In this document: positions 1-64,000 of the stretch, piece after piece
Position numbering within the stretch: position 1 is the stretch's first letter
Layout of the letters: each line of letters opens with the position of its first letter
Origin: a candidate division WOR-3 bacterium
GTDB taxonomy: Bacteria > Hydrothermota > Tepidihabitantia > SM23-42 > JAOAFX01
Direction of reading: 5' to 3'
DNA length: 64,000 bases
NCBI GenBank assembly: GCA_037444665.1
Contig: JBBILZ010000003.1
Span: 18,073 to 82,072 of the forward strand
Made by a program: the position numbers and the translations under genes
The notes under the pieces: generated by a model
Seen by the model: only the letters and a program-made list of their open reading frames with translations
Told to the model about the DNA's origin: nothing
Databases searched by the model: none

Positions 1-2170
1 TAAGTTTCACTCCAGTTTCACCAAAGAAAGAAAATTTCTCAACATTTAAGAGAAGATTAAAAATGGTGGCATCATCGCAGATTACAGTAGATTTGTCTTT
101 GCTTTTTATCTTTGAATAAAAATTTGATTCCCGCACGAGCATTCCTGTGAGATCAAAATCACCAAAGGCATTGCGGTCTAAATAGACCTCCCTGGGATAC
201 TCACCCGATGCAATCCCCACGCCAATCTGAAATATAGATTGATATAAAGGGGGCAAAGTAGCATAGGTTATCCCCTCAAAATTTATCTTTCTATCCTCGG
301 CTTCTTTAAACCAATCTTTATAATGCTCAATATTCTCCTGGACAAAATTGATTGACTCCCGCACCATTTCCAGACCACAGCGTACCGCATTAAGGGTGCT
401 ACCGGCCGCGGGTATTTTGGTCTTCTGATTCTTCAATTCATAATTATTGCTGGCAAAAAGAATAATCCCGCCATCACCGGTATCTTTTACTGGCAGACCT
501 CCGAATTTTTCAATAATGGTCAGCATGCTTTCCTGAAAAAGATTTCTTATTTCATTTTCCTTTGCGGCATTCTGTAATTTTGTTCCCATCAGAGTAGAAC
601 CTCTTATATCATAGGTCAGAACTGAAATTAAATTTTTATATCGCTGAATATTTAATCCTGAAGGCGCTTCAATTCTGGTAATGGAACTGATATCCTTCTC
701 CACCATTGATACCCTGCCATTCATTGATTCTTCAGCAATATAGCGTATATTTTCAGGTGCTGGCGTCCCGGTGACTTTTGGATAATAATCAACCATCTCT
801 TCTAAAAGAACTGATTTTAAAAATGGTTCAAATATATTTTTCACAACATTCTCAAATCTGTTCATTATTTCAGTAGTATTATAGCGCTCTTTTAAAAAAC
901 CAGGGATGCGCAGGTCATTGAGCTTATTAACAAATTCTTTATTACCCTTTATTTCATTAATCACATCCTTGATGAGGTTCTGAAATGTCTCTTCATCTAT
1001 TGACTTTTTCTCGCCAACCATAAACAGAAGATATGGGTCCCATTCATTTTTCACGATAAATTTTAAAAAATCTGCGGGCTTCAATTTCAATATGCCTTCC
1101 ATTTCACTTTCCTGCCTTTGGTATTCCTGATATTCAGTGCGTAATTTTCTCATATCATAACCAAGGGATATTAAGTTACGCCGTAATTTTTTTATCTGAA
1201 TATCCAGTGCCTCCTCAGTTGAAAAATCACGGGTTATTTTGACCATCTCCTCACCCAGACTACGATTGGTTTCAATAATTTTATTCTCAATCTGATTTAA
1301 TTGATTCTCTAACACCTCTTTTCTCTTTTTTATTTCAGCACATAATCCACGCGCAGCATTTTGAATAACGGTAAAAACCTGTAGCACGCCTTCTTCATCA
1401 GGAAAGAAAAATTGACTGCGCATTACCTCCATAACTTTTTCCCGATTGAATGATTTACCAAGTGATTTAATATTATCAATAAGATTCTGTAACCCTTCGG
1501 TGTAAGTAGTATTTAAAAGAAATTTTAAAATTGCAGAAAATAGAGGCTCGGGCAAACCTTCCTGTAAAATCATCCTTGCCATCATTTTCGTAATTTCTGA
1601 CCGTGTTACTTTAGGGAATAAAGGAATTTTTTCATAAGAATCAACAATCAGACGGTCTTGCACCATAACATTCCTGGTAAGGGAACGCCTTATATAATTG
1701 AACAATTGGTTGATAACGACTCCGAATCTCTCTGCGATCAGTGCTTTGTCATCAATCGTTCTATGGGCAACTTCTTTTGTAAGAATATCTCTTAATAGTT
1801 TGCGATTTACTATCTCAAAAATAAAAATTTTAAAAACATCAGCCTGGGTAAATCTTTTGTAAATTTCAAAAAGGGTATTACTATAACGTTCAAAAAATTC
1901 ATCCCATTTACTGATCATTGATTCATCTTTAAGGAATTTTAAATAATTTGATACAAATTCTTCCTGGAGACTGAAGATTTTTCTCCCTAAAAAGACAAGT
2001 TCTTTACCCTCTTTTTCTTCAAAATGTTTCAGGATTGGGTCATTATTAGAAATCTTTTTCAGCACCAGGAGATAACGCTGGAAATTTAATGAATCGCGAT
2101 AAACTTTATTGAGTTTCTGATAATAGGGTGTCTGGGTAATTAAGATCTCTTCAAATTCATTTCTTAGCAT
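1..2170 (-). CDS. Class III nucleotidyl (adenylate/guanylate) cyclase domain protein; C-terminus cut by window edge
   Basis: No ORF is listed for 1..2156 because one minus-strand frame stays open to the window edge. Hand translation from ATG 2170..2168 gives MLRNEFEEILITQTPYYQKLNKVYRD... Near the edge it reads ...ISVLTYDIRGSTLMGTKLQN...FGGLPVKDTGDGGIILFASNN... These match the (F/Y)xDIxGxT metal-binding strand and KxxGDG motif of class III cyclase catalytic domains. The start overlaps the mltG stop by 14 nt. Confidence 0.6.
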   Translation of the reverse strand, partial: MLRNEFEEILITQTPYYQKLNKVYRDSLNFQRYLLVLKKISNNDPILKHFEEKEGKELVFLGRKIFSLQEEFVSNYLKFLKDESMISKWDEFFERYSNTLFEIYKRFTQADVFKIFIFEIVNRKLLRDILTKEVAHRTIDDKALIAERFGVVINQLFNYIRRSLTRNVMVQDRLIVDSYEKIPLFPKVTRSEITKMMARMILQEGLPEPLFSAILKFLLNTTYTEGLQNLIDNIKSLGKSFNREKVMEVMRSQFFFPDEEGVLQVFTVIQNAARGLCAEIKKRKEVLENQLNQIENKIIETNRSLGEEMVKITRDFSTEEALDIQIKKLRRNLISLGYDMRKLRTEYQEYQRQESEMEGILKLKPADFLKFIVKNEWDPYLLFMVGEKKSIDEETFQNLIKDVINEIKGNKEFVNKLNDLRIPGFLKERYNTTEIMNRFENVVKNIFEPFLKSVLLEEMVDYYPKVTGTPAPENIRYIAEESMNGRVSMVEKDISSITRIEAPSGLNIQRYKNLISVLTYDIRGSTLMGTKLQNAAKENEIRNLFQESMLTIIEKFGGLPVKDTGDGGIILFASNNYELKNQKTKIPAAGSTLNAVRCGLEMVRESINFVQENIEHYKDWFKEAEDRKINFEGITYATLPPLYQSIFQIGVGIASGEYPREVYLDRNAFGDFDLTGMLVRESNFYSKIKSKDKSTVICDDATIFNLLLNVEKFSFFGETGVKL

Positions 2171-3125
2171 TGTAATACTCCTGGGCAGCAAGATGTTCTT
2201 TATAGGTTCTTGAAAAATGGTGATAACCATCACCGCGGGAAACAAAATAAAGATAGTCAACATCTGCTGGATATAATGCTGATTTTATTGAGCTCAATCC
2301 TGGTGAACAGATTGGGCCTGGCGGTAAACCATAGTGGAGGTATGTATTATAGGGCGAATCAATTTTCAGGTCGTTTTTTAGAATATAGGTAATTGTAAGG
2401 TGCGGGTCTTTTAATTTTTTGGCGTAAATCACGGTAGCGCAGGATTCAAGCGGACGTCCCAATTTTAATCGGTTAAAGAAAACACGGGCAATAATGGGTC
2501 GCTCTTCATCATGACGGGCCTCTTTTTCCACCAATGAAGCCATAATTATTATCGTTTGTAAAGAATCTACGGGTATCGTGGTAATTTTTTTTAAATGCAT
2601 TTTTAAATTTTCTACCATTTTGCTGATAATCTTTGCATCACCTTCATCTTCATCAAAGGCATAAGTATCAGGAAAAAGATAGCCTTCCAGAGATGGAACA
2701 TTCAATCCCAAATTTTTTATAAAATTTCTGTTATTACACAATTCAAGGAATCTTTCCTGGTCTTTAACTATGTTCTTTGCATACAAAATTTCAGCAATCT
2801 CTTTTAAGGTAAGTCCTTCAGGAACGGTTATTGTGATATCGCTCCTTCCACCCTGCACAAGTTTTTGAATAACATAGACCGGATTTTTGTAAATTGGTAA
2901 TTGGAACCTTCCTGAACGAATAGAACCTTCTTTACCTAAAATCTTCAACCAGAATAAGAATTCAGTAGTTGCACGCACAACCTTTTCTTTTGCTAAAATA
3001 TTTGCGATCTCACGGGCAGAAGCATTTTTCGGAATATTGACTTCTCTCGTTCCGATATTAAAAGGTTGCAACCAGCATAAAAAAATCATGCCCAAAATTA
3101 TTAAAAGATAGATAATCTTACGCAT
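2157..3125 (-). CDS. mltG: Endolytic murein transglycosylase MltG (YceG-like)
   Basis: 322 aa with an N-terminal TM anchor. YceG hallmarks are present: ...IIMASLVEKEARHDEERP..., LESCATVIYA, DSPYNTYLHYGLPPGPICSPG, DYLYFVSRGDGYHHFSRTYKEH. Confidence 0.9.
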   Translation of the reverse strand: MRKIIYLLIILGMIFLCWLQPFNIGTREVNIPKNASAREIANILAKEKVVRATTEFLFWLKILGKEGSIRSGRFQLPIYKNPVYVIQKLVQGGRSDITITVPEGLTLKEIAEILYAKNIVKDQERFLELCNNRNFIKNLGLNVPSLEGYLFPDTYAFDEDEGDAKIISKMVENLKMHLKKITTIPVDSLQTIIIMASLVEKEARHDEERPIIARVFFNRLKLGRPLESCATVIYAKKLKDPHLTITYILKNDLKIDSPYNTYLHYGLPPGPICSPGLSSIKSALYPADVDYLYFVSRGDGYHHFSRTYKEHLAAQEYYNAKK

Positions 3126-3129
3126 AAAA

Positions 3130-3558
3130 TCAACATTCTATCGGTTCAGATCCATTGGTTCTCTGTCTCAAATACTCCTCAAGCATCAAAGAGGCAGCAA
3201 TTTCATCCAAATTTTTCTTTTTTATACCATGGTCTTTTAATACTCTTAATGCATACTTGCTCGTAAATCTTTCGTCCCATAATTGAACCTCAATTTTTAA
3301 TGATTTTTTTAAATCTTTAACAAATCTGTTTATCTCCTCAGACATTTCATTTGTTCTGCCATCAAGTGAAACTGGATTACCAACAAGAATGAGTCCAACG
3401 CTATTCTGTTCACTAATAAACTTAAGTCGTTTGATAAGGTCTTTACGGGAATTATAAGTAATGGTCAGGTAGGGTTGAGCAATGATGCCCATTGGGTCGG
3501 TCAGGGCGATGCCGATTCGCATCTTACCATAATCCACTGCCATAATCTTCATAATCAT
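3130..3558 (-). CDS. ruvX: Putative pre-16S rRNA nuclease / Holliday junction resolvase-like RuvX (YqgF)
   Basis: N-terminus MKIMAVDYGKMRIGIALTD, then ...LILVGNPVSLDGR...WDERFTS... Typical YqgF size (~140 aa). Confidence 0.9.
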   Translation of the reverse strand: MIMKIMAVDYGKMRIGIALTDPMGIIAQPYLTITYNSRKDLIKRLKFISEQNSVGLILVGNPVSLDGRTNEMSEEINRFVKDLKKSLKIEVQLWDERFTSKYALRVLKDHGIKKKNLDEIAASLMLEEYLRQRTNGSEPIEC

Positions 3559-3648
3559 TCAAATTATAACTAATTTTTATTTATTGTCAACTATGATTGA
3601 CTTGAACTTTTTTTTATATATAATTAATCCACTTAAAAGGGGGTTTAA

Positions 3649-4269
3649 ATGAAACGACTTTTACTCGGTCTGGGTTGCATTGTGCTATTTTTTATTTGCT
3701 GTGGTGCACCTCAAGGACCCACATCTGGTGCTCAACAACAGGGCGTAAATATTGCTTTTAACACACTCAGTGAAACCGAGGTTCAACGTTTTATCAAAGT
3801 ATTACCGACCTTCATTGACATCGTGGAAAAAGAAGGACAGGATATTGAACTTGATGCAAAACCCGGTGATATGATGTCGGCATTCCAGGGAATGAGTATG
3901 TTGAATAAACAGATTGCTACGCTTGATGCCAGATTGAGCGCTGCAGGAATGGGCTGGAATGAATTCTGGCCTGCCTATGCAAAGACTATGATTGCCTATG
4001 CTGCAATCCTTCTGGACTCACTTAAAATTTCAGCCCAGCAGGAAATGGCAAAGAATGAAGCCGAGATTAAAAAGATGGAAGCAAAATTAAATGACCCCAA
4101 GATTTCTGAAGCCGAGAAACAGATGATTAAGGCATCCCTGGATGCAATGAAAGCAATGACCCAGGCATTCACTCAAATGGACACCATCTATGCAAAGGTT
4201 CCGCAAATGAATAAAGAGATTGTCAAGAAATACTTTAGTGAACTCAGCCGGATCCTGGAGCGTGATTAA
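3649..4269 (+). CDS. Hypothetical lipoprotein
   Basis: Signal peptide with a Cys lipobox-like end (LGCIVLFFICCGAP). Preceded by TTGACT-16-TATAAT and an AAGGGGG RBS. The rest is helical and Lys/Glu/Ala-rich, with no family I recognise. Confidence 0.6.
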   Translation: MKRLLLGLGCIVLFFICCGAPQGPTSGAQQQGVNIAFNTLSETEVQRFIKVLPTFIDIVEKEGQDIELDAKPGDMMSAFQGMSMLNKQIATLDARLSAAGMGWNEFWPAYAKTMIAYAAILLDSLKISAQQEMAKNEAEIKKMEAKLNDPKISEAEKQMIKASLDAMKAMTQAFTQMDTIYAKVPQMNKEIVKKYFSELSRILERD

Positions 4270-4270
4270 G

Positions 4271-6958
4271 TCAACGGCTTTGCAAATCTTTTAATAACAT
4301 CTGGGCACTTGTATCATAGGGATTAAACCTTAACCAGTCCTGCAAAATTCTTCTTGCTGAACTGGTATCACCGAGATCAAGATAAGTAATAATAAGGCCC
4401 ATATAACCAGAGGCATTGCGCGGATTTAGGCGCAATGCCTCTTGAAAATATTCTATTGCCCTTTGATAATCACCATTAGACCTGAATGATTCACCAATCT
4501 GAGTATAGATTTGAGGTTCATTGACCTTTATCCGTTTAAAATATTCTACTGCAGAATCTCGAATTTTTAACTGGTTAAAAATCATCCCAAGATTATAATA
4601 GAGCTTCCAGGTCTCAGGACCCAGAGATTCAAAGAGCAGGGCTAAACGCCAGGCATCTAAGGCACCTTCAAAATCATTATTATTCTTTTGGAGGAAGCCA
4701 AGATAGATCAATGCAATACCATAATTAAAATATAGTCCCCTTGTATTCTCATCCTTTAATGTTTCAAAGCCGAAAAACTCTCCCTCACCTTTTCTTTTTT
4801 CAAAATCCTCAAGTATTTTTGAAAGCATATCATATTTATCCGGTGAAAAAAATCCGGTATAGCGGTAAATGCGGTAAAATAAGTCCTGGGTTCTTTTGAC
4901 ATCAATGTGTTTTGGAAATGGTATGCTATCTCCGGTCACGCGGTAAACTATACCTTCTATTTTTAGATAGGACTCAAATCCTTGATAATTTTCATGGTCT
5001 ACAGTAGAAGAAAAATACAATGGAACCTTACCTTGATAATTTTTAAGGTATTTCTGAGCAAACTCTTCAGGTTTAATAAAATAATCCTGGCTACTTAATC
5101 TCTTACCGGCATTACCCGCAATGATATCGCGAATCATTATATCTTTTACCAGCATAACCCTGTTATCAGGTGTCACAAAATAACCCTGATTACACAACTT
5201 TTTAATTGTCGCAGTATCAAAACTTATGGGTACACCCCAGTATTTTAAATGGCGGATATACCAGTCAGTATTGATCAGTGAAAGATTTGCTACAATCACA
5301 TCCCGACGCACACCTAAAACTTCCTGAACATACCACAGAGGGAATGTATCATTATCGCCATTGGTAAATAAAATTCCATTGGGTGCGCAAGAAATTAACA
5401 GATTATAACCATAATCGCGGGGAATAAAATTTTTATAACGGCTGATAAGAGTGTGGTTGAAAAATATGGGAACAATTGAATATATGGTCAAACCTGGAAT
5501 ACACAAGAATATAATATTTCTCTTTTTTATATGGTCTAAAAGTCCGAGAATTCCAAATGAAATAAAGAGTCCTGCATATAAAAAACTTGTATGGAAAAAA
5601 TAATCACGTTCCCTGACCTCTCTTGGTTGATGTGATGGGTCAGAGTCAGAAGGAGAAAATTTCAGGTTCAAATAACCTACCACACCAATTGAAACAAAAA
5701 ACATAATCAGGATAAGTAAAATAAATAAATTTCGTTCCCTTTTATAGAATTCAAATATCCCATAAAAAAACAAAAGGTAAAAAATTAAAAGAAGAAATAA
5801 CCTTAAAAGACCATTTAAATATTCGGGCGCAATTTGTTGAGAAAGATAGCGGACATAGAGTGCAATCTGGTAAAAAACACCCTGGACTAAATTTGCACCC
5901 TGTGCCTGGGTCTGTCTTGGTATAATTTTCTGCACACCATATTGAGAACGATGGAGCACACCAAAAAAAGAAGTGATTGATTCACCGGGTTCATTCATAT
6001 TGATCCGCGGTGCAATGTTCTTTCCTTTAAGGTACTGCTCAGTTATAACCTTATCTTGATACATCTCAGTAAGTCTTCTTGATCTCAAAGGAAGGTATAA
6101 TTGAGAGCTCAAACCAACAAAGACAAGAGCCATGCCAGTCCAGAAAAATATTCGCTCGCTCCTGGTTGTTGAGCCATTTAATGATAAAATTATTGCTGAA
6201 ACAATAATTAAAATAAGAATAATCAGTGCAATAGTAAGGAGATTATCCGGCAGCAGGAACATATAGGCAAAAATGCAAATCTGAAAGATACCGAATAATA
6301 CAAATAGTCTGTCTTTCAAAAAATCTTTTTTGACAACAAAGATAAATATATATATCGGAATAAGAATCAAAAAGGGGACAAGGTGAATACCTGTCGCAAG
6401 GAAGATTAAATAAAAACTGAGCAGAAGAAGAAAATTATTTGGTTGGTTCTTCTTTATTCCCTCATACCAGCGAATTACCAGATAATTTATCAGGACAAAA
6501 ATAAAACTTGCTGCTGCATAAACCTCTGTTTCTACTGCATTCTGCCAGATTGTAAAGTAAAAAGGTATTGTCAGGGCAGTGAGTGAAGCAGACCAGATAC
6601 CTTTATAATTTAAACCATTTTTGCTCAAGGATATTATTGTCAAGAAAATCTTATAAATAAAAAATATTGAACCCAGTGAAAAAAATATTGCAAGCAAGTT
6701 CATTTGCCAGCCCACCTCTTTAGAGATCGGCAATATGCTTGCAATCACCCTGATAATTATCAACCAGACCCTGCCCAGCAACACATAAAATGGTGTGCCT
6801 GGTGGATGGGGGATTGCCAGGGTATATGATGAAGCAATAAATTCTCCACAATCCCAGAATGAGAATGTTGGTGCAACAGTGAATAAATATACAACCCCGG
6901 CAATCAAAAAAACAGCAACTATGAGTATATTCTTTAATTTATTTTCTAAAAATGCCAT
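4271..6958 (-). CDS. DUF2723 (TMEM260-like GT-C fold glycosyltransferase) membrane protein with C-terminal TPR repeats, paralog A
   Basis: N-terminal TVAPTFSFWDCGEFIASSYTLAIPHPPGTPFYVLLGRVW motif, many TM helices, the conserved NGDNDTFPLW...INTDWYIRHL block, and a TPR-like tail (...YFQEALRLNPRNASGY...). Confidence 0.8.
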   Translation of the reverse strand: MAFLENKLKNILIVAVFLIAGVVYLFTVAPTFSFWDCGEFIASSYTLAIPHPPGTPFYVLLGRVWLIIIRVIASILPISKEVGWQMNLLAIFFSLGSIFFIYKIFLTIISLSKNGLNYKGIWSASLTALTIPFYFTIWQNAVETEVYAAASFIFVLINYLVIRWYEGIKKNQPNNFLLLLSFYLIFLATGIHLVPFLILIPIYIFIFVVKKDFLKDRLFVLFGIFQICIFAYMFLLPDNLLTIALIILILIIVSAIILSLNGSTTRSERIFFWTGMALVFVGLSSQLYLPLRSRRLTEMYQDKVITEQYLKGKNIAPRINMNEPGESITSFFGVLHRSQYGVQKIIPRQTQAQGANLVQGVFYQIALYVRYLSQQIAPEYLNGLLRLFLLLIFYLLFFYGIFEFYKRERNLFILLILIMFFVSIGVVGYLNLKFSPSDSDPSHQPREVRERDYFFHTSFLYAGLFISFGILGLLDHIKKRNIIFLCIPGLTIYSIVPIFFNHTLISRYKNFIPRDYGYNLLISCAPNGILFTNGDNDTFPLWYVQEVLGVRRDVIVANLSLINTDWYIRHLKYWGVPISFDTATIKKLCNQGYFVTPDNRVMLVKDIMIRDIIAGNAGKRLSSQDYFIKPEEFAQKYLKNYQGKVPLYFSSTVDHENYQGFESYLKIEGIVYRVTGDSIPFPKHIDVKRTQDLFYRIYRYTGFFSPDKYDMLSKILEDFEKRKGEGEFFGFETLKDENTRGLYFNYGIALIYLGFLQKNNNDFEGALDAWRLALLFESLGPETWKLYYNLGMIFNQLKIRDSAVEYFKRIKVNEPQIYTQIGESFRSNGDYQRAIEYFQEALRLNPRNASGYMGLIITYLDLGDTSSARRILQDWLRFNPYDTSAQMLLKDLQSR

Positions 6959-7001
6959 TTACAAGATAGATGTCGGTTAATTAATAATGGGGCTAACCAT
7001 T

Positions 7002-7490
7002 TTATAGTCTATCAAGCTGGTCAAACCCCTGTTTGATTCGTTTATAAGTCTGTACCAGTGCCTCAGAAAGAACCTTTGTCTCGGTCAATACCGGCATAAA
7101 ATTTGTATCACCCTGCCAGCGTGGAACAAGATGGTAATGGATGTGGTCAATGAGCCCTGCACCGGCAACCCTTCCCAAATTTAGCCCAATATTAAAACCA
7201 TCCGGATGCATTGTTTGATTAAGTGCGTTGATTGCCCTGTTCAGCAAGCGGTGAATCGTGATAATTTCATCGTCATTTAGTCCCTCTACCAGACCAATAT
7301 GTCTTACCGGTGCAATCAGTAAATGGCCATTATTATAAGGATAACGATTCATTATTATAAAACCTAATTCCATTTTTTCAAGAATAAGAACCTCTTCTAA
7401 TTTTTTATTCTTCAAAGCTGAACAAAGAAAACATTCGCGGCCCGGATTGCGAATATACTCCATACGCCATGGCGCCCAGAGTTTTTCCAT
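7002..7490 (-). CDS. HIT (histidine triad) family nucleotide hydrolase/transferase
   Basis: Histidine triad HIHYHLVPRW, plus the N-terminal WAPWRMEYI...CFLC pattern seen in Ap4A-phosphorylase-like HIT proteins. Confidence 0.85.
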   Translation of the reverse strand: MEKLWAPWRMEYIRNPGRECFLCSALKNKKLEEVLILEKMELGFIIMNRYPYNNGHLLIAPVRHIGLVEGLNDDEIITIHRLLNRAINALNQTMHPDGFNIGLNLGRVAGAGLIDHIHYHLVPRWQGDTNFMPVLTETKVLSEALVQTYKRIKQGFDQLDRL

Positions 7491-7493
7491 AGG

Positions 7494-8450
7494 TTAACCA
7501 ATACGATATTTATTCAATTCACTATCTTTGACTGGGGCAACCATAACTTTACCGGTCTTTTTCTTTGCCTTGTACCACACCTCTACCTGAGGTTCATCCT
7601 TTTTATCACTATATCGTGCAATAATCTGTGCTGCAATATTTAAAAATTTTTTATCGCCATATAAAAGTCCATTGGGGCTGCCGGTCTCAGGCACATATAA
7701 TAAAAATACACCGGCATCACTAAATTTTTCAATCAAACTATTCTCCTCTTCATTCCGTCCCACAATCAGTTTCGTTTCTTCATTCAGTCTGAAATGGCGA
7801 CCTATTTTTAAAAGTGCAATATCAGTTTCAGTTATCTCCTCCTGAAATCGCATCAAATCAGCAAGCCTTCGCGAAAAGCCAGGGTCGGTTAATAAACAGC
7901 CTCCACCAGGCGTAAAAAATTCTGTAATATTTTTTTCCTGTGCCAATGCCAGGATCGGTCGTCTTGATTTTCCTTTAAATTTTAATAAATTCTCCTTTTT
8001 TATCAATCCATTCTTTTCGGGAATGGTTTGGGGTAAAAGCCCGCCACTCAAAGGCCTTACCACAAGTCCTTCCAGTCCTGCTTTCTTTTCAATTGTAATA
8101 AGCATTTCAATACGTTGCGAAAATGGACGCTGGTCAACCACCTCACCGGTTACGACAAAATCCGCTTTGCTCTCATCCATATATTCCTTTGCCTTTTTGA
8201 GCATTAATATTCTACAATCAACACAGGGATTAAGATGCTCACCAAATCCATATTTTGGTGAACGGATAATCTCTATCAATTCTTTGGTTACTTCAACAGT
8301 CTTTAATTTCATTTTCCGGGGCAGGGCTTTTGAGGGCAGGAACAGATGGCTAATATGTAAAGGAAGAACTTTAATGCGCCATTCTTTTACCAATTCCAGG
8401 GCAAGTGTAGAATCAAGCCCGCCTGAATATAATACCACTGCCTTTGCCAT
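7494..8450 (-). CDS. PP-loop ATP pyrophosphatase superfamily protein (ThiI/MnmA-like tRNA sulfurtransferase-type)
   Basis: PP-loop VVLYSGGLDST at the N-terminus, with conserved Cys motifs NPCVDCRILM and GGGCLLTDP. The exact subfamily is not resolved by eye. Confidence 0.6.
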   Translation of the reverse strand: MAKAVVLYSGGLDSTLALELVKEWRIKVLPLHISHLFLPSKALPRKMKLKTVEVTKELIEIIRSPKYGFGEHLNPCVDCRILMLKKAKEYMDESKADFVVTGEVVDQRPFSQRIEMLITIEKKAGLEGLVVRPLSGGLLPQTIPEKNGLIKKENLLKFKGKSRRPILALAQEKNITEFFTPGGGCLLTDPGFSRRLADLMRFQEEITETDIALLKIGRHFRLNEETKLIVGRNEEENSLIEKFSDAGVFLLYVPETGSPNGLLYGDKKFLNIAAQIIARYSDKKDEPQVEVWYKAKKKTGKVMVAPVKDSELNKYRIG

Positions 8451-8451
8451 A

Positions 8452-11130
8452 TTACTCTCCCAGTTCTTTTAACATACTCTGGGCACTTGTATCAGCAGGA
8501 TTAATCGTCAACCACTGACGAATAATCTTTTTTGCTGATGCTGTATCATTTTTATCAAGATAGGTTGAAAGCAGAGCCATATAACCCTGGGCATTGCGCG
8601 GATAAGCAGTAACAAGGTTTTGAAAGTACTCAATCGCCTTATCATATCGTTCCATTGTCCGATAGATCATACCAATCCTTAAAAGAGTTTGCGGGTCATT
8701 ACTCTTAATCTGTGAAAGCATTACATCTGCTGAATCATACATACCGAGCTGGGCATAAAGAAGACCGAGGTTAAAGATAAATGGGAATCTCTGTCCGATT
8801 TCAAACATCATTGCAAAACGCCAGGCATTTATCGTTCCTTCAATATCACCCTTTTGCTGGAGCGCCAGGCCTAAATTGAATAATCCTAATGCATAGTTAC
8901 TATAAAGCCTTTCTGTATTATCATCCTTAACAACCTTGAAATCAAATTCACCCTTTTTCCGTTTTTCAAAATCAATGATTACCCTGGACAGAAAATTTAT
9001 ATTTTCAGGGGCAAATACACCACGATAGCGGAATCTATTGTAAAACATATCTCTTGTCTTTTCTATATCAACATTATAAGGCGTTTCCATGCTATCACCA
9101 GTAACGCGATAAACAAGCCCTTCCAGGAGCAGATACGGGTCAAGCCCTGAATAATTTTCTGGTGAAACAGTAGATGCAAAATAGATGGGCCTTTTGCCTT
9201 TGTATCCTTTCAGATATTTCTGGGCAAAATCTTTCAGGGGTATGAAATAATCATTCTGTTTCAATTCTATGCCGGCATTTGTTGCAATAATATGCCTGAT
9301 CATAATGTCCTTTACATAGATTATTCTTCTATCAGGCGTCATCTGCGGAGTTAATCTCTTTATCACCCATTCGCTAAAACTTATGGGCACGCCCCAGTAT
9401 TTTAGATGGCGGATATACCAATCAGTATTGATTAGTGAAAGATTTGCTACAATCACATCCCGACGCACACCCAAAACTTCCTGGGCAAACCATAAAGGAA
9501 ATGTATCATTATCACCATTGGTAAAGATAACACCATCCTTATCACAGGAGATGAGCATATTTATTCCGTAATCCTTGGGGATAAAATTACCATAACGATT
9601 ATTTAAATGAAGATTTGTAAAGAAAGGAATAATCCCGAATACAATGATTCCTGCCGGTGCACCAATCTTTGCAAAACGATTATTCTTACTCTCCTTCTTT
9701 GCCCAGGTAGCAAATGCGTAAAATCCCATACCAACGAGCAATCCCCAATAGATATCTGTAGTATGGAAGAAATAATCACGCTCTCTTACTTCTCTTTCCT
9801 GGTGTTTGGGATTTGAATCGCTCGGCGAAAACTTTAAATTGAGATAACCAATCATTGCAAAGGAGAGCATAAACATAATAAACATTAGAAAGATAAAAAG
9901 TTTCTTTTCCCGGCGAAAGAGTTCCCATATTCCCCATATCCCGGCACCATAAAATATCGTCAGTAATATCCCGCGCAAAAATCTATTCACACTTTCAGGT
10001 GCAATCTGCCATGATAAATATCTGATAAACAATGCAACCTGCCAGAAATATCCTTCTATTACACTGTACCCGGTCTTTTCCTGTGTTTTGCGGGGAAGCA
10101 TATACTGTGGCCCATACTGACGTCTGTGCAATGCATCGTCAAAAGCCTTAAAACTCTCGCCAGGTTCGCATTCATTAATTCTTGGTGCAATATTCTCTCC
10201 CTTGAGATACCGTTCCTGTGCTACTCTGTTTTTATACAGTTCAGTCAAGCTCTTTGACCGTATTGGTAAATACAATTCTGTTGAAATACCCACAATCACA
10301 AGAACTATGGTTGCCCAGAAAAATAACCAGTTAGCATATTTTCTTGGATTATTCAAGGGCAGGACAATGCCTGCAAGGCATATAATTCCAAGCAGAATGA
10401 GCCCGAGTTTATAAAGATTCTCTGGAAAGATGAAAATCAATAAGAAAAAGATTAACTGAAATAGTCCTGATAATATTATTAACCAATCCCTTAGATAACG
10501 GCGTTCAATAATAAAAATAAATAGATAAGTTGGAATGAAGATCAAAAACGGTGTGAGATGTATACCTGAAGATAAAAATATGAGATAAGAAGAAAGGAGT
10601 AAATAAGAATGCCTGGGCTGACCATTCTTCACACCCTCATACCAGAGTAAGGTCAGATAATTGACCAGCAAGAAGACCGTGGATGCTGCAGCATAAACCT
10701 CGGTCTCAATTGCATTTTCCCAGACCGTATAAAAAAATCCGACCATCAGGGTAGAACCAAAGGCAACAAGTATCTGAGTAAGTCTATCTTCATCCCTGGA
10801 CCATAATTTAAATATTTTTAAGAGCATGCGATAAAAAAGAAATGCATTTAATAGACTAAAGGTAATCGCAATAAGGTTCATATGCCAGGCAACCTCTTTT
10901 GAAACCGGCAAAATACTGGCAAACAAACCAATAATCATCAACCATACCCTGCCCAGTACTACATAAAATGGTGTGCCTGGTGGATGGGGCACTGCCAGGG
11001 TATATGACGAAGCAATAAACTCTCCACAATCCCAGAAAGAAAGTGTTGGGGCAACTGTATATAAATAGACAATGCCCACAAAAATTAAAATAACATAAAG
11101 AAGAACCCTTTCTAATCTCTTATATTCCAT
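8452..11130 (-). CDS. DUF2723 membrane glycosyltransferase-like protein with TPR tail, paralog B
   Basis: Colinear with 4271..6958 and shares the same TVAPTLSFWDCGEFIASSYTLAVPHPPGTPFYV and NGDNDTFPLW...INTDWYIRHLKYWGVPISF blocks. Confidence 0.8.
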   Translation of the reverse strand: MEYKRLERVLLYVILIFVGIVYLYTVAPTLSFWDCGEFIASSYTLAVPHPPGTPFYVVLGRVWLMIIGLFASILPVSKEVAWHMNLIAITFSLLNAFLFYRMLLKIFKLWSRDEDRLTQILVAFGSTLMVGFFYTVWENAIETEVYAAASTVFLLVNYLTLLWYEGVKNGQPRHSYLLLSSYLIFLSSGIHLTPFLIFIPTYLFIFIIERRYLRDWLIILSGLFQLIFFLLIFIFPENLYKLGLILLGIICLAGIVLPLNNPRKYANWLFFWATIVLVIVGISTELYLPIRSKSLTELYKNRVAQERYLKGENIAPRINECEPGESFKAFDDALHRRQYGPQYMLPRKTQEKTGYSVIEGYFWQVALFIRYLSWQIAPESVNRFLRGILLTIFYGAGIWGIWELFRREKKLFIFLMFIMFMLSFAMIGYLNLKFSPSDSNPKHQEREVRERDYFFHTTDIYWGLLVGMGFYAFATWAKKESKNNRFAKIGAPAGIIVFGIIPFFTNLHLNNRYGNFIPKDYGINMLISCDKDGVIFTNGDNDTFPLWFAQEVLGVRRDVIVANLSLINTDWYIRHLKYWGVPISFSEWVIKRLTPQMTPDRRIIYVKDIMIRHIIATNAGIELKQNDYFIPLKDFAQKYLKGYKGKRPIYFASTVSPENYSGLDPYLLLEGLVYRVTGDSMETPYNVDIEKTRDMFYNRFRYRGVFAPENINFLSRVIIDFEKRKKGEFDFKVVKDDNTERLYSNYALGLFNLGLALQQKGDIEGTINAWRFAMMFEIGQRFPFIFNLGLLYAQLGMYDSADVMLSQIKSNDPQTLLRIGMIYRTMERYDKAIEYFQNLVTAYPRNAQGYMALLSTYLDKNDTASAKKIIRQWLTINPADTSAQSMLKELGE

Positions 11131-11250
11131 TAAAACCTCCAGATTTCAATGATAATCAAAAGTTTACTAATGTCAAGTATTGACCTGCCTGATGAATCGG
11201 GCAACTACAATTGGGAAAGACAATTAATGAACTGCCAGATTATAGACCAG

Positions 11251-11278
11251 TTGACCCGCTGTGAATTTAGGATATAAT
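11251..11278 (+). promoter_or_regulatory. Sigma70-type promoter; the mRNA is probably leaderless
   Basis: TTGACC (11251-56), a 16-nt spacer, then TATAAT (11273-78). Only 5 nt separate the -10 box from the ATG at 11284, and there is no SD sequence. Confidence 0.6.
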
Positions 11279-11283
11279 AATTT

Positions 11284-12051
11284 ATGAAAAGCAGTAGAGA
11301 TACCTGGGACAGTTTCTGGGCAAAAAAACAACCTCAAATGATTTATCCTCCAGTAACAGATATTATAAAAGAACTCCAGAAATTTATTGATGTGCGGAAT
11401 AAAAAGATTCTTGAGACCGGTGCCGGAACTGGTCGGGATGGTATAAAACTTTCAAGAATGGGCGCAGATGTATGGCTCCTTGACTATTCAGAGATGAGCC
11501 TAAAATTAGCCAGACAATACCTGAATAATATGGGCGAAGTCAAACTCGTAATGGCAGATGCCTTACAAACACCTTTTAAAGACGAGTCCTTTGATATTGT
11601 ATTTCATCAGGGCTTGCTTGAACATTTTAAAGACCCGGGCAAATTAATAAAAGAGAACTGCCGCATCTTAAAAAAAGGAGGGATTCTGCTTGTGGATGTA
11701 CCACAGACATTTCATCTCTATACAATGATTAAACATATCTTAATGCTTTTTAGATTGTGGTTTGCGGGCTGGGAAAGGCAGTTTACAATAGGCTCGCTTG
11801 CCCAGATATTAAAAAATCATAATTTAGAACCAGTATACTTTTATGGTGATTGGTCGCGGCCCGGCATTGTATACAAAATTATCCGTGAAATACTTTTGCG
11901 ATTCAAAATTTCATTGCCTATGTATCCACGATATTTTGGCAATCTAACAAAATTTTTTTATGGTCTCCAGGGAAAACTCTCCCGGAAAAAACTCTTTTTG
12001 TATACAGTCCTTTCCATTGGCATAATCGCCAGAAAAAAAATAATTGGTTAA
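11284..12051 (+). CDS. Class I SAM-dependent methyltransferase
   Basis: Motif I ILETGAGTGRDG, an acidic post-I motif LLDYS, and the typical FDIVFHQGLLEH...LKKGG pattern. Confidence 0.8.
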   Translation: MKSSRDTWDSFWAKKQPQMIYPPVTDIIKELQKFIDVRNKKILETGAGTGRDGIKLSRMGADVWLLDYSEMSLKLARQYLNNMGEVKLVMADALQTPFKDESFDIVFHQGLLEHFKDPGKLIKENCRILKKGGILLVDVPQTFHLYTMIKHILMLFRLWFAGWERQFTIGSLAQILKNHNLEPVYFYGDWSRPGIVYKIIREILLRFKISLPMYPRYFGNLTKFFYGLQGKLSRKKLFLYTVLSIGIIARKKIIG

Positions 12052-12200
12052 TTGGGGTCAGCTCTTCACACTTCACAACCTCACTTCTTGATACTGGATA
12101 CTTGATACTCCATTCTTGATACAGGATTTTTCTGGTCTTTCTCGTCTGTTTAGTTTCTTTAGTCTTTTTGGTTTTATTATTCCCGTTATATTCCCTGATT

Positions 12201-12267
12201 CCCCTTGATAACCCTTTATCACCCTTTCAATTATGGATGATACTGCAAGCGAAGCGATACTGCCTCT
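12201..12267 (+). repeat. Dispersed ~67-nt repeat, copy A (the second copy is at 18638..18704)
   Basis: Copy A reads ccccttgataaccctttatcaccctttcaattatggatgatactgcaagcgaagcgatactgcctct. Copy B reads ccccttgataaccctttattacccttttcattatggacgctcctgcaagcgaagcgatactgcctct. Identity is roughly 88% by eye. Confidence 0.7.
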
Positions 12268-12552
12268 TTTTGCCCTTTAGCCTTCTTTAACCCTTTTCCG
12301 CCCTTTATGCCTCCAACTGCCCACAATTGCCTTTCCCCTTAATTCCCCCTTATTTCCCTCGATAACCCCTGATTCCCCTTGTTTACGAAATGGGCTTCGT
12401 AACCGTTAAACGATTAACGATCTTTTCAGGGGTATCCCCCTGATGTATCTTGTTCCCAAAGTTAAATGATACAATTTTAAGCAGTAGAGCAAAGAACTTA
12501 ATATGTGATGATTTTTATAATGGTTAAACTTTTAAAATAATACCGGGCAATT

Positions 12553-12660
12553 ATGGAATTAAAAAGACTTTCCGGGATTCAGTTTGATAAGGATGTGGTA
12601 AAAATATTTTTGAAATCCCTCAAAAATTTATGGCGTTATAATGGAGAAGTTGTATCATAA
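12553..12660 (+). pseudogene. Remnant of the C-terminus of an HD/HD-GYP-type phosphohydrolase gene
   Basis: A 35-codon ORF, MELKRLSGIQFDKDVVKIFLKSLKNLWRYNGEVVS. The ...SG.QFD..VV..FL... string is the usual C-terminal end of HD-GYP domains. The catalytic part is not present upstream. Confidence 0.35.
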
Positions 12661-12680
12661 TGTCATTTTTATTATTTTAT

Positions 12681-12708
12681 CATTCCATTATTATATAATA
12701 ATGGAATG
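12681..12708. repeat. Perfect 28-bp palindrome
   Basis: cattccattattatataataatggaatg equals its own reverse complement. It is followed by one more atggaatg unit. Confidence 0.9.
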
Positions 12709-13201
12709 ATGGAATGTAGTAATGTATTAGACCATAAGCAACCCCAATTACAATGATTACAACAATAACAGGTAAGATTACAGTAATTTTTACTATCTGC
12801 CATCATTGTTATCATCTTTTATATTTTATTGTTATTATCATTATTATTCAAATTCTAAAAGATAATAAAGTCATAGTCCGTCAATCTGGTAATTCTCGGA
12901 TTGACGGAGTATCAATTTGATCTGGTGAAGTGATACAGTAGTATCCATCCCTGGCTTGCGCCAGGGTATGCTTTAGATGGAGGATTTTGTTATGCAACAA
13001 CAAATTCGAAATCCGAAACAAATTGTTAAAAGGTTAAATATTTAACCATCCACCAATTACCATTTAACCAAATTGACGATACGGGCAGCGAAACCATCTA
13101 ACAATTAATGACTTCTTCAGGTTTTTTATATCTCTGTGGTAGCGTCCAGTTTTAACTGGACGAAAGAGAAAAATCTCGTCCATTTATCCAAAATAATCCC
13201 T

Positions 13202-14767
13202 TTACCTCACAATCAATAACTTCTCAGCCTTTCTCTCTTTTTCACCTTCCAGGATTAAGAAGTAAATGCCAGGATTCAGATCAGACGAATCAAAGTTGTA
13301 GTAATATGTAGCCGGTTCAAAAATACCTTGGGCAATAGATATAACCTCTCTGCCGAGAATATCGTAGAGTGCCAAACTGATGTGCTCTCTCTTTTCAAGG
13401 GCATAATGGATAAGGGCATTTCTTGTAATAATATTTGGCAGGACATTTAGTTTCAGCCCTTTATTTTTAAGGGCAATGCCGTCCTTATCCTCCTCAATGC
13501 CAGTCGGATTGAGGCTGATAACAGTAAAATCACCACCAGTAATGCTGTCTCCAGTTTGGCCTGCAGCATAGATATTGCCGTCAAGGCCATAAACAACCGA
13601 CGATGCTTCCCCTCCTCCCATTGACCATCTCTTGTAATTATAAATCCATTGAATCGCCCCTGAATCATTGAATTTATAAATAGTGAAGGCATAATCACCT
13701 GCGCTATCAGGAGCCACACCAGCTGCATAAATATTTCTATTGTTTTCTGCAATATCTCTAGCATAACTCCAACTTGTATCAATGTAGTTCCATCTAAATG
13801 TGCCGGAATCAGAGACACTTTCCACAAGAAGAAGAGGAATATCCCAACCATAAGCACCAGCAGTATAAAGATTCCCATCATCATCATATACACCACGATT
13901 AAAACCGCTCGGGTCAGCAGGACTTATATATGCCCAGCGTTCGGCACCAGAGGAATTAAGAGAAATCACAAGCCCCTGACTAAAGACATAACCAGGACCC
14001 CAAAGATAACAGGTGCTGCCGAAGATATAGAGATTACTATCTTGTCCATAAATAATACATTCACCATAATCATAAATGCCACCAGGACCATTATAAAGAT
14101 AAACCCATCTCTCAGAGCCAGATGGCGTAAGTGAGATTACTGTAACATCTGTATTCCATACCGGACCAGTGTATCCAGCGACATAAATATTTCCATCAGG
14201 ACCATAAGTGATTGAACGACCTGGGTCCGACTCACTTGAAGGGGTGCTATAAATATATGTCCAGCGCTCATTCCCATTACTATCAAGGCTCACAACCGAA
14301 ATCTTGCCCTGGGTATGCCCCACTGCGTAAATATTTCCATCATTTCCATAACATATCTCATTTGCATTACTTGTTCCAGGATACCGGTAAACCCAGCGCT
14401 CGTCTCCAGAAGCAGTAAGGCTAATTACCGTAAACTTCTGTGAAGAAGTATAGGAACCACCAGCCACATAAATATAACCATCAGCACCATAGCAGATTGA
14501 ATGGGCTTCCTGACTATCCGGGTGTTGGTATATCCACCGCTCATTCCCAAAGTTATCAAGGCTGATAACCGTTAAACCCTGGTTAATGCTATCATTCCAG
14601 GTATAGCCACCAGCATATAAATTCCCATCAGAACCGTAAACAAGGCAATACGCAACATCAGTTTTGTAAGAATTACTACCACTATACCTATAAACCCACC
14701 TCTCAATCTGACCGAAGCAAATCGTTGAAAGGAAAGAGAGTAAAATAATGATTCTTGCCATAGCCAC
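13202..14767 (-). CDS. Secreted beta-propeller repeat protein with T9SS C-terminal sorting domain
   Basis: Signal peptide MAMARIIILLSFLSTICFGQ. About eight repeats of the form ...G(N/S/D/A)ERW(V/I/T/A)Y.Y......a..i.yG.DGN(I/L)Y(V/A)(A/G)G. C-terminal ...PGIYFLILEGEKERKAEKLLIVR. Confidence 0.75.
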   Translation of the reverse strand: MAMARIIILLSFLSTICFGQIERWVYRYSGSNSYKTDVAYCLVYGSDGNLYAGGYTWNDSINQGLTVISLDNFGNERWIYQHPDSQEAHSICYGADGYIYVAGGSYTSSQKFTVISLTASGDERWVYRYPGTSNANEICYGNDGNIYAVGHTQGKISVVSLDSNGNERWTYIYSTPSSESDPGRSITYGPDGNIYVAGYTGPVWNTDVTVISLTPSGSERWVYLYNGPGGIYDYGECIIYGQDSNLYIFGSTCYLWGPGYVFSQGLVISLNSSGAERWAYISPADPSGFNRGVYDDDGNLYTAGAYGWDIPLLLVESVSDSGTFRWNYIDTSWSYARDIAENNRNIYAAGVAPDSAGDYAFTIYKFNDSGAIQWIYNYKRWSMGGGEASSVVYGLDGNIYAAGQTGDSITGGDFTVISLNPTGIEEDKDGIALKNKGLKLNVLPNIITRNALIHYALEKREHISLALYDILGREVISIAQGIFEPATYYYNFDSSDLNPGIYFLILEGEKERKAEKLLIVR

Positions 14768-14813
14768 CTCCTCGCGGGGCTCTCAATGAAATTGAGAGCC
14801 CCCTTTTCAATTT

Positions 14814-15686
14814 TTATTTCAGAATTACTACTTTTTGAGTAAACGCCTCTGTTTGATTATCCAGGCGAATGAAGTAGACACCTTCACTCAATTTTCTCCC
14901 GGTTTCATCGGTTCCATCCCAAGTGAGTCTGTAGCATCCCTGCTCAAAGTTTCCATTTATGAATGATTTCACCTTCCGCCCGGTAATGTCATAAAGTGTG
15001 AGATTCGTAATTCCGGGAGAGTTAATCTGATAATAGATTTCCGCATTATCCCTCATAGGATTTGGCTTTATAGCAAGTTGTTCACCATTATTCCCAATAT
15101 TTACAACTTCCTGCTCTTGTGGACCGCTCTGCCCTTTTGGCTCTTGATAGATTACAATACTACTCAAAACCGCAAGTTCACCCTGCATTATCTCATCAGT
15201 GATTACAATTTCACCATCTTTAATAAATGCCTCAGGTATTATCCCTTCAACCACAGTCAATTCATCAGGATTCACCCAGACATTCCTTGTCCAGCCATTG
15301 TCAATCCTTATCTTCAATTTCTGCCTGCTGTTGAACTCGTGATAAAGAATAAACTTTATCCGATACTTAAAGCCGTCTTCAAATCCAGTAACCCGATAGA
15401 CGAGTTTTGTAGAATCATAGTCTACTGTCTTGTAGTCCTCAAGTCCATAGATAATAAAACCATCCCTTTCAATCGTATATTGTGATGGAATCTCGCTACC
15501 AAGCTCAATATAAAAGAAGAGCATTGGCTCGGGCAATAGTCGCTTAGCCTTACGCACCTCATAAAGCACACCATCATCCTCACACCAGATTGTAACAAGA
15601 TACCGGTTTGGTAAAGGAGGACCACTTGCAATTGTGACCTGGGGGGCATTTGAGGTATTGGGGGTGTTTGAGATATTCTCTGGCAT
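14814..15686 (-). CDS. ORF carrying a T9SS C-terminal sorting domain but no signal peptide; possibly the C-terminal part of 15690..18242
   Basis: It ends ...LYDITGRKVKSF...WDGTDETGRKLSEGVYFIRLDNQTEAFTQKVVILK. The N-terminus MPENISNTPNTSNAPQ is hydrophilic. The ATG is in the same frame as the upstream ORF, only one codon after that ORF's TGA, and it has no spaced SD. Confidence 0.55.
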   Translation of the reverse strand: MPENISNTPNTSNAPQVTIASGPPLPNRYLVTIWCEDDGVLYEVRKAKRLLPEPMLFFYIELGSEIPSQYTIERDGFIIYGLEDYKTVDYDSTKLVYRVTGFEDGFKYRIKFILYHEFNSRQKLKIRIDNGWTRNVWVNPDELTVVEGIIPEAFIKDGEIVITDEIMQGELAVLSSIVIYQEPKGQSGPQEQEVVNIGNNGEQLAIKPNPMRDNAEIYYQINSPGITNLTLYDITGRKVKSFINGNFEQGCYRLTWDGTDETGRKLSEGVYFIRLDNQTEAFTQKVVILK

Positions 15687-15689
15687 TCC

Positions 15690-18242
15690 TCAGGTTCCAG
15701 CTTCATAATTCCAGGCACTATGATAAATTTCAACATTTCCATCGGGTATTTCAAATTCGGTCCAGACAATATGGTCTCCATTGATTGTCTGGGGCAATTT
15801 GGAATATACTGGTGAAGAAGTCACCCATTGTGGTGGTAACCATAAGCCTGTCCCGAGGTCACGCCGCATATGTCTGATATTGGATATTCTATCTGATGGC
15901 ACAATCGGCTCCTCAACCCAGACAATATGTAGCCAGTTATTTTTAATTTCAATAGATGGGGTATAGGATTGTTCATAGGAGTTTGATACATTTCTAATTT
16001 CAGCCCACTGTTCACCCTCTTTTTGCCGATAATAGATTTCACCCTGTTTCTGCCAGACAACATGGGGATTATTCTCTGCATCTACAGCAATTGAAGGATA
16101 CTGGCATCGGACCGTCATATAATCAGAGTCCACAAGTTCCCAGGCAACATTCAGCTGATTGGGATTGAGTTTACCATAAAGAATCAAACTGAATGCACCG
16201 TTCGCATAGATATACTTCTCAAAAACAATATGTCCAAAGCCCTGATTATCAATTACGAATGATGGAGTCTCGCAGTAGTATGCCTCCCAGCCCGGCTGGA
16301 CTGGTTCGTAGAGTGCATATTTAGGCCAGGTGTAGTAGTTCTGCCTTCTTGCCCAGAAGAGTGTATCCTTATTCACCCAGACGATATTAGGAACATTATT
16401 ATTATCAAGAGCAATTGCTGGCGATTTTCCCCTGCCTACTGGATATGCTGGCTCCCAGGCCATTGTTCCCAGTTTTGTCTTTGTAAAATAGACATAGCCA
16501 CCAGCCTCATAGATAATATAAAGATTGCCTGCAGCATCAGAGACGATATGCCTTGCATTATTATAAGATGTTGCAGTTGGAACATCACTCTGGACATAAT
16601 TCAAGAGAATATCAGCACGCAAAATCCTATTATCATTCAGGTCAGGATGGATATTCCTTAAGGCAAAATGGGAATGAATCCATTCAGGATAGATTGGTCC
16701 ATGCCAGATGTCATAGAAATTTGTTGATGGATTTGTGAATGCGTCAAACCTTGTATATTCTGGTGGGTCCCAGAAACCACCAGCACTACCATAGCCACGC
16801 CAGTTAGGGTCACCAATTGGTGGCCAGACACCTTCATCATGGCCTGTGAATGTCTTTATACCCATATCAAGGCTGTCAAAGCCAAAAATCGGGTCTGGTG
16901 ATATGGGCCAGTAGGTTCTTTTATTATTAACAGTTGCTGAATCCCATTGATACATCCCGGTTGCATACTCCAATCTTAGTGGACGCTTTCGTCTGGTATT
17001 GGGCCAACCCCATGTAGTATTCCGCTGGGTAGCATGCCAGATTAGAAGACCGGAATCAGGGAAGTTAAATTCATAAGGTGTAAGGCATTGGTGGTTGGCG
17101 ATGAGAAAGGTCTGGGTGTCAGCTGGTGAAATTCCCGGCATCTGGGTCGGTCTGATTCTGAGGACTTCGCCATTATATGTTTCTCTTAACGGCATAATGG
17201 GATAATTTAATTGTGTCTGTGTTATTTCTGTAGGTAAGAGCCAGGGTTGGTTTGTATATCTATCTTTGGTTTCGTAACGCCACTGGGGGTTTAATGGTGA
17301 GGGCATTGCATCTGCCCAGGCATGGAATCGTGCAAAACCACAACCCCAATGTCCACAGAATGAACCTGTATTGTAGTGCTCACCATAGGTATCGGGCCAG
17401 CCACAAGAATGACCATATTCGTGGATATTCATTCCTACATGAGAGGTATGATTCCATGCATCACCGCGAAGTGCCCACTGCACTTTGACATAGACTGGTT
17501 CCCCATTAGCATTTACATCATTAGTAGGAATAGGGGGGTAGCCGCCTGGCCAGAATATTCCACTTCCTCCTCCTGGCCACAGGCAGAGCATTACAACCCA
17601 GACATACTGGCTAGTCCCCGCATACTGTCCAAAATCTATTTCTGGGTCAGCCACCTGTATTGCTGCTTCTGAATACGGACCCCATTTCCATCGTTCTCCG
17701 ATAGCATGTCCAGGAGTATCATAATTTACTTGGAAACAATAATACCATTGACTTCCAGGATCCCAGTGTGCCTGTGGATAGGCATGGATTATTTGTTCTC
17801 CAAATGACATCTCTTTATACCATCGCGTAATGCTAAATTGGGTTGGGCAGTTTATATCCCAGATGCTCTGCCAGAAATCTGGGACCGGTTGAGGAGGTGG
17901 AGGATTACCAAGGTATGTTCCTTGAGTATAGAGCACTACAAGCGTTTCTGGCCCAGCAATCCCTAAAGGTGGTAACTCGCCTATGATTGTGTCTCCATAC
18001 CAGATGAATTCTTGTCTTGTGAGCCAATTAAGATAACTCGTGTCCGTTGTTGCGGACATCCCTACTCCTTTTACCCTATCATAACCATTCTCAACACTGA
18101 ATTCAAATTGAGAAGGGTCAAAGGATAGGGTATATGGACCTTGAGCAAATAGGATGCTCAAAAGTCCGATAAATAGATAGATAGATAGTCTTAGCCATTT
18201 TTCCTCCTGTTTACTGTTTTTGCTTTTTCCCTGATTACTCAA
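15690..18242 (-). CDS. Secreted M6 (immune inhibitor A-like) zinc metalloprotease domain protein
   Basis: TTG start with GGAG upstream, and a signal peptide ...LSIYLFIGLLSILFAQG. The zinc motif NIHEYGHSCGWPDTYGE fits the HExxH..G.PD.Y pattern of the M6 family. There is no C-terminal sorting domain before the TGA at 15692..15690. Confidence 0.65.
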   Translation of the reverse strand: MSNQGKSKNSKQEEKWLRLSIYLFIGLLSILFAQGPYTLSFDPSQFEFSVENGYDRVKGVGMSATTDTSYLNWLTRQEFIWYGDTIIGELPPLGIAGPETLVVLYTQGTYLGNPPPPQPVPDFWQSIWDINCPTQFSITRWYKEMSFGEQIIHAYPQAHWDPGSQWYYCFQVNYDTPGHAIGERWKWGPYSEAAIQVADPEIDFGQYAGTSQYVWVVMLCLWPGGGSGIFWPGGYPPIPTNDVNANGEPVYVKVQWALRGDAWNHTSHVGMNIHEYGHSCGWPDTYGEHYNTGSFCGHWGCGFARFHAWADAMPSPLNPQWRYETKDRYTNQPWLLPTEITQTQLNYPIMPLRETYNGEVLRIRPTQMPGISPADTQTFLIANHQCLTPYEFNFPDSGLLIWHATQRNTTWGWPNTRRKRPLRLEYATGMYQWDSATVNNKRTYWPISPDPIFGFDSLDMGIKTFTGHDEGVWPPIGDPNWRGYGSAGGFWDPPEYTRFDAFTNPSTNFYDIWHGPIYPEWIHSHFALRNIHPDLNDNRILRADILLNYVQSDVPTATSYNNARHIVSDAAGNLYIIYEAGGYVYFTKTKLGTMAWEPAYPVGRGKSPAIALDNNNVPNIVWVNKDTLFWARRQNYYTWPKYALYEPVQPGWEAYYCETPSFVIDNQGFGHIVFEKYIYANGAFSLILYGKLNPNQLNVAWELVDSDYMTVRCQYPSIAVDAENNPHVVWQKQGEIYYRQKEGEQWAEIRNVSNSYEQSYTPSIEIKNNWLHIVWVEEPIVPSDRISNIRHMRRDLGTGLWLPPQWVTSSPVYSKLPQTINGDHIVWTEFEIPDGNVEIYHSAWNYEAGT

Positions 18243-18357
18243 TCTTTTTCTCCAAAATCCAGGGCTAAATTTTGGAGAAGGTTTGTCTTGCCATCGGCAT
18301 CACCCCCTTTTCGCCTATATATTTTATTATAAGTAATTTTTTAAAATTGTCAAGACT

Positions 18358-18384
18358 TCGGACAACCACAAGGGTTGTCCCTAC
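18358..18384 (-). repeat. GTAGGGAC...GTCCGA hairpin repeat, 27/27 identical to 48289..48315 in the opposite orientation
   Basis: tcggacaaccacaagggttgtccctac is the exact reverse complement of gtagggacaacccttgtggttgtccga at 48289..48315. Confidence 0.85.
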
Positions 18385-18637
18385 AACTGAAAATTTAAAT
18401 ACCTAAAAATCCTAAACCTGTCCTGAACTTGGTTCAGGATGCCTAAATACCTAAAAATTTGTTTGCAAGTCTTTCTCAACATCAAAGCCCCTAATCGCCC
18501 TTTTATGCCTCCCATTGCCACAATCTGCTCTTTTGGTTTTTGTTCTTTGCATCTTTTTGGTTTCTCTGGTCTTTCTTCCGCCGAAGGCGAATCCGCCTCG
18601 GGCGGAGGTTTCATTGTTCCCTTTATACCCCCTGATA

Positions 18638-18704
18638 CCCCTTGATAACCCTTTATTACCCTTTTCATTATGGACGCTCCTGCAAGCGAAGCGATACTGC
18701 CTCT
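18638..18704 (+). repeat. Dispersed ~67-nt repeat, copy B
   Basis: See 12201..12267. Confidence 0.7.
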
Positions 18705-19659
18705 GGCTGGTTTCTTTGGTCTATTTGGTCTTTCTCTTCTTTTTAGTTTATTCATAATCCTTGCAAGTCCCGAGTTTTTTGTCGGGACGATACTGCATTT
18801 CCTGCAAATCCGACCTCTGTGTCGGATGATACTGCAAGCAAAGCGATACTGCATCTTTTTAGTCCCTCTGCTTCCATTATTTTCTACTTACTACTTACTA
18901 CCTACTCACAACTACTTATTTATCTTCTCCTATCCACGCAAACACTCAACTTCAATTTTACATATCCTCTCATCCCCTGATACCCCCTGATTCTCCTTGT
19001 TACTCTTTTTTAATACACCGGATTAAAGTCCTTACTCCAAAAAATAGTCGGTGGTTATAGGGCGTGGCCGCCGGTATGGTTATTGGGCATGGTCATTTTT
19101 GGTCTATTTAGTCTGTCTGGTCTTTTTGGTCTATCTATTTTTCGTCATCACATGCGGGCGGCGAAACCGTCCAACGACAAATGATTCACTTTGAGGTATT
19201 TAGGTATTTAGGCATTTTGGACTTTTATGTATTTTTACGGGACTAAAGTCCCTATTCCAGTAATTTAAGCGGAGTAGCGATTTTAATCGCGTGAAGAAAA
19301 AGAGAATAAATTCTTTACACCTGAAAATATTTCCGGTATGTATACCATAGCTTCGGTTTCGTTTAACGACATACGAAGAACATTAGACGAAACGCATTTC
19401 GCAACCGACAGCCGTCTAACGGTTTACATAGGTCATTGGAATTTAGAAATTCGGATTATATCCGCAATATCGATATACCTTGTTTCTAAAGTCTGAAGCA
19501 GTAATAATCAATTCGACCATTCGACAATTGTCAAATTGTGAAATGGCAAGAATAAATTCTGTGCACGACAAAAAATTTGCGGACAGATACAAGAACAGTC
19601 CCTACAGAAAGACGGCCAGTGATTATTAGGTATGGATGCTGGTATGGTTATAAAAGGTA

Positions 19660-19687
19660 TTGACAACAGGTAAATTTTTAATATAAT
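19660..19687 (+). promoter_or_regulatory. Sigma70-type promoter of the riboswitch-controlled operon
   Basis: TTGACA (19660-65), a 16-nt spacer, then TATAAT (19682-87). Confidence 0.7.
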
Positions 19688-19713
19688 AGCATACTTTTTG
19701 TTCTTTGAAAATT

Positions 19714-19822
19714 GAGCTCATCAAGAGAGGCTGAGGGACGGGCCCTGTGACGCCTCGGCAACCGGTCCTTATTTAAGGATGTCCTGGTGCCAATTCCCGC
19801 CCGAATAGGGAGAGATGGGTGT
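19714..19822 (+). ncRNA. SAM-I (S-box) riboswitch
   Basis: The sequence gCTCATCAAGAGAGGCTGAGGGACGGGCCCTGTGACGCCTCGGCAACC...GGTGCCAATTCCCGCC...GAGAGATGGGTG matches the S-box core (AUCaaGAGaGG.GAGGGA.GGCCC..UGA..CC.GGCAACC ... GGUGCcAAUUCC) and has P1 closure. Confidence 0.9.
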
Positions 19823-19838
19823 TAAACTCAAAATCAAA

Positions 19839-19866
19839 CCTTCCCAGATTCGGGGAGGTTTTTTGT
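19839..19866 (+). terminator. Riboswitch expression-platform intrinsic terminator
   Basis: ccttccc-agattc-ggggagg followed by ttttttgttt. Confidence 0.75.
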
Positions 19867-19981
19867 TTCCCACTCATCCTCCTGAAAAGATTAGAAGTTA
19901 AGAGGTTAAGAAAATCTGCAAAAAAATCGTAACTTCTCAACCTCATAACTTCATAACTTCATTCAATCAAAAGGGGGTATA

Positions 19982-21178
19982 ATGAAAAAAACTATTGATG
20001 AGATAAATGAAAAGATAAAAAAGGGTAAAGCAGTAGTCTTTACTGCTGAAGAGATTATTGAGGTTGCAAAAGAACAGGGGTTAAAAAACACAGCAAAAAA
20101 GGTTGATGTTGTTACAACCGGTACATTTGGTCCAATGTGTTCTTCTGGAGCATTTATCAATCTTGGGCATACCCGTCCAAGAATGAGAATTACCAGGGCA
20201 TGGCTCAATGATGTTGAGGTATTCTGTGGCATTGCCGCAGTTGACCTTTATATTGGTGCTACACAGATACCTGATAATGACCCGGCAAATAAAGAGCATC
20301 CTGGTAGATTCAGATATGGTGGTGGCCATTTGATTGAAGATCTGGTAGCAGGAAAAAAGATAAAGATAAAGGCACTCTCTTACGGCACTGATTGTTATCC
20401 TAAAAAAGAATTGACCGGTGAATTTACAATAAAGGATATCAATGATGCATTCCTGTTTAATCCGCGAAATTGCTACCAGAATTATAATGTGGCGGTCAAT
20501 CTTGGTAGAGAGAAAATTTATACTTATTTGGGTATCCTCAAACCGAATCTTGGCAATGCAAATTTCTGCTCTGCTGGACAATTGTCACCACTATTAAATG
20601 ACCCTGAGTATCTAACAATTGGCATTGGAACACGCATCTTCCTGGGCGGTGGTATTGGATACATTGCATGGCACGGCACACAGCACGACCCTTCTGTAGC
20701 AAGAAATAAAAATAGTGTGCCCAAAAGTGGTTCAGGAACCATTGCCGTGATTGGCGATTTAAAGACGATGAAACCCGAATGGCTCAGAGGAACATCAATC
20801 ATTGGTTATGGCGTAAGTTTGACCGTAGGCATTGGCATTCCGATTCCGATTCTTAATGAAGAAATCTTAAAATTTACCTGTGTAAAAGATAGCGATATAG
20901 TTGCGCCTGTTGTTGATTATTCATACGATTATCCGAATCTGACTGGTAGGGTCATTGCTGAAATAGATTATGCAACATTGAAATCCGGTAAGATACGCAT
21001 CGGAAATAAGACTGTACCAACATTTCCCATTTCCAGTTATCCAAAGGCGCAGAAAATAAGCAGGATTTTAAAGAATTGGCTCCAGACAGGTAAATTCCTG
21101 CTTACCGAGCCGGTTCAAAGACTGCCTGGTAAGGAATCAAGGATAAAATTCAGACCATTCCAGGGAAGGTATAAATAA
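19982..21178 (+). CDS. COG1900/DUF39 homocysteine biosynthesis protein (MA1821-like)
   Basis: N-terminus KTIDEINEKIKKGKAVVFTAEEIIEV...KVDVVTTGTFGPMCSSGAFINLGH is the characteristic DUF39 signature. The gene sits behind a SAM riboswitch. Confidence 0.8.
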   Translation: MKKTIDEINEKIKKGKAVVFTAEEIIEVAKEQGLKNTAKKVDVVTTGTFGPMCSSGAFINLGHTRPRMRITRAWLNDVEVFCGIAAVDLYIGATQIPDNDPANKEHPGRFRYGGGHLIEDLVAGKKIKIKALSYGTDCYPKKELTGEFTIKDINDAFLFNPRNCYQNYNVAVNLGREKIYTYLGILKPNLGNANFCSAGQLSPLLNDPEYLTIGIGTRIFLGGGIGYIAWHGTQHDPSVARNKNSVPKSGSGTIAVIGDLKTMKPEWLRGTSIIGYGVSLTVGIGIPIPILNEEILKFTCVKDSDIVAPVVDYSYDYPNLTGRVIAEIDYATLKSGKIRIGNKTVPTFPISSYPKAQKISRILKNWLQTGKFLLTEPVQRLPGKESRIKFRPFQGRYK

Positions 21179-21193
21179 TATGGGAGGTAAAAT

Positions 21194-21610
21194 ATGGAAA
21201 TTTCAAAGAAGATTGTGCTACATTTTCCTGAAAACCTGGTTGAAAAACCAATAACCTATGAACTGGTTAAAAATTATAACATTGTCTTTAATATTCTGAA
21301 GGCAAAGGTTGCTGTGGAGGATGGCGAGGGTATGCTATTATTAGAATTGACCGGAACCCAGGCTAATATTGATAAAAGTCTGAAATACCTTAAAGACCTG
21401 GGCGTGAAGACCGAACCATTGACCAGAGACATAGCATGGTCAAAGCAGGACTGTATAATGTGTGGTATCTGTTCCAGTATCTGTCCAAGCCATGCATTTT
21501 ATATTGTTCCAGAACTGATGACATTAAAATTTGAACCTGAAAAATGTATCGGATGTGAAGAGTGTCTCAAGGTCTGCCAGTATAATGCAATAAAATTAAA
21601 ATTGATGTAA
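21194..21610 (+). CDS. NIL domain + 2x[4Fe-4S] ferredoxin protein (MA1822-like)
   Basis: NIL-type N-terminus (ITYELVKNYNIVFNILKAKV...GMLLLELTG), followed by CIMCGICSSICP and CIGCEECLKVCQ cluster motifs. Confidence 0.8.
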   Translation: MEISKKIVLHFPENLVEKPITYELVKNYNIVFNILKAKVAVEDGEGMLLLELTGTQANIDKSLKYLKDLGVKTEPLTRDIAWSKQDCIMCGICSSICPSHAFYIVPELMTLKFEPEKCIGCEECLKVCQYNAIKLKLM

Positions 21611-22365
21611 TGAAGACAAATCTCTATATACCCCGTACATATCGTTTGAACTGTGGTAACCGGAGATTTATCCAATTTGAGGTTATACAGAAACAGAGCG
21701 ACCTTTTAATCCTTGCAAAAACCAACCTTTATAACCAGGCAATGAGCATTCTTATCCACTTGAGGCAGGAAATAGAATCTTACATTAACATTGACCGTGA
21801 ATTCCTGACCGCGCTCAAACCAATCAAAATTTTAAATGGCGCTCCTGAAATTGTTAAAGATATGGGGCTCTCTGCAGAAAAGATGGATGTCGGACCAATG
21901 GCTGCAGTTGCCGGTGCCATCAGTGAATATGTAGCACGCAGTCTCGCAAAATTTTCTGATGAGGTTATTGTTGAAAATGGCGGAGATAATTTTATTATAA
22001 GTAAGGAGCCGCTTACACTGGGTATCTATGCAGGAGACTCTTCATTATCTATGAAATTCGGGATTGAACTTGAACCCCATCCCGAAGGTATTGGTGTAGC
22101 AACTTCATCAGGCACAGTGGGACATTCATTGAGTTTTGGTAATGCAGATGCAGTAACAGTGCTTGCAAAAAAAGGGAGCCTGGCAGATGCCGGTGCAACC
22201 CGAATTTGTAATATGGTAAAAACCGAGGATGATATACCTGAAGCACTAAATTTTGCTGAACAGCATCCAGAGATCTTAGGAGCAGTAATAATCATTAATA
22301 ATAAAATTGGAATAATAGGGAAGATGCTGAAATTGATTAGAATAACAGAAGAATGTATAAATTAA
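21610..22365 (+). CDS. UPF0280 (ApbE-like, COG2122) protein
   Basis: ~250 aa, with its start overlapping the upstream stop (TAATG). The DLLI...GPMAAVAGAI...VENGGD...GVATSSGT.GHS.S.G.ADAV pattern is typical of UPF0280. Confidence 0.65.
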   Translation: MKTNLYIPRTYRLNCGNRRFIQFEVIQKQSDLLILAKTNLYNQAMSILIHLRQEIESYINIDREFLTALKPIKILNGAPEIVKDMGLSAEKMDVGPMAAVAGAISEYVARSLAKFSDEVIVENGGDNFIISKEPLTLGIYAGDSSLSMKFGIELEPHPEGIGVATSSGTVGHSLSFGNADAVTVLAKKGSLADAGATRICNMVKTEDDIPEALNFAEQHPEILGAVIIINNKIGIIGKMLKLIRITEECIN

Positions 22366-22652
22366 AGAAATTAAAAACTAAATACTTACGGAAATCTCTT
22401 GCTATAATTTAGCAAAAACCGGCCCCACCAAATAAGGGCGGAAAAAATACCTTCTGCGTGTGCCTTGACAGTCATTATAATTATATGTATAATTTTGCCA
22501 GATATTTTGTCGTATAGGAATTTGAAAAAATTAACTGCCTTGTGGTTTGTGTTGTAAGAGTGCTGTTGATATGGCAAGAGCATTGATAAACGAATTTGGT
22601 GATAACAACTATTTTAGTTTTTTTCAATGAAGGAGTGATTGTGGAGTAAACA

Positions 22653-23547
22653 ATGTCCATTATTACTTTTAAAGATGCAGCTTACCAAATTTTAAGAGAA
22701 GTAAGAACTCCTTTAACCGCGAAAGAAATAACAAAAATTGCGATTGAGAAGAATCTTATAAAAACTTCAGGTAAAACTCCTGTGGCGACTATGGGAGCAA
22801 GAATTTATATGGATATTAAGAGAAAGGGAACTAATTCATTATTTATGAAAGTTGAGCATGGTAAGTTTGGGTTAAGAGAGTGGCAACAATCTGAACAAGA
22901 ACATAAAATCTTTAGAAAAGGAAGCTTTAAAGCCGCAGCTTATAAAGTATTAAAACAAGAAAACAGACCTTTAAGTATTCAAGAAATTACAGAAATTGCT
23001 AAGAAAAAATCTTTGGTTACATCTAAGGGGAAAAACCCCTCAAGCTACTATGGGAGCTCAGTTATATACTGACATCAAAAAATTTGGCGACAAATCACCC
23101 TTTGTTCAATTAGGCAAAAATAAGTTTGGACTTCGTGAATGGGATATTAGTGCTCTTAAAAATGAGATTGAATTTCAGGAGAAAGAAACTATTACAATTG
23201 AGAAAAAGCGTTCTATAGTTGGAGACCCGATCAATTTTGAAGGATTGATTTATGGTCCACTTAATGAAAATGGAGTAATATTCTTATTCAGTAAAATTCA
23301 TGACAAACTGGGTATAAATATTGAAGCAATTCAAGCATCCTATCCTGACGCTAAGGCTCGGAGAAAAACTTCAAAAGGCTGGGAAGATGTCTGGATTGAA
23401 TTTGAATATAAAAGTTCTCAATTCAAGATACACAAGCATGATCCAAAAGAATGCGATATAATTGTCTGCTGGGAACACGATTGGAAGGAATGTCCTCTTG
23501 AAGTTATTGAATTAAAATCAGAGATACAAAAATTAAAAGGAGAATAA
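22653..23547 (+). pseudogene. Frameshifted gene: 2x HARE-HTH + PD-(D/E)xK-like nuclease domain protein
   Basis: ORFs 22653..23072 and 22996..23547 are one gene broken inside ggggaaaaacccc (23027-23039). Repeat 1 reads ...IKTSGKTPVATMGARIYMDIKRKG...GKFGLREW. Repeat 2 reads ...LVTSKGK then continues only in the +1 frame as TPQATMGAQLYTDIKKFG...NKFGLREW. Removing one A from the A5 run restores it. The C-terminus EFEYKSSQFKIHKHDPKECDIIVCWEHDW is nuclease-like. Confidence 0.75.
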
Positions 23548-23624
23548 CAATGCCCGAGAAAAGATATAAGCCGGCTGAAGCAATTGGAGCAGAGAGAGAA
23601 TAAAACAAAGATGAGTTAAGAGAA

Positions 23625-23831
23625 ATGGCTTACAGAAATACACTGTTGCTCGAAGAGAAATATAGCGTTAAAAGAGTTTTACTTATTGGTTCACTTGTAA
23701 GGGGAATCGTGCATGAGAAATCTGATATAGACCTTAAAGATGAAAACGGTGAGCCTATTATAGATACAGATGTTCCAGCATTTATTGAAACATTTAAAGA
23801 ATTTAAGAAAAAATACTCATTGGATTTTTAG
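23625..23831 (+). CDS. Minimal nucleotidyltransferase (MNT-like) domain protein, probably truncated
   Basis: KRVLLIGSLVRGIVHEKSDIDL matches the GS-x9-12-DxD NTase motif. The sequence diverges right after it and totals only 68 aa. Confidence 0.4.
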   Translation: MAYRNTLLLEEKYSVKRVLLIGSLVRGIVHEKSDIDLKDENGEPIIDTDVPAFIETFKEFKKKYSLDF

Positions 23832-23840
23832 GGATTAAGT

Positions 23841-24983
23841 ATGAAAAATAAAGAGATAACCACGGGAAGTTATAACAATCTTATTAGCAGAATTGCGGAA
23901 ATCCTGCAAGAGGCAAGAACTAAGGTTTTTAGAGAAATCAATAGAGCACAGGTTTTGGCTTACTGGGCAATTGGGAGAGAAATTGTAGAGTTTGAACAGA
24001 AGGGAAAGGCACGGGCAGAATATGGAGAAGAATTGCTTATAAAACTTTCGGCAGACTTGTCTGCCAAATTTGGTAGAGGTTTCTCTGCCGAGAATTTAAG
24101 ATTGATGCGGAAATTTTATTTGACCTATCAAAAATCCAAGACACTGTCTTGGAAATCTAAAAGTGAGAAATCCCAGACGATGTCTGGCAAATCTTTAGAA
24201 AGCACAAAATCCGAGACGTTGTCCCGTAAATCTTTAATTCGTCAGACACCGTCTGCCAAATTTGAACCGATGCTATCGTGGTCTCATTATTGCGAACTAC
24301 TTAAAGTAGAACAACCACTTGCCCGTTCTTTTTATGAAAAAGAGGCAATTCAAAATAACTGGTCTGTGAGGGAGTTAAAGAGGCAGATTAATTCTATGCT
24401 TTTTGAACGGCTTGCTTTAAGCAAAAATACAAGAGCAGTGATGAAAATGGCAGAAAAGGGGCAGATTGTAGAAAAACCTGAAGATGCTATCAAAGACCCC
24501 TTTATTCTTGAATTCCTTAATCTCAAGGAAGAAACATCTTATACTGAAAGTCAGTTAGAACAGGCACTTATTGATAAACTCCAATATTTTTTATTGGAAC
24601 TTGGTAAAGGGTTTACTTTTGTTGCTCGTCAAAAGAGAATTACTATTAGCAATCGGCATTATTATATTGACCTGGTATTTTATAATCGTCTATTAAAGTG
24701 CTTTGTTTTAATTGATTTAAAAACAGGAGAACTTGACCATTCAGATATCGGACAAATGAACTTTTATTTGAATTACTTTAAGGAGAACGAAAAACAATCA
24801 GATGAAAATGAGCCAATTGGACTTATACTCTGTGCTAAAAAGGATGATATATTTGCAAAATATGTTTTAGGCGGATTAAGCAATAAAATTTTTACATCAA
24901 AATATAAACTGGCTTTACCTTCAGAAAAAGAATTAAAACTCAAATTAAAATCCATACCAAGAATGCTGGGGGAAAAGAAATGA
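23841..24983 (+). CDS. YhcG/DUF1016 PDDEXK nuclease family protein
   Basis: The N-terminal block NRAQVLAYWAIGREIVEFEQKGKARAEYGEELLIKLSADL...GRGFS.ENLRLMRKFY is present. So are the internal SKTLSWKS/SQTMSGKS/SETLSRKS/RQTPSAKF repeat typical of DUF1016 and the C-terminal YYIDLVFYNRLLKCFVLIDLKTGEL nuclease core. Confidence 0.85.
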   Translation: MKNKEITTGSYNNLISRIAEILQEARTKVFREINRAQVLAYWAIGREIVEFEQKGKARAEYGEELLIKLSADLSAKFGRGFSAENLRLMRKFYLTYQKSKTLSWKSKSEKSQTMSGKSLESTKSETLSRKSLIRQTPSAKFEPMLSWSHYCELLKVEQPLARSFYEKEAIQNNWSVRELKRQINSMLFERLALSKNTRAVMKMAEKGQIVEKPEDAIKDPFILEFLNLKEETSYTESQLEQALIDKLQYFLLELGKGFTFVARQKRITISNRHYYIDLVFYNRLLKCFVLIDLKTGELDHSDIGQMNFYLNYFKENEKQSDENEPIGLILCAKKDDIFAKYVLGGLSNKIFTSKYKLALPSEKELKLKLKSIPRMLGEKK

Positions 24984-25073
24984 TTTTTTCAGAGATAATA
25001 TATAATCAGGCAATTGAAAAATTAAGGTTTGACGCCGAGTTTTATAAATCTGTTCCAAAATCAAAGTTCTCTT

Positions 25074-25538
25074 TTAGAATAGGTTTTTTATAATTTCTGC
25101 AATCTTTTCAAGAAATTCTCTATCTTCGTCAGTAAATGGTGATAACATATGGGAATCAATATCAATCTCAGCCACGACTGTATCATCCTTGAATACCGGC
25201 ACAACAATCTCTGATTTTACAGTAGGACTGCAGGCAAGATAGTTTGTCTCTTTTGAGACATCCTGAACAACAAAGGTCTCTTTTTTTGCAACTGCCTGAC
25301 CACAGATGCCCCTGCCAAAAGGAATTTTGGTGTGCTCAGTTGGTGCACCTACAAATGGACCAAGATATAATTCCTTTGTTTTATTATCCGCAATGTAAAA
25401 TCCCACCCAGTTGTAGTATGGCACATTGGTTTTAAGGAGTGCACAGATTTTCAATAATTTATCTTCGTTCTTTATATTACTCTCTTCAATCTCTTTTATC
25501 TCTTTTATTAATCGCGCAAAAATCTTTTGTTTATCCAT
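25074..25538 (-). CDS. GAF-domain free methionine-(R)-sulfoxide reductase-like protein
   Basis: YNWVGFYIAD...LYLGPFVGAPTEHTKIPFGRGICGQAV...VVQDV...NYLACSPTVKSEIVVPV matches the fRMsr/YebR GAF family, including the Cys positions. Confidence 0.8.
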   Translation of the reverse strand: MDKQKIFARLIKEIKEIEESNIKNEDKLLKICALLKTNVPYYNWVGFYIADNKTKELYLGPFVGAPTEHTKIPFGRGICGQAVAKKETFVVQDVSKETNYLACSPTVKSEIVVPVFKDDTVVAEIDIDSHMLSPFTDEDREFLEKIAEIIKNLF

Positions 25539-27109
25539 TATGGCTTATATCTCAATGGGCATACCAGGCAACGCTTAGCCTCATTCTTTAAATCTTCAGC
25601 AGATGGAATCTCTTCCACGGGTCTGAAATCTTTAATTCGTTCCTGCGCATTACGGTGGAAGACCTTTAATCTTGGAATATTAACCATCTGCCAGTATTGT
25701 GGCTCTACTGGATAGATTGTGAATTTGAAATTAAACAGACTTCCCTTTAAGAACCTATCAATCTTTTTTGCAATCCTTATTCCATCACCCACTGCATGCG
25801 CCAGGGTCTGCGGACCCAGTGCTGCATCACCACCGGCAAATATTTTTGGATTACTCGTCCTTCCGTCCTTTGTGACGATACGGCACTGCTCATCAATCTT
25901 TATATAATCATTCAAAAAATCTGTATAAGGAACCTGACCTATTGCCGCAACAATCTTATCAACTTCTATTTCAAATTCTGAACCAGAAACAATCTCTACT
26001 TTACCTTTTCTTCCCTGAGGCGCACGGGTCTTTACCATCACAAGTTTTTTCCCTGCAATCTTTACTGGTGTGGTATATGGATAGACCTTTATTCCTTCTT
26101 CATCTGCTTCAGTCTTGTTTTCATCTTCTGCAGGCATATCCTCTATACCACGGCGATAATATATTGCAACCTCATTGCCACAGCGCAATAGACTCCTTGC
26201 TACATCAAATGCAGTATTACCGCCACCAATGACTGCAACTTTACCCAGCCTGATCTGCTCACCATTCTTTATCCGCTGTAAAATATCAAGACCAGAGAGC
26301 ACCTGCTCTTCACCTTCAATCCCGAGTCCTGCAGATTTGCCAGCACCCGAGGCAATGAAAATGGCATTATAATCAGTGATCAATTCTGCGAGATTGATAT
26401 CCTTACCAATCTCTACATTGGTCTTAATCTCAAATCCTGCCCTTTTTATCTGCTCAATCTCCTGTTCCACAATTGACCTTGGCAGACGAAATTCAGGAAT
26501 GTATGCAGATAAAACACCACCTAAAAATTTTTCTTTTTCATAGACCACGACCTGATAGCCGAGTTTACACAGTTCATACGCCGCAGTAAGTCCACAAGGA
26601 CCACCGCCAATGATTGCAACCTTTTCTTTTCTCTTCTCTTCAGCAACAACCGGTGGTTCGGTCTTTACCCCATGCTTCAGTGTGCGGATTGCTACAGGTT
26701 CATCAATACCCTTTCTGGTGCAGTTTATTTCACACGGTGCAGGGCATATCATACCCAGGATTTTAAAGAATGGAATAAAAGGATAATTTACTTTATTGGA
26801 TACAACTAAATTGATATAATACCAGGGTTTGACTTCTGCAGGACAATTTTTCTCGCAGGGTGGTGCAAAGTAGTTGACACCACGATATGCATCAAGAATA
26901 TTAAACAGATAGAATAGAATCCACGCAGCCAGAACAAACCAGAACCCAAAAGTCAATTTTATCCACAAGACCTTTGTCACAAGGATAGAGCCATAAAAGA
27001 CAATCATAAACCAGATACCGGTAATTATACGTCCTGAATAGATCTGACCACCACCAACAATAAAAATAGAAATGATTGATGCAATTAAATTCTTTTTATC
27101 TTGTGCCAT
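25538..27109 (-). CDS. GltD-like FAD/NAD(P)H oxidoreductase with Fe-S Cys motifs and an unusual N-terminal membrane (TM2-like) domain
   Basis: The N-terminus has 2-3 TM helices (IISIFIVGGGQIYSGR...). It is followed by CEKNCPAE and CPAPCEINC motifs, then the Rossmann motifs KVAIIGGGPCGLTAAYEL...VVVYEKEKFLGGVL and VAVIGGGNTAFDVA. Confidence 0.7.
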   Translation of the reverse strand: MAQDKKNLIASIISIFIVGGGQIYSGRIITGIWFMIVFYGSILVTKVLWIKLTFGFWFVLAAWILFYLFNILDAYRGVNYFAPPCEKNCPAEVKPWYYINLVVSNKVNYPFIPFFKILGMICPAPCEINCTRKGIDEPVAIRTLKHGVKTEPPVVAEEKRKEKVAIIGGGPCGLTAAYELCKLGYQVVVYEKEKFLGGVLSAYIPEFRLPRSIVEQEIEQIKRAGFEIKTNVEIGKDINLAELITDYNAIFIASGAGKSAGLGIEGEEQVLSGLDILQRIKNGEQIRLGKVAVIGGGNTAFDVARSLLRCGNEVAIYYRRGIEDMPAEDENKTEADEEGIKVYPYTTPVKIAGKKLVMVKTRAPQGRKGKVEIVSGSEFEIEVDKIVAAIGQVPYTDFLNDYIKIDEQCRIVTKDGRTSNPKIFAGGDAALGPQTLAHAVGDGIRIAKKIDRFLKGSLFNFKFTIYPVEPQYWQMVNIPRLKVFHRNAQERIKDFRPVEEIPSAEDLKNEAKRCLVCPLRYKP

Positions 27110-27890
27110 AACTTATCGCCTTTGTTGGACATTTTTTTACACAATCAAGGCATCTAATACAATCAATGTTATGTGGTGAATTTTGGATTGGCACATGCAT
27201 GGGGCAGACTGCCTGGCAGGAATCACAAGAAATACACTTTTCTTTATCTATTTTCATCTGAAACATACTGAATCTATTAAAGATTGAGTAGATTGCACCA
27301 ACCGGACAGAATGCACGGCAGAAGAATCGCTTAATAAAAATAGAAAAATTAATTATAATAATGAGTATTGCCATCTTTATCCAGAAGAGCCAGCCGACAA
27401 GTGCCTTTATATCACCGGTCTTATCTGCCAGCACAAGGGGAATTCCTGCCTCTATAAAACCTGCAGGACAGAGTTTACAGAACCAGGGCTCGCCTGATAT
27501 CCATGCGATGATACCTGCAATAACAATAAGCACTCCATATTTTATATAAGAGAAGAATTTTGGCATGCGCATCTTAAAGGTCTTTAATTTATAAATCAAA
27601 TCCTGGAACAGTCCGAATGGGCAGAGCCAGCCGCATGCCATCCTTCCTACTACAGTTCCAATGGCACCAAAGAATCCAGCAATATAAAATGGAATGAGAT
27701 GGAGATTAAAAAAATGTTGCAATGCGCCAATAGGACAGGAAAAGAGAGAGAGTGGACATCCCCAGCAATTGAGAATCGGAACACATCCTTGTTTTAAAGG
27801 ACCCTGATAAATTCCGCCCTGCCAGATTGCAGGATAATTTCCTAAGGTGATTGCTGAGGCAATGAACTGGACAATGCGTTTTAACTTCAT
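27096..27890 (-). CDS. NapH/MauN-like membrane polyferredoxin (4Fe-4S binding)
   Basis: Membrane CxxC-P motifs (GCPLSLFSCPIG, WLCPFG, CKLCPAG, FCRAFCPVG) plus C-terminal CISCDSCQAVCP and CIRCLDCVKKCP. The track starts at GTG 27917. ATG 27890 forms an ATGA overlap with the upstream small ORF and is the start preferred here. Confidence 0.7.
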   Translation of the reverse strand: MKLKRIVQFIASAITLGNYPAIWQGGIYQGPLKQGCVPILNCWGCPLSLFSCPIGALQHFFNLHLIPFYIAGFFGAIGTVVGRMACGWLCPFGLFQDLIYKLKTFKMRMPKFFSYIKYGVLIVIAGIIAWISGEPWFCKLCPAGFIEAGIPLVLADKTGDIKALVGWLFWIKMAILIIIINFSIFIKRFFCRAFCPVGAIYSIFNRFSMFQMKIDKEKCISCDSCQAVCPMHVPIQNSPHNIDCIRCLDCVKKCPTKAISYGTR

Positions 27891-28027
27891 TGTTGTAATC
27901 CCATGCAGGAAAGGCACATTACCGAACCTACAGTCTCGGTCTCAGTAAAATCACCTACCTTTCCCCCATAAATAATGCCGGCAATAAAAATGACCAGAAG
28001 AATCACAACCAAAATCATCCGCTTCAT
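27887..28027 (-). CDS. Small (46 aa) membrane protein with a C-terminal CxxC; not in the ORF track
   Basis: GGAGGT RBS, then ATG 28027..28025. Translation is MKRMILVVILLVIFIAGIIYGGKVGDFTETETVGSVMCLSCMGLQQ*. The stop overlaps the ATG of the polyferredoxin gene (ATGA). Confidence 0.5.
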   Translation of the reverse strand: MKRMILVVILLVIFIAGIIYGGKVGDFTETETVGSVMCLSCMGLQQ

Positions 28028-28117
28028 CTTACCTCCATTGAGAAAATAGGAATTCTTTCAACAAACTATGCCTTATAACAATACAGACCGCCATGCCCTA
28101 TGACCATAAACGATTCT

Positions 28118-29698
28118 TTAAAATATACTCGTCAGCACTGCCTTTACCCCACGAAAAGGCTCTTCAAATCTGCATACACCACCCGAGCATACAAGACCAC
28201 CCTTTTCACCACCAATCCTTAATCTCAGATTGTGCCTGGTTGTCAGGTCAAGGCTCAATTCTAACATGGGCCAGAATGTCTCTTCACCAAGTTTTGGGAT
28301 CAACCATTCAGGCACCCTATCCCTTTTTTCACCGCGTAGGGTTATCACAAATCTCTCTGGTTTACCAACAGATACGCTCAATGCACGGTCATTATATTTA
28401 CTTGTATCACTGGTGACTATGGTCTGTTCAATGCCTGCCTCTACAAAAAAGATTCCAAAGTCATATTGTAGTTCAAGATATGGCTTTGTTTCGGTCTTTT
28501 TCTGAACCGGCAATTCAATTCCCTGTTTAATAATATGGTCAACACCAAAGGTTATCTCTGATACTTCTGTAGGATGGGTTATTGCCTTTATCCCCTGTTC
28601 TAATACACCATCCATATTCTCCATCAGATAAAAGAGCTCTTTAAATTTATTCAGCTCAGGGTCATGTGTGGAGACCTTGTTGTTATCAATTTCCAGGGAA
28701 ATAAAATCCAATGGTGAGGCAACTACTGAAATGCCATAACCAATCTCATCAATCCCGCGATTTACTGAAATACCGGATTTAATTGGTGTAGGTGGTTCAT
28801 TATAACGATAACCAGCACCACCAAATCCCATATCTTTGTAATCAACATACTGGACAGAAACACCATAACCACTCAGACTCAAACTTGAAGTATAAAGATA
28901 ACCGTCGCCCCTTAACCTTCCTCCCACCACAGGTATTGTTCCCCAGTGCCTGCCATATTCAAAATAATTTTCCCATGGTCCAATCTTCAGATTCATACTG
29001 CCACCGAAGAGTTCGGTAAATGCCTTTGGTGTCAAATCAGTAATTTTGTTTATACGCACATACCGTGCACCAATATTTGTATTCAATCCAAAGTCATTTT
29101 TAAAATTCAAAAGTTTTGTCTCAAGATTAGCACCGCGGAGCTGGTCTGTAGTATCATTCTTAATCGTGTATTTCAACTCTTCAAAGAAGATATTGCGAGG
29201 TCTGCCAGTGACTAAACTAATCTGGCTTTTAAAGAGGTTTATATCTGCCTTAAGTCCGTATAATGAATTATCATTATTGAAGTCTTCATCAAGGAATTGA
29301 TTGAGGCACAGACCACGTCCAAATGTAGCATAGTATCTACCATAAAGAATACTTATTGGGTCTTTTTTATACTGGGCAGAATAGTCAATATAATACAATT
29401 TGTTGAGGGTCCGCAATGATGGGTCCCAGAAAAAGAATACGCCACGCAGGGTAATATCTTTATAATCAAGCGAAAGTTTTAATTTTTCTGTAATATGGTC
29501 TTTAAAATTTGTTGTATCCAGGCGGGAATCAACAAATAGCCAGTATTCAGCGCGGTTTGAACCGGTGATACGTAGTTCCTGGCCATTTATAAAAATAGGC
29601 AGAAAAAAGAGCAGAAGAATAAATCCAGAGTATCTGTTAGAAACTGAATTTTTTTTGGGGCTTGGAGTTTGGAAATTGGAATTTATTCTCTTATTCAT
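28118..29698 (-). CDS. Putative outer-membrane beta-barrel protein
   Basis: The start is moved to ATG 29698 (MNKRINSNF...), 2 nt after the upstream stop. Signal peptide ...GFILLLFFLPIFINGQ, alternating amphipathic strands throughout, and a C-terminal ...AVLTSIF (terminal Phe). Confidence 0.5.
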   Translation of the reverse strand: MNKRINSNFQTPSPKKNSVSNRYSGFILLLFFLPIFINGQELRITGSNRAEYWLFVDSRLDTTNFKDHITEKLKLSLDYKDITLRGVFFFWDPSLRTLNKLYYIDYSAQYKKDPISILYGRYYATFGRGLCLNQFLDEDFNNDNSLYGLKADINLFKSQISLVTGRPRNIFFEELKYTIKNDTTDQLRGANLETKLLNFKNDFGLNTNIGARYVRINKITDLTPKAFTELFGGSMNLKIGPWENYFEYGRHWGTIPVVGGRLRGDGYLYTSSLSLSGYGVSVQYVDYKDMGFGGAGYRYNEPPTPIKSGISVNRGIDEIGYGISVVASPLDFISLEIDNNKVSTHDPELNKFKELFYLMENMDGVLEQGIKAITHPTEVSEITFGVDHIIKQGIELPVQKKTETKPYLELQYDFGIFFVEAGIEQTIVTSDTSKYNDRALSVSVGKPERFVITLRGEKRDRVPEWLIPKLGEETFWPMLELSLDLTTRHNLRLRIGGEKGGLVCSGGVCRFEEPFRGVKAVLTSIF

Positions 29699-30260
29699 GG
29701 CACTTTTCCTTACAATCTCCTTTACAATCTTTACAGGTAACACATCTAACCTTTTTAACAATTATCTCTTCATCGCCAGGCTTATATCCCTGATGCACAA
29801 AGACAATTTTCTTACTCTGGTTAATAATGTAGCTCGTGGGCATTGCCTGAACATTATATAGTTCACGCAAAATATTGTCCGGGTCAAGAACAATAACATA
29901 TTTCCATTTGTGGCTCAATGCAAATGGTTTTACTTTTGGCACTGCCCTTGCCTTGTCCTGACTGATTGCCAGCATCTGCAGTCCAAGTGAGTCAAATTCA
30001 TCGTAGTACGCTTTCAAGGCATCAAGTTCTTTAATACACATCTTGCACCACAATGCCCAGAAACTCATAAAGACTGGTCCTTTTTTCAATAAAGAATCAA
30101 GACAGACAGTATTTCCATCAACATCCTGGAGTATAAAATCAGGGGCTGTAGGCAATTCTTTTTCCTGGGCATAACTTAAATTAAACAGAAAAAGGGCCGA
30201 TATAATACTAATCCATATTACTTTCGTATTTCGTATTTCGTATTTCGTATTTCGTTTCAT
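29691..30260 (-). CDS. TlpA/ResA-like periplasmic thiol:disulfide oxidoreductase with a Cys-rich tail
   Basis: Signal peptide, then the thioredoxin-fold motif VFMSFWALWCKMCIKELD. The tail is VRCVTCKDCKGDCKEKCHE. The N-terminal KRNTKYEIRNTK is encoded by (cgaaata)x4. The ATG overlaps the upstream TGA (ATGA). Confidence 0.8.
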   Translation of the reverse strand: MKRNTKYEIRNTKVIWISIISALFLFNLSYAQEKELPTAPDFILQDVDGNTVCLDSLLKKGPVFMSFWALWCKMCIKELDALKAYYDEFDSLGLQMLAISQDKARAVPKVKPFALSHKWKYVIVLDPDNILRELYNVQAMPTSYIINQSKKIVFVHQGYKPGDEEIIVKKVRCVTCKDCKGDCKEKCHE

Positions 30261-30973
30261 TTTGTATCCTCAAATTTTGTGCTTATTGTCTGCATCACCT
30301 CTTTTGTGTTTATGTTTTGAACAAGGACGGTTGCCCGTAATTTAGATGCCGGGATGCTATGGTTAAACTCAATATGTTGGATCAAACTATCGGGGTATTG
30401 TAGAACTACAGGAAATTCATTCAATGCCCGACATACACGATAGAATGTAGTATAGGAACCGGGCAAACTATCCTCGGTTACAGCAATGAATGCCTTTATT
30501 TCGCCTGGTGGTATCGTATCCGCAGCAACGATCTTTAGATTAAATCTTGCCTGCGAACCCTGGGTAAATGCACTATCAATATATAGATTGAAATAAGGTG
30601 TCTTTGTTCGCGCAAGGAGATAATGTTCTCTATAGACACTATCATAATTCGGCGGACTCTGCTCAAACACTGCATCGGTTCCATCAAAGACAATAAAAGG
30701 AACATCTAAACCCGTATTATAAAAATCCTCTCGTTCCTGTGCCTCAGGTATCGTATATTGTCCGTTTATATGATAACAAATAACCACGAGCGTATCTCCT
30801 GTTCTATTTGCCACACTATCAATAAGCGCCCGCTCCGCGAGCGCACAAAATCCTCAGCCATCCTCAGTAAACATCTCTGCCAGAACAATTCTACTTGTTG
30901 GTTCAGGAAAATTTAGTTTTGGTGCATCAGAACAGAAGATAAAAAATAAGGGAAGTATTATTAATTTTTTCAT
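30257..30973 (-). CDS. Candidate selenoprotein: thioredoxin-fold-like (Omp28-related-like) lipoprotein with UxxC, TGA codon 40 at 30856..30854
   Basis: Hand translation from ATG 30973 gives MKKLIILPLFFIFCSDAPKLNFPEPTSRIVLAEMFTEDG-TGA-GFCALAERALIDS-V(=track start 30814)ANRTGD... The frame is the same throughout. It is a paralog of 56858..57892 and 59968..60984 (shared (V/L)AEM/EEF...U..C and (I/V)TEDS blocks). Confidence 0.65.
30826..30844 (-). promoter_or_regulatory. SECIS-like hairpin 9 nt downstream of TGA 30856..30854
   Basis: On the minus strand, gcgctcgc-gga-gcgggcgc forms an 8-bp stem (one G.U pair) with a G-first loop. Confidence 0.55.
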
Positions 30974-31387
30974 AATGTCAATTATATCTAAAAGAAGGTT
31001 TAAGTCAATATTAAAAAGCACTGAGCCCTCTCCACTTTTCTGACTTATTGTATGTGTTTGTCGAAGATGAAACTGTAGTTGCCCGATTTATCGGGCATGG
31101 ATAAATTTTCTAATCTATAAAAAAGATGCCTCATAAATGAGACAACTACTAAAATATTAAATGGAGAGTAAAAGTGGAGCGGAGCAATAAATTATTGACT
31201 TCATAACGAGAAGCCAATTAAGGGCATATAAAATAAAAAAAGCTCAAGAAGGCTAAAGAGGGCTAAAAAGGGCGATGTTATAAAGGGTAGAAAGGGACGA
31301 AGAAGGGTGAAGAGGGGGAAAGAAGGGGAAGAAAGTAATAGGAGCAAAGGAGATATGTGAAGGAGATGAACCCGATAAATTTGATAC

Positions 31388-31415
31388 TTGACTTTCAAAA
31401 AAATCGGACTAAAAT
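31388..31415 (+). promoter_or_regulatory. Promoter; the mRNA is probably leaderless
   Basis: TTGACT, a 16-nt spacer, then TAAAAT. Six nt separate it from ATG 31422, with no SD. Confidence 0.5.
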
Positions 31416-31421
31416 AGAATT

Positions 31422-32669
31422 ATGATTAAAAGAAACCTGCTCAATGAGATTAGAGAACATCTTAGCAAGAAAGAGATTAGTTTTATTGTCGGTCCGAGAC
31501 AGGCGGGTAAAACCACCCTAATGCTCCAACTCAAAGAGGAACTGGTAAAAAAGGGCTTTCCAACTTTGTTTTTAAATCTTGATGTTGAGCATGATAAGGA
31601 ATTTTTTACATCTCAACTAAAATTGATTAATAAAATAGAATTGGAGATCGGCAAAAAACACGGATTTGTTTTCATTGACGAAATACAGAGAAAAGAGGAT
31701 GCCGGGCTCTTCCTTAAAGGAATCTATGATATGAATACACCATATAAGTTTATCGTCTCTGGTTCAGGCAGTGTTGAATTAAAAGAAAAGATCCATGAAT
31801 CGCTTGCAGGAAGAAAAAGGATATTTGAACTTTCTACTTTGACATTTGATGAATTTGTTAACTTCAAAACCGATTATAAATACAACGGCAATCTTGCCAA
31901 TTTTTATATAGTGGAAGATAAACGATTATCTGCTTTATTGGAAGAGTATTTAAACTTTGGGGGTTATCCACGAATTGTTCTTGAACCCGAACTCACCGAA
32001 AAGAAAAAACTCATCAATGAGATCTACCAGAGTTATATTGAGCGAGATATCTCTTACCTGCTCAAGATAAATAAGACTGAAGCATTCAGCAATCTAATAA
32101 AATTACTAAGTGCCCAGATAGGAAGATTAGTGAATTACAGTGAATTATCTTCTACCCTTGGTCTTTCAGTAAAAACAATCAAGGATTACCTCTGGTATCT
32201 TGAAAAGACCTTCATTATTAAAAAGGTAACTCCTTTTTTCAAAAATGTGCGCAAGGAAATAACAAAGTCTCCAGTCTATTACTTTTATGACTTAGGGTTA
32301 AGAAACTTTGTTCGGGGAAGTTTTGGCATTCTATCAGAAACTGGGCTCGTGTTCCAGAATTTTATTTACAATCTATTACAGGAACAAATTACCAGCAGTT
32401 CAGCAAGAATATGTTTCTGGAGAACCAAGGATAAGGCAGAGGTTGATTTTGTCATAGATGCAGTTAAGACCATTATCCCGATAGAGGTGAAATACAAAAA
32501 GATGGTGGCTCCGGAGATAACCAGAGCCATGAGGAGTTTTATAGAAAAATATAAACCCCCAAAGGCATTTATTGTAAACCTCACACTGAGTAAGATTGTG
32601 AATCTAAATAGAAATAAGATATATTTCATTCCCTTCTACAAAATTATGACCAACCCATTATTTGATTGA
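31422..32669 (+). CDS. AAA+ ATPase with C-terminal DUF4143 (COG1373 family)
   Basis: Walker A IVGPRQAGKTTL, Walker B FVFIDEIQ, and a C-terminal ...EVDFVI...IPIEVKY nuclease-like DUF4143 end. Confidence 0.8.
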   Translation: MIKRNLLNEIREHLSKKEISFIVGPRQAGKTTLMLQLKEELVKKGFPTLFLNLDVEHDKEFFTSQLKLINKIELEIGKKHGFVFIDEIQRKEDAGLFLKGIYDMNTPYKFIVSGSGSVELKEKIHESLAGRKRIFELSTLTFDEFVNFKTDYKYNGNLANFYIVEDKRLSALLEEYLNFGGYPRIVLEPELTEKKKLINEIYQSYIERDISYLLKINKTEAFSNLIKLLSAQIGRLVNYSELSSTLGLSVKTIKDYLWYLEKTFIIKKVTPFFKNVRKEITKSPVYYFYDLGLRNFVRGSFGILSETGLVFQNFIYNLLQEQITSSSARICFWRTKDKAEVDFVIDAVKTIIPIEVKYKKMVAPEITRAMRSFIEKYKPPKAFIVNLTLSKIVNLNRNKIYFIPFYKIMTNPLFD

Positions 32670-32822
32670 GTAGTGAAGTGTTATTTTGGCTATGGTTTCC
32701 CAGCGTAAAAGAAGTTCTGCTGAAAGCGACAAATTCAGGATTATAATCAACAAACAATTTTGACCCCACTTGCCAATTGACATAGACTCAGTTATAATTA
32801 TAATATTGCAGAAAGGAGATTT

Positions 32823-33884
32823 ATGAAAAAATATGCTTTTTTATTTTTATTGATAATCGGTGTCAGCACAGCGGGGCAGGACTCTTTCCGCGATGGCGTC
32901 ATTATTGGCTCTGAGAATAATTTTCAAAATGAAATCGCGGGCCGTCAATTTACTATTGTTGATTCTTTTAGTCCCGGATTCTGCGATTATTCAATGGGGC
33001 TTGCACACGACGGGCAATATCTCTGGAACAATTACGCCTGGTCACCAAGGGTTGCGCGCATAAATCCCGTGACTCACGAGGTCTTAAATATCTTTTATCC
33101 TCCCTATGGCGATCGGGACATGGCTTTTGATGGCACATATCTCTGGGTATCACACTGGCAGACAAATTCTATATACAAATATGATACAAGTAATTTCGCG
33201 CTCGTTGCATCGTATGACCCGCCGTTTCCTGGCCATGCACATGGTCTGGCATGGGACGGTGCATATTTATGGGTTGGTGAAGAGAGCGGACGCATCTACA
33301 AGATGACCACGACCGGCGACACAGTTCGGTCAATACCCTTTAATGCTCCGTATTCATATGACCCTCGTGGACTCGGTTTTTCCAGTGATGGACATTTATG
33401 GGCTGGACACCAGGGCTATGGCAGAATTTACGAGATTGATACGATTAGCGGTGCAATCCTCAACTGGTATAATGCACCGGGGCATGTGCCTGGTGTAAAT
33501 TTTCAGCAGGGTGTTGATTTTGGTGGTGGTTATCTGTGGACCACCTCAGGTGGCACTTACAACAGAATCTACAAGATTGACATCGGACTGGCTGGTATCA
33601 AAGAGCATAATCATAAAGTCAAAACAAATATCAGTCTGAGTGTAAAACCCAATCCATGTATGGCAAGTGCTGTGGTCAGATTTACCCTTGACCAACCAAC
33701 GAGTGTAACACTGTCGGTCCTGGACATAAGCGGTCGCATGGTTACCAATCTAATAGAGAACAAAAATTTAGCACCAGGTGATTACAATTACAGACTGCAT
33801 CAGGAATTGAAAAACAGCGGAGTATATTTCATCGTTCTCAAGGCAAATAATTTTACACATAGCGTGAAATTGGTCAGATTATAG
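32823..33884 (+). CDS. Secreted beta-propeller-like protein with T9SS C-terminal sorting domain
   Basis: Signal peptide MKKYAFLFLLIIGVSTAGQ. Repeats of the type DG.YLW(V/T)....(R/S)IYK(Y/M/I)D. C-terminal ...SGVYFIVLKANNFTHSVKLVRL. Confidence 0.65.
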   Translation: MKKYAFLFLLIIGVSTAGQDSFRDGVIIGSENNFQNEIAGRQFTIVDSFSPGFCDYSMGLAHDGQYLWNNYAWSPRVARINPVTHEVLNIFYPPYGDRDMAFDGTYLWVSHWQTNSIYKYDTSNFALVASYDPPFPGHAHGLAWDGAYLWVGEESGRIYKMTTTGDTVRSIPFNAPYSYDPRGLGFSSDGHLWAGHQGYGRIYEIDTISGAILNWYNAPGHVPGVNFQQGVDFGGGYLWTTSGGTYNRIYKIDIGLAGIKEHNHKVKTNISLSVKPNPCMASAVVRFTLDQPTSVTLSVLDISGRMVTNLIENKNLAPGDYNYRLHQELKNSGVYFIVLKANNFTHSVKLVRL

Positions 33885-33916
33885 GATAAACGAATGAATT
33901 GATTTAAAGGATTTAA

Positions 33917-34562
33917 TTATTCATACCAATAGTCTCTTCGCTCCGGTATTCTTAATAATCTTGATATCATATCTTTGAAATCTTCGGCAAGTGAATATAA
34001 GGGTGTTGAAAGGTATACTGAAACTGCCCATAGAATTTTTTTGTCTTTATTCATTCCGATTAGTAAAGTAACAACATCACCCAAATCATATCCGCCAACA
34101 ATATAAACATCTTTATAGTTCAGACGAACGTAATCGTAGTATGCGGTTTCAATAAAAGGAATCGTTGCGCCTATAGATAATCGTTTCCACCAGAACATCA
34201 TTGGCATTCGGTATTTTGGGATTAAAAAGATTTATTTTAAATGTTGCTGCGCCTACCCAGCTGATGGTGTCTGCATCTAAATTATAATTTAGACCACCAG
34301 TTATATGCATCTCAAAGTGAATTCTGTTATTGGCTTTATCTTCTATCTCGTGCACAAAATAGAGCACATTCTGAAAAAGATTATAGTTATTTATTTTATC
34401 AATGACAGTTAATGAGTTAGAATCGTTGATATCGTAAAAAGCTGTCGGAGCAGGTGGATAAAATCTCAATCCCTGGTAAGTTTGACTTAACATAATTACT
34501 GGTATTAAATAAAAGTAGATGCTAGACCACTTTTTAAGCCGACACAGACCAATAAAATTCAT
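33917..34562 (-). pseudogene. Possible frameshifted hypothetical gene (two overlapping ORFs)
   Basis: ORFs 34149..34562 and 33917..34207 overlap by 59 nt in different frames with no intergenic signals. I recognise no family. They could equally be two small genes. Confidence 0.25.
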
Positions 34563-34669
34563 ATAGCCTCATATAATGATTATAATATAATAACTTTCCA
34601 AAAAGTCAAGACCCCAAACCACTGAACATTTTCTAAAAAAGTTTGATATATATCTTTCCTCCCAACCTA

Positions 34670-34698
34670 TTGACACAATGAATTTTTTTTAATATAAT
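34670..34698 (+). promoter_or_regulatory. Promoter; the mRNA is probably leaderless
   Basis: TTGACA, a 17-nt spacer, then TATAAT. Six nt (taatta) separate it from ATG 34705, with no SD. Confidence 0.55.
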
Positions 34699-34704
34699 TA
34701 ATTA

Positions 34705-36204
34705 ATGAATAACCATATATTCAGTTTACTCCTATTTTCTCGACTGCTCTTTTGTACCACATATTATGTCTCTATCTCAGGTAATGATTACTGGCCTGGA
34801 ACAAACCCGGACTCATCCTGGCGCCATATCAACCATGCCTGCTCCACGGCTGTTGCGGGAGATACGGTCTGCGTATTACCCGGTGATTATAATGAACGCG
34901 CCATCCTGAGACACTCTGGCAATGCAAATCAGAAGATTGTTTTTAAATCACAACCCCGCAGAACCGCAACAATCTGGGGGTTTGATACAAATTCTCCGAA
35001 TAACGGCAGTTATGTGCGGATTGAAGGTTTTAATATTGAATGGGATACTTCATTAACAGGCTGGCGTGATTATGGAATATTTATCAGTAGCAATAATGTA
35101 GAAATTGTTGATAACTATATTGAAAATTTCCGACGCACAGCAATACAAGGAAACTGGTCTCAACCCTGGACCAGGAATAATTATATTGCAAATAATAGAA
35201 TCTTCCATTCTCAGATGGGCATTGGTGTAGTGGGCACAAACTGGCTCATTGAAAATAACGAAGTTGAAAAACTTTATTATTATCGTCCTGGTGATTGTGA
35301 TTATACAAGATTCTTTGGTGATACAATTGTGTTTCGCAATAATTACTTCCATGGGACTGATTTTGATTCCATTGGCTCAGCCCACGTTGATTGTTTCCAA
35401 ACATTTGATAATAATGGCGAACATGCCTGTTATGTAACGATTGATGGAAACTGGTGCTTTGATTATCACCAGGGTTTTATGGGAGAGGCAAATTATTATC
35501 ATAATTCTCACGATATTGTTTTCAAAAACAATATTTTTGCCCGTGGTGGTGCATGGGGGCTATGTGTGAAGAATATTGCTAATGTTTCGGCATTGAATAA
35601 TACCTTTGCCTATATTACCTGGCATGGCATTGGTTTTTCTGGACAGTACGCACAGGGTGGTGTTGTGCGTAATAATATCTTTTTTAATACAAACACAAGT
35701 TATTGGTGGGATGATACTGCCCAGGCAAGTGGTGACTACAATTTAATATATGGAGCAAGCCCACCTACGATAGTGGGACCACATGACATCTTGAATCAAA
35801 ATCCTAATTTTGTGGACCCCGGCAATAATGACTTCAGGCTCCAACCCAATTCAATCGCAATTGATAATGGTGACTCGCTATTGAATGTTCTGTATGACAT
35901 CATTGGTGTAAGCAGACCCCAGGGACAAAGATGGGACATCGGCGCCTATGAATATTTTTCGGGTGGAATAGAAAAAAATTATTCTGCGGAAGGAAGTATC
36001 AAGAAAATTTTTGTCATCACACCAAATCCTTTTGTCCATTATACACAAATTATCGGCATAAAAAGTGAAATAATTTTTGTATATGACATAACCGGCAGAT
36101 TGGTCAATACATACCCTGCACAGCAAATAGGACAGGACCTTAAACCAGGTGTTTATTTTATTAATGTCGCAAACAATTTCTACAAAACTATAAAAATAGA
36201 ATAA
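34705..36204 (+). CDS. Secreted right-handed parallel beta-helix repeat protein with T9SS C-terminal sorting domain
   Basis: Beta-helix repeat turns (NNYI.NN.IF, NNIF..GG, NNTF...) and the end-of-domain motif NNDFRLQPNSIAIDNG...RWDIGAYEY. C-terminal ...PGVYFINVANNFYKTIKIE. Confidence 0.75.
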   Translation: MNNHIFSLLLFSRLLFCTTYYVSISGNDYWPGTNPDSSWRHINHACSTAVAGDTVCVLPGDYNERAILRHSGNANQKIVFKSQPRRTATIWGFDTNSPNNGSYVRIEGFNIEWDTSLTGWRDYGIFISSNNVEIVDNYIENFRRTAIQGNWSQPWTRNNYIANNRIFHSQMGIGVVGTNWLIENNEVEKLYYYRPGDCDYTRFFGDTIVFRNNYFHGTDFDSIGSAHVDCFQTFDNNGEHACYVTIDGNWCFDYHQGFMGEANYYHNSHDIVFKNNIFARGGAWGLCVKNIANVSALNNTFAYITWHGIGFSGQYAQGGVVRNNIFFNTNTSYWWDDTAQASGDYNLIYGASPPTIVGPHDILNQNPNFVDPGNNDFRLQPNSIAIDNGDSLLNVLYDIIGVSRPQGQRWDIGAYEYFSGGIEKNYSAEGSIKKIFVITPNPFVHYTQIIGIKSEIIFVYDITGRLVNTYPAQQIGQDLKPGVYFINVANNFYKTIKIE

Positions 36205-36262
36205 TTCTGACTCAATCTTGGATATGTTATTTCTAAAACAGATTTAAGACAAAAGTGATATC

Positions 36263-36964
36263 TTATTCTATGTTCTTACCGTATAATTCTCCGTTAAAAT
36301 AGTATTCTGACCAGTAAACTGTGCCGTTTTCAACATGAACCTGATACTGGTATTCACTCTGAGACCCCTCGTTATCAATGAATCTAATCACACCCTGCTC
36401 ACGCGTGCCCTGCACTGTCCAGGTGCCTTTTGCGTGCTGGTCTGCAGCAGCACCCCACTCCTCACCTGATTCTGCACTGCTATAAGATGAGGTGTAACGA
36501 TAACCGTATGTGCCATCTGCATAAAGCACAACCATTGTTTCGGTGTTCTTTGTGAAATTTTTCCAGGTTCCAACAAAGTGTGATGTGATATCCATGCTCT
36601 CTGTACTACCTTTATCCAGACTGGGTTTTTCTTTTCCTGATACTTTTTCTTTTGCCTTCTTGAACTGCAATGAATACCCTTCTGGGTAATTTATGGTCAA
36701 TACATCTTGTTCAAGTGAATAAGGATAATCAACCCAACCAAAAAATTCATCCTCAACACGAATAATTCCTTCTGTGATTTCACAAGATAACTGTTCACCA
36801 TTGTATATGAGTTCAGTTGCTGATTTGATAATGAGCACAATATTTCCAGTTTCATTGCTGGATGTCCATTTACCTAACAGGTCCTTTATACCAGTTGCGC
36901 TGGCGAATAAAAGGGGAAGGTAAATCAGCATAAAACTGTACGAAAGTATTTTTTTCTGCATCAA
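36263..36964 (-). CDS. Hypothetical secreted protein
   Basis: Signal peptide (MMQKKILSYSFMLIYLPLLFASA). No recognisable motif. Confidence 0.5.
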   Translation of the reverse strand: MMQKKILSYSFMLIYLPLLFASATGIKDLLGKWTSSNETGNIVLIIKSATELIYNGEQLSCEITEGIIRVEDEFFGWVDYPYSLEQDVLTINYPEGYSLQFKKAKEKVSGKEKPSLDKGSTESMDITSHFVGTWKNFTKNTETMVVLYADGTYGYRYTSSYSSAESGEEWGAAADQHAKGTWTVQGTREQGVIRFIDNEGSQSEYQYQVHVENGTVYWSEYYFNGELYGKNIE

Positions 36965-37151
36965 TTCTCCTTTGTATTTGGAGTATATGTATTTTTCCGC
37001 TTATGTCAATACATCTTAAAAATAATAAAAACTATATTTTATTCAAACACTACGAGGAAAAGGAATTGATTTTTATAAAAAATTGCGTATAATCATTCTT
37101 GATGACTCTTCTCAAGCAAAAGTTAAATTATCTTTATGGAGGTAAATTGCT

Positions 37152-38063
37152 ATGAGCATATTGTCGGTCATTGGAAATACTCCACTTGTAGAATTGACTA
37201 ACTTAAATAATAAAAAGCCTCGGGTGAGAATTTTTGGTAAACTTGAAGGATGTAATCCTGGTGGTTCAGTCAAGGACCGTCCTGCCTATTATATGATTCA
37301 GAAAGCAGAAGAATCCAGGCAACTTACAACAGACAAAATAATTATTGAGGCAACATCAGGGAACACAGGAATTGCACTGGCAATGATTGGTGCAGCAAAA
37401 GGTTATCGGGTAAAACTTTTTATGCCTGAGTGCGTGAGTGTTGAGCGACAATATATTCTTCAAGCCTTTGGTGCGGAAGTTGTTCTTACTCCAGCAAAAG
37501 AAGGAACTGATGGCGCAATCAAAAGGGCAATTGAGGTCTTAAAAAGTGAACCAGATAAATATTTTATGCCCAATCAATTTGAAAATGAGTATAATGTTCT
37601 TGCACATTATGAAACAACAGGACCTGAAATTTTCGTCCAGACAAAAGGTGAGATAGATATATTCGTTGCCGGTATGGGCACAACAGGAACATTAATGGGT
37701 GTGAGCAGGTATCTTAAAGAAAAGAAGCCCGAAATAAAGATTATCGGTATTGAGCCGGTAAGGGGTCACACTATTCAGGGATTAAAAAATATGGAAGAAT
37801 CAATTGTCCCGAAGATTTACAATTCCAAAGCACTGGATGAAAAGCTCACTATTGAGGATGGCGAGGCTTTTGAAACAACAAAATTACTCGTGAGAAAAGA
37901 AGGGCTATTTGTTGGTATGTCAAGTGGTGCAGCAGTAGCAGGGGCACTGCGTGTGGCAGAGAAGATTGATTCAGGCACAATCGTTGTAATTTTGCCTGAC
38001 CGAGGTGACCGCTATTTGAGCACCACGCTGTTCAGGTCAATCTGTGCAAAATGCCCGCCATAA
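37152..38063 (+). CDS. cysK: Cysteine synthase (O-acetylserine sulfhydrylase, PLP-dependent)
   Basis: GNTPLVEL..., KLEGCNPGGSVKDRPA (PLP Lys), EATSGNTGIALA, GTTGT loop. Confidence 0.85.
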   Translation: MSILSVIGNTPLVELTNLNNKKPRVRIFGKLEGCNPGGSVKDRPAYYMIQKAEESRQLTTDKIIIEATSGNTGIALAMIGAAKGYRVKLFMPECVSVERQYILQAFGAEVVLTPAKEGTDGAIKRAIEVLKSEPDKYFMPNQFENEYNVLAHYETTGPEIFVQTKGEIDIFVAGMGTTGTLMGVSRYLKEKKPEIKIIGIEPVRGHTIQGLKNMEESIVPKIYNSKALDEKLTIEDGEAFETTKLLVRKEGLFVGMSSGAAVAGALRVAEKIDSGTIVVILPDRGDRYLSTTLFRSICAKCPP

Positions 38064-38121
38064 TATTCTAATCGGAATATTTTTTTATTATTTTTGTATC
38101 TATAATTAAAAGGGGGCTAAC

Positions 38122-39459
38122 ATGTTAAGGTGTTTAGCGATATTTTTATTGGTGTTTTTGTGCAGAGGGCAAGAACCTTCAGGCATTAACCCGGAGAATA
38201 TCACATTGCCTGGTGGCCATAAGGCATGGAAGATAACAATTCCTGGTAACAGACCCCTTGCAACAATTGCGTATGAAAACGGATTAGTCTTTCTTGGTGG
38301 GGGTTATGGTAGTTATGAATTTTATGCCTTAAATGCAGAGACTGGAAAACTTGTCTGGATGTTCAAGACCGGAGATGATGGGCCTACTGCAGCTGTGGTA
38401 AAGAATGGCTATGTAGTATTCAACACAGAATCCTGTATAATTTATGTACTCAAGGCAAAGACTGGTGAGAAGGTATGGGAAAAATGGCTGGGCGACCCTT
38501 TAATGAGCCAACCTGCACTGGATGAAGAGAATGTGTATATGGCATACCCGGGTAAAGATGGCTCACACCATCTTGCTTGTATGAAATTAAAGACTGGCAA
38601 AGAGGTCTGGGATGCAAAGATTGCAGGTGACCTTATATCAGCTCCTATTATTTACAAGGGGTCAGTATATATCACCTGTTTTGATGGGTCAGTATACCGC
38701 TATGATAAAACTAATGGGAAGCTTATCTGGTCGCAAAAGAAGAATGCCACCTGCGCTCCTACCATCTATAATGACAGAATCTTTGTCAGTATGCGCGAGG
38801 CACAAAAAGTAGGAAAGGATTCAGTTAAACAGTATGAAGGGCTCGGTTCTCTTGACCAGAACAATGGCAATCAACAACAAAAAGAAATCTGGGCAAAGAG
38901 GGCGGCTGAATATCTTGTTTATGGCAGAACATCAGCAAAAACCAAACAGCAAGCAGAACTTGATGCAAGTGTTGGATTCAGTTCTGCACCAGGTGCAGCA
39001 AAGATCAATCAAGCAATGGAAAATGTTGGGCAGGGTTCAGTGGTTGGATGCTGGGCATATCAGGGTTCTCGTCCCATTATACGGGATAAATATTCATACA
39101 ATGCGATGGGCAATGAAGTTCAAAGCGTTGATATTGAGACCGGAAAGATTAAGTGGTCGCAAAAATATGATAAATTGACTGAAGAAAGTTATGGCGGCAG
39201 GGTCTTTACTCCTCCTTCTTATGCAAATTCAAAACTCTTTATCGGTTCTGGAAGCGGTGAAATATTCTGTTTGCGCGAGGATAATGGAAAATTGCTCTGG
39301 AAGGAAAAGGTTGATGGCTCAATAAGTTTTCAACCGGCAATAGCGAATGGTTATGTCTTTGTGTCCTGTGATAATGGAAATTTGTATGGAATCAGAACTG
39401 GTGATAAGAATGATGACGGCTGGTATATGTGGGGTGGTAATGCTGAACATAATAAATAA
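38122..39459 (+). CDS. PQQ-like (BamB-type) beta-propeller repeat protein, secreted
   Basis: Signal peptide, then repeated G.V(F/Y)(I/V)....G..Y(A/V/R)(L/Y)...(T/N)GK(L/E)(V/I)W units. Confidence 0.7.
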   Translation: MLRCLAIFLLVFLCRGQEPSGINPENITLPGGHKAWKITIPGNRPLATIAYENGLVFLGGGYGSYEFYALNAETGKLVWMFKTGDDGPTAAVVKNGYVVFNTESCIIYVLKAKTGEKVWEKWLGDPLMSQPALDEENVYMAYPGKDGSHHLACMKLKTGKEVWDAKIAGDLISAPIIYKGSVYITCFDGSVYRYDKTNGKLIWSQKKNATCAPTIYNDRIFVSMREAQKVGKDSVKQYEGLGSLDQNNGNQQQKEIWAKRAAEYLVYGRTSAKTKQQAELDASVGFSSAPGAAKINQAMENVGQGSVVGCWAYQGSRPIIRDKYSYNAMGNEVQSVDIETGKIKWSQKYDKLTEESYGGRVFTPPSYANSKLFIGSGSGEIFCLREDNGKLLWKEKVDGSISFQPAIANGYVFVSCDNGNLYGIRTGDKNDDGWYMWGGNAEHNK

Positions 39460-39676
39460 TTAGGCTCAGGCATTTTAATTTTGTAAAATTTAATTATTTG
39501 TTTTCTATCAGTTTTTTCCTGACTTCGCTTCCCAGAATGTAATTGTATAGTCAAGTGATTGCAACCGGGTGGAAAATGTAGTAACTATTGAAGAGCGGTC
39601 AAGCATAAAATTAATTGTATTTCATCATCAACCCGAAATAACACCATTTATATCGTGTTAGAATAATACTCATTGA

Positions 39677-40243
39677 TTAATCTATCTTTATTGAATTTAT
39701 AAAATTCTGTGCTTTTTCAAAACCCTGGGCAAAGTATATTTCAATGCCCTTGATTCCTTTATTAATAACCTCTTTTAATATTTCTTTCTCTTGATTTTCA
39801 AAACGACTCAAAACAAATTCTGCTGAATCTATCGTGCGCCCTATAGACTCCTGATTAGCAACACCAATGCGCAATCTTGGAAAATCTTCTGTTTGTAATG
39901 CTTCAATAATGGACCTTAATCCAAGGTGTCCACCATCGCTGCCTCGGGCACGAAATCTTAATCTGCCCAGGGGTAGGTTTATGTCATCAACTATTACAAG
40001 AAAATCTTCGGGTTCATTTTCAAGAACACGGGAAACCACAATGCCAGAACGATTCATAAATAAAAGGGGTTTTATTAGTCTTATCCCCTGTTCATTTTTT
40101 TTTATTATCGCCTGTTTGTATCCTGGATAACTGCGAAATTTTATTCTGTATCTCTTTGCAATGTGGTCAAGAAAGATAAAACCAGTATTATGCCTTGTCC
40201 AGCGATATTTAATTCCAGGATTGCCAAGACCAAAGATTATCAT
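39677..40243 (-). CDS. pth: Peptidyl-tRNA hydrolase
   Basis: MIIFGLGNPGIKYRWTRHNTGF...DDINLPLGRLRFRARGSDGGHLGLRSI. Confidence 0.95.
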   Translation of the reverse strand: MIIFGLGNPGIKYRWTRHNTGFIFLDHIAKRYRIKFRSYPGYKQAIIKKNEQGIRLIKPLLFMNRSGIVVSRVLENEPEDFLVIVDDINLPLGRLRFRARGSDGGHLGLRSIIEALQTEDFPRLRIGVANQESIGRTIDSAEFVLSRFENQEKEILKEVINKGIKGIEIYFAQGFEKAQNFINSIKID

Positions 40244-40325
40244 TACGAAGATTTATTTTCTATTGTTTCATTTAGTAAAACAGTACTAGTAAATCAGACA
40301 ATTATATTAATAGAATGCGGCTATT

Positions 40326-41030
40326 TTATTTTCCTTTCTGAACTTCTTTTGTGGGCTTTTCTTCTTTTGGCTTTTCCTCTTTTGGTTTCTCCTCTTTGGA
40401 CGGTTTTTCTTCTTTAACCTCACCCTCTTTTGCCTCTTCTGCTGGTGTTTGCGCTGCTTCAGGAACAGGTGCTGGTTTTTCCACCTTTGGCACAAGTACT
40501 GAAACAACTGCTGTATCAAGCTTTGTCTCAAATTCTATATTTGGTATCACGATATCTTTCAGATGAATAGTCTTACCTATATCCAAATTTGAAATATCAA
40601 CATCAATGTGCGATGGTATTTCATCGGGCAGACATCGTATTGCAACTTCGTATAGATGCTGGTCAAGAAGACCACCTTTCTTAACACCAGGTGCTTCACC
40701 TATTAAGTGGATAGGCACGGTTATCTTTATCTTTTCTTTTTTGCTGATGTGTTGAAAATCAACATGCAATAGTTTTCCATTAATCGGATTATGCTGGATC
40801 GCTTTTATCAAGCAATTATAACTTTTGTCCTTTACCTTCAGATTTATAGTCACGGTTTCTTTTTTCAAAACATTTAGAATTTTATTGAATTCTTTTTCCA
40901 GGACAAAAATCCTCTTATTTTTATCCTTATGGCCATATAAAATTGCAGGAATTTTACCTTCCTGTCTCATTCGTTTTACATCACCCTTTTTCTCAGGTTC
41001 ATATAAATGGGCTTCCAGTTCCAATTTCAT
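40326..41030 (-). CDS. rplY: 50S ribosomal protein L25/Ctc with a Lys/Glu/Pro-rich tail
   Basis: ...RMRQEGKIPAILYGH..., two-domain Ctc architecture. The tail is ...EEKPSKEEKPKEEKPKEEKPTKE. Confidence 0.85.
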   Translation of the reverse strand: MKLELEAHLYEPEKKGDVKRMRQEGKIPAILYGHKDKNKRIFVLEKEFNKILNVLKKETVTINLKVKDKSYNCLIKAIQHNPINGKLLHVDFQHISKKEKIKITVPIHLIGEAPGVKKGGLLDQHLYEVAIRCLPDEIPSHIDVDISNLDIGKTIHLKDIVIPNIEFETKLDTAVVSVLVPKVEKPAPVPEAAQTPAEEAKEGEVKEEKPSKEEKPKEEKPKEEKPTKEVQKGK

Positions 41031-41977
41031 TCTGCAACCTCCTTGAATAAAGAACTTATTGACTCATTATTATGAATTCTTTTTATTGCCTCAGCAAGCA
41101 GTTCGGCAATTGATAAAATATCTAATTTTTCTATCATCTTTTCCCTCGCAATCTTCACGGTATTGGTTATTGCAAGTTTTTTGATTGGCGATTTATTTAA
41201 CCTTGGTATTGCATCGCGCGAAAAAAGACCGTGCACCGCACACACATAAATGTCTTTCACACCCTTATTCACCAGTGCTTCTGCTGCATCTATAATAGTC
41301 CCACCAGTATCAATCATATCATCATATATAATCGCATTCTTACCTTGCACCTCACCAATAACATTCACCACCATTGATTGATTTGGACCAGTGCGCCTCT
41401 TATCAATAATGGCAATTGGAATATCTTTGCCAAGACGGCGTGCAAATGCCCTGACCCGATTTACCCTGCCTGCATCTGGTGAAACAACAATACAATTTTT
41501 GAGTTTTAACTGATGAAAGTAGTCTATAAATACAGGGACTGCATAAAGATGGTCCACTGGAATATTAAAGAATCCCTGAATCTGTTCAGCGTGCAGGTCA
41601 ATTGTTAAAACCCGGTCTGCGCCACTTGCTGCGAGCAGGTCAGCAATCAACTTTGCGGAAATAGGAACCCGTGGCTCATCTTTTCGGTCCTGTCGCGCAT
41701 ATCCATAATAAGGGATTACTGCGGTTATCCTTTCAGCAGATGCCCTTTTTGCTGCATCCAGGAAGAGTAAAAGCTCCAGTAAATTCTCTGCAGGTGGATT
41801 AGTTGATTGGACAATAAAAACATCCTGTCCCCTGATATTTTCTTCTATCTTTATCTTCAATTCACCATCAGCAAACTTCGTAACCGTACTTTTGCTTACA
41901 GATATACCTATATTTTTAGCTATCTCCTGTGTCAATTCAACGCTTGCACTACCTGCAAATAACATTATCTTTGCCAA
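41027..41977 (-). CDS. prs: Ribose-phosphate pyrophosphokinase
   Basis: ...YARQDRK..., DLHAEQIQGFF, the VVSPDAGRV...DDMIDTGGT PRPP loop. The stop overlaps the rplY ATG (ATGA). Confidence 0.95.
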   Translation of the reverse strand: MAKIMLFAGSASVELTQEIAKNIGISVSKSTVTKFADGELKIKIEENIRGQDVFIVQSTNPPAENLLELLLFLDAAKRASAERITAVIPYYGYARQDRKDEPRVPISAKLIADLLAASGADRVLTIDLHAEQIQGFFNIPVDHLYAVPVFIDYFHQLKLKNCIVVSPDAGRVNRVRAFARRLGKDIPIAIIDKRRTGPNQSMVVNVIGEVQGKNAIIYDDMIDTGGTIIDAAEALVNKGVKDIYVCAVHGLFSRDAIPRLNKSPIKKLAITNTVKIAREKMIEKLDILSIAELLAEAIKRIHNNESISSLFKEVAE

Positions 41978-42006
41978 TGAACCCCCTATTCCTATTTAAC
42001 CATACA

Positions 42007-42077
42007 CTGGGGCGGGAGGAGTCGAACCTCCGCAACAGGATCCAAAATCCTGGGTCCTGCCATTAGACGACGCCCCA
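42007..42077 (-). tRNA. tRNA-Gln (anticodon UUG)
   Basis: The reverse complement is TGGGGCG-TC-GTCTAATGGCAGGAC-C-CAGGA-TTTTGGA-TCCTG-TTGC-GGAGGTTCGACTCCTCC-CGCCCCA-G. It folds as a cloverleaf with a T-loop TTCGA, anticodon TTG, and the Gln-typical U1-A72 pair and G73. CCA is not encoded. Confidence 0.9.
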
Positions 42078-42156
42078 AAAAAATCGTCAATCGTTATTGG
42101 GCATAGAGGCTGGTATGGTTTTCGGACTGCTACGCCATAAAACAATAAACCATTTT

Positions 42157-42990
42157 TTATACTGTCTCTGCCTCAAAATACATCGCGCCTATGCCTGACA
42201 GATATTTTATTACCTTCTTCTTCAAATTTTCATCAACAACTGCATAAAGACAGGAGCCACTACCAGACAATGAAACCATATAGACACCCGTGCCCAATAG
42301 ATTATTTTTTATATCCAATAAATGTGGATGCGCCTTAAATACAACCTTTTCAAAATCATTGTTCAAAAATAGTCCTGTTCTTGTCTGCTTCTTCTTTTTT
42401 GCCACTAATATGTTATCCAGGTCAATGCTCGTTGTCAAGTTTAATTTATCATACTCTTCATAAGCCCATTTTGTTGAGATTGGAAAACCCGGATAATAAA
42501 TAATCAGTTCCATTTTTGGCAATTTAAAAAATTTCAATTCATCACCAACGCCCCGGGCAATTGCTGCTCCACCTTTAATGAAAAAAGGCACATCACAGCC
42601 CAATTTCCTGGCAAGTCCCATTAATTCATCATCTGAAATATTAAGATTAAAGATTTCACGCAGACCCTTTAGTACACCTGCTGCATCAGAAGAACCACCA
42701 CCAAGTCCGCCACCAATCGGGATGTTCTTCTGTAAAACTATCTTCACCCCTTCATTAATTCCATAGTGAGACAAAAAGAGTTGTGCTGCCTTAAAACAGA
42801 GATTCTCTTCAGTAGGAATTTTTAGAGTTTCTGCCAAAAGTTCTATTCCAGAATCCTTTTTTTCTATTACCAGCTTATCGCTCAGATTAATTGTAGAAAG
42901 CGTGGTTTCAATATTGTGATAACCATCCTCTCTTTTATTTAATATGGTCAATCCAATATTTATCTTGGCATAAGCATTTATTTTAATCAT
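42157..42990 (-). CDS. ispE: 4-diphosphocytidyl-2-C-methyl-D-erythritol kinase
   Basis: KINIGLTILNKREDGYHNIET... and the GHMP ATP loop IPIGGGLGGGSSDAAG. Confidence 0.9.
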   Translation of the reverse strand: MIKINAYAKINIGLTILNKREDGYHNIETTLSTINLSDKLVIEKKDSGIELLAETLKIPTEENLCFKAAQLFLSHYGINEGVKIVLQKNIPIGGGLGGGSSDAAGVLKGLREIFNLNISDDELMGLARKLGCDVPFFIKGGAAIARGVGDELKFFKLPKMELIIYYPGFPISTKWAYEEYDKLNLTTSIDLDNILVAKKKKQTRTGLFLNNDFEKVVFKAHPHLLDIKNNLLGTGVYMVSLSGSGSCLYAVVDENLKKKVIKYLSGIGAMYFEAETV

Positions 42991-43337
42991 TTTATGACCT
43001 CAATCTTTACCTTCACAACCCCTTTTGCAATCATATCTATATCTCGGGCAGCAGCATAAGAGAGGTCAACAATTCTATTCCTTACAAACGGACCTCGGTC
43101 ATTAACGCGGACAATCACACTCTTTTTATTCTCCATATTTGTAACCCTTATCTTTGTTCCAAAAGGCAGTTTTCTATGGGCACAGGTATAGTCCCATTTA
43201 TTATAAATCTCGCCTGAAGCAGTCTTTTTTCCATGAAATTCATCTCCGTAATAACTCGCCATTCCGTATTCTACAGATTGTGTCTGAACACCACCAGTTA
43301 AGCAGCAACAGCAAAATAAAACATTCAAAACCCACAT
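42987..43337 (-). CDS. rlpA: RlpA-like septal ring lytic transglycosylase (DPBB domain)
   Basis: GMASYYGDEFHGKKTASGEIY....TCAHRKLPFGT.IRVTN..N.KSVIVRVNDRGPF...RIVDLS.AAA. Confidence 0.85.
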   Translation of the reverse strand: MWVLNVLFCCCCLTGGVQTQSVEYGMASYYGDEFHGKKTASGEIYNKWDYTCAHRKLPFGTKIRVTNMENKKSVIVRVNDRGPFVRNRIVDLSYAAARDIDMIAKGVVKVKIEVIK

Positions 43338-43485
43338 ATAATCATTATAATAGAAAATATTTAGTTGTCAATAAAGGGAAGAACTAAATCTTCAATATCT
43401 ATGCTATAACAATTAATTATCTTTGCGCTGCTACATCCTTAATTAATTTAATAAAATTTTCAAGAATCCATTAATGTCTGAATGG

Positions 43486-44340
43486 TTAATATATTATTAT
43501 TATTTTACCTGTTCCAAAATCGTGCCTCACGAAATAGACACCAGCAGGGATAAAACTCCCTTTGTCATCCTTTAAATCCCAGAAACAAATCCTGGAGTTT
43601 TCAGAAGAAAAAGTGCGCACTAATTTTCCGCTGAGATTATAAACATTTATTATTAATGGTTCCTGGGATTCAGGTAAAATAAACTTTACTTTACCTCCCG
43701 GACGAACAATATTGGGGGTCATCACAACCACTTTTTGATCTTTCTTAATGCCTTCATCTTCTTTCACACCGCCAGGTCTTTCTATTGTGAGTTTTACATA
43801 ATTACTCGTATTCTGAGTTGTTCCAGTTGTAGCATTATCGTCAAGCATATTATAAACACGTCTTGGAATGGATTCATTGGTCCGCCACATAGGAACACCT
43901 ACATTATTATCGGTTAGCCACCTGATTTCAACCAGAAGATTGGAAGTATTATCGTAATTAAAACTAAGCGGCCATTCTAACCATTGATTGGCAATCCCAC
44001 TAACTGTGAATGAAGCAGAATCAATTAATAGTTCTGGTGTATTACCACTATAATTATCATCAAAAGTGGAACTCAATTGAGAAACATTGGTGTGACAGAA
44101 GTAAAGTCTGAAATTATTATAAACGCCCGTAGCACTAGTAGAAGGTTGAAACGCAAATTTGATGATCCGACCTTCGGTATTTATTTCACTCTGTAAGAAC
44201 AATACCTGAAATCGGCAGGCATCATAGCTCTGACCCCAGAACGGAATATAGTTACCGATATAAGGGGTGCCTATTATTACTTCAGTTGTGTCCGCAAAGA
44301 CTGTGATACACATAATGAAAACGGTGAGAATGTACTTCAT
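43486..44340 (-). CDS. Hypothetical secreted protein with T9SS C-terminal sorting domain
   Basis: Signal peptide MKYILTVFIMCITVFA. C-terminal ...VYNLSGKLVRTF....WDLKDDKGSFIPAGVYFVRHDFGTGKIIIIY. Confidence 0.65.
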   Translation of the reverse strand: MKYILTVFIMCITVFADTTEVIIGTPYIGNYIPFWGQSYDACRFQVLFLQSEINTEGRIIKFAFQPSTSATGVYNNFRLYFCHTNVSQLSSTFDDNYSGNTPELLIDSASFTVSGIANQWLEWPLSFNYDNTSNLLVEIRWLTDNNVGVPMWRTNESIPRRVYNMLDDNATTGTTQNTSNYVKLTIERPGGVKEDEGIKKDQKVVVMTPNIVRPGGKVKFILPESQEPLIINVYNLSGKLVRTFSSENSRICFWDLKDDKGSFIPAGVYFVRHDFGTGKIIIIY

Positions 44341-44523
44341 ATTACCTCCTCTTTAAAGAATTGTTATAACATTCTACTCAGATACTCTTTGTTGTCAACC
44401 ATTTTTTTTGCCAGCACACCCTTTATCCTGCCCTAAAACGTGTTGAAATTTTAACAAAAATAAATGTAGCGAATCTCCGCTTAGCGCTTCTACCTCTCAT
44501 TTTTAGCCCGGCCTCCTCTCCTT

Positions 44524-44729
44524 GTCATTCTGAGTCCGCCACTTTGTGTGGCGGACGAAGAATCTATCCCGGATTATTCATGCTCAATGCCTGTCCTGGC
44601 GCCAGGCCAGGGTCATTGCGAGCACACGCCGAAGGCGTGGGCGTGGCAATCCCAATTGAGATTCCTCGTTTCACTCGGAATGCCCCTTTGGGGCAGATTG
44701 CTTCGGTAACTTCTTTGCCTCGCAATGAC
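44524..44729. repeat. Cluster of nested-hairpin repeats (GTCATT[CT/GC]GAG-hairpin-CGAAG[A/C]AATC family)
   Basis: Three copies: 44524-44564 gtcattctgag-tccgccac-tttg-tgtggcgga-cgaagaatc; 44612-44651 gtcattgcgag-cacacgcc-gaa-ggcgtg-ggcgtggcaatc; and 44696-44729, the same family inverted (gattgcttcgg...cctcgcaatgac). The cluster also holds the palindrome cctggcgccagg (44595-44606) and gcccc-ttt-ggggc (44682-44694). Confidence 0.7.
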
Positions 44730-44851
44730 AATAGCAAAAACAGAATTTGTTGAATTGACGAATGGATTACAACATTAAATTTTTCTTGAAACCTGTCTAT
44801 TCAGAAATATGATGTAAATGGGAAATAATTATTCAACAGAGCAAAATAGGC

Positions 44852-44879
44852 TTGACAATAAAAAAATTTTGGATATAAT
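44852..44879 (+). promoter_or_regulatory. Orphan consensus promoter
   Basis: TTGACA (44852-57), a 16-nt spacer, then TATAAT (44874-79). No + strand ORF lies downstream. Confidence 0.55.
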
Positions 44880-44885
44880 TTGATA

Positions 44886-44969
44886 CTTGGTCTTTGAAAA
44901 TCGGTTCTTGATGGAAAATGGTTGACGCCTGTTCCTGTTTTGTGCATCAGGATATATCTGGTGCTTTTT
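44886..44969 (+). ncRNA. Candidate ~85-nt small RNA of unknown family
   Basis: It is bracketed by the consensus promoter above and a terminator-like hairpin gcatcagg-atata-tctggtgc (44944-44964) followed by ttttt. The longest ORF is 4 codons. I recognise no known RNA family. Confidence 0.3.
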
Positions 44970-45051
44970 AGGAGCCTGGTTAAAAAACATAATTTTATGG
45001 AACCAAATCGCAATCTTTTAGGATTCGGTTCTTTCAGGGGCGTCAGAAAAA

Positions 45052-45858
45052 TTACAATCTAAAATTTTTTAGGATTGCAGCGGAAGATGTATATTGATAC
45101 GACACCTTGCTCAAAGGATTGTCTCCAGCGAGTCTTTCCTGTTCTTTTATCCAGTTTTCATTACGCACAATCTTTGCCTTTGTCTTTAGAACATTAATAA
45201 AATCATCAATTGTCTGGCGCTGCTTCTCTTCAATTGCCATTGGTCTCAATTGTTCTTTTACTGACTCATAATCTTTGTTGGGCAATTGGTCTTTGTATTG
45301 ATTGAAAAAATCTTTCAATTCCTGTTCACTGATAGTTACACTGTTAGCAATCTTTCTTAACAACAAATTTGCCATTATATCTTCTTTTTTATCTGGGTTC
45401 TGTTTAGCATATTCTTTAAAATCTTCCTGCTGGTCAATCTTCTGTTTCTTTGCCTCACTAATGAGCAGTTGCCTTGTTATTAATTCTTCAAGGAATTCGG
45501 GTTTGTCATCTTTATAATATTCTTTTATCTGGGCAGGCATAATATTCAGCATGCTATCCAGTTGCTTTTTTGTTATTTTTTGGTTATCCACAATTGCCAG
45601 AACATCATCTGTCAATGCAGGGGGGTCATCTGAAATATTCTTTTTTCCTGACTGGGCGATGGTATCTATGGGATTAGGATTTTTTTCAGATACATTTGGT
45701 TCATCTTTTTCTTGTATCTGCGTTGCTATTGTATCCAGAACCTGTGTTTGAGCTTCGCTGGCAGGTTTTTCTGACTTCCTGCTCGTTACAGCAAATAAAA
45801 TAATTAAGATTAATACGATAATCACACCTGTGATAATGTATTTTAACCTATTTGTCAT
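45052..45858 (-). CDS. SurA N-terminal domain-like periplasmic chaperone, membrane anchored
   Basis: The start is moved to ATG 45858 (MTNRLKYIITGVIIVLILIILFAV), preceded by AAAGGAGAG. This removes the overlap with acr3. The body ...VDNQKITKKQLDSML...FLEELITRQLLISEAKK... resembles SurA/PpiD N-domains. No PPIase motif is seen. Confidence 0.5.
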   Translation of the reverse strand: MTNRLKYIITGVIIVLILIILFAVTSRKSEKPASEAQTQVLDTIATQIQEKDEPNVSEKNPNPIDTIAQSGKKNISDDPPALTDDVLAIVDNQKITKKQLDSMLNIMPAQIKEYYKDDKPEFLEELITRQLLISEAKKQKIDQQEDFKEYAKQNPDKKEDIMANLLLRKIANSVTISEQELKDFFNQYKDQLPNKDYESVKEQLRPMAIEEKQRQTIDDFINVLKTKAKIVRNENWIKEQERLAGDNPLSKVSYQYTSSAAILKNFRL

Positions 45859-45890
45859 ATTCTCTCCTTTCATCCAAATTAATAATTTGC

Positions 45891-46937
45891 CTAACCATTG
45901 TGATAATATCTTCTCTTTATCCACAATGCGACATTGACCAGCATTATTAGAACTGGAACTTCAAGAAGGGGTCCAATAACCGTCGCAAATGCCTGACCAG
46001 AACTAATGCCGAAGATTGCAATAGCAACTGCTATTGCCAATTCAAAATCATTACTTGAGGCTGTGAAAGAAACTGCGGTTGCCTGCCCATAATTAGCACC
46101 CAGTTTGTAGACTATAAAGAATGTCACGAACCACATAATCACAAAATACAATACAAGAGGTAGCGCAATCCTTAAAACATGTAAGGGCAACTGGATAATA
46201 TATTCCCCCTTAAGCGAAAACATAACGATAATTGTGAATAACAAGGCGATGAAAGTAACGGGACTTATTTTTGGAATAAACTTGTTTTCATACCACATCC
46301 TGCCCTTTGATTTTATCAACGAAAACCTGGTGATTATACCACCTATAAAGGGTATTCCTAAGTAGATAAAAACCGTCTTTGCTGCTTCCAACATAGAAAC
46401 GCTTACATTCAGGCCCTTGACAAGTCCTAACCAGTTAAGGAGCGTAGGGATAAAAATATAGATGTAAACAGCATAAAAAAGAACCTGAAAGACAGCATTA
46501 AAAGCAACCAGTCCTACGGCGAGTTCTCTGTCTCCTTGTGCGAGCTCATTCCATACAATTACCATGGCAATACATCGTGCAAGTCCGACCAAAATTACGC
46601 CGATCATATATTCGGGGTAACTACGTAAGAAAATAATTGCCAGCACGAACATAAGAACCGGACCAATAATCCAGTTTTGAAGTAGAGAAATGAAAAGTAA
46701 CTTCTTACTCTTGAAGACCTTATCCATCTCCTCATATTTGACCTTCGCCAATGGTGGATACATCATCAATATTAGACCAATCGCAATTGGAATAGAGGTT
46801 GCTCCAATTTGTAGACTGGTGATAAATTTTGTTACAATCGGTAAAGTATAACCAATCCCAACCCCTGCTGCCATTGCGAGAAATATCCACAGGGTCAAGA
46901 ATCTGTCCAGTAAAGAGAGTTTAATCTTTTGTTCCAT
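45891..46937 (-). CDS. acr3: ACR3-family arsenite efflux transporter
   Basis: [24 protein letters not shown]..., 10 TM helices, and the conserved ...RCIAMV... Cys region. It lies in an ars context. Confidence 0.85.
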
Positions 46938-46952
46938 TTAACCTCCTAATCT

Positions 46953-48119
46953 CTAAAATAGAAATCCATAAATCCAACCCACGATTGAAGAAAGGATTAT
47001 CACCAAAAATATATAAGTGATGGTCTTTTTTACACCCATAATACTGCTGATGACGAGCATACTGGGTAGACTCACTGCAGGACCAGCAAGCAATAATGCT
47101 AATGCCGGTCCTTTTCCCATACCACTGCCTAAAAGCCCCTGTAAAATGGGCACTTCTGTAAGGGTTGCAAAATACATAAATGCACCAGAGACCGCAGCAA
47201 GGAGGTTTGCCCAGAATGAATTGCCACCAACAAGACTGGCAATAAAACTTGAAGGAATAATGCCACGGTCTGTATTCGGTCTGCCCAGCAAAAATCCAGC
47301 AACCATGACTCCAGCAAACAATAATGGCAAAATCTGACGGGCAAATGTCCAGGTGGAAAAGACCCAGTCCTTTCTTTCATCCGCATTGAACCACTTAAAT
47401 ATTATGACAAACATTATTACCAAAAAGATTAGAACAAGATACCAGTGGATATTATAGACCGCATTCCAGAATCCAACTGGTTCTTTTGGCTTTGCCCAGG
47501 CAGCAAAGATTAATATTAAAATCAGAGAAAGGAAGTATAAAAGATTCTGTCCCAGTGTGCGGCCATTTGCAATGCCTTCTTCTGTTTCAAAAGAATCTTC
47601 AGATTCTACTTTTTTGTCCTTGAATATCAAGGACATCAATAGACCGATGATGACTGAAAAGACAACTGCTCCGAGTGCACGGGCAATGCCTAATTCTGCA
47701 CCTAAAATACGTGCAGTGAGAATTATTGCCAGGACATTTATTGCCGGACCAGAATATAAAAATGCAGTTGCCGGACCAATGCCTGCACCGCGTATGTATA
47801 TACCTGCAAACATTGGTAAGACTGTGCAGGAGCAGACCGCAAGGATTGTTCCGGAGACCGAGGCAATACCGTATGCAAGAACTTTGTTTGCTTTTGCACC
47901 AAAATATTTTATCACTGCCTCTTTTGAGATAAAATTACTTATTGCACCAGCAATAAAGAATGCTGGAATAAGACAGAAGAGCACATGTTCTCTCGCATAC
48001 TCCTGAATCATAAATACTGCCTCAAGGATTGCGGACTGGATGCGCAAACCATCAAAAGGGACAAAATAGAGCACCAAAAATACTGCGATAAAAATTATAA
48101 GTCTGGTTCGTTCTTTCAA
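46953..48119 (-). CDS. ArsP-like permease (DUF318/UPF0718)
   Basis: Polytopic membrane protein with the ...VSGTILAVCSCTVLPMFAG... Cys-x-Cys motif typical of this permease family. Adjacent to acr3 and arsR. Confidence 0.7.
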   Translation of the reverse strand: MKERTRLIIFIAVFLVLYFVPFDGLRIQSAILEAVFMIQEYAREHVLFCLIPAFFIAGAISNFISKEAVIKYFGAKANKVLAYGIASVSGTILAVCSCTVLPMFAGIYIRGAGIGPATAFLYSGPAINVLAIILTARILGAELGIARALGAVVFSVIIGLLMSLIFKDKKVESEDSFETEEGIANGRTLGQNLLYFLSLILILIFAAWAKPKEPVGFWNAVYNIHWYLVLIFLVIMFVIIFKWFNADERKDWVFSTWTFARQILPLLFAGVMVAGFLLGRPNTDRGIIPSSFIASLVGGNSFWANLLAAVSGAFMYFATLTEVPILQGLLGSGMGKGPALALLLAGPAVSLPSMLVISSIMGVKKTITYIFLVIILSSIVGWIYGFLF

Positions 48120-48224
48120 GTTGACCTCACTTTCATTCTATTAAAAATTCTCCTAATTTTTTTCTCGTATATCCCCCTTATCCTAACTCTCTCCGCGTTA
48201 AAATGGGGGGAGGAATAAGCATTT

Positions 48225-48315
48225 TCGGACAGGGACAAGCCCTGTCCCTACAATCAAAAATTTAAATGCCTCAATAATAAAATTTATTGTAGGGACAACC
48301 CTTGTGGTTGTCCGA
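48225..48315. repeat. Two inverted copies of the GTAGGGAC...GTCCGA hairpin repeat
   Basis: 48225-48251 is tcggacagggacaagccctgtccctac, whose reverse complement is GTAGG-GACAGGG-CTTGT-CCCTGTC-CGA. 48289-48315 is GTAGG-GACAACC-CTTGT-GGTTGTC-CGA. The termini and loop are the same, and the stems differ by three compensated pairs. Confidence 0.8.
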
Positions 48316-48484
48316 AAAATCTTTTTTACGAAATTCCAAATCCCAGGCACCAAACATAGCTCAGGTATAGATTTCAGTTTGGTTATAACCAAAGGCAATG
48401 GGACTAAAGTCCCTACTCCAGAAAAAACCATGCCCAAAGACCATACTGGTTGCCATACCTATAAACAATTCACCCAATTTACTA

Positions 48485-48820
48485 TCACTTCCTCGCCATC
48501 TCTTTTAACAACTCACTCTTTCTTTTCAAATTGGAAATAACACATTCTTCAAGCATATCAATTATTTTAAAGATATTGGCATCCGTCACTTCATACCATA
48601 CCTCAAGTCCTTTCTTTTCACAGCGAACAATACCCGCTTTCTTCAAAATTGCCAGATGGTGCGAAACATTTGATTGCTCTGCGCCAACATAAGGAATGAA
48701 GTTGCATACACAGCACGCACTGCTACGCAATCTTTCAAGTATCTTAAGACGTAGAGGATGTGCCAGGGCATTGAATACCTCTGCCTCTAATTCCATTATC
48801 TCTTCACTCTGCCTTGCCAT
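48485..48820 (-). CDS. arsR: ArsR/SmtB family metalloregulator
   Basis: ALAHPLRLKILERL..., the metal-site CCVC, and the wHTH recognition helix SNVSHHLAILKKAGIV. Confidence 0.85.
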   Translation of the reverse strand: MARQSEEIMELEAEVFNALAHPLRLKILERLRSSACCVCNFIPYVGAEQSNVSHHLAILKKAGIVRCEKKGLEVWYEVTDANIFKIIDMLEECVISNLKRKSELLKEMARK

Positions 48821-48852
48821 ATAACACCCCTTTGACTGCCTTCAAATAAAAG

Positions 48853-48886
48853 CATATGATTATATCTAAATATTGTCATATGTCAA
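48853..48886 (-). promoter_or_regulatory. arsR promoter with an overlapping inverted-repeat operator candidate
   Basis: On the minus strand: TTGACA (48886-81), a 16-nt spacer, then TATAAT (48864-59). The inverted repeat CATATGA...16 nt...TCATATG (48853-59 / 48876-82) spans the spacer and the -10 box. Confidence 0.55.
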
Positions 48887-49104
48887 GTACTTTTTTTTAT
48901 GTCCGAAATTTTGAAGTTGGTTATTAAAAAAGACAATAAATTTAAGAAAGGCAAATCCTGTGCCAGAAAAAATTTTTTTCTTTTTTGTTTTCACTTGACT
49001 TTTTAGAACTTTTGGATAAACTTAACCTGCGTAAAATTTATTTTTAAAAAATTTTTTTCGTAAAAAATTTCTTATTAAATTTCAAGGAGTTTTAATGAAA
49101 AAAA

Positions 49105-49135
49105 TGTGGATAACTATGTGGATAAATGTGGATAA
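49105..49135 (+). promoter_or_regulatory. Three perfect DnaA boxes (TGTGGATAA) directly upstream of dnaA
   Basis: Boxes at 49105-13, 49117-25 and 49127-35, plus ttggataaa at ~49012. An AT-rich tract lies at 48960-49100. Confidence 0.8.
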
Positions 49136-49141
49136 CTAAAT

Positions 49142-50461
49142 ATGAGTGAACAGGCTAAAATTTACTGGCAGAATATTCTTGGATATATTAAGGACAAAAT
49201 CCATCCCCAGTCGTTCGCGACCTGGTTTCATCAGAGCAAGGGGATTGAAATTAAGGATGATGTCCTGCTTGTTGAGATGCCAACCAATTTTCATATTGAT
49301 TGGATTACTATGCACTATTCAAAAATACTTGAAGAGGCGGCAATTTCTGTGAATGGCAACAATCTGAGATTATCTTTTAAAGCAGCAAACCAGGAAACAA
49401 ATCGTCCCGCGCTGAAAAAGAAGAGATTTATCCTTTCCCATGATCTTACAAAACTTCAGGAACGATATACTTTTGAAAATTTTGTGGTAGGAAAGAATAA
49501 CGAGCTTGCGCATGCTGCGGCACTGGCTGTTGCCGAAGCACCCGGAGAGGCTTATAATCCACTCTTCTTATATGGTGGGGTGGGTCTGGGAAAGACCCAT
49601 TTGATGCAAGCAATCGGCAATTTTATTCACAAACAACATAAAAATTTAAATGTTTACTATACCCAGGCTGAAAATATAATGAATGAACTTATTGATGCTA
49701 TTCAGAAAAAGGACCAGTTGTCTTTTAAAAAGAAATATCGGAATAAAGACATTCTGCTCCTTGATGATATTCAATTTATTTATGGTAAAGAACGTCTTCA
49801 AGATGAAATATTCCATACCTTTGATTATCTATATACCCAGGGAAAGCAGATTGTTTTAACTTCAGACCGTCCACCAAAAGAACTTTCTACGCTGGAAGAG
49901 CGTCTGACTTCAAGATTTCAGGGAGGATTGGTTGTAGACCTTCAAGCTCCTGACCTTGAAACAAGAATAGCCATTTTACAAAAAAAGGCAGAGATTGAAA
50001 ATGTTAAACTTCCTGGTAATGTTGCTTATTATATTGCATCAAGGGTTAAATCTAATATTCGTGAATTAGAAGGATGTTTGATAAGGCTCCTGGCTATCTC
50101 CTCTCTATCAGGGCAAGAAATGAATGAAGCCCTGGCTGAAGAAGCACTAAAAGACCTTTTAGGCAACGGATACAAAGTTGATAAAGAAAAAATAATAAAG
50201 GTTGTCTGTAATGAATTTGGTTTTTCAGAGAATGACCTTAAAGGAAACAGAAGAACCCAGAGGCTTGCCCTTGGTAGACAGGTAGCAATGTATTTGATGC
50301 GTAATTTTCTCAATCTGTCTCTGGCAGAAATTGGTCAAATTTTTGGTGGAAAAGACCACAGCACAGTAATACATGCGATTGAAAAAATAAATCATCTTAA
50401 AGAAACGAACATAGATTTTTCTCGTATTTTAGAGAGGATAAATACAAGGATAAATGGTTGA
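49142..50461 (+). CDS. dnaA: Chromosomal replication initiator DnaA
   Basis: Walker A GGVGLGKTHL, LLLDDIQF, the sensor/box VII motifs, and the C-terminal DNA-binding ...GGKDHSTVIHA. Confidence 0.97.
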   Translation: MSEQAKIYWQNILGYIKDKIHPQSFATWFHQSKGIEIKDDVLLVEMPTNFHIDWITMHYSKILEEAAISVNGNNLRLSFKAANQETNRPALKKKRFILSHDLTKLQERYTFENFVVGKNNELAHAAALAVAEAPGEAYNPLFLYGGVGLGKTHLMQAIGNFIHKQHKNLNVYYTQAENIMNELIDAIQKKDQLSFKKKYRNKDILLLDDIQFIYGKERLQDEIFHTFDYLYTQGKQIVLTSDRPPKELSTLEERLTSRFQGGLVVDLQAPDLETRIAILQKKAEIENVKLPGNVAYYIASRVKSNIRELEGCLIRLLAISSLSGQEMNEALAEEALKDLLGNGYKVDKEKIIKVVCNEFGFSENDLKGNRRTQRLALGRQVAMYLMRNFLNLSLAEIGQIFGGKDHSTVIHAIEKINHLKETNIDFSRILERINTRING

Positions 50462-50575
50462 TAAAATGTGGATTTTTTTCATTAAAAAATTTTTTTATAA
50501 TTTATCAAACTTTATGAACATTTTTATCAACAAGGTGGTTCTCGTTTTCTTTCATTTTCTCAAGAGTTTTTTTAT

Positions 50576-50592
50576 TAATCCACATATCCACA
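50576..50592 (+). promoter_or_regulatory. Two overlapping near-consensus DnaA boxes in the dnaA-dnaN spacer
   Basis: TAATCCACA and ATATCCACA, each with one mismatch to TTATCCACA. There is also tgtggattt at 50467-75, followed by a very AT-rich stretch up to the dnaN RBS. Confidence 0.55.
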
Positions 50593-50656
50593 TCATAGAC
50601 AACAATAACATAAAATTAATTATTTTAAATATTTTGTTGTTCTATAAGGAGGCGTA

Positions 50657-51751
50657 ATGGAATTTAAAATCAACAAAATTAATTTTGAAAAAGTGCTGAA
50701 TAGCATAGTAAAATTGATTCCTCCCAAGAGTACACATACTGTTCTTCAAAATATTATACTTGAAGCAAAGAATAATAATCTAAACATAGAAGGAACTGAC
50801 CTTGATATATTTATAAAAAAATCACTGGCTTGTGATATTAAAAAAGAAGGAAAGGCATTATTGCCAGGAAAAAAACTTCTTGAGATTGCACGAGAGGCAA
50901 ATGTTGATGAAATTTCATTCAAATTAAAAGAGTTAAATTTGCAAATCAATGCAGGTAATGCTCAATTTAATATACCTGCCCTTGATTATCAAGAGTTTCC
51001 AGAGATTCCTTCTTTTCCTTCCAAGAAATGGCTGGCATTGAGCATAAATGAAATAAACGAGATGGCAAATGCAACAATCTTTATGGTTTCCAAAGAACTG
51101 AGCAGGCGTGCAATGAATGGGGTTTTATTGCAGATAAAAGAGGATTGGTTGAATATGGTAACAACTGATGGAGCTCGTCTGGCACTCTTTAAAAAAGAAC
51201 AGAAAGGAGAAGCAGGAGAACTGATACTACCACCAAAGATATTTGACCTGCTGGATATAAACCAACCTGAAGAGCAAATAGAGTTCTACCTTGATGAAAG
51301 AATTGTCGGTCTTAAATTTGGCAGCACCACAATCATTGCCCGTCTTATTGAAGGGCCATATCCAAATTATGAAGCAGTTATACCAAAGGTCTTTCCAGGG
51401 ACCTGCACAGTTGAAAAGAGTCTGCTTGAGGGTGCTTTAAAAAGAGTTTCTCTCGTTTCTAGTCCAACATTGAAGAGCGTTAAATTTGATTTTTCAAAAG
51501 AAAACTTAATGTTATCTGCATCTTCGCCTGATAGTGGTGAGGCAAAAGAGCCTGTGGTCTGTAATTATGAAGGAGAAAAAATGGCGGTCTGGTATAATGC
51601 GGCATACCTCTTAGAGATTATGAGACATATAAGTTCTGATGATATTGTGTTCCAGTTAACATCTCCATCATCGGCATCATTGATAAAACAAAAAGAAGAT
51701 GATAAATTAATATATTTGTTAATGCCTTTAAGGATTGATTCCTATGAATAA
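50657..51751 (+). CDS. dnaN: DNA polymerase III beta sliding clamp
   Basis: Position after dnaA, 364 aa. Typical motifs ...LQNILLEA..., ATDGHRLA-like TTDGARLA, and ...LMPLRI. Confidence 0.93.
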   Translation: MEFKINKINFEKVLNSIVKLIPPKSTHTVLQNIILEAKNNNLNIEGTDLDIFIKKSLACDIKKEGKALLPGKKLLEIAREANVDEISFKLKELNLQINAGNAQFNIPALDYQEFPEIPSFPSKKWLALSINEINEMANATIFMVSKELSRRAMNGVLLQIKEDWLNMVTTDGARLALFKKEQKGEAGELILPPKIFDLLDINQPEEQIEFYLDERIVGLKFGSTTIIARLIEGPYPNYEAVIPKVFPGTCTVEKSLLEGALKRVSLVSSPTLKSVKFDFSKENLMLSASSPDSGEAKEPVVCNYEGEKMAVWYNAAYLLEIMRHISSDDIVFQLTSPSSASLIKQKEDDKLIYLLMPLRIDSYE

Positions 51752-52235
51752 AAATTTTATTCTTGTAATAATTACAGGACTCTTTGTCGTGATTAATACC
51801 GGTTCAGCACAACATCTGGGGGTGGGAATTATAATCGGCAGCCCAACAGGATTTACTGGCAAGGTGATATTTACCCAGAGGTCTGCATTTGCTGCGAATA
51901 TTGGCTGGTCACTGGGTGATAATCCCAAATTGCATATCACTGGTGATTATCAATTTCTTTTTCCTACGGTTTTTCGCTGGAGTGACGAAATGACCGGAGA
52001 GCAGAGAGAATTAAAAAATTTAACACCATATATCGGTATTGGTGGAAGATTTAAATTTAAGGAAAACGAACAACAGAATGAAACCGAGCTGAACATTGGA
52101 CTTCGCCTTGGTGGCGGTATTGAATATACAATTTCAAGGTTTGGTATCTTTCTGGAAATTTATCCTGTGGTCAATATTTTTCCCAGCACTAACTTTGACC
52201 TTGAAGGAGGACTTGGAGCAAGAATCTATTTTTAA
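51735..52235 (+). CDS. Small outer-membrane beta-barrel-like protein (hypothetical)
   Basis: Signal peptide, alternating Gly/aromatic strands, and a terminal ...GLGARIYF (C-terminal Phe). Confidence 0.45.
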   Translation: MIPMNKNFILVIITGLFVVINTGSAQHLGVGIIIGSPTGFTGKVIFTQRSAFAANIGWSLGDNPKLHITGDYQFLFPTVFRWSDEMTGEQRELKNLTPYIGIGGRFKFKENEQQNETELNIGLRLGGGIEYTISRFGIFLEIYPVVNIFPSTNFDLEGGLGARIYF

Positions 52236-52249
52236 CATTTATGTAATGC

Positions 52250-52328
52250 TTGACATTGTCTAAAATTTTAGTATAATAACAATTCATTGTTTTTTTACCC
52301 TTGACTTTTGTAAAAAAATGGGTATAAT
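52250..52328 (+). promoter_or_regulatory. Tandem 23S-5S promoters P1 and P2
   Basis: P1 is TTGACA (52250-55), a 16-nt spacer, then TATAAT (52272-77). P2 is TTGACT (52301-06), a 16-nt spacer, then TATAAT (52323-28). Confidence 0.7.
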
Positions 52329-54819
52329 ATATGTGCGAGGGGTTAAATAGATTTTTTGGCAGAAACTCATATCTTGGTTTCATGATAAAAATAAGTTTCT
52401 GCGAGTATGGCGATTGCCATATTATGGTCTTTGAAAATTTATTAGAATTGGCGGAAGGAACGTGGGTTCAAGTTACTAAGAGCGCATGTGAGGATGCCTT
52501 GGCATTCAGAGGCGATGAAGGGCGTGGTAGGCTGCGATAAGCGTCGGTGAGGAGCGAACATCCTTTGACCCGGCGATGCCCGAATGGGAAAACCCATCCT
52601 GTTGAAAAACAGGATATCCTGCTCGCAAGGACAGGAGGCTAACCAGGGGAAGTGAAACATCTCAGTACCCTGAGGAAGAGATATTCCGAAAGTAGCGGCG
52701 AGCGAAATCGGAACAGCCCAAACCGATCTGCATTTTAAAGCGGACAGGCGTTGTGCAGGCGGTGTAGCGAGGTCCAGCTGAACCTGATCTGTCCTGAAGG
52801 TTGTGAAGTTACAAAACCTTGTAATAGCCGAATCTCACAGGAAAGTAGAGCCATAGATGGTGATAGCCCAGTAGGCGAAATTACAAAGGTCTTCACTGGC
52901 TGGATTCTCAAGTAGCACGGGATAGGTTATCCTGTGTGAATCTGCCCAAACCACTGGGTAAGGCTAAATACTTCTGAATGACCGATAGTGCACCAGTACC
53001 GTAAGGGAAAGGTGAAAAGAACCCCTGGCGGGGAGTGAAATAGAACCTGAAACCATGCGCTTACAATCAGCAGGAGTTTAACTCCTACCTGAGCAATCGG
53101 GTGGGAAATGTTGAATGACTGCGTGCCTTTTGCATAATGAGCCGGCGAGTTATCCTAACCTGCAAGCTTAATTCTGGCATGAAAGTGTCGGAAGCAAGCG
53201 TAGGGAAACCAAGTCCAAATAGGGCGTATTAGTAGGTTGGGGTATTACCCGAAACCCGGTGAGCTACCCATGGTCAGGATGAAATTCCGGTGACACGGAA
53301 TGGAGGTCCGAACCGGTGACTGTTGAAATAGTCTCGGATGAACTGTGGGTCGGAGTGAAAGGCTAACCAAACCGGGTGATAGCTGGTTCTCCTCGAAATG
53401 CCTCTAGGGGCAGTCTTGGATGTTCAATAATAGTGGTAGAGCACTGAATAGAAGAGAACCCTTCGGGGTTCAAATCTAATCAAACTCCGAATGCTATTAT
53501 TTATAAGTCCAGGAAAGAGGCGGTGGGGGCTAAGCTTCATCGCCGAAAGGGGAATAACCCAGACCACCGGCTAAGGTCCCTAAGAGTTGGTTAAGTGGGA
53601 AAGGATGTGAGATGACTTAAACATCTGGGATGTTGGCTTAGAGGCAGCCATCATTTAAAGAGTGCGTAACAGCTCACCAGCCGAGTTATCTTGCGCCGAA
53701 AATTTATCGGGGCTCAAACCAACCACCGAAGCTGTGGCTTCCTGACCATTATGGTCAGGAGGGGTAGAGGAGCGTTCCATTGTAGGTTGAAGTTCTGTTG
53801 CGAAACAGAATCGACGAAATGGAAGTGATTATGCCGGCACGAGTAGCGATAATCCAGGTGAAAAACCTGGACACCGTAAGCCCAAGGGTTCCTGGGCAAG
53901 GTTAATCCGCCCAGGGTTAGTCGGATCCTTAGCCGAGGCCGAAAGGCGTAGGTGATGGGAAAGCCGTCAACATTCGGCTACCATCTGTAGTTTCGTTATA
54001 CCTATGGGGTGACGCTGATGGTAGAGGCGGTTCCTGTGTTGGAATACAGGATCCAAATACTTCATGGGAATTTCCTGGCAAATCCGGAAGTTCTTAACCA
54101 TGGAGTATGATGGGGAGGCCCAAAAGGCCATAAACCCGTCTCGAGATTCAGCCGAGAAAAACCTCTATGGAAGAAATTACGGGTGTCCGTACCGGAAACG
54201 AACACACGTGGGCGAGGTGAATATCCACAGGTGCTCGGGTGAACCCTTGTTAAGGAACTCGGCAATCTAACCCCGTAACTTCGGGATAAGGGGTTCCCGT
54301 TATCTGCTATGATGAATAGTGAATAACGGGACGCAGTGAAAGGGCTCTCGCGACTGTTTAACAAAAACACAGGTCTCTGCTAAGCCGTAAGGCAAAGTAT
54401 AGGGACTGACACCTGCCCGGTGCCAGAAGGTTAAAGAAGGAAGTTATTTTGGCGAAAGTCAGGAGAAGCTTCCGACTGAAGCCCTGGTAAACGGCGGCCG
54501 TAACTCTAACGGTCCTAAGGTAGCGAAATTCCTTGGCGGGTAAGTTCCGTCCTGCACGAATGGTGTAACGACGAGAGCGCTGTCTCAACAAGGAGCCCGG
54601 CGAAACTGTAGTGGCGGTGAAGATGCCGCCTACCCACGGTAGGACAAAAAGACCCCGTGAACCTTTACTGCAGCTTGCTATTGAATCTTTGCGGAGCATG
54701 TGTAGCATAGGTGGGAGGCTTTGAAGTTCCGACGCTAGTCGGAATGGAGCCGTCAGTGAAATACCACCCTTGTTCTGTCGGAGGTTCTAATTCTACCTTT
54801 GCAGGGTGGAAGACAGTGG

Positions 54820-55808
<989 letters not shown>

Positions 55809-55972
55809 CCCAAAATGTAACGGAGGTGCCCAAAGGTTCCCTCAGTGCGGTCGGTAATCGCACGGTGAGTGTAAGGGCATAAGGGAGCCTGACTGTGAGG
55901 CCGACAGGCCGAGCAGGCACGAAAGTGGGGCCTAATGATCCGGTGGTGCTGTGTGGAAAGGCCATCGCTCAG

Positions 55973-56008
<36 letters not shown>

Positions 56009-56034
56009 GGCCCGAGAGTTCACATCGACGGCCC

Positions 56035-56075
<41 letters not shown>

Positions 56076-56121
56076 GACAAGGTCCCAAGGGTCGGTCTGT
56101 TCGCCCGTTAAAGCGGTACGT

Positions 56122-56154
<33 letters not shown>

Positions 56155-56625
56155 ACTCTATCCACCGTGGGCGTAGGAGACTTGAGAGGAGCTGTCCTTA
56201 GTACGAGAGGACCAGGATGGACAGACCTCTGGTGCACGAGTTGTCGTGCCAACGGCATAGCTCGGTAGCCAAGTCTGGAAGGGATAACCGCTGAAAGCAA
56301 CTAAGTGGGAAACCCGCCTCAAGATAAGGTCTCCCGTTCAATTCAGGGGCAACTCTGAATTGACCTAAAGACTACCAGTAGACTACTGGTTTGATAGGCT
56401 ACAGGTGTAAGTGCAGTAATGCATTGAGCCGAGTAGTACTAATCAGTCGTGCGACTTGAACTTCCTTCCGCCATCTTCCTCTTAAGCACTAAATCCGAAT
56501 ATCGAAATACGAAACAATCTCAAAATTCTAAATTTAAATATTCAAAACGCTGTTTAAGATTTTGAATTTGGGTAATTAGAAATTGTTTCGGATTTAGGAT
56601 TTCGTGCTTAGAATTTCAAAAGATT

Positions 56626-56741
<116 letters not shown>

Positions 56742-56857
56742 TTTTTTTATTTAATGAATGTCAAGAACAAATAATAATCTTTTCCATAAACCCAAAAAAA
56801 TTTTCCCCCTTGACACAAAAGAATTTTTTAATATTATATATATAATAAAGGAGGAAT

Positions 56858-57892
56858 ATGAAATATTTAAAAATTATTGGGCTTTCTATATTAATATTAT
56901 CTTTGTTTAAATTTTCAAGTGGAGCAGAACGTGTTGTTGTTGCTGAAATGGTAACTGACGAGGGCTGAACCGCCTGTGGTGCAGCCAGTGGTACACTGGC
57001 ACAGATCGTTCTCAACCATCCAGGCAGGGTTGCAGCAGTTGATGTCCATTATCCAGCAGGTGATTCATTCTTTTTGCAGGAAGGATATGATCGTATCCAT
57101 TATTATCCACCACCATATTATGGAATGTATATTACACCATGGCTCTGGTATGATGGGAATCAACACGGTGAAATGGACTATACACAATGGGAATCAAAGA
57201 TTATTACAAGAATGAATCAACCAGCACCAGTAACCATATATCTTGATGGTGAATATTCACCGAGCAATAATTCAGGAACCATTTATGCTACATTCAAAAA
57301 CGATTCAAGCGCAACAATCACTGGCAGGGTAATAATTGTTATTACTGAAGATAGTCTATTCTATCCAGCACCCAATGGCACTATTTGGCATTCTAATGTG
57401 CCCCGTGATTATCTTCCTGATAATAATGGTACAAATGTATCAATTCCTGCGGGTGATTCAATAACAATCACTATGCCCTTTACAACCCATCCTAACTGGA
57501 ATAAAACACACTGTAAAATAAAGACCTGGGTCCAGAATGATATAATGCAATCAGATTCAACAAAAGAGGTCTGGCAGGGTGCATTGGTAAATTTGCTGGA
57601 ACTTGGTATCAATGAAGAATATCAGGAGAATACTAAGAGAATGAATATTCAGGTATACCCTAATCCTGTCAGACGCAATGGTTCTGTTCAATTTAATTTT
57701 GGTATCGGAACAAGCTATGAGATTTCAATTTTTGACTGCACAGGAAGGCAGATGGTCAAAATTAAAGGAAGTGCAGATATAATAAATTGGAATCTGAGAG
57801 ATGGCCATGGAATCTCAGTTAACCCTGGTGTATATTTTTACAAAATTCAATCCGAGAAATTTTTCACAAGTGGTAAGATTGTAATTGAATAA
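56858..57892 (+). CDS. Candidate selenoprotein: secreted thioredoxin-fold-like (Omp28-related-like) protein with UxxC and a T9SS C-terminal domain; TGA codon 37 at 56966..56968
   Basis: AAAGGAGG RBS, ATG 56858. Codon-by-codon translation gives MKYLKIIGLSILILSLFKFSSGAERVVVAEMVTDEG-TGA-TACGAASGTLAQIVLNHPGRVAAVDVHYPAGDSFF-L(=track start 57074)QEGYDR... There is no other stop. It ends ...PGVYFYKIQSEKFFTSGKIVIE. Confidence 0.7.
56984..57000 (+). promoter_or_regulatory. SECIS-like hairpin 15 nt downstream of TGA 56966..56968
   Basis: gccagtg-gta-cactggc forms a perfect 7-bp stem with a G-first loop. Confidence 0.6.
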
Positions 57893-57948
57893 AAAGGAGG
57901 TGCAAAATAAAGAGTATATTATTTGTTAAGAATGAAAAAGGAGGAACT

Positions 57949-59865
57949 ATGAGAATATTTTTAGCAACAATAATTGTGTTGAGCATTGCGAATGCAGGTA
58001 ACTGGTTGATTAATGGTGACTTTGAACAGGATTTATCTATGGGCTGGACCGCTACCCAGGGCGGCTCATATATCTATATCGACCGTGCCACGACCTATGA
58101 AACAGACCCTGATTATGAATTGCGCACAGAAAAAGGTTCTGGAAATGGGTTCGCTAATGTTTCACAAACCATTGATATTACTACACCCAGTGAATTCAAT
58201 TTTTCAATAAAGGCAAAACTCTATGCGTATGATAATAATGCAGATACACTTACCTATGCAGGTGCTGCAGTAAGAATAATTTATCGTAATACTTCAGGAA
58301 CTTTTTTAGGCGAAACCAAAATCTGTCAGTTTACTACACCCTGTCCATGGCAGAATACATCAACCTGCCATTTAATAATTGCGAGTGATTCATTGTGGCA
58401 TAATTATTCATTTAATCTCCAGGCCGAACTCGGTAATCTGCCCGGTGTCAATCCAGCAAATGTTAAAAAGGTTGAGATTGCTTTCTATGATACAACTGCC
58501 CATACTTGTTGAGGGGCTTCACAATTGGCGAAGGTCTTCGCCGATGATACCAAATTAAATTATACTGGAACGCAATTATATCTCAGTTTTATCAAATCCA
58601 AGGTCTACGATGCGGGTGGCAATAATAATGGTAGGCTTGACCCTGGAGAAACAGCGAACATCACTACATTTTTGAAAAATATTGGTGGTGCTAATTTTAC
58701 GAACTTAAACTCTACGCTCTCCACAACGAGTCCTTATATCACTGTTACAGATAATTCTGGTTATTTCGGCACAATTCTTATAGATAGCACAAAAGAGAAT
58801 ATTTCAGACCCTTATACAATTAGTGTGAGTTCTTCAACACCACAGGGACACACTGCACAATTCCGGCTCATCACCTCTCAAGGCACCTTTGTCGATACTT
58901 TTTTCTTTAATCTTGTGGTCGGCTCTTATCATTACTTAGTGTGGAATCCTGACCCAACATCATCACCAGGACAAACAATGCATAATATTCTTACTACATT
59001 GGGCTACAGTGGATTATATTCTACGACTCTTCCTACAACCGACCTTGGTATGTATCGGGCAATCCTTGTGTGTGTGGGAATCTTTCCGAACAATTATGTA
59101 ATAAGTGCATCAAGCCCAGAGGCTACGGCATTGGTAAATTATGCAAACAGTGGTGGTCGGCTCTATCTTGAAGGTGGTGATGTCTGGTATTATGACCCAT
59201 TGGTTGGTGGATATGATTTTTGTCCACTCTTCGGAATAAATGCTACTGCAGATGGTTCTTCTGATTTAGGACCCATTCAGGGACAGACCGGGACATTCAC
59301 AAATCAGATGTATTTCAATTATGCAGGAGAAAATAATTATATGGACTGGATAAGTCCTGGTGGAACCGGTGCCTTTTTGATATTCAAAGATGAAGACCAG
59401 GGGTATGATTGTGCTGTTGCCCGTGATGCAGAAACATATCGCACAGTAGGAACTTCATTTGAACTTGGAAATCTGATTGATGGTTCTGGTGTTTCAACCC
59501 GTGCTGCATTGATTGATTCAATACTACATTTCTTTGGCATCTTCCAGTTTCCGGTGGCTGAGGAAAATAAACGAAGTGATATTGCAATAAACAAACTGAT
59601 GGTCTATCCGAATCCATTCCATAAAAATCTTACGATTAAATCCGAAATTCGAAATCCGAAATCCGAAACATCATTGAGAATTTACGATGCCACGGGCAGA
59701 TTGGTGAAATCCTTTTTACTTCCTACTTCTCACTTCTCACTTCTTACTTCTGTGGAGTGGAACGGAACAGATGATTCAGGTCGTAAACTTCCATCTGGTG
59801 TATATTTTGTCCATCTGGAAGCAGGCAATCTAAAATATATTGACAAGGTGATAAAGATTGAGTAA
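57949..59865 (+). CDS. Candidate selenoprotein: secreted jelly-roll (CBM4/9-like) + large domain + T9SS C-terminal domain protein; in-frame TGA at 58510..58512
   Basis: ORFs 57949..58512 (signal peptide, no sorting domain) and 58525..59865 (sorting domain, no signal peptide, TTG 'start') are in the same frame. The junction reads ...VEIAFYDTTAHTC-TGA-GASQLAKVFADDTKLNY. The AKVFADD strand looks like the missing last strand of the NGDFE-type jelly roll. Confidence 0.6.
58527..58542 (+). promoter_or_regulatory. SECIS-like hairpin 14 nt downstream of TGA 58510..58512
   Basis: ggcgaa-ggtc-ttcgcc, or a 7-bp ggcgaag/cttcgcc stem. As I recall it, the GGUC apical loop matches the loop of the E. coli fdhF SECIS. 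Confidence 0.55.
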
Positions 59866-59967
59866 AATAAAAATAATAGGTTAGCCATTCTAAAAAAATG
59901 AAATTAAATCAAACAACGACAATTTCAGGGTGGCTAAACTATTGCAAATAAAACAAAAGGAGGTTCT

Positions 59968-60984
59968 ATGAGGTTAAGCATTTTTAGGTTTATGCTTTTG
60001 CTGGGCGTACTTATTTTGAGCATATCCAGTGCAGCACAGCGCGTGGTGCTATGTGAGGAATTTTATCAGGAGACCTGACCGAGCTGTCCTGCAGCCAGCA
60101 GTGTGCTGGACAATATTGTTATCCAATATTCAACCAGGATTGCACCAATAGAGATGCATTTGAGTTCAGGTTATCCACTCTATTCTGCAGAAGCTTATGC
60201 CAGAATGCAGTATTATCCAAGTTCAAACTGGTATACACCGAATCTCATTCTTGATGGAACGCCGCGCGGCAGTGGTTATACAAGCTGGCAATCCTATATA
60301 GTGGCAAGGATGAATCAGGCTTCACCAATGCGACTCTTAATGTGGGGAACTTATGGTTCTGGTTCAGGAACCATTAATGCGCGTTTTTATAATGATTCAA
60401 CTGCATCGGTAACTGCTACAGTCTATTTTGTTATTACTGAAGATAGTTGTTATTATGCTGCACCCAATGGTGACCAGTGGCACAATCATGTAGCAAGAGA
60501 CTATGTGCCTAATCAGATTGGCCAGCAGGTGACGATTCCTTCAGGAGATTCTGCAACAGTAGCTCAGTATTTTACAATCCAGTATGGATGGAATGTAAAT
60601 AGGTGTAATATTATCACCTGGATACAGAATAGTTCTACAAGAGAGGTATATCAAGCAGGAAAGATCAAAGTAACCGACCTTACCGCGGTGGAAGAGAACG
60701 AGCAGGATAATCTGGTGAAAAAAGAGATATTATCACTGCCTAACCCCTGTGTAAATGGAACAAAATTCCAGTTCAATATTGGTGCAGGAACACAATGGAA
60801 AATTATAATATTTGATGTTCTGGGTAGACCGATACAGCAGATTGATGGAATCGGTAATGCTCAAAATCAAATTGTAGAATGGAATCTCAAGGATAATAAA
60901 GGTAATCGTGTAAAGTCCGGTATCTATTTCTATCGGTTTATCAGTGCGGAATTGAATAGCACAGGAAAGATTGTTGTAAGATAA
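59968..60984 (+). CDS. Candidate selenoprotein: paralog of 56858..57892 with UxxC and a T9SS C-terminal domain; TGA codon 37 at 60076..60078
   Basis: AAAGGAGG RBS, ATG 59968. Translation gives MRLSIFRFMLLLGVLILSISSAAQRVVLCEEFYQET-TGA-PSCPAASS-V(=track start 60103)LDNIVIQY... It ends ...SGIYFYRFISAELNSTGKIVVR. Confidence 0.7.
60095..60109 (+). promoter_or_regulatory. SECIS-like hairpin 16 nt downstream of TGA 60076..60078
   Basis: ccagca-gtg-tgctgg. It sits at the position homologous to the 56984..57000 hairpin and differs by two compensatory pair changes. Confidence 0.6.
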
Positions 60985-61000
60985 AAAATATCTGCTTAAT

Positions 61001-61066
61001 AAAACGGCGTGGAGAACCCACGCCGTTTTATTTTTCAACTGTTTTCTGCCTGGCAGAAAACAGTTG
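61001..61066 (+). terminator. Two tandem strong hairpins between the converging protein operon and the 16S 3' end
   Basis: The first is aaaacggcgtgg-agaac-ccacgccgtttt followed by attttt (61001-61035). The second is caactgttttctgc-ctg-gcagaaaacagttg followed by attttt (61036-61066). Confidence 0.7.
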
Positions 61067-61113
61067 ATTTTTAAAATAAAAAAACTCCAGGGTATTGGGT
61101 CAATTTTTCTTTG

Positions 61114-62680
<1,567 letters not shown>

Positions 62681-62817
62681 TAAATCTACGAAGCTAAGAA
62701 GTTATATAACATAACCCCCTAACTCCAATCCTTCATATCTGGACCCAATACCCTGGACAATTCTATGAAACGGAAAATGTCAAAGACCAATTTCAATAAA
62801 CAAATACAAGCATATAT

Positions 62818-62845
62818 ATTATAACCAAAATCACGCAATCGTCAA
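62818..62845 (-). promoter_or_regulatory. 16S rRNA promoter
   Basis: On the minus strand: TTGACG (62845-40), a 16-nt spacer, then TATAAT (62823-18). It lies ~135 nt upstream of the mature 5' end. Confidence 0.65.
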
Positions 62846-62964
62846 GGGGGAAAAATAATAGAAGATGAGGGGATGGGGGGATGAGGGGATATGTGGATAA
62901 GGGGATGAGGGGATGGGAAGATAGTAAGTAGTAGGTAGTAAGTAGTAAGTTGGGAATGATGGAT
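62846..62964. repeat. Low-complexity 'word' repeat block
   Basis: gaggggatggggggatgaggggatatgtggataaggggatgaggggatgggaagatagtaagtagtaggtagtaagtagtaag. This is the reverse complement of the word set seen at 18880-18990 (tacttactacttactacctact ... atccac ... tcatcccct). Confidence 0.7.
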
Positions 62965-64000
62965 TCAGGATAGACCGATTATACTGCCGTTTTCATCAAT
63001 ATCAATCTTTGTCGCGTTTGGAATCCTTGCCAGGCCCGGCATCAGCATTATTTCACCGGCAAGGGGAACAAGAAAGCCGGCGCCGGCTGAGATCTTTACT
63101 TCAACAATCGTCAATTTAAAATTTTTTGGTCGACCATATAATTTAGGGTCATCTGAAAGGGAACGGTTGGTTTTAGCAATGCATACGGGTAATTTATCAA
63201 ATCCTAATTTTTCCAAACGGCTTATATCTTTTTCTGCCTTTGGTGTATAAACAATGCGTTCTGCACCATAGATATTTAATGCAACCTTCTCAATCTTTTG
63301 TTCTATTGAATCATCCAGTTCGTAAATAGGTTTTATTTCATTTTGATAGTTTTCTACAATTTTTATAACTTCCTGTGCCAGTGCTATAGCACCTTCGCTA
63401 CCTTTTTCAAATGCCCTGATTTCAACACACACTACATTTTTCTGCTGACAGAACGACTTGACCAATTCTATTTCCTGCTCAGTATCATCAGAAAATAGAT
63501 TTAATCCAACAACAACCGGCACATTGAACATTTTAATGTTTTCAATATGCTTTTCAAGATTTGGTAACCCCCCTTTGAGATGTTCTATTGTCCCCAATTT
63601 CAAATCTTTTTCTGGTGCACCACCATGCAATTTCAATGCGCGGATTGTTGCAACAACAACAGTAGCAGCTACTTTGAATTCACCGATTCTGCAAACAATA
63701 TCAAAAAATTTCTCGGCACCAAGGTCAGTGCCAAACCCAGCTTCAGTAATAACATAATCACAAAGTTTAAGCGCCATCCTTGTTGCAATAATACTGTTTG
63801 TTCCATGGGCAATGTTGGCAAATGGTCCGGTATGTATGAATGCTGGTGTATGTTCAATGGTTTGAACCAGATTAGGCTTTATTGCATCTTTTAACAAGGC
63901 GGTCATTGCTCCACAGACACCGAGTTTTTCTGCATTAACAGGATTGCCTTTCATATCAAAGGCAACAAGAATCTGGCATAACCTTCTTTTTAATTCACCC
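62965..64000 (-). CDS. fhs: Formate--tetrahydrofolate ligase, N-terminus beyond the window
   Basis: ...EHTPAFIHTGPFANIAHGTNSIIAT..., ITEAGFGTDLGAEKFFDI..., end ...IDENGSIIGLS. The frame stays open upstream of the listed Met to position 64000. Confidence 0.93.
   Translation of the reverse strand, partial: GELKRRLCQILVAFDMKGNPVNAEKLGVCGAMTALLKDAIKPNLVQTIEHTPAFIHTGPFANIAHGTNSIIATRMALKLCDYVITEAGFGTDLGAEKFFDIVCRIGEFKVAATVVVATIRALKLHGGAPEKDLKLGTIEHLKGGLPNLEKHIENIKMFNVPVVVGLNLFSDDTEQEIELVKSFCQQKNVVCVEIRAFEKGSEGAIALAQEVIKIVENYQNEIKPIYELDDSIEQKIEKVALNIYGAERIVYTPKAEKDISRLEKLGFDKLPVCIAKTNRSLSDDPKLYGRPKNFKLTIVEVKISAGAGFLVPLAGEIMLMPGLARIPNATKIDIDENGSIIGLS

Follow-up and report, generated by a model that had tools for sequence, protein, structure and literature searches.

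A predicted selenocysteine-containing Omp28/HBP35-type protein heads a conserved, putative envelope redox operon in candidate division WOR-3

A minus-strand frame that opens at ATG 30973 of the 64,000-nt stretch analysed here (the window) meets a TGA after 39 codons and runs on beyond it, raising the questions of whether this TGA ends a peptide or encodes selenocysteine (Sec), and of what the product would do among the tightly packed genes behind it. The preliminary description of this DNA had joined the ATG across the TGA to a listed ORF (30257..30814), and the sequence bears this out: MKKLIILPLFFIFCSDAPKLNFPEPTSRIVLAEMFTEDG-TGA-GFCALAERALIDS passes in the same frame into that ORF, giving a frame of 238 codons, here gene A, with a single in-frame TGA at 30856-30854. 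Three features define the problem:

30257..30973, minus strand: gene A, 238 residues, thioredoxin fold plus beta-sandwich, Omp28/HBP35-like, predicted Sec at residue 40 (UGFC)
30854..30856, minus strand: in-frame TGA, codon 40 of gene A; shared at this codon by 20 of 21 orthologous loci, opposite Cys in paralogs L021-L024
30826..30844, minus strand: predicted bacterial SECIS hairpin, 8-bp stem, GGA loop, UGA-loop distance 17 nt

The orthologous loci sharing the TGA at the identical codon come from WOR-3 and Stahlbacteria genomes, and the protein is conserved on both flanks, with the signal peptide, FPEPT and VLAE.FT upstream and FC.LAE.AL downstream. Cys is aligned to the TGA in the four WOR-3 paralogs (CVYC or CTYC, 32-35% identical) and occupies the Sec position in many Omp28-like CxxC proteins of other phyla, while independent UxxC forms of Omp28-like proteins occur in Bacteroidales and Cloacimonadota. 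The part of gene A upstream of 30814 shares homology with the N-termini of two further UxxC paralogs in the window and with those of the Cys-containing relatives. The search for Cys-containing orthologs of gene A that had been proposed as a check found none in the A-B-C gene context described below, only Cys paralogs and distant homologs. One ortholog, L012, is exceptional in having GGA (Gly) at the Sec site, on a contig of ~6x coverage and with the hairpin still present; there the residue may be dispensable, or else the codon reflects a base error.

The hairpin, GCGCTCGC-GGA-GCGGGCGC, has its first base 9 nt past the TGA, as had been claimed, and folds with an energy of -14.4 kcal/mol (z = -2.38 versus shuffles). 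Its pairing is kept across the alignment (94.4% of cells paired versus <=55.6% for slid registers), both sides have changed in 6 of 8 pairs, the observed score was reached by 0 of 500 shuffles, and the GGA loop is invariant in 22 of 22 aligned sequences; in the Cys paralogs, serving as a control, the hairpin is weak or absent. The published model of bacterial SECIS elements has a loop of 3-9 nt, an upper stem of 4-16 bp, a UGA-to-apical-loop distance of 16-37 nt and an MFE <= -7.5 kcal/mol (PMC13188914), and the hairpin agrees with all four constraints of that source, having a 3-nt loop with G as its first base, an 8-bp stem, a distance of 17 nt and an energy of -14.4 kcal/mol. By these constraints and by covariation it behaves as a bacterial SECIS and is a predicted SelB-binding element.

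The machinery for Sec insertion was sought in the same lineage. The WOR-3 chromosome CP070664.1, which carries the ortholog L019, contains selD, selA and selB, and its selD itself has an in-frame UGA (KCAG-U-ASK). No sel gene was found by Pfam scans of 45 ORFs of the window, and no tRNA-Sec by ARAGORN (window and 25 loci) or Rfam (window and 3 loci), a null result that is uninformative because these searches covered about 20 kb per genome. The machinery check thus gave three sel genes in one WOR-3 chromosome and none in the window. By comparative criteria gene A is a probable selenoprotein gene, and TGA-40 most likely encodes selenocysteine.

Were the TGA instead a true stop, the locus would hold a pseudogene, or a 39-residue signal-peptide fragment followed by a 185-residue protein starting at GTG 30814. 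Public gene callers do annotate only the downstream part, and every gene A ortholog stands in public databases as a truncated 'hypothetical protein' of 144-200 residues that lacks both signal peptide and active site; a simple terminator scan also flagged the hairpin with its trailing TTATT. However, the 39 upstream codons are conserved as protein in 21 loci and encode the signal peptide plus the opening beta-strand of the thioredoxin fold, whereas the downstream part has no conserved start, the callers' starts being variable and the window having Ala where others have Met. With Cys opposite the TGA in paralogs and a hairpin that covaries inside conserved coding sequence, we regard the stop reading as scarcely tenable. 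A terminator or attenuator role for the hairpin was rejected, since the hairpin covaries with the TGA and is part of a conserved coding region.

The Gly codon of L012, lying at the exact Sec position, is what speaks for UGA being reassigned or read through as a standard residue, be it Gly, the code 25 assignment, or through near-cognate decoding Trp or Cys, but that contig has only ~6x coverage and retains the hairpin. TGA is an ordinary stop in the window, terminating 10 of 43 long ORFs and gene A among them, so that there is no genome-wide reassignment; the earlier claim that one codon serves as stop and as putative Sec within the same gene was therefore right. Further, the TGA falls on the catalytic first residue of a CxxC motif, which is Cys in homologs, a covarying SECIS-type hairpin lies next to the TGA, and selD, selA and selB exist in the lineage, all of which make a standard residue at this codon highly improbable.

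If TGA-40 is read as Sec, what kind of protein results? The signal peptide ends in an invariant Cys (FCSDAP), which makes gene A a probable lipoprotein; this Cys followed by S-[DEK]-[AS]-P stands after the signal-peptide h-region in 25 of 25 WOR-3 sequences. Position -1 to it is F, V, I, L, R or S, whereas a usual lipobox has G, A or S there, so the lipobox is non-canonical and lipidation is not assured. The product, called a lipoprotein in the preliminary description, is thus probably secreted as one, on the strength of the Cys rather than of the lipobox.

Since PDB sequence searches with the products of genes A and C gave no match, folds were compared, using for gene A a structure model of the ortholog P0018, which is 52% identical to it and has Gly at the Sec site. 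The model (pLDDT 86.5) combines a thioredoxin fold and a beta-sandwich, with the redox motif at the N-terminus of helix 1. Its closest PDB structure is HBP35 of P. gingivalis (5y1a; TM 0.68 over 243 columns, identity ~11%), followed by the Omp28 domain 2r2c (TMt 0.68). At the profile level, hhalign against Omp28-related proteins gave a probability of 94.4% (E = 9e-8, 174 columns), and a profile search retrieved PF11551 proteins; gene A itself had no direct match to Pfam Omp28 (PF11551). Modelled fold and profiles together place gene A in the two-domain Omp28/HBP35 superfamily.

Like HBP35 and the Omp28 lipoprotein (2r2c), gene A would thus join a thioredoxin fold to an Ig-like sandwich at the cell envelope or surface. 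HBP35, whose thioredoxin activity depends on its two Cys (PMC2907840), differs in using Cys, in binding hemin and, as T9SS cargo, in having a C-terminal sorting domain; hemin-related genes were not seen in the gene A operon.

A selenoprotein family of this kind is already catalogued as NCBIfam NF045500, 'Omp28-related selenoprotein' (GOS_C), and 'Hypothetical protein GOS_C' with UxxC is an entry in a published selenoprotein table (PMC13188914). Gene A scores 24.8 bits against NF045500 (curated cut-off 200) and 19.4 bits against the Omp28 lipoprotein family NF033782 (cut-off 150), and is therefore related to the NF045500 equivalog without being a member of it. The two share a thioredoxin-like N-terminus, a UxxC in the context hydrophobic-hydrophobic-x-E-x-F-T..U..C, an Omp28-type beta-sandwich, an envelope location and Cys-form homologs. 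Unlike NF045500 proteins, gene A has no T9SS sorting domain, carries a signal peptide with the invariant Cys and shares a conserved operon with genes for a ResA-like protein and a DUF6029 barrel. Gene A is thus a divergent relative of a known family, and the novelty lies in the conserved operon that joins it to a ResA-like reductase, an outer-membrane barrel of an uncharacterised family and an iron-sulfur/flavin module. Literature searches found no paper linking Omp28 to a selenoprotein and no relevant paper on WOR-3 and selenocysteine.

Gene A had been presented as the third UxxC paralog of this DNA, and the other two sites, at 56966 and 60076 on the plus strand, were recovered:

56858..57892, plus strand: paralog 1, Omp28-related UxxC (UTAC) with T9SS sorting domain, TGA at 56966-56968
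59968..60984, plus strand: paralog 2, Omp28-related UxxC (UPSC) with T9SS sorting domain, TGA at 60076-60078

Both have the context R-VV-x-E-x-[FV]-[TY] in common with gene A and are of the NF045500 type, with scores of 41.1 and 66.6 bits against the cut-off of 200; the Sec forms in Bacteroidales and Cloacimonadota are of this type too. The window would thus encode three envelope selenoproteins. A linkage of selD to Omp28-like genes was considered and discarded, the two adjoining in L023 and lying 3.6 kb apart in L045, two cases among 71 loci, by a rough estimate only mildly above chance. In L045, unrelated genes lie between selD and the Omp28-like gene.

A promoter-like site lies upstream of gene A, and six further genes follow downstream on the same strand:

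30981..31008, minus strand: promoter-like TTGACT-16 nt-TATAAT, -10 hexamer ending 7 nt before ATG 30973
29691..30260, minus strand: gene B, thiol-disulfide oxidoreductase of ResA/TlpA-like type (WALWCKMC), membrane-anchored, its Cys-rich tail clade-specific
30222..30255, minus strand: perfect heptanucleotide tandem repeat AATACGA, 4.9 copies, gene B codons 3-14
28118..29698, minus strand: gene C, 526-residue DUF6029 outer-membrane beta-barrel, CxGGxC pair C504/C509, terminal Phe
27887..28027, minus strand: gene D, 46 residues, one hydrophobic helix, C-terminal CLSC; 51-98% identity in all loci extending far enough
27096..27890, minus strand: gene E, NapH/MauN-like membrane polyferredoxin, its ATG overlapping the gene D TGA (ATGA)
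25538..27109, minus strand: gene F, GltD-like NAD(P)H flavoprotein with Fe-S domain and N-terminal hydrophobic region, overlapping gene E by 14 nt
25074..25538, minus strand: gene G, homolog of GAF-domain free methionine-R-sulfoxide reductase (fRMsr), overlapping gene F by 1 nt (TAATG)

The promoter-like site agrees with the consensus at 11 of 12 positions and is the strongest match of the region. Of the 17 orthologous loci shown, 16 have TTGAC(T/A) followed, after a spacer of 16-18 nt, by a -10-like hexamer that stops 6-7 nt short of the ATG (TATAAT in 15, TAGAAT in L015); the arrangement is absent in L012. Because the -10 hexamer ends only 7 nt from the ATG, a leaderless or near-leaderless gene A mRNA is suggested.

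An operon of three coupled genes had been proposed; A, B and C are indeed coupled, but the unit is larger, with seven tightly packed genes, A-G. The gene A stop TGA (30259-30257) lies within the ATGA of the next ATG (30260), exactly as claimed. The 2 nt said to separate genes B and C do exist between the gene C ATG (29698-29696) and the gene B TAA (29693-29691), but the ATG precedes the stop, so the genes overlap by 8 nt; the remaining overlaps are ATGA at D/E, 14 nt at E/F and 1 nt at F/G. The neighbourhood check that had been called for gave A-B-C in 17 of 17 orthologous loci reaching far enough, with the order A-B-C-D-E conserved in WOR-3 and Stahlbacteria, and an Omp28-like/TlpA/DUF6029 cluster in the Cys form was found in Ignavibacteria, KSB1 and other lineages.

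The assignment of gene B as a TlpA/ResA-like CxxC protein held up, resting on a redoxin/AhpC-TSA fold (PF00578, 80.4 bits, cut-off 26; PF08534, 62.2 bits), the WCxxC motif and a membrane anchor. WALWCKMC is conserved, with the variants WALWCDMC (L014) and WAMWCKMC (L015); B. subtilis ResA is among its best PDB sequence matches, with ResA structures at E = 7e-19, and the score against the ResA subfamily NF002854 is 86.7, below its cut-off of 170. Gene B thus shares fold, WCxxC and N-terminal membrane anchor with ResA, TlpA and CcmG, but it has no cytochrome c maturation genes nearby, no CcdA/DsbD in its operon, and a clade-specific CKGDCKEKCHE tail. This Cys-rich tail (VRCVTCKDCKGDCKEKCHE), noted earlier as unusual, is present but specific to the closest clade and no core feature. 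The copy number of the AATACGA repeat differs among related genomes.

Gene C, earlier called a 526-aa beta-barrel protein, matches DUF6029 (PF19494) with 75.9 bits (cut-off 27), a domain found in 120 of 120 homologues among the matches listed, and its AlphaFold model (pLDDT 83.7) shows a large all-beta barrel whose fold matches include ushers and TonB-dependent transporters. The fold search returned generic large barrels only (TM <=0.52) and pointed to no specific family. None of 49 sequences departs from Cys at C504 or C509, and most of the DUF6029 genes in other phyla retain G-x-[VI]-C-x-G-G-[VI]-C.

Our main reading, held at a probability of roughly 85%, is that gene A encodes a Sec-containing Omp28/HBP35-type envelope protein and heads a coupled redox operon, A-G. 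The operon would be transcribed from the consensus sigma-70-type promoter abutting the ATG, and its genes would be coupled via their overlapping start and stop codons. UGA-40 would be decoded by SelB and Sec-tRNA because of the hairpin 9 nt downstream, inside the coding sequence, while the second TGA of gene A, having no such hairpin, would terminate translation; Sec would replace the first, nucleophilic Cys of a CxxC redox motif. The earlier view of a functional system rather than isolated oddities finds its footing in the conservation of the module, whose function and electron path we infer. The analysis supports Sec decoding on comparative grounds, the fold, the operon structure and the conservation of the module. 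Beyond this, B may serve to keep A's selenenylsulfide in reduced form, A, B and the barrel may together make up a thiol/selenol oxidoreductase system at the outer membrane, and D-E-F may provide the reducing power.

A far-reaching extension, which we hold to be rather improbable, is that the UxxC lipoprotein, the ResA-like CxxC protein and the DUF6029 barrel form a heme-free thiol/selenol relay across the outer membrane, fed from cytoplasmic NAD(P)H. The CxGGxC pair, placed from strand order only, would presumably lie at the outward tip of the barrel's last hairpin and pass reducing equivalents to the cell-surface thioredoxin-fold selenoprotein; in WOR-3 the supply would run via the flavoprotein, the NapH-like polyferredoxin and the 46-residue CxxC peptide, independently of DsbD/CcdA. 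MtrCAB offers an analogy only, in that it likewise pairs a large outer-membrane barrel with a co-encoded periplasmic redox protein and has a redox lipoprotein as partner, and MtrB appears among the generic barrel matches at rank 40 with a low TM of 0.40. Unlike MtrCAB, A-B-C has no hemes, and its redox centres would be thiol/selenol pairs.

Gene A could also be a selenoprotein with no external relay, B and A serving to fold or maintain the barrel by forming or isomerising its CxGGxC disulfide, or the barrel being a transport channel, such as a Wzi-like polysaccharide porin, serviced by the redox proteins. ResA/TlpA-type proteins typically serve specific client proteins, as ResA and CcmG do, which favours barrel maintenance, as does the invariance of C504 and C509 and the spread of their motif among DUF6029 genes of other phyla; yet a Sec enzyme, an Fe-S/flavin module and an fRMsr seem excessive for a single structural disulfide. 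The channel variant draws on a report that associates DUF6029 with Wzi-like barrels encoded close to genes for polysaccharide export, a Wzi-like porin having been proposed from HHpred (PMC9603273), but the operon contains no polysaccharide export genes and the best 50 matches of the barrel fold search include no specific Wzi match. On balance a barrel-directed role without a relay is unlikely, though it deserves consideration.

For the main reading of a Sec-containing envelope protein, the gene A subfamily should be re-annotated as selenoproteins, and WOR-3 and Stahlbacteria counted as Sec users. The compact, strongly covarying SECIS and the promoter abutting the ATG would lend themselves to engineering and to SECIS modelling of phyla with sparse sampling. 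The clustering of an HBP35/Omp28-like thioredoxin with a ResA-like protein and DUF6029 gives DUF6029 its first concrete functional context, envelope thiol redox. It also raises the question of where surface thioredoxin-fold proteins such as HBP35 obtain their electrons: the downstream Fe-S/flavin genes of WOR-3 suggest a candidate supply line, and the relay, if true, would explain how T9SS-displayed thioredoxins of the HBP35/Omp28 type are reduced outside the cell.

The frame of gene A, a UxxC thioredoxin-fold gene with an in-frame TGA at codon 40, was followed together with the genes that it heads on the minus strand, and the features below were located.

Features of the gene A to G run and further UxxC sites in the window
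30981-31008, minus strand: promoter-like TTGACT-16-TATAAT, 11 of 12 consensus matches, ending 7 nt before the gene A ATG
30973, minus strand: ATG start of gene A, opening MKKLIILPLFFIFCSDAPKLNFPEPTSRIVLAEMFTEDG
30856-30854, minus strand: in-frame TGA of gene A, after which the reading frame runs on through GFCALAERALIDS... and joins the mechanically listed ORF 30257..30814
30844-30826, minus strand: hairpin GCGCTCGC-GGA-GCGGGCGC, 9 nt 3′ of the TGA
30259-30257, minus strand: TGA stop of gene A, inside an ATGA shared with the start of gene B
30222-30255, minus strand: heptamer AATACGA, repeated perfectly in tandem (4.9 copies) in gene B codons 3-14
Minus strand: gene B, 189 residues, WALWCKMC motif, tail VRCVTCKDCKGDCKEKCHE
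28118-29698, minus strand: gene C, 526 residues, Pfam DUF6029
Minus strand: gene D, 46 residues, one helix, C-terminal CLSC
Minus strand: gene E, NapH/MauN-like polyferredoxin
25538-27109, minus strand: gene F, GltD-like NAD(P)H flavoprotein, hydrophobic at its N-terminus and carrying an Fe-S domain
Minus strand: gene G, free methionine-R-sulfoxide reductase homolog (3ksg at 1e-30, 3mmh at 2e-28)
56966 and 60076, plus strand: two further UxxC sites

The ATG, in-frame TGA, hairpin, ATGA junction and other UxxC sites were thus all re-found as the preliminary description had them; its wording of a 2-nt distance between genes B and C did not stand, as the gene C ATG at 29698 overlaps gene B by 8 nt. 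In the window, TGA is also the terminal codon of 10 of 43 long ORFs. An ortholog scan with one genome per species returned 71 loci (L-numbered here), 21 of which carry orthologs of gene A (31-91% identity) and come from candidate division WOR-3 and Candidatus Stahlbacteria, with TGA at the identical codon in 20. The 39 codons 5′ of the TGA are conserved as protein in the orthologs, comprising a signal peptide, an invariant Cys, S-[DE]-A-P, FPEPT and R-x-VL-x-E-x-FT. The sole ortholog without TGA, L012, has GGA (Gly) at its positions 3803-3805 (JAUWLY010000090.1) and retains a full SECIS-type hairpin; its contig coverage is ∼6x and the same MAG has a second copy with TGA (L016). A sequencing error or a Sec loss in the very recent past accounts for the GGA. 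Public relatives of gene A are nearly all 144-200 residues long and start directly 3′ of the TGA, a truncation that is, to judge from the sequences, the signature of gene callers halting at the putative Sec codon. Cys aligns to the TGA in four WOR-3 paralogs (L021-L024, 32-35% identical; ARCVYC, ARCTYC), with which the three window paralogs could be aligned over the whole length; CxxC in the same context was found in further relatives from Bacteroidota, Ignavibacteriota, KSB1 and other phyla, and independent UxxC forms in Bacteroidales and in Cloacimonadota (four in one locus).

The hairpin has an energy of -14.4 kcal/mol (z = -2.38 versus dinucleotide shuffles), and in an alignment of 22 sequences its apical GC-GGA-GC is invariant, while the six outer pairs carry compensatory substitutions, e.g. 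GCGCTCGC/GCGGGCGC, ATGCTCGC/GCGGGCAT, TGGGACGC/GCGTTCCC and GAGGTCGC/GCGATCTC. Both-sided changes occur at 6 of 8 pairs, 94.4% of cells are paired in the named helix versus at most 55.6% after shifting the 3′ arm by 1-3 columns, and none of 500 shuffles reached the observed covariation score. The consensus bacterial SECIS has a 3-9 nt loop, a 4-16 bp stem, a G within the first two loop positions, and a UGA-to-loop distance of 16-37 nt with an MFE of -7.5 kcal/mol or lower (2026 review, PMC13188914); all four constraints of this model are satisfied by the gene A hairpin, with a UGA-to-loop distance of 17 nt. The Cys paralogs encode A-E at the hairpin place, yet their stems are weak, of 4 bp. 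In paralogs 1 and 2, the T9SS-tailed UxxC genes on the plus strand of the window, the stems measure 6-7 bp and the loops, GUA and GUG, lie 22 nt from the respective UGAs. Comparative evidence supports SelB-type recoding of UGA-40 via the in-frame hairpin, and a gene A product of thioredoxin fold whose nucleophilic position is occupied by Sec.

Paralog 1 starts just 116 nt 3′ of a 5S gene. The rRNA genes are unlinked, i.e. 23S-5S on the plus strand (52466-56742) and 16S on the minus strand (61114-62680) lie ∼4.4 kb apart, with both T9SS-tailed paralogs and two other genes between them; within 54841-55805, the 23S rRNA gene is split by a group I intron that scores 90.8 bits against Rfam RF00028, and a LAGLIDADG homing-endonuclease ORF (55167-55805) comes after the intron. 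The genes dnaA and dnaN (49142-51751) adjoin the rRNA genes, which probably places the replication origin region inside the window; next to dnaA/dnaN are genes for an ACR3-type (SBF) transporter and an ArsP-type permease (45891-48119). Elsewhere, a SAM riboswitch (RF00162) lies 5′ of a homocysteine-biosynthesis sulfur-incorporation gene (PF01837; 19715-21178).

Pfam scans of the window ORFs found no Sec machinery genes within the 64 kb, and ARAGORN and Rfam found no tRNA-Sec in the window or the fetched loci (∼20 kb per genome). Locus L023 is part of the WOR-3 chromosome CP070664.1, which also carries the TGA-bearing ortholog L019, and at 9962-17885 of L023 a CxxC Omp28-like paralog is directly followed by selD, two 2-hydroxyacyl-CoA-dehydratase-like genes, selA and a selB of 647 residues. 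The N-terminus of this selD reads KCAG-TGA-ASK, the in-frame UGA indicating that selD is itself a selenoprotein. The presence of selD, selA and selB on the chromosome of a TGA-bearing ortholog argues that the lineage decodes Sec. A run of ∼100 N lies 3′ of selB (18173-18272). At locus L045, a NifS-SelD fusion was found 3.6 kb from an Omp28-like/TlpA/DUF6029 cluster; the proximity of selD in L023 and L045 may reflect a link of envelope thioredoxins to selenium metabolism, or chance.

The -35/-10 arrangement 5′ of gene A is common to the WOR-3 and Stahlbacteria orthologs among L001-L020: 16 of the 17 orthologous loci shown have such a pair, its -10 hexamer lying 6-7 nt from the ATG, and lack a Shine-Dalgarno sequence, a combination which points to translation of gene A, a predicted selenoprotein gene, from a leaderless mRNA. 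L012 has a differing upstream region with a Shine-Dalgarno-like AGAGGGG.

By family models, gene A scored weakly, reaching 24.8 bits where NF045500, the NCBIfam 'Omp28-related selenoprotein', requires 200, and 19.4 bits where the Omp28 lipoprotein family requires 150; the T9SS-tailed paralogs scored higher against NF045500 (41.1 and 66.6 bits), still under its cut-off. As NF045500 is already tabulated as a selenoprotein ('Hypothetical protein GOS_C', UxxC; PMC13188914), the kind of gene A was known beforehand. Profile-profile comparison related the gene-A subfamily to Omp28-related (PF11551) WOR-3 proteins with 94.4% probability. The AlphaFold model of P0018, a full-length ortholog (pLDDT 86.5), consists of a thioredoxin fold, with the redox motif at the N-terminus of helix 1, and then a seven-strand sandwich; its best solved match was P. 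gingivalis HBP35 (5y1a, TM 0.68), and the Omp28 domain 2r2c matched too. HBP35 sits at the cell surface, and its thioredoxin activity requires both of its Cys (PMC2907840).

Four more same-strand genes, D to G, lie 3′ of gene C, and the junctions are tight, i.e. ATGA at A/B and D/E, overlaps of 8 nt at B/C and 14 nt at E/F, and TAATG at F/G; the C/D gap is 90 nt in the window and only ∼12 nt in L015. The A-B-C order is conserved in all 17 orthologous loci that extend far enough, D-E in all 11 that extend further, and F and G in subsets. Outside WOR-3, seven loci from Ignavibacteria, KSB1 and unclassified bacteria group a TlpA-like gene and a DUF6029 gene with one or, often, two Omp28-like CxxC genes, and in the Cloacimonadota locus L029 a DUF6029 gene lies ∼5 kb from the Sec forms. 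Comparative evidence shows gene A to be co-organised with B and C in a conserved module, and the functional system proposed for this trio at the outset gains support from the synteny and extends across phyla. Gene F gave NCBIfam matches that were partial and below threshold, with 230 bits against a cut-off of 835 for 'putative selenate reductase subunit YgfK' and 138 bits against 530 for 'diclust_near_Sec'; the latter family name implies selenoprotein genes nearby.

By its matches to PF00578 (1e-22) and to ResA structures (7e-19), gene B is ResA/TlpA-like, and its Shine-Dalgarno, GAGGAGG, sits inside the codons for F-E-E at the conserved C-terminus of the gene A product. Its Cys-rich tail (window 29691-29750), within whose last codons gene C starts, consists of repeated CKG[DEN]-type units and occurs in the closest clade only (L001-L005); in L004 part of it is gone, with Tyr replacing Cys, and in L007 it is expanded (CKGDCKGNCKGECTGKCKGKCHE). 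More distant orthologs have acidic tails. The AATACGA repeat encodes the charged n-region of the signal anchor, and the site varies among relatives (∼3 copies in L001, AAATTCG x4 in L002, one copy in L003, AAATTCA x3 in L005). A one-copy change would shift the gene B frame and affect gene C via coupling; the repeat is a possible phase-variation switch.

The gene C model (pLDDT 83.7) is a large all-beta barrel ending in a C-terminal Phe, whose likeness to ushers, TonB-dependent transporters and MtrB is generic (TM at most 0.52). C504 and C509 (CSGGVC) are invariant and lie in a C-terminal motif, G-x-[VI]-C-x-G-G-[VI]-C-[RYK]-x-[EQ]-P-x-F-x-G (residues 496-526). Most DUF6029 genes from Ignavibacteria, KSB1 and other lineages retain CxGGxC; the residues separating the two Cys vary (CRNGVC in the Cloacimonadota copy, L029), and both Cys are invariant in every DUF6029 sequence compared, including L025, L029, L041, L045, L047, L048, L067, L069 and L070. 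Judged by strand order, the pair would sit at an outward turn preceding the last strand.

In the proposed mechanism, B would be anchored in the inner membrane facing the periplasm and reduce the selenenylsulfide of A, which would act at the outer membrane jointly with barrel C; D-E-F may supply electrons from NAD(P)H, and G would suit an oxidative-damage-repair theme. Candidate substrates are envelope proteins in oxidised form or the Cys pair of the barrel itself, peroxides and, by analogy with HBP35, metal or heme in a handling role. The leading functional alternative is that A and B do no more than maintain the barrel disulfide, or that the barrel serves as a transport pore; a Wzi-like polysaccharide role was suggested for DUF6029 from HHpred (PMC9603273). 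The A-G operon contains no polysaccharide export genes. We consider a heme-free relay of thiol/selenol type across the outer membrane improbable; if true, it would be of considerable interest.

Sec-containing Omp28-related proteins are already catalogued and gene A is not a new selenoprotein kind. What is new is a divergent, probably lipoprotein-type subfamily, lying under the curated family cut-off and misannotated everywhere, with a compact, well-supported SECIS, together with the predicted use of Sec in WOR-3 and Stahlbacteria and a conserved operon in which an HBP35-like thioredoxin, a ResA-like reductase and DUF6029 stand together with an Fe-S/flavin module.

Follow-up and report, generated by a model that had tools for sequence, protein, structure and literature searches.

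Genes 56858..57892 and 59968..60984 (genes 1 and 2) of the window, the whole 64-kb stretch of WOR-3 DNA that was analysed, very probably encode full-length selenoproteins in which UGA codon 37 is read as selenocysteine (Sec) by means of SelB and a hairpin, and which would be exported by the type IX secretion system (T9SS) and likely act as envelope or surface oxidoreductases. Judging from their sequences, both genes almost certainly encode Sec-containing thioredoxin-like proteins with a T9SS sorting tag. The assignment of Sec, proposed by a sequence-only reading of the window, is strongly supported by the retention of the TGA codon, the covariation of the hairpin, the existence of Sec/Cys pairs, the Sec machinery of the lineage and the use of TGA as a normal stop.

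Organization of genes 1 and 2

The features of the two genes are as follows.

56848..56854 (+): AAGGAGG Shine-Dalgarno sequence of gene 1, read from the sequence, 3-4 nt 5' of the ATG
56858..57892 (+): gene 1, candidate Omp28-like thioredoxin-fold selenoprotein with a T9SS C-terminal sorting domain (CTD); 344 aa plus stop by translation
56858..56926 (+): predicted Sec-type signal peptide of gene 1, MKYLKIIGLSILILSLFKFSSGA/E, from its n-h-c pattern, with a putative cleavage site
56966..56968 (+): in-frame TGA of gene 1, codon 37, putative U of UxxC, in the context VTDEG-U-TAC
56984..57000 (+): SECIS-like hairpin of gene 1, gccagtg-gta-cactggc, 7 bp, loop GUA, 15 nt past the TGA
57653..57889 (+): type A T9SS CTD of gene 1, residues 266-343, above the PF18962 and TIGR04183 cut-offs
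59957..59963 (+): AAGGAGG Shine-Dalgarno sequence of gene 2, read from the sequence, 3-4 nt 5' of the ATG
59968..60984 (+): gene 2, candidate Omp28-like thioredoxin-fold selenoprotein with a T9SS CTD; 338 aa plus stop by translation
59968..60036 (+): predicted signal peptide of gene 2, MRLSIFRFMLLLGVLILSISSAA/Q, from its n-h-c pattern, with a putative cleavage site
60076..60078 (+): in-frame TGA of gene 2, codon 37, putative U of UxxC, in the context YQET-U-PSC
60095..60109 (+): SECIS-like hairpin of gene 2, ccagca-gtg-tgctgg, 6 bp, loop GUG, 16 nt past the TGA
60739..60981 (+): type A T9SS CTD of gene 2, residues 258-338, by TIGR04183

The sequence-only reading had described a strong ribosome-binding site, a signal-peptide-like N-terminus, a single TGA at codon 37 and a T9SS domain in each gene; sequence inspection and profile searches agree, and the observation is correct in all details checked. 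The list of open reading frames indeed holds the post-TGA parts alone, from a TTG start at 57074 (gene 1) and a GTG start at 60103 (gene 2). In the translations, the predicted signal peptides end with ...SSGA before E in gene 1 and ...SSAA before Q in gene 2, with no Cys, and the alignment of homologous loci retains an A-x-A/[QE]RVV junction throughout. At the other end, profile searches with TIGR04183 return 41.6 bits for gene 1 and 39 bits for gene 2 (cut-off 23), while Pfam Por_Secre_tail (PF18962) returns 33.8 bits for gene 1, above its cut-off of 27, and 20.2 bits for gene 2, below it.

Conservation of the TGA codon and Sec/Cys pairs

In all 74 readable homologous loci, drawn from 56 WOR-3/Stahlbacteria genomes, a TGA occupies the same column, so that homologs do align across the codon and the feature lies far beyond chance. 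The protein is conserved on both sides of it, with a signal peptide followed by RVVVCEE.Y.E.-U-xxC-..AS.TL..I, down to ~35% identity. The best 120 database homologs all begin just past the U site and are thus N-terminally truncated, which is the signature of gene callers that did not recognise a Sec codon. Distant full-length homologs answer the further question of whether a Cys is found at the U column: 14 out of 16 have a CxxC motif there, and one has SxxS. These distant homologs also possess T9SS CTDs, and one cluster has a WOR-3 member named 'thiol-disulfide isomerase/thioredoxin' by JGI. No close Cys form within the Sec clade was found among the homologs.

SECIS-like hairpins

The hairpins of genes 1 and 2 lie in the same codon register, and what distinguishes them is the two compensatory changes that the sequence-only reading had pointed out. 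In gene 1, the loop G is located 23 nt after the UGA. Over 76 sequences of the Omp28-like family, the hairpin is 87% paired, a pairing that drops to 18-42% in slid registers, and its covariation score is reached by none of 500 shuffles. One pair links two codon third positions and occurs as CG (37), UA (31), UG (5) or other combinations (3); a second covarying pair occurs as GC (38) or AU (19). Six or seven of the seven pairs can form in 63 out of 76 Sec forms, compared with 3-4 in that register in four Cys-encoding relatives (TGT/TGC). Support from the hairpin nonetheless comes from 2-4 informative pairs only, since in these short stems of 6-7 bp two out of seven pairs are invariant and the codons for the conserved Ala-Ser...Leu partly dictate some. 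Folding energies computed on single sequences do not stand out (z = -1.0 to -1.7 versus shuffles), and none of the Rfam models recognises the hairpin of genes 1 and 2.

The family loop, G-[G/U]-N at nt 26-28 from the U of UGA, fits the bacterial SECIS arrangement, as had been suggested from the G-first loop. Similar to the E. coli fdhF SECIS, the hairpin belongs to the coding sequence just 3' of the UGA and exposes G/U in its apical loop, which in fdhF is GGUC at nt 22-25. In contrast with the fdhF element, the putative WOR-3 stems, of 6-8 bp, are shorter and lack an obvious bulged U.

Selenocysteine machinery and genetic code

Genes for tRNA-Sec, selA, selB and selD lie at most 10 kb from family members in six genomes. 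ARAGORN and Rfam RF01852 (70-77 bits) report tRNA-Sec in the loci L018, L036, L039 and L065, and selA and selB adjoin family members in L018, L036, L041 and L065; selA is also found near family members in L008, selB in L038 and selD in L020, while CP070834.1 contains both selB and selD. Closest to the window is the sister MAG JBBINQ01, whose contig L001 is syntenic with window positions 56.1-64 kb at 92-96% nucleotide identity. To this MAG belongs L018, in which selA, selB and tRNA-Sec stand beside a paralog. Within the 64-kb window itself, no selA, selB, selD or tRNA-Sec was seen, the sole tRNA being that for Gln. The machinery whose presence the sequence-only reading made a check of its proposal is therefore found in WOR-3 genomes, including the closest sister MAG, and for the exact source genome the case rests on that MAG.

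As the sequence-only reading had noted, TGA is also an ordinary stop in the window: DnaA, Prs, YceG/MltG and FTHFS end at TGA, where Pfam profiles reach their last positions, so that the codon is not reassigned genome-wide. A code 4/25 reassignment is excluded by these housekeeping genes.

Neighbouring candidate selenoprotein genes

Two further candidate selenoprotein genes are present in the window.

57949..59865 (+): middle gene, between the paralogs, second candidate selenoprotein family with an in-frame TGA and a hairpin
58510..58512 (+): in-frame TGA of the middle gene, codon 188, C-U motif, kept in about 32 homologs
58527..58542 (+): SECIS-like hairpin of the middle gene, GGCGAA-GGUC-UUCGCC; its GGUC loop is invariant and spans nt 24-27, counted from the U of UGA
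30257..30973 (-): lipoprotein-type thioredoxin-like UxxC candidate selenoprotein without a CTD, a related but separate gene
30854..30856 (-): in-frame TGA of the lipoprotein-type gene
30826..30844 (-): hairpin of the lipoprotein-type gene

The middle gene, whose TGA and hairpin were absent from the sequence-only reading, encodes a signal peptide, a weak CBM_4_9-like N-terminal domain ending with ...HTC-U-GAS..., two further domains and a T9SS CTD. The GGUC loop of its family is identical to that of E. coli fdhF. One homolog of the middle gene, the JGI entry P0129, has W at the U site of its protein; its DNA reads TGA, which makes the W an artefact of code-4 translation. Regarding the lipoprotein-type gene, its TGA is kept in at least 20 loci, and other genomes have the gene in the same cluster as the related genes. 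The C-U and lipoprotein-type families each provide internal controls, namely hairpins that covary and that are lost in a Cys form; the one such form of the lipoprotein-type family is L032. Both appear to be undescribed selenoprotein families.

TlpA/AhpC-type redoxin genes adjoin relatives, in the window at 29691..30257 and in L083, and arsenic genes (ACR3 and others) are found elsewhere in the window. The gene 14814..18242 (-) also has an in-frame TGA, aligned with a Trp (TGG) of a distant homolog and devoid of a hairpin; it looks like a nonsense mutation or an error.

Fold and family placement

An AF2 model of the Cys-form relative P0294 (pLDDT 87.8) exhibits a beta-alpha-beta-alpha-beta-beta-alpha domain with CxxC at the N-terminus of helix 1, followed by a beta-sandwich and the CTD. 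Its best PDB match is 2axo (E 1e-9, TM-score on target 0.58), Agrobacterium AGR_C_4864, which we take to be a DUF1223 representative made up of a thioredoxin-like domain and a beta-sandwich. Gene 2 likewise matches the whole DUF1223 profile (PF06764; 26.8 bits, E 6e-6), although this score stays below the gathering cut-off of 30.7, and its U37 aligns with the thioredoxin WCxxC (E 0.18). To our knowledge, DUF1223 proteins are devoid of a CTD and are not known as selenoproteins.

The Pfam Omp28 domain (PF11551) is reported above its gathering threshold of 34.9 in both genes (gene 1, 44.0 bits; gene 2, 42.6 bits), which likens them to a family of envelope proteins from FCB-type lineages. The corresponding NCBIfam entry NF033782, 'Omp28 family outer membrane lipoprotein', named after Porphyromonas gingivalis Omp28, returns 36.8 bits for gene 1 and 63.9 bits for gene 2, below its cut-off of 150. 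Unlike these lipoproteins, genes 1 and 2 have an SPase I-type signal peptide without a lipobox Cys, and they differ from the Omp28 family by a predicted Sec in place of Cys and by the T9SS CTD. The best NCBIfam match of both genes is NF045500, over residues about 16-250 including the U site; gene 1 scores 41.1 bits and gene 2 66.6 bits. With the curated cut-off at 200, they are not members of this equivalog and constitute a branch of their own.

The sequence-only reading knew of no description of this family as a selenoprotein, a view that does not hold, since Omp28-related UxxC selenoproteins are already known. A 2026 review equates NF045500, 'Omp28-related selenoprotein', with 'hypothetical protein GOS_C' (PMC13188914), a selenoprotein reported by Zhang and Gladyshev in 2008 (PMC2398784) that has a UxxC motif (listed in PMC13188914) and a thioredoxin-like fold (PMC2398784; PMC13188914). 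Like GOS_C, the WOR-3 proteins have the UxxC, the thioredoxin-like fold and Cys homologs, and a SECIS immediately follows their UGA. They differ in their hosts, WOR-3/Stahlbacteria as opposed to the marine GOS organisms, and in having several paralogs per genome, often beside selA-selB-selC; a possible further difference is the type A T9SS sorting domain of the WOR-3 proteins. As in the bacterial thioredoxin-fold UxxC selenoproteins (thioredoxin-like, DsbA-like and peroxiredoxin-like; PMC2398784), Sec would replace the nucleophilic N-terminal Cys of CxxC at the start of helix 1; genes 1 and 2 differ from these by the combination of the thioredoxin domain with an Ig-like sandwich and a T9SS CTD and by their predicted cell-surface destination. 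On sequence grounds, genes 1 and 2 represent a divergent branch of the Omp28-related selenoprotein family, which has been known since 2008, and this branch is mis-annotated in every case.

Proposed decoding, export and function

UGA codon 37 would be decoded as selenocysteine by SelB with Sec-tRNA(Sec), directed by the short coding-sequence hairpin and its G-first apical loop 26-28 nt from the U of UGA. The predicted product comprises a Sec-pathway signal peptide, a thioredoxin-fold domain, an Ig-like beta-sandwich and a type A T9SS CTD, with the U-x-x-C redox motif at the start of helix 1; the thioredoxin domain and the sandwich together would form an Omp28/DUF1223-like unit. This layout of signal peptide and CTD suggests that the proteins first reach the periplasm and are then carried by the T9SS to the cell surface, and the sorting domain marks both products as putative T9SS cargo. 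No T9SS machinery genes (PorU/V, Sov, PorK-N) were recognised among the scanned ORFs of the window. The sequence-only reading regarded Sec in exported T9SS proteins as unusual; exported selenoproteins as such have precedent, and only the T9SS-sorted form seems unreported, the literature search having found no paper that links the T9SS sorting domain with Sec. The motif and the fold suggest a likely role as thiol/selenol-disulfide oxidoreductase in the envelope or at the surface, with the co-transcribed C-U selenoprotein encoded between genes 1 and 2 as the probable partner.

Alternative explanations

If the TGAs were ordinary stops, each locus would encode a 36-residue peptide and a separate downstream protein starting from TTG, GTG or ATG, as in current annotations, and the ORF lister and the best 120 database entries do start past the TGA. 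This is very improbable, because the downstream parts lack their own signal peptide although they end in a T9SS domain, which needs prior Sec-pathway export, their 'start' codons vary in position, in-frame conservation crosses the TGA, CxxC-type motif included, in 74 loci, and each Cys-containing relative is one full-length protein. Sequencing or assembly errors, or inactivating mutations that would make genes 1 and 2 pseudogenes, have a possible parallel in the hairpin-less TGA of 14814..18242 (-), but with the same codon being TGA in independent assemblies of 56 genomes and no other frame disruption in either gene, this explanation is scarcely credible. Read-through that does not insert Sec, either by near-cognate Trp or Cys or by a lineage-wide sense reassignment (code 4/25), is improbable, if less so than the preceding two. 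SelB-independent read-through occurs in other bacteria under selenium limitation, and JGI places W in P0129; however, that W is an annotation artefact over a TGA codon, conserved housekeeping genes end at TGA, family members are adjoined by tRNA-Sec, selA and selB, the hairpin goes with the TGA and is missing from Cys forms, and the matching residue of the relatives is a catalytic Cys, the standard Sec/Cys relationship.

A larger share of doubt concerns function. It is quite possible, though we lean against it, that the proteins are selenoproteins with another role, as periplasmic folding catalysts for T9SS cargo, as chalcogen or metal(loid) binders, or as structural surface proteins with a static selenylsulfide (U-x-x-C). 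The oxidoreductase assignment derives from motif and fold, the C-U dipeptide of the middle protein could be a substrate or a partner, and the window also carries ACR3 and other arsenic genes. Against this, UxxC/CxxC at the N-terminus of helix 1 of a thioredoxin fold is the canonical oxidoreductase site, and relatives are adjoined by the TlpA/AhpC-type redoxin genes. Exported selenoproteins with a likely redox role remain the preferred reading of genes 1 and 2.

Biological significance

More tentatively, and with slightly less than even confidence, WOR-3/Stahlbacteria may keep a dedicated selenium redox system in their envelope or at their surface. This would be a recurrent module of three exported selenoproteins, namely the Omp28-like UxxC protein with a T9SS tag, the CBM-like C-U protein with a T9SS tag and the lipoprotein-type UxxC protein, with Sec kept without exception in the clade. 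In the same reading, the module is often physically linked to selA-selB-tRNA-Sec, and the CBM-like C-U and lipoprotein-type families are absent from current selenoprotein catalogues.

All public records inspected truncate the Omp28-like genes, and one record gives Trp for the codon, so that both the selenoproteome and the surface proteome of WOR-3 bacteria are under-called in a systematic way. The linkage of the C-U and lipoprotein-type families to selAB-selC provides natural SECIS variants of a single lineage, ready for studies of SelB recognition. If confirmed, genes 1 and 2 would encode, as far as literature searches show, the first selenoproteins on the type IX secretion route, and would locate the chemistry of selenocysteine at the cell surface in an uncultured anaerobic phylum.

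Gene layout and conservation of the in-frame TGA

The sequence-only reading proposed that two paralogous genes share a start, a signal peptide, a TGA at codon 37 and a T9SS C-terminal sorting domain (CTD), and that ORF calling had clipped both; this layout holds for each of them.

56858..57892, + strand: gene 1; single in-frame stop TGA 56966-56968, codon 37
59968..60984, + strand: gene 2; single in-frame stop TGA 60076-60078, codon 37

Both genes, located in a window of 39% G+C, carry an AAGGAGG box 3-4 nt before the ATG and a predicted signal peptide of typical n-h-c pattern, and downstream of the TGA the frame stays open into the CTD. The mechanical ORF list gives the post-TGA parts only, starting at TTG 57074 (gene 1) and GTG 60103 (gene 2). 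With U standing for selenocysteine (Sec), the codon-37 context reads RVVVAEMVTDEG-U-TAC in gene 1 and RVVLCEEFYQET-U-PSC in gene 2. Pfam analysis reports Omp28 above threshold in both genes, and DUF1223 just under threshold in gene 2.

A homolog search with gene 2, in which U was replaced by C, returned proteins of which the best 120 are considered here; those among them that carry a name are mostly "candidate division WOR-3". All 120 begin after the TGA, covering ~63-87% of the query, and are N-terminally truncated in public records, as are most of the listed homologs of the middle gene (57949..59865) lying between gene 1 and gene 2. A genome scan, with one genome per GTDB species, gave 77 loci distributed over 56 WOR-3/Stahlbacteria MAGs, five closed chromosomes among them. 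Three loci, cut short or N-masked, were left out of the TGA count. Extended upstream in frame, all 74 readable loci align across the TGA and display a putative signal peptide, a β-strand of the form RVV[VL][CAL]E.. and TGA-x-x-TGY at one fixed column, at which none of the 74 encodes Cys. The TGA and its flanking coding pattern at a fixed column in 74/74 loci rule out a sequencing error, pseudogenisation or independent downstream ORFs. TGA had also been claimed to serve as an ordinary stop elsewhere in the window, which is borne out by DnaA, Prs, YceG/MltG and FTHFS, whose Pfam profiles reach their final positions at C-termini ending in TGA. In loci L015 (about 2700-2800), L069 and L072, masked N runs coincide exactly with, or adjoin, the UxxC/SECIS region of the homologous genes.

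A covarying hairpin downstream of the TGA

The two hairpins previously said to fit the bacterial SECIS pattern are found where they had been placed, in identical codon register:

56984..57000, + strand: gene 1 hairpin, gccagtg-gta-cactggc, 15 nt after the TGA
60095..60109, + strand: gene 2 hairpin, ccagca-gtg-tgctgg, 16 nt after the TGA

Across 76 sequences aligned without gaps (A2), the helix columns 25-31/35-41 are 87% paired, as compared with 18-42% in slid registers, and none of 500 column shuffles attains the covariation score or the double-change count of the real alignment. Two helix pairs are invariant and hence uninformative. Since the complementarity stems partly from conserved Ala-Ser...Leu codons, the case for the hairpin rests on the most informative pair, which links the third position of a Ser AGY codon to that of the codon two further on (CG:37, UA:31, UG:5, other:3), and on the pair adjoining it (GC:38, AU:19). 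As a control, four Cys-encoding relatives (TGT/TGC) pair at only 3-4 of the 7 positions, whereas Sec forms pair at 6-7 of 7 in 63 of the 76 sequences. Single-sequence folding energies are unremarkable by themselves (z = -1.0 to -1.7). Counting from the U of UGA, the loop starts with a G at nt 26; in the SECIS of E. coli fdhF, taken from the MG1655 sequence, the loop is GGUC and occupies nt 22-25. No Rfam SECIS family was returned for the whole window at the gathering threshold, nor for 56800..61050 at a permissive E-value; because Rfam is not known to include a general bacterial SECIS model, this result is uninformative either way.

Cys-containing relatives and predicted fold

With a 51-column, CxxC-substituted profile of the N-terminal segment as query, word-indexed searching returned no matches, and so no close full-length or Cys forms. 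Exhaustive HMM search over 1.84 billion representatives identified 197 relatives at E <= 1e-30, many of the distant ones being full-length with about 45 extra N-terminal residues. Cys/Sec pairs, proposed as a check on the Sec reading, are present: in 16 distant full-length relatives aligned with the gene 1 and gene 2 proteins, the U column is occupied by Cys in 14, Ser in one (SxxS) and Gln in one; at +3, every aligned sequence but the SxxS variant has Cys. These distant relatives also possess T9SS sorting domains and score under the cut-off of the NCBIfam family NF045500; one relative cluster contains a WOR-3 protein with the JGI name "thiol-disulfide isomerase/thioredoxin".

The AlphaFold model of a Cys-form relative, P0294 (pLDDT 87.8), exhibits a thioredoxin topology (β-α-β-α-β-β-α) with the CxxC at the start of helix 1, followed by a β-sandwich and the CTD. 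Among PDB structures the model matches 2axo best (E 1e-9), the structural representative of DUF1223. The AF2 model of the post-TGA part of gene 2 contains the Trx region at low confidence, and with it Foldseek reports generic tandem β-sandwich matches only (transglutaminase, RbmA), which are uninformative. PDB sequence search with gene 2 returned a non-significant thioredoxin alignment and nothing else.

Selenocysteine machinery

No Sec machinery is encoded within the 64-kb window, where the sole tRNA is that for Gln. The machinery is found in the WOR-3 lineage. ARAGORN reports tRNA-Sec (anticodon TCA) in four fetched flanks, those of loci L018, L036, L039 and L065, lying in L039 163 nt downstream of the Omp28-like gene (the family of gene 1, gene 2 and relatives), and Rfam RF01852 confirms all four (70-77 bits, gathering score 47). 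Across all flanks there are roughly twelve tRNA genes, these four included. With the E. coli proteins SelA, SelB and SelD as queries, tblastn places selA and selB next to Omp28-like family members in L018, L036, L041 and L065, with further matches to selA in L008, selB in L038 and selD in L020. In total, selA, selB, tRNA-Sec or selD lies within 10 kb of Omp28-like genes, often directly adjacent, in eight loci from six genomes. L018 belongs to MAG JBBINQ01, of which another contig, L001, shares the order 23S-5S-gene 1-middle gene-gene 2-16S with the window at 92-96% nucleotide identity. The lineage and the nearest available relative therefore have the machinery.

The middle gene

57949..59865, + strand: middle gene; one in-frame TGA 58510-58512 (...TTAHTC-U-GASQLAKVF...), C-terminal T9SS CTD
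58527..58542, + strand: middle-gene hairpin, GGCGAA-GGUC-UUCGCC, 3' of the TGA

The middle gene belongs to another family than gene 1 and gene 2, one devoid of database annotation, and is likewise a candidate selenoprotein. Its 530 N-terminal residues return a weak CBM_4_9 hit and no other Pfam, NCBIfam or PDB sequence match. The TGA is kept in about 32 homologs, within the local motifs C-U-G, C-U-S..C, G-U-G and D-U-G. The GGUC loop is invariant in the family and identical to that of the E. coli fdhF SECIS, and the stem shows double changes at four pairs, some of which jointly change the encoded residues (AKVFA, AEVSA, ARVLA). The sole seemingly full-length database entry of the family, P0129, has a W at the Sec site that would point to Trp decoding; this is rejected, as its DNA reads TGA and the W comes from a code-4 translation (JGI). 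In 27 of 78 loci an Omp28-like gene is followed by a middle-type gene. One middle-family paralog, in L022 (4335..5303, - strand), contains an additional in-frame TGA close to the N-terminus (...PLSDG-U-SQTING...), and this second TGA lacks the family hairpin.

A lipoprotein-type gene and other TGA-interrupted frames

30257..30973, - strand: lipoprotein-type UxxC gene; lipoprotein-type signal peptide, TGA 30854-30856, no CTD
30826..30844, - strand: its hairpin, GCGCUCGC-GGA-GCGGGCGC, starting 9 nt after the UGA
29691..30257, - strand: TlpA/AhpC-type redoxin, next after the lipoprotein-type gene
28118..29761, - strand: DUF6029 protein
27096..27917, - strand: membrane polyferredoxin
25538..27109, - strand: NAD(P)H-dependent pyridine-nucleotide-disulfide oxidoreductase, weak match to NCBIfam "diclust_near_Sec"

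Among the remaining TGA-interrupted frames of the window, inspected by eye, none is coding-like except 30257..30973. This gene, with the Sec context SRIVLAEMFTEDG-U-GFC (also given as ...AEMFTEDG-U-GFC...) and no Pfam match, is a candidate Trx-like UxxC selenoprotein of lipoprotein type. In its family, at least 20 WOR-3 loci retain the TGA together with a hairpin that covaries; in the sole Cys form (L032, TGT) the hairpin is lost. In many genomes the lipoprotein-type gene lies directly 3' of a middle-type gene. The stretch 25074..30973 (- strand) is an operon-like run, from the lipoprotein-type gene to the oxidoreductase plus a GAF protein, which may serve to supply the envelope with electrons. 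In L083, redoxin and DUF6029 genes likewise follow a Cys-form Omp28-like gene.

Another T9SS cargo gene, 14814..18242 (- strand), is a frame of 1141 codons with a HEYGH motif and no Pfam match in its first 850 residues. Its TGA at 15690-15692 was considered as Sec and rejected: the 28% identical homolog in L047 has Trp (TGG) at this site, and there is neither a nearby Cys nor a hairpin, so this TGA is probably a nonsense mutation, a strain variant or an error.

Ribosomal RNA genes and other neighbours

52466..56463, + strand: 23S rRNA gene, spanning about 4.0 kb
54841..55131, + strand: group I intron in the 23S rRNA gene (Rfam, 90.8 bits)
55167..55805, + strand: LAGLIDADG homing endonuclease ORF beside the intron (PF03161, E 7e-51)
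61114..62680, - strand: 16S rRNA gene, on the strand opposite to 23S and 5S (+)
19715..19821, + strand: SAM riboswitch (78 bits), upstream of gene 19982..21178 (+)

The rRNA genes in 52466..62680 do not form a single operon, the three putative selenoprotein genes being located between 5S and 16S, a layout repeated in L001 and in part in L002 and L005. The gene downstream of the riboswitch has a weak similarity, under cut-off, to TIGR03287 ("methanogenesis marker 16 metalloprotein").

Relation to known selenoproteins and proposed function

In NCBIfam, gene 1 and gene 2 both match NF045500 ("Omp28-related selenoprotein") best, over a stretch that includes the U site. NF045500 corresponds to "hypothetical protein GOS_C", motif UxxC, in a 2026 review of prokaryotic selenoproteomes (PMC13188914); for GOS_C, the GOS paper gives a Trx-like fold, a SECIS-like element, and 74 sequences with Sec against 312 with Cys (PMC2398784). 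The earlier view of the family as not yet described among selenoproteins is thus incorrect at the superfamily level. NF045500/GOS_C is the closest known entity, with the fold family, the UxxC motif and the decoding mechanism in common, but the scores of 41 (gene 1) and 67 bits (gene 2) fall short of the curated cut-off of 200. Gene 1 and gene 2 form a branch of their own. The searchable literature, with the new-family papers of Haft (2023, 2025) lying outside its scope, contains no report of the T9SS-tagged architecture or the WOR-3 distribution of Omp28-related selenoproteins. The middle-gene and lipoprotein-type families are probably new selenoprotein families.

Gene 1 and gene 2 combine UGA recoding signals, machinery in their lineage, Sec/Cys homology and the corresponding domain content. 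The Sec interpretation of the sequence-only reading is supported, and both codon-37 TGAs very probably encode Sec. Synthesised with Sec as residue 37, the proteins would leave the cytoplasm by the Sec pathway, and once signal peptidase has cleaved them their redox centre would lie some 13 residues in from the mature N-terminus. Directed by the CTD, they would then pass through the T9SS and reach the surface, the usual cell anchoring site of type A cargo. Their U-x-x-C, set in the Trx fold, would serve as the centre of a thiol/selenol-disulfide oxidoreductase, either there or in the periplasm. This model of an exported, T9SS-sorted oxidoreductase is moderately supported. The genes recurrently cluster with those of the C-U protein and of the lipoprotein UxxC protein, and at some sites with redoxin and electron-transfer genes, an arrangement that may reflect an envelope redox relay. 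Gene 1 and gene 2 introduce no new principle; they represent a clean, consistently mis-annotated set of probable exported selenoproteins whose sorting and genomic linkage are unusual.

Follow-up and report, generated by a model that had tools for sequence, protein, structure and literature searches.

A candidate selenoprotein family with selenocysteine in the jelly-roll head of a secreted, T9SS-sorted protein from uncultivated bacteria

In a candidate division WOR-3 bacterium, two adjacent open reading frames (ORFs) very probably (roughly 0.92) constitute a single gene whose internal UGA is decoded as selenocysteine (Sec) via a bacterial SECIS hairpin. The window, i.e., the entire stretch of DNA that was analysed, is 64 kb in length, and features are given in its coordinates, on the + strand unless stated otherwise. 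The upstream ORF (57949..58512; 187 aa) begins with an ATG preceded by AAGGAGG, and the downstream ORF (58525..59865; 446 aa) begins with a TTG in the same frame. As the original prediction had it, only one TGA (58510-58512) and four codons, GGG GCT TCA CAA, separate the two. Read through, the complete selenoprotein gene (57949..59865) is a single frame of 637 sense codons plus Sec188 (UGA), ending with a TAA. The recoding reading is grounded in sequence comparison with relatives, in covariation, in a structure model, and in linkage to the Sec machinery in relatives; computation established the signal for recoding, how it is conserved and covaries, the continuity of a domain across the TGA, and the Sec-machinery linkage in relatives. 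The comparison set comprised 47 related genes at 38 loci, drawn from metagenome-assembled genomes (MAGs) of WOR-3, Stahlbacteria, Cloacimonadota, and Latescibacterota, and the architecture is common to all 28 reconstructed orthologs, with lengths of ~630-660 codons. Two loci with the TGA junction, L015 and L019, stem from the complete WOR-3 chromosomes CP070686.1 and CP070664.1. The selenoprotein family is widespread in uncultivated bacteria and was not found among catalogued selenoprotein families.

Mechanistically, SelB and Sec-tRNA(Sec), brought in by the hairpin at 58525-58544, would read the UGA at 58510-58512 as Sec. The product would be a 638-residue precursor consisting of a signal peptide, a jelly-roll head, an Ig-like domain, a conserved domain, and a type IX secretion system (T9SS) sorting domain.

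The hairpin has a core, ggcgaa-GGTC-ttcgcc, that begins 14 nt past the TGA, and its stem extends to 8 bp (58525..58544) around a GGUC loop at 58533-58536; the same nucleotides encode L-A-K-V-F-A-D. The published bSECIS model calls for a loop of 3-9 nt with a G in the first two loop positions, an upper stem of 4-16 bp, a UGA-to-loop distance of 16-37 nt, and a minimum free energy (MFE) of -7.5 kcal/mol or lower (PMC13188914). The hairpin agrees with this model on all four criteria, having a 4-nt GGUC loop, a stem of 6-8 bp, a spacing of 20 nt, and an MFE of -14.2 kcal/mol. It occurs in register, its GGUC loop unchanged, in 28/28 orthologs, double compensatory changes occur in four of the six core stem pairs, and none of 500 shuffles matched the observed pairing and covariation. 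Folded as a single sequence, the hairpin is not significantly more stable than shuffles (z = -1.6; 16 of 200 shuffles fold equally well), and it is judged to be more than chance because of the relatives, in which the TGA is kept in all 47 genes and stem cells are paired in 99.4% of cases versus 23-63% when the partners are slid. Compensation in the stem also forces paired amino-acid changes, as seen in AKVF, ARVL, and AEVS (K/F, R/L, and E/S, respectively). This amounts to dual coding, with a SECIS overlapping a structurally required beta strand and RNA pairing visibly driving paired residue substitutions.

A useful parallel is E. coli fdhF, where an in-frame UGA is likewise followed by a hairpin in the coding region, with decoding presumably by SelB. 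The apex, A-[GGUC]-U, is identical in the two hairpins and occupies +22..25 in fdhF versus +24..27 in the WOR-3 gene. Unlike that of fdhF, the present hairpin lacks a bulged U, its stem of 6-8 bp being paired throughout, and the two proteins are unrelated; the Sec of the fdhF product is a Mo/W ligand in a cytoplasmic enzyme, whereas here it would reside in a secreted beta-sandwich. Agreement with the bSECIS model, register, covariation, and the fdhF-like apex together uphold the earlier identification of this hairpin as a SECIS.

The gene is embedded in a block of three adjacent TGA-containing genes, as had been noted, bordered by the 5S gene on the left (56626-56742) and by the 16S gene on the right (61114-62680, - strand). 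The upstream neighbour (56858..57892) encodes an Omp28-related, T9SS-sorted selenoprotein with the motif G-U-T-A-C (TGA at 56966-56968, hairpin at 56984-57000), and the downstream neighbour (59968..60984) encodes a second Omp28-related selenoprotein with T-U-P-S-C (TGA at 60076-60078, hairpin at ~60095-60109). Both are therefore U-x-x-C proteins with an in-frame TGA, and the UxxC stands in a thioredoxin-like context. Across the flanking Omp28-related genes, the TGA is present in 27/27 and each has its own conserved hairpin; in 19 of 28 cases, the jelly-roll gene has an Omp28-related selenoprotein gene no more than 4 kb away. The closest catalogued family to the flanking genes is NF045500 (Omp28-related selenoprotein, "hypothetical protein GOS_C", UxxC), which shares with them the UxxC, the Omp28-like domain, and an extracytoplasmic location. 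The flanking genes score 41.1 and 66.6 bits against NF045500, below the 200-bit curated cut-off, and would at most form a distant subfamily of it; no match of any kind to NF045500 is seen for the jelly-roll gene.

Linkage to the Sec machinery is seen in relatives. A tRNA-Sec gene is located 2-7 kb upstream of the jelly-roll gene at four loci (L020, L025, L026, and L031), while tblastn detected selB at L020, L026, and L031 and selA at L026 and L031. At L026, selA scored 439 bits against a cut-off of 268 and selB 316 bits against a cut-off of 242. A further locus with selA-selB beside a C25 paralog (L048) was left out of the analysis, a masked run of N having fused ORFs there. We infer Sec decoding in the window's own genome from these relatives, because selA, selB, selD, and tRNA-Sec were not found in the 64-kb window or in the ~10 kb to its left (Logan contig).

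The best-surviving alternative is SECIS-independent read-through, in which a near-cognate tRNA (Trp, Cys, or Arg) would read the UGA and the hairpin would merely stimulate read-through or pausing. In its favour is the missing Sec machinery in the window and the ~10 kb to its left, as well as the behaviour of the Sec column in homologs. Two large searches returned no Cys-form homolog among 72 + 310 homologs, and the non-truncated distant homologs that can be aligned tolerate Ala, Asp, Pro, or Gly at this position. Judging from these sequences, the customary pairing of Sec with Cys in homologs, a supporting rather than strictly defining criterion, is absent, and the family appears to have no cysteine counterpart. 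The sole full-length database homolog, P0015, shows a Trp at the Sec column, yet its DNA reads TGA; the Trp was apparently introduced when the gene was predicted with a genetic code in which TGA means Trp. An alternative genetic code (TGA = Trp or Gly) was considered for the window and rejected, as several of its ordinary genes end in TGA. Against SECIS-independent read-through stand the hairpin's fit to bSECIS elements in the size of its loop, the way the loop starts (G-G/U), and its spacing, its copy of the fdhF SelB-binding apex, the presence in four lineages of a tRNA-Sec beside the gene cluster (three of these loci also having selB, and two selA), and the two flanking UxxC genes with their thioredoxin-like context and weak match to a known selenoprotein family. 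Overall, read-through of this kind has only a slim chance of being correct, and Sec insertion is the preferred reading.

Domain continuity across the TGA provides a further line of evidence. The putative Sec-translocon signal peptide (57949..57999; MRIFLATIIVLSIANAG) is hydrophobic as judged by eye, and the N-terminus is similar across the 28 reconstructed orthologs, being hydrophobic and ending in ANA-G (again by eye). It is followed by a beta jelly-roll head resembling carbohydrate-binding modules (CBMs), which spans the TGA (58000..58563; NGDFE ... AKVFADDTKLNY). In an AF2 model of the ortholog P0015, the head has a pLDDT of 83-97, and the Sec turn lies between strands 168-178 and 185-198. 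An AF2 run on an N-terminal-only alignment had left the post-TGA segment unmodelled, and the addition of spanning distant homologs resolved it. Both the model and the non-Sec distant homologs, which read through into the same last jelly-roll strand, indicate that the post-TGA segment forms the closing strand of the CBM-like jelly roll, where the original prediction had placed it. Cys187-Sec188 would sit in the turn before this strand, and a stop at the UGA would leave a 187-residue jelly roll without its final strand.

Foldseek searches with the P0015 model matched CBM4, CBM16, and CBM22 structures (3k4z, 4xup, and 2zez) at target-normalised TM scores of at most 0.60. The head is similar to CBM4/9/16/22 in its beta jelly roll, NGDFE first strand, and xVxxDDxxL last strand; by sequence, it scores 15.2 bits against Pfam CBM_4_9 (PF02018), short of the 25.9 cut-off for membership. 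The description of the head as a carbohydrate-binding jelly roll is thus sustained for the fold by AF2 and Foldseek and not by the PF02018 score, and carbohydrate binding is a candidate function suggested by fold assignment. We know of no CBM that contains Sec.

Beyond the head lies an Ig-like beta-sandwich domain (58564..58908) with the motif GNNNGRLDPGE, which corresponds to residues 204-316 of the P0015 model (all-beta, pLDDT ~90) and is also repeated in C25 peptidase relatives. The next domain (58909..59601), which carries the YLEGGDVWYYDP motif, is highly conserved among relatives and shares 49% identity with the C-terminal portion of a C25 peptidase from WOR-3; it had no match in a PDB sequence search, and its AF2 pLDDT was below 50. 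Finally, the T9SS type A C-terminal sorting domain (59602..59862) was recognised by PF18962 (42.1 bits versus a cut-off of 27, residues 552-635) and by TIGR04183 (43.2 bits versus a cut-off of 23). With Por_Secre_tail above the curated threshold, the product classifies as predicted T9SS type A cargo. The N-terminal signal peptide expected of such cargo, recognised by eye, belongs to the product only if the two ORFs are read as one; the 446-aa ORF by itself lacks it. The TGA was originally said to join a signal-peptide ORF to a sorting-domain ORF, and it does so, given the two profile scores and the hydrophobic N-terminus of the 28 orthologs. The C-terminal ~430 residues are shared, at ~49-56% identity, with WOR-3 T9SS cargo of the C25 (gingipain-family) and subtilase types, and this common part consists of the Ig-like, conserved, and sorting domains. 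The N-terminal head differs, being a peptidase in the C25 and subtilase cargo and a Sec-containing jelly roll here.

The arrangement just described bears on a second alternative, namely that two genes are separately translated, with a small periplasmic jelly-roll protein ending at the TGA and a T9SS cargo protein starting at TTG 58525. The ORFs are indeed divided in this manner by gene callers and in the named records of NCBI, JGI, and UniRef, and a weak purine run (GAGGGG) is positioned 8 nt before the TTG. The claim that this TTG has no ribosome-binding site was therefore slightly overstated; the run consists of a Gly codon and the first base of an Ala codon and is not conserved in other clades. 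The two-gene explanation is strongly disfavoured, and very improbable, on several counts. The supposed stop is TGA in 47/47 related genes (38 loci), while the real terminal stops of the same genes vary (TAA in 23, TAG in 17, and TGA in 6). At the position of the window's TTG, an ATG or TTG is present in seven of the 47 relatives and a GTG in none, leaving 40 without any of the three. The downstream ORF has a secretion sorting domain with no signal peptide, and the upstream ORF is without the last strand of its fold. Homologs across the junction likewise proved not to be separate genes, all 47 possessing the same in-frame TGA. That the TGA arose from a pseudogene or from an assembly or sequencing error is refuted by conservation, the codon recurring in dozens of assemblies made independently, in which both halves show 36-80% protein identity among relatives, with strong purifying selection on both sides of it.

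The Sec residue itself is preceded by Cys187 (TGT; Cys187-Sec188 at 58507..58512). At -1, the 47 related genes encode Cys in 39 cases, Gly in 5, and Asp in 3, and no Cys partner of Sec is invariant. Mammalian thioredoxin reductase (TrxR) contains a vicinal Cys-Sec motif, GCUG, a kind of motif that forms selenylsulfides or binds soft metals. CU motifs are also listed for SaoL, HgcA, MbdU, and the KCU-star family in a 2026 catalogue (PMC13188914 Table 1). All of these share the local C-U-G sequence with the protein described here and have no sequence or fold relationship to it, and the Cys is absent in 8/47 members of the present family. A TrxR-type centre is an invariant Cys-Sec pair on the flexible C-terminal tail of a pyridine-nucleotide disulfide oxidoreductase, whereas the present protein has no oxidoreductase domain. 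The likeness to the TrxR dyad put forward earlier accordingly extends to the local C-U pair and not to its setting, which is an internal beta-hairpin turn instead of a C-terminal tail.

Neither the NCBIfam selenoprotein models (June 2026) nor the 2026 catalogue, with its 119 families, includes the jelly-roll family, and searches of the literature on selenocysteine in WOR-3 or T9SS proteins, of a 2026 review, and of the deep-Sep and BSepDB papers turned up no description of it. Most characterised selenoproteins have a thioredoxin-like fold (2026 review). The family falls outside of this usual pattern, its Sec being housed in a CBM-like beta sandwich within a T9SS cargo that is predicted to be secreted and anchored at the cell surface.

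As to function, the domain set implies that the protein would be exported and displayed on the cell surface. Conceivably, the Sec provides the head domain with a centre for redox chemistry or metal binding, perhaps in cooperation with the co-encoded, secreted UxxC selenoproteins of thioredoxin fold. Clustering with Omp28-related selenoproteins and the proximity of tRNA-Sec (and of selB and selA in some relatives) point to selenium-dependent surface chemistry in uncultivated anaerobes. A tentative and rather speculative proposal is that of a surface-displayed, obligately selenium-dependent module, in which a lectin-like head exposing a Cys-Sec (or His/Cys/Sec) centre is encoded together with the thioredoxin-fold UxxC selenoproteins and probably secreted alongside them by the T9SS. 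Such a module could serve as an extracellular selenol redox relay or in metal/metalloid capture, with no cysteine-based equivalent, and because of the UGA the head would, in addition, be displayed on the surface only when selenium is supplied.

There are also consequences for annotation. Hundreds of MAG entries from WOR-3, Stahlbacteria, Cloacimonadota, and Latescibacterota are cut at the TGA and should be merged. In the named entries, the first part appears as "hypothetical protein" and the second as "T9SS type A sorting domain-containing protein". The hairpin motif GC-RRR-GGUC-YYY-GC, located 15 nt after a TGA, is diagnostic for such split genes.

The jelly-roll Sec gene of the window (57949-59865, + strand) is annotated as two ORFs that can be read as one. 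The upstream ORF (57949..58512, +; 187 aa) opens with a hydrophobic stretch that resembles a signal peptide, with NGDFE next. The downstream ORF (58525..59865, +; 446 aa) begins at a TTG and has a sorting domain of the T9SS at its end (PF18962, 42.1 bits versus a cut-off of 27). The two share a frame, and a TGA (58510-58512) plus four sense codons form the only spacer between them. In both flanking genes an in-frame TGA is likewise found, in a U-x-x-C context, and the block as a whole has 23S-5S (+ strand) on one side and 16S (- strand) on the other. The original prediction of three adjacent TGA-containing genes between 5S and 16S is thus borne out, as is its account of the ORF coordinates, frame, TGA, hairpin and neighbors. 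Several ordinary genes of the window terminate at TGA, and the genetic code is therefore the standard one.

Used as a protein query, the fused sequence recovered over 100 homologs of ~444 aa, and the 12 of these that were read all start at or just past (M/L/V)AKVFADD. The N-terminal part, searched separately, returned 72 homologs, nearly all of ~187 aa (155-230); among the 33 aligned with the window's N-terminal ORF, 31 have ...C as their end at the junction column, one has ...T, and one extends two residues beyond it (...CGS). Nearly every database entry is therefore cut at the junction. The sole full-length match, P0015 (L001 102-1988, JGI 3300021514 contig), has C-W-G at the junction, yet its DNA reads TGA, so this public gene call was apparently made under a code reading TGA as Trp, which falsely makes the protein look complete and puts a W where Sec belongs.

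The comparison drew on 80 loci taken from species-representative genomes of GTDB, namely WOR-3, Stahlbacteria, Cloacimonadota and Latescibacterota MAGs. The junction codon is TGA in 28/28 reconstructed orthologs, a count that, like the others on conservation, comes from phylogenetically non-independent MAG loci; the common layout is a signal peptide, ~185 codons, TGA, ~445 codons and a sorting domain. The hairpin core GC-RRR-GGTC-YYY-GC occurs 47 times across 38 of the loci, and the codon 15 nt 5' of it is TGA in every case. These 47 genes terminate at TAA (23), TAG (17) or TGA (6), with one running off its contig. At the position of the window’s TTG “start”, seven of them have ATG or TTG and none has GTG; the rest have CTG, ACG, GAG or other codons. 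Tandem jelly-roll paralogs are also seen, three each in L069 and L030, and two each in L024, L026, L018 and L015.

Downstream of the TGA, the window sequence folds into the hairpin UUGGCGAA-GGUC-UUCGCCGA (58525-58544, +). As a single sequence, its stability is not significantly greater than that of shuffled controls (z = -1.6); the case for recoding is a comparative one, built on relatives. Each of the 28 aligned orthologs has the hairpin in register, and the GGUC loop is invariant among them. The 6-bp core has 99.4% of its cells paired, versus 23-63% with partners slid, and four of the six core pairs change on both sides; 0/500 shuffles reached the observed values. The compensatory stem variants (GCGAA/UUCGC, GCGAG/CUCGC, GCGGA/UCCGC and GCAAG/CUUGC) compel the strand they encode to change residues in pairs, giving AKVFA, ARVLA and AEVSA (K..F, R..L, E..S). 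Published constraints for bacterial SECIS elements call for a loop of 3-9 nt with a G in its first two positions, a stem of 4-16 bp, a spacing of 16-37 nt, and an MFE <= -7.5 kcal/mol (PMC13188914), and the window hairpin falls within all of them (4 nt, GG, 6-8 bp, 20 nt and -14.2 kcal/mol, respectively). Its apex, A-[GGUC]-U, is identical to that of the E. coli fdhF SECIS, whose sequence was confirmed against 5,419 E. coli genomes; loop positions are +22..25 for fdhF and +24..27 for the window hairpin. Together, the register, the covariation and the agreement with the bacterial model uphold the proposal that this hairpin is a SECIS. In the window and its orthologs, this element and the coding sequence for the final beta strand of the jelly roll overlap, and they clearly illustrate how an RNA fold can limit the choice of residues in a protein.

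Among 1.84 billion representative proteins, a profile search for the head domain identified 310 homologs, most cut at ~187 aa; untruncated ones are rare and distant. Those read continue through a variable loop into the same last strand, x-V-(L/F/W/Y)-A-D-(D/N)-x-S-L, with the sole exception of P0244, which loses all resemblance before the junction. At the Sec column these untruncated homologs have Ala, Asp, Pro or Gly, and none of those read has Cys; P0220, for example, has Ala and keeps the flanking C....C. An AlphaFold2 model of P0015, built on an alignment that included junction-spanning distant homologs, has ten-residue mean pLDDT values of 77-97 over residues 20-320. It places a strand at 168-178, a turn at 179-184 (Y-N-C-U-G-A), and a second strand at 185-198 (ELAKVFADNVSLSY), followed by an Ig-like domain; Foldseek matches the head to CBM4, CBM16 and CBM22 modules. 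Since strand 185-198 follows the TGA turn, a stop at the TGA would remove the last jelly-roll strand. Model and distant homologs thus agree with the earlier claim that termination there would truncate the fold.

Neither tRNA-Sec, selA nor selB was found in the 64-kb window or in the contig extending ~10 kb leftward. In relatives L020, L025, L026 and L031, a tRNA-Sec lies 2-7 kb 5' of the jelly-roll gene (ARAGORN). L026 (569-7809) has the order selA - selB - tRNA-Sec - Omp28-like UxxC gene - jelly-roll Sec gene - second jelly-roll paralog, placing its selenoprotein cluster directly after the machinery, with selA at 439 bits (TIGR00474, cut-off 268) and selB at 316 bits (TIGR00475, cut-off 242). 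A tblastn search with these two proteins found both genes in L031 and selB in L020; L025 gave no match to either.

The C-terminal ~430 residues comprise an Ig-like domain, then a conserved domain marked by the YLEGGDVWYYDP motif, and finally the sorting domain. WOR-3 C25 peptidases bear a C-terminal part 49-56% identical to this region, and subtilase-type proteins bear it as well; from these sequence matches, it looks like a shared “stalk” for interchangeable heads, the head here being the Sec jelly roll. The flanking genes (56858-57892 and 59968-60984) encode Omp28-related, T9SS-sorted proteins with E-(G/T/S)-U-x-x-C. Their TGA is kept in 27/27 relatives, and they possess their own conserved, covarying hairpin, GCCAGYG-GNA-CRCUGGC, encoding A-S-G-T-L-A. 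They match NCBIfam NF045500 (“Omp28-related selenoprotein”) weakly (41-67 bits versus a cut-off of 200) and so may form an uncatalogued subfamily. In 19/28 cases the jelly-roll gene has an Omp28-like UxxC gene no more than 4 kb away, usually directly upstream, and four of the other nine cases have no flanking sequence.

The computations support a scheme in which SelB-type recoding of UGA 58510 via the SECIS yields one 638-residue precursor, and the domain set suggests that this would be exported by the Sec translocon, then secreted by the T9SS and attached to the surface. Cys precedes Sec in 39/47 genes, with variants C-U-S-G-H-C in one clade and S-G-U-G or D-D-U-G in others. A His often lies within three residues of Sec, and the CPW cysteine is nearly fully conserved (25/28 orthologs). 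The Cys-Sec pair had been likened to the C-U dyad of thioredoxin reductase, a resemblance that holds locally and goes no further. The reading we favor, speculatively, is that the Sec is either redox-active, as a selenylsulfide or selenol, or part of a soft-metal site; in either case it would be exposed on the hairpin turn, and the Trx-fold UxxC proteins encoded alongside may service it.

The recoding itself follows the canonical mechanism. NCBIfam matches only the sorting domain of the protein, the family is absent from the 119 families catalogued in a 2026 review and receives no mention in the BSepDB or deep-Sep papers, and literature on selenocysteine with WOR-3, T9SS or the sorting domain yielded nothing relevant; the protein therefore represents a new selenoprotein family. 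It is unusual in its non-thioredoxin, CBM-like fold, its T9SS secretion, the failure to find a Cys-form, and its clustering with other secreted selenoproteins, with tRNA-Sec in four relatives and, in three of these four, with selB or selA-selB as well.

A second “split” T9SS cargo gene occurs in the window at 14814-18242 (- strand), where an 850-aa ORF that starts like a signal peptide and contains an HEYGH metalloprotease motif ends at a TGA (15692-15690). One codon (GGA) later, a same-frame ATG opens a 290-aa ORF that lacks a signal peptide and carries the T9SS sorting domain; the junction falls within a low-complexity linker. No SECIS-like hairpin follows this TGA, the fold being no better than shuffles, and the arrangement could reflect simple read-through or a nonsense mutation of recent origin, or be two genes.

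The rRNA genes (52466-62680) are unlinked and convergent, with 23S-5S on the + strand and 16S on the - strand. All three selenoprotein genes occupy the interval from 5S to 16S, and no tRNA gene lies close by. Interrupting the 23S gene (52466-56463) is a group I intron (Rfam, 90.8 bits) that carries a LAGLIDADG homing endonuclease ORF (PF03161, E = 7e-51), at 54841-55131 and 55167-55805. Since dnaA (49142-50461) and dnaN (50657-51751) lie just upstream of 23S, the block may sit close to the origin of replication. Elsewhere, a SAM riboswitch (19715-19821; RF00162, Rfam, 78 bits) precedes a homocysteine-biosynthesis gene (19982-21178; PF01837). Finally, an SBF-family transporter gene (PF01758) adjoins an ArsP-type permease gene (PF03773) at 45891-48119 (- strand), ~10 kb upstream of the selenoprotein block.
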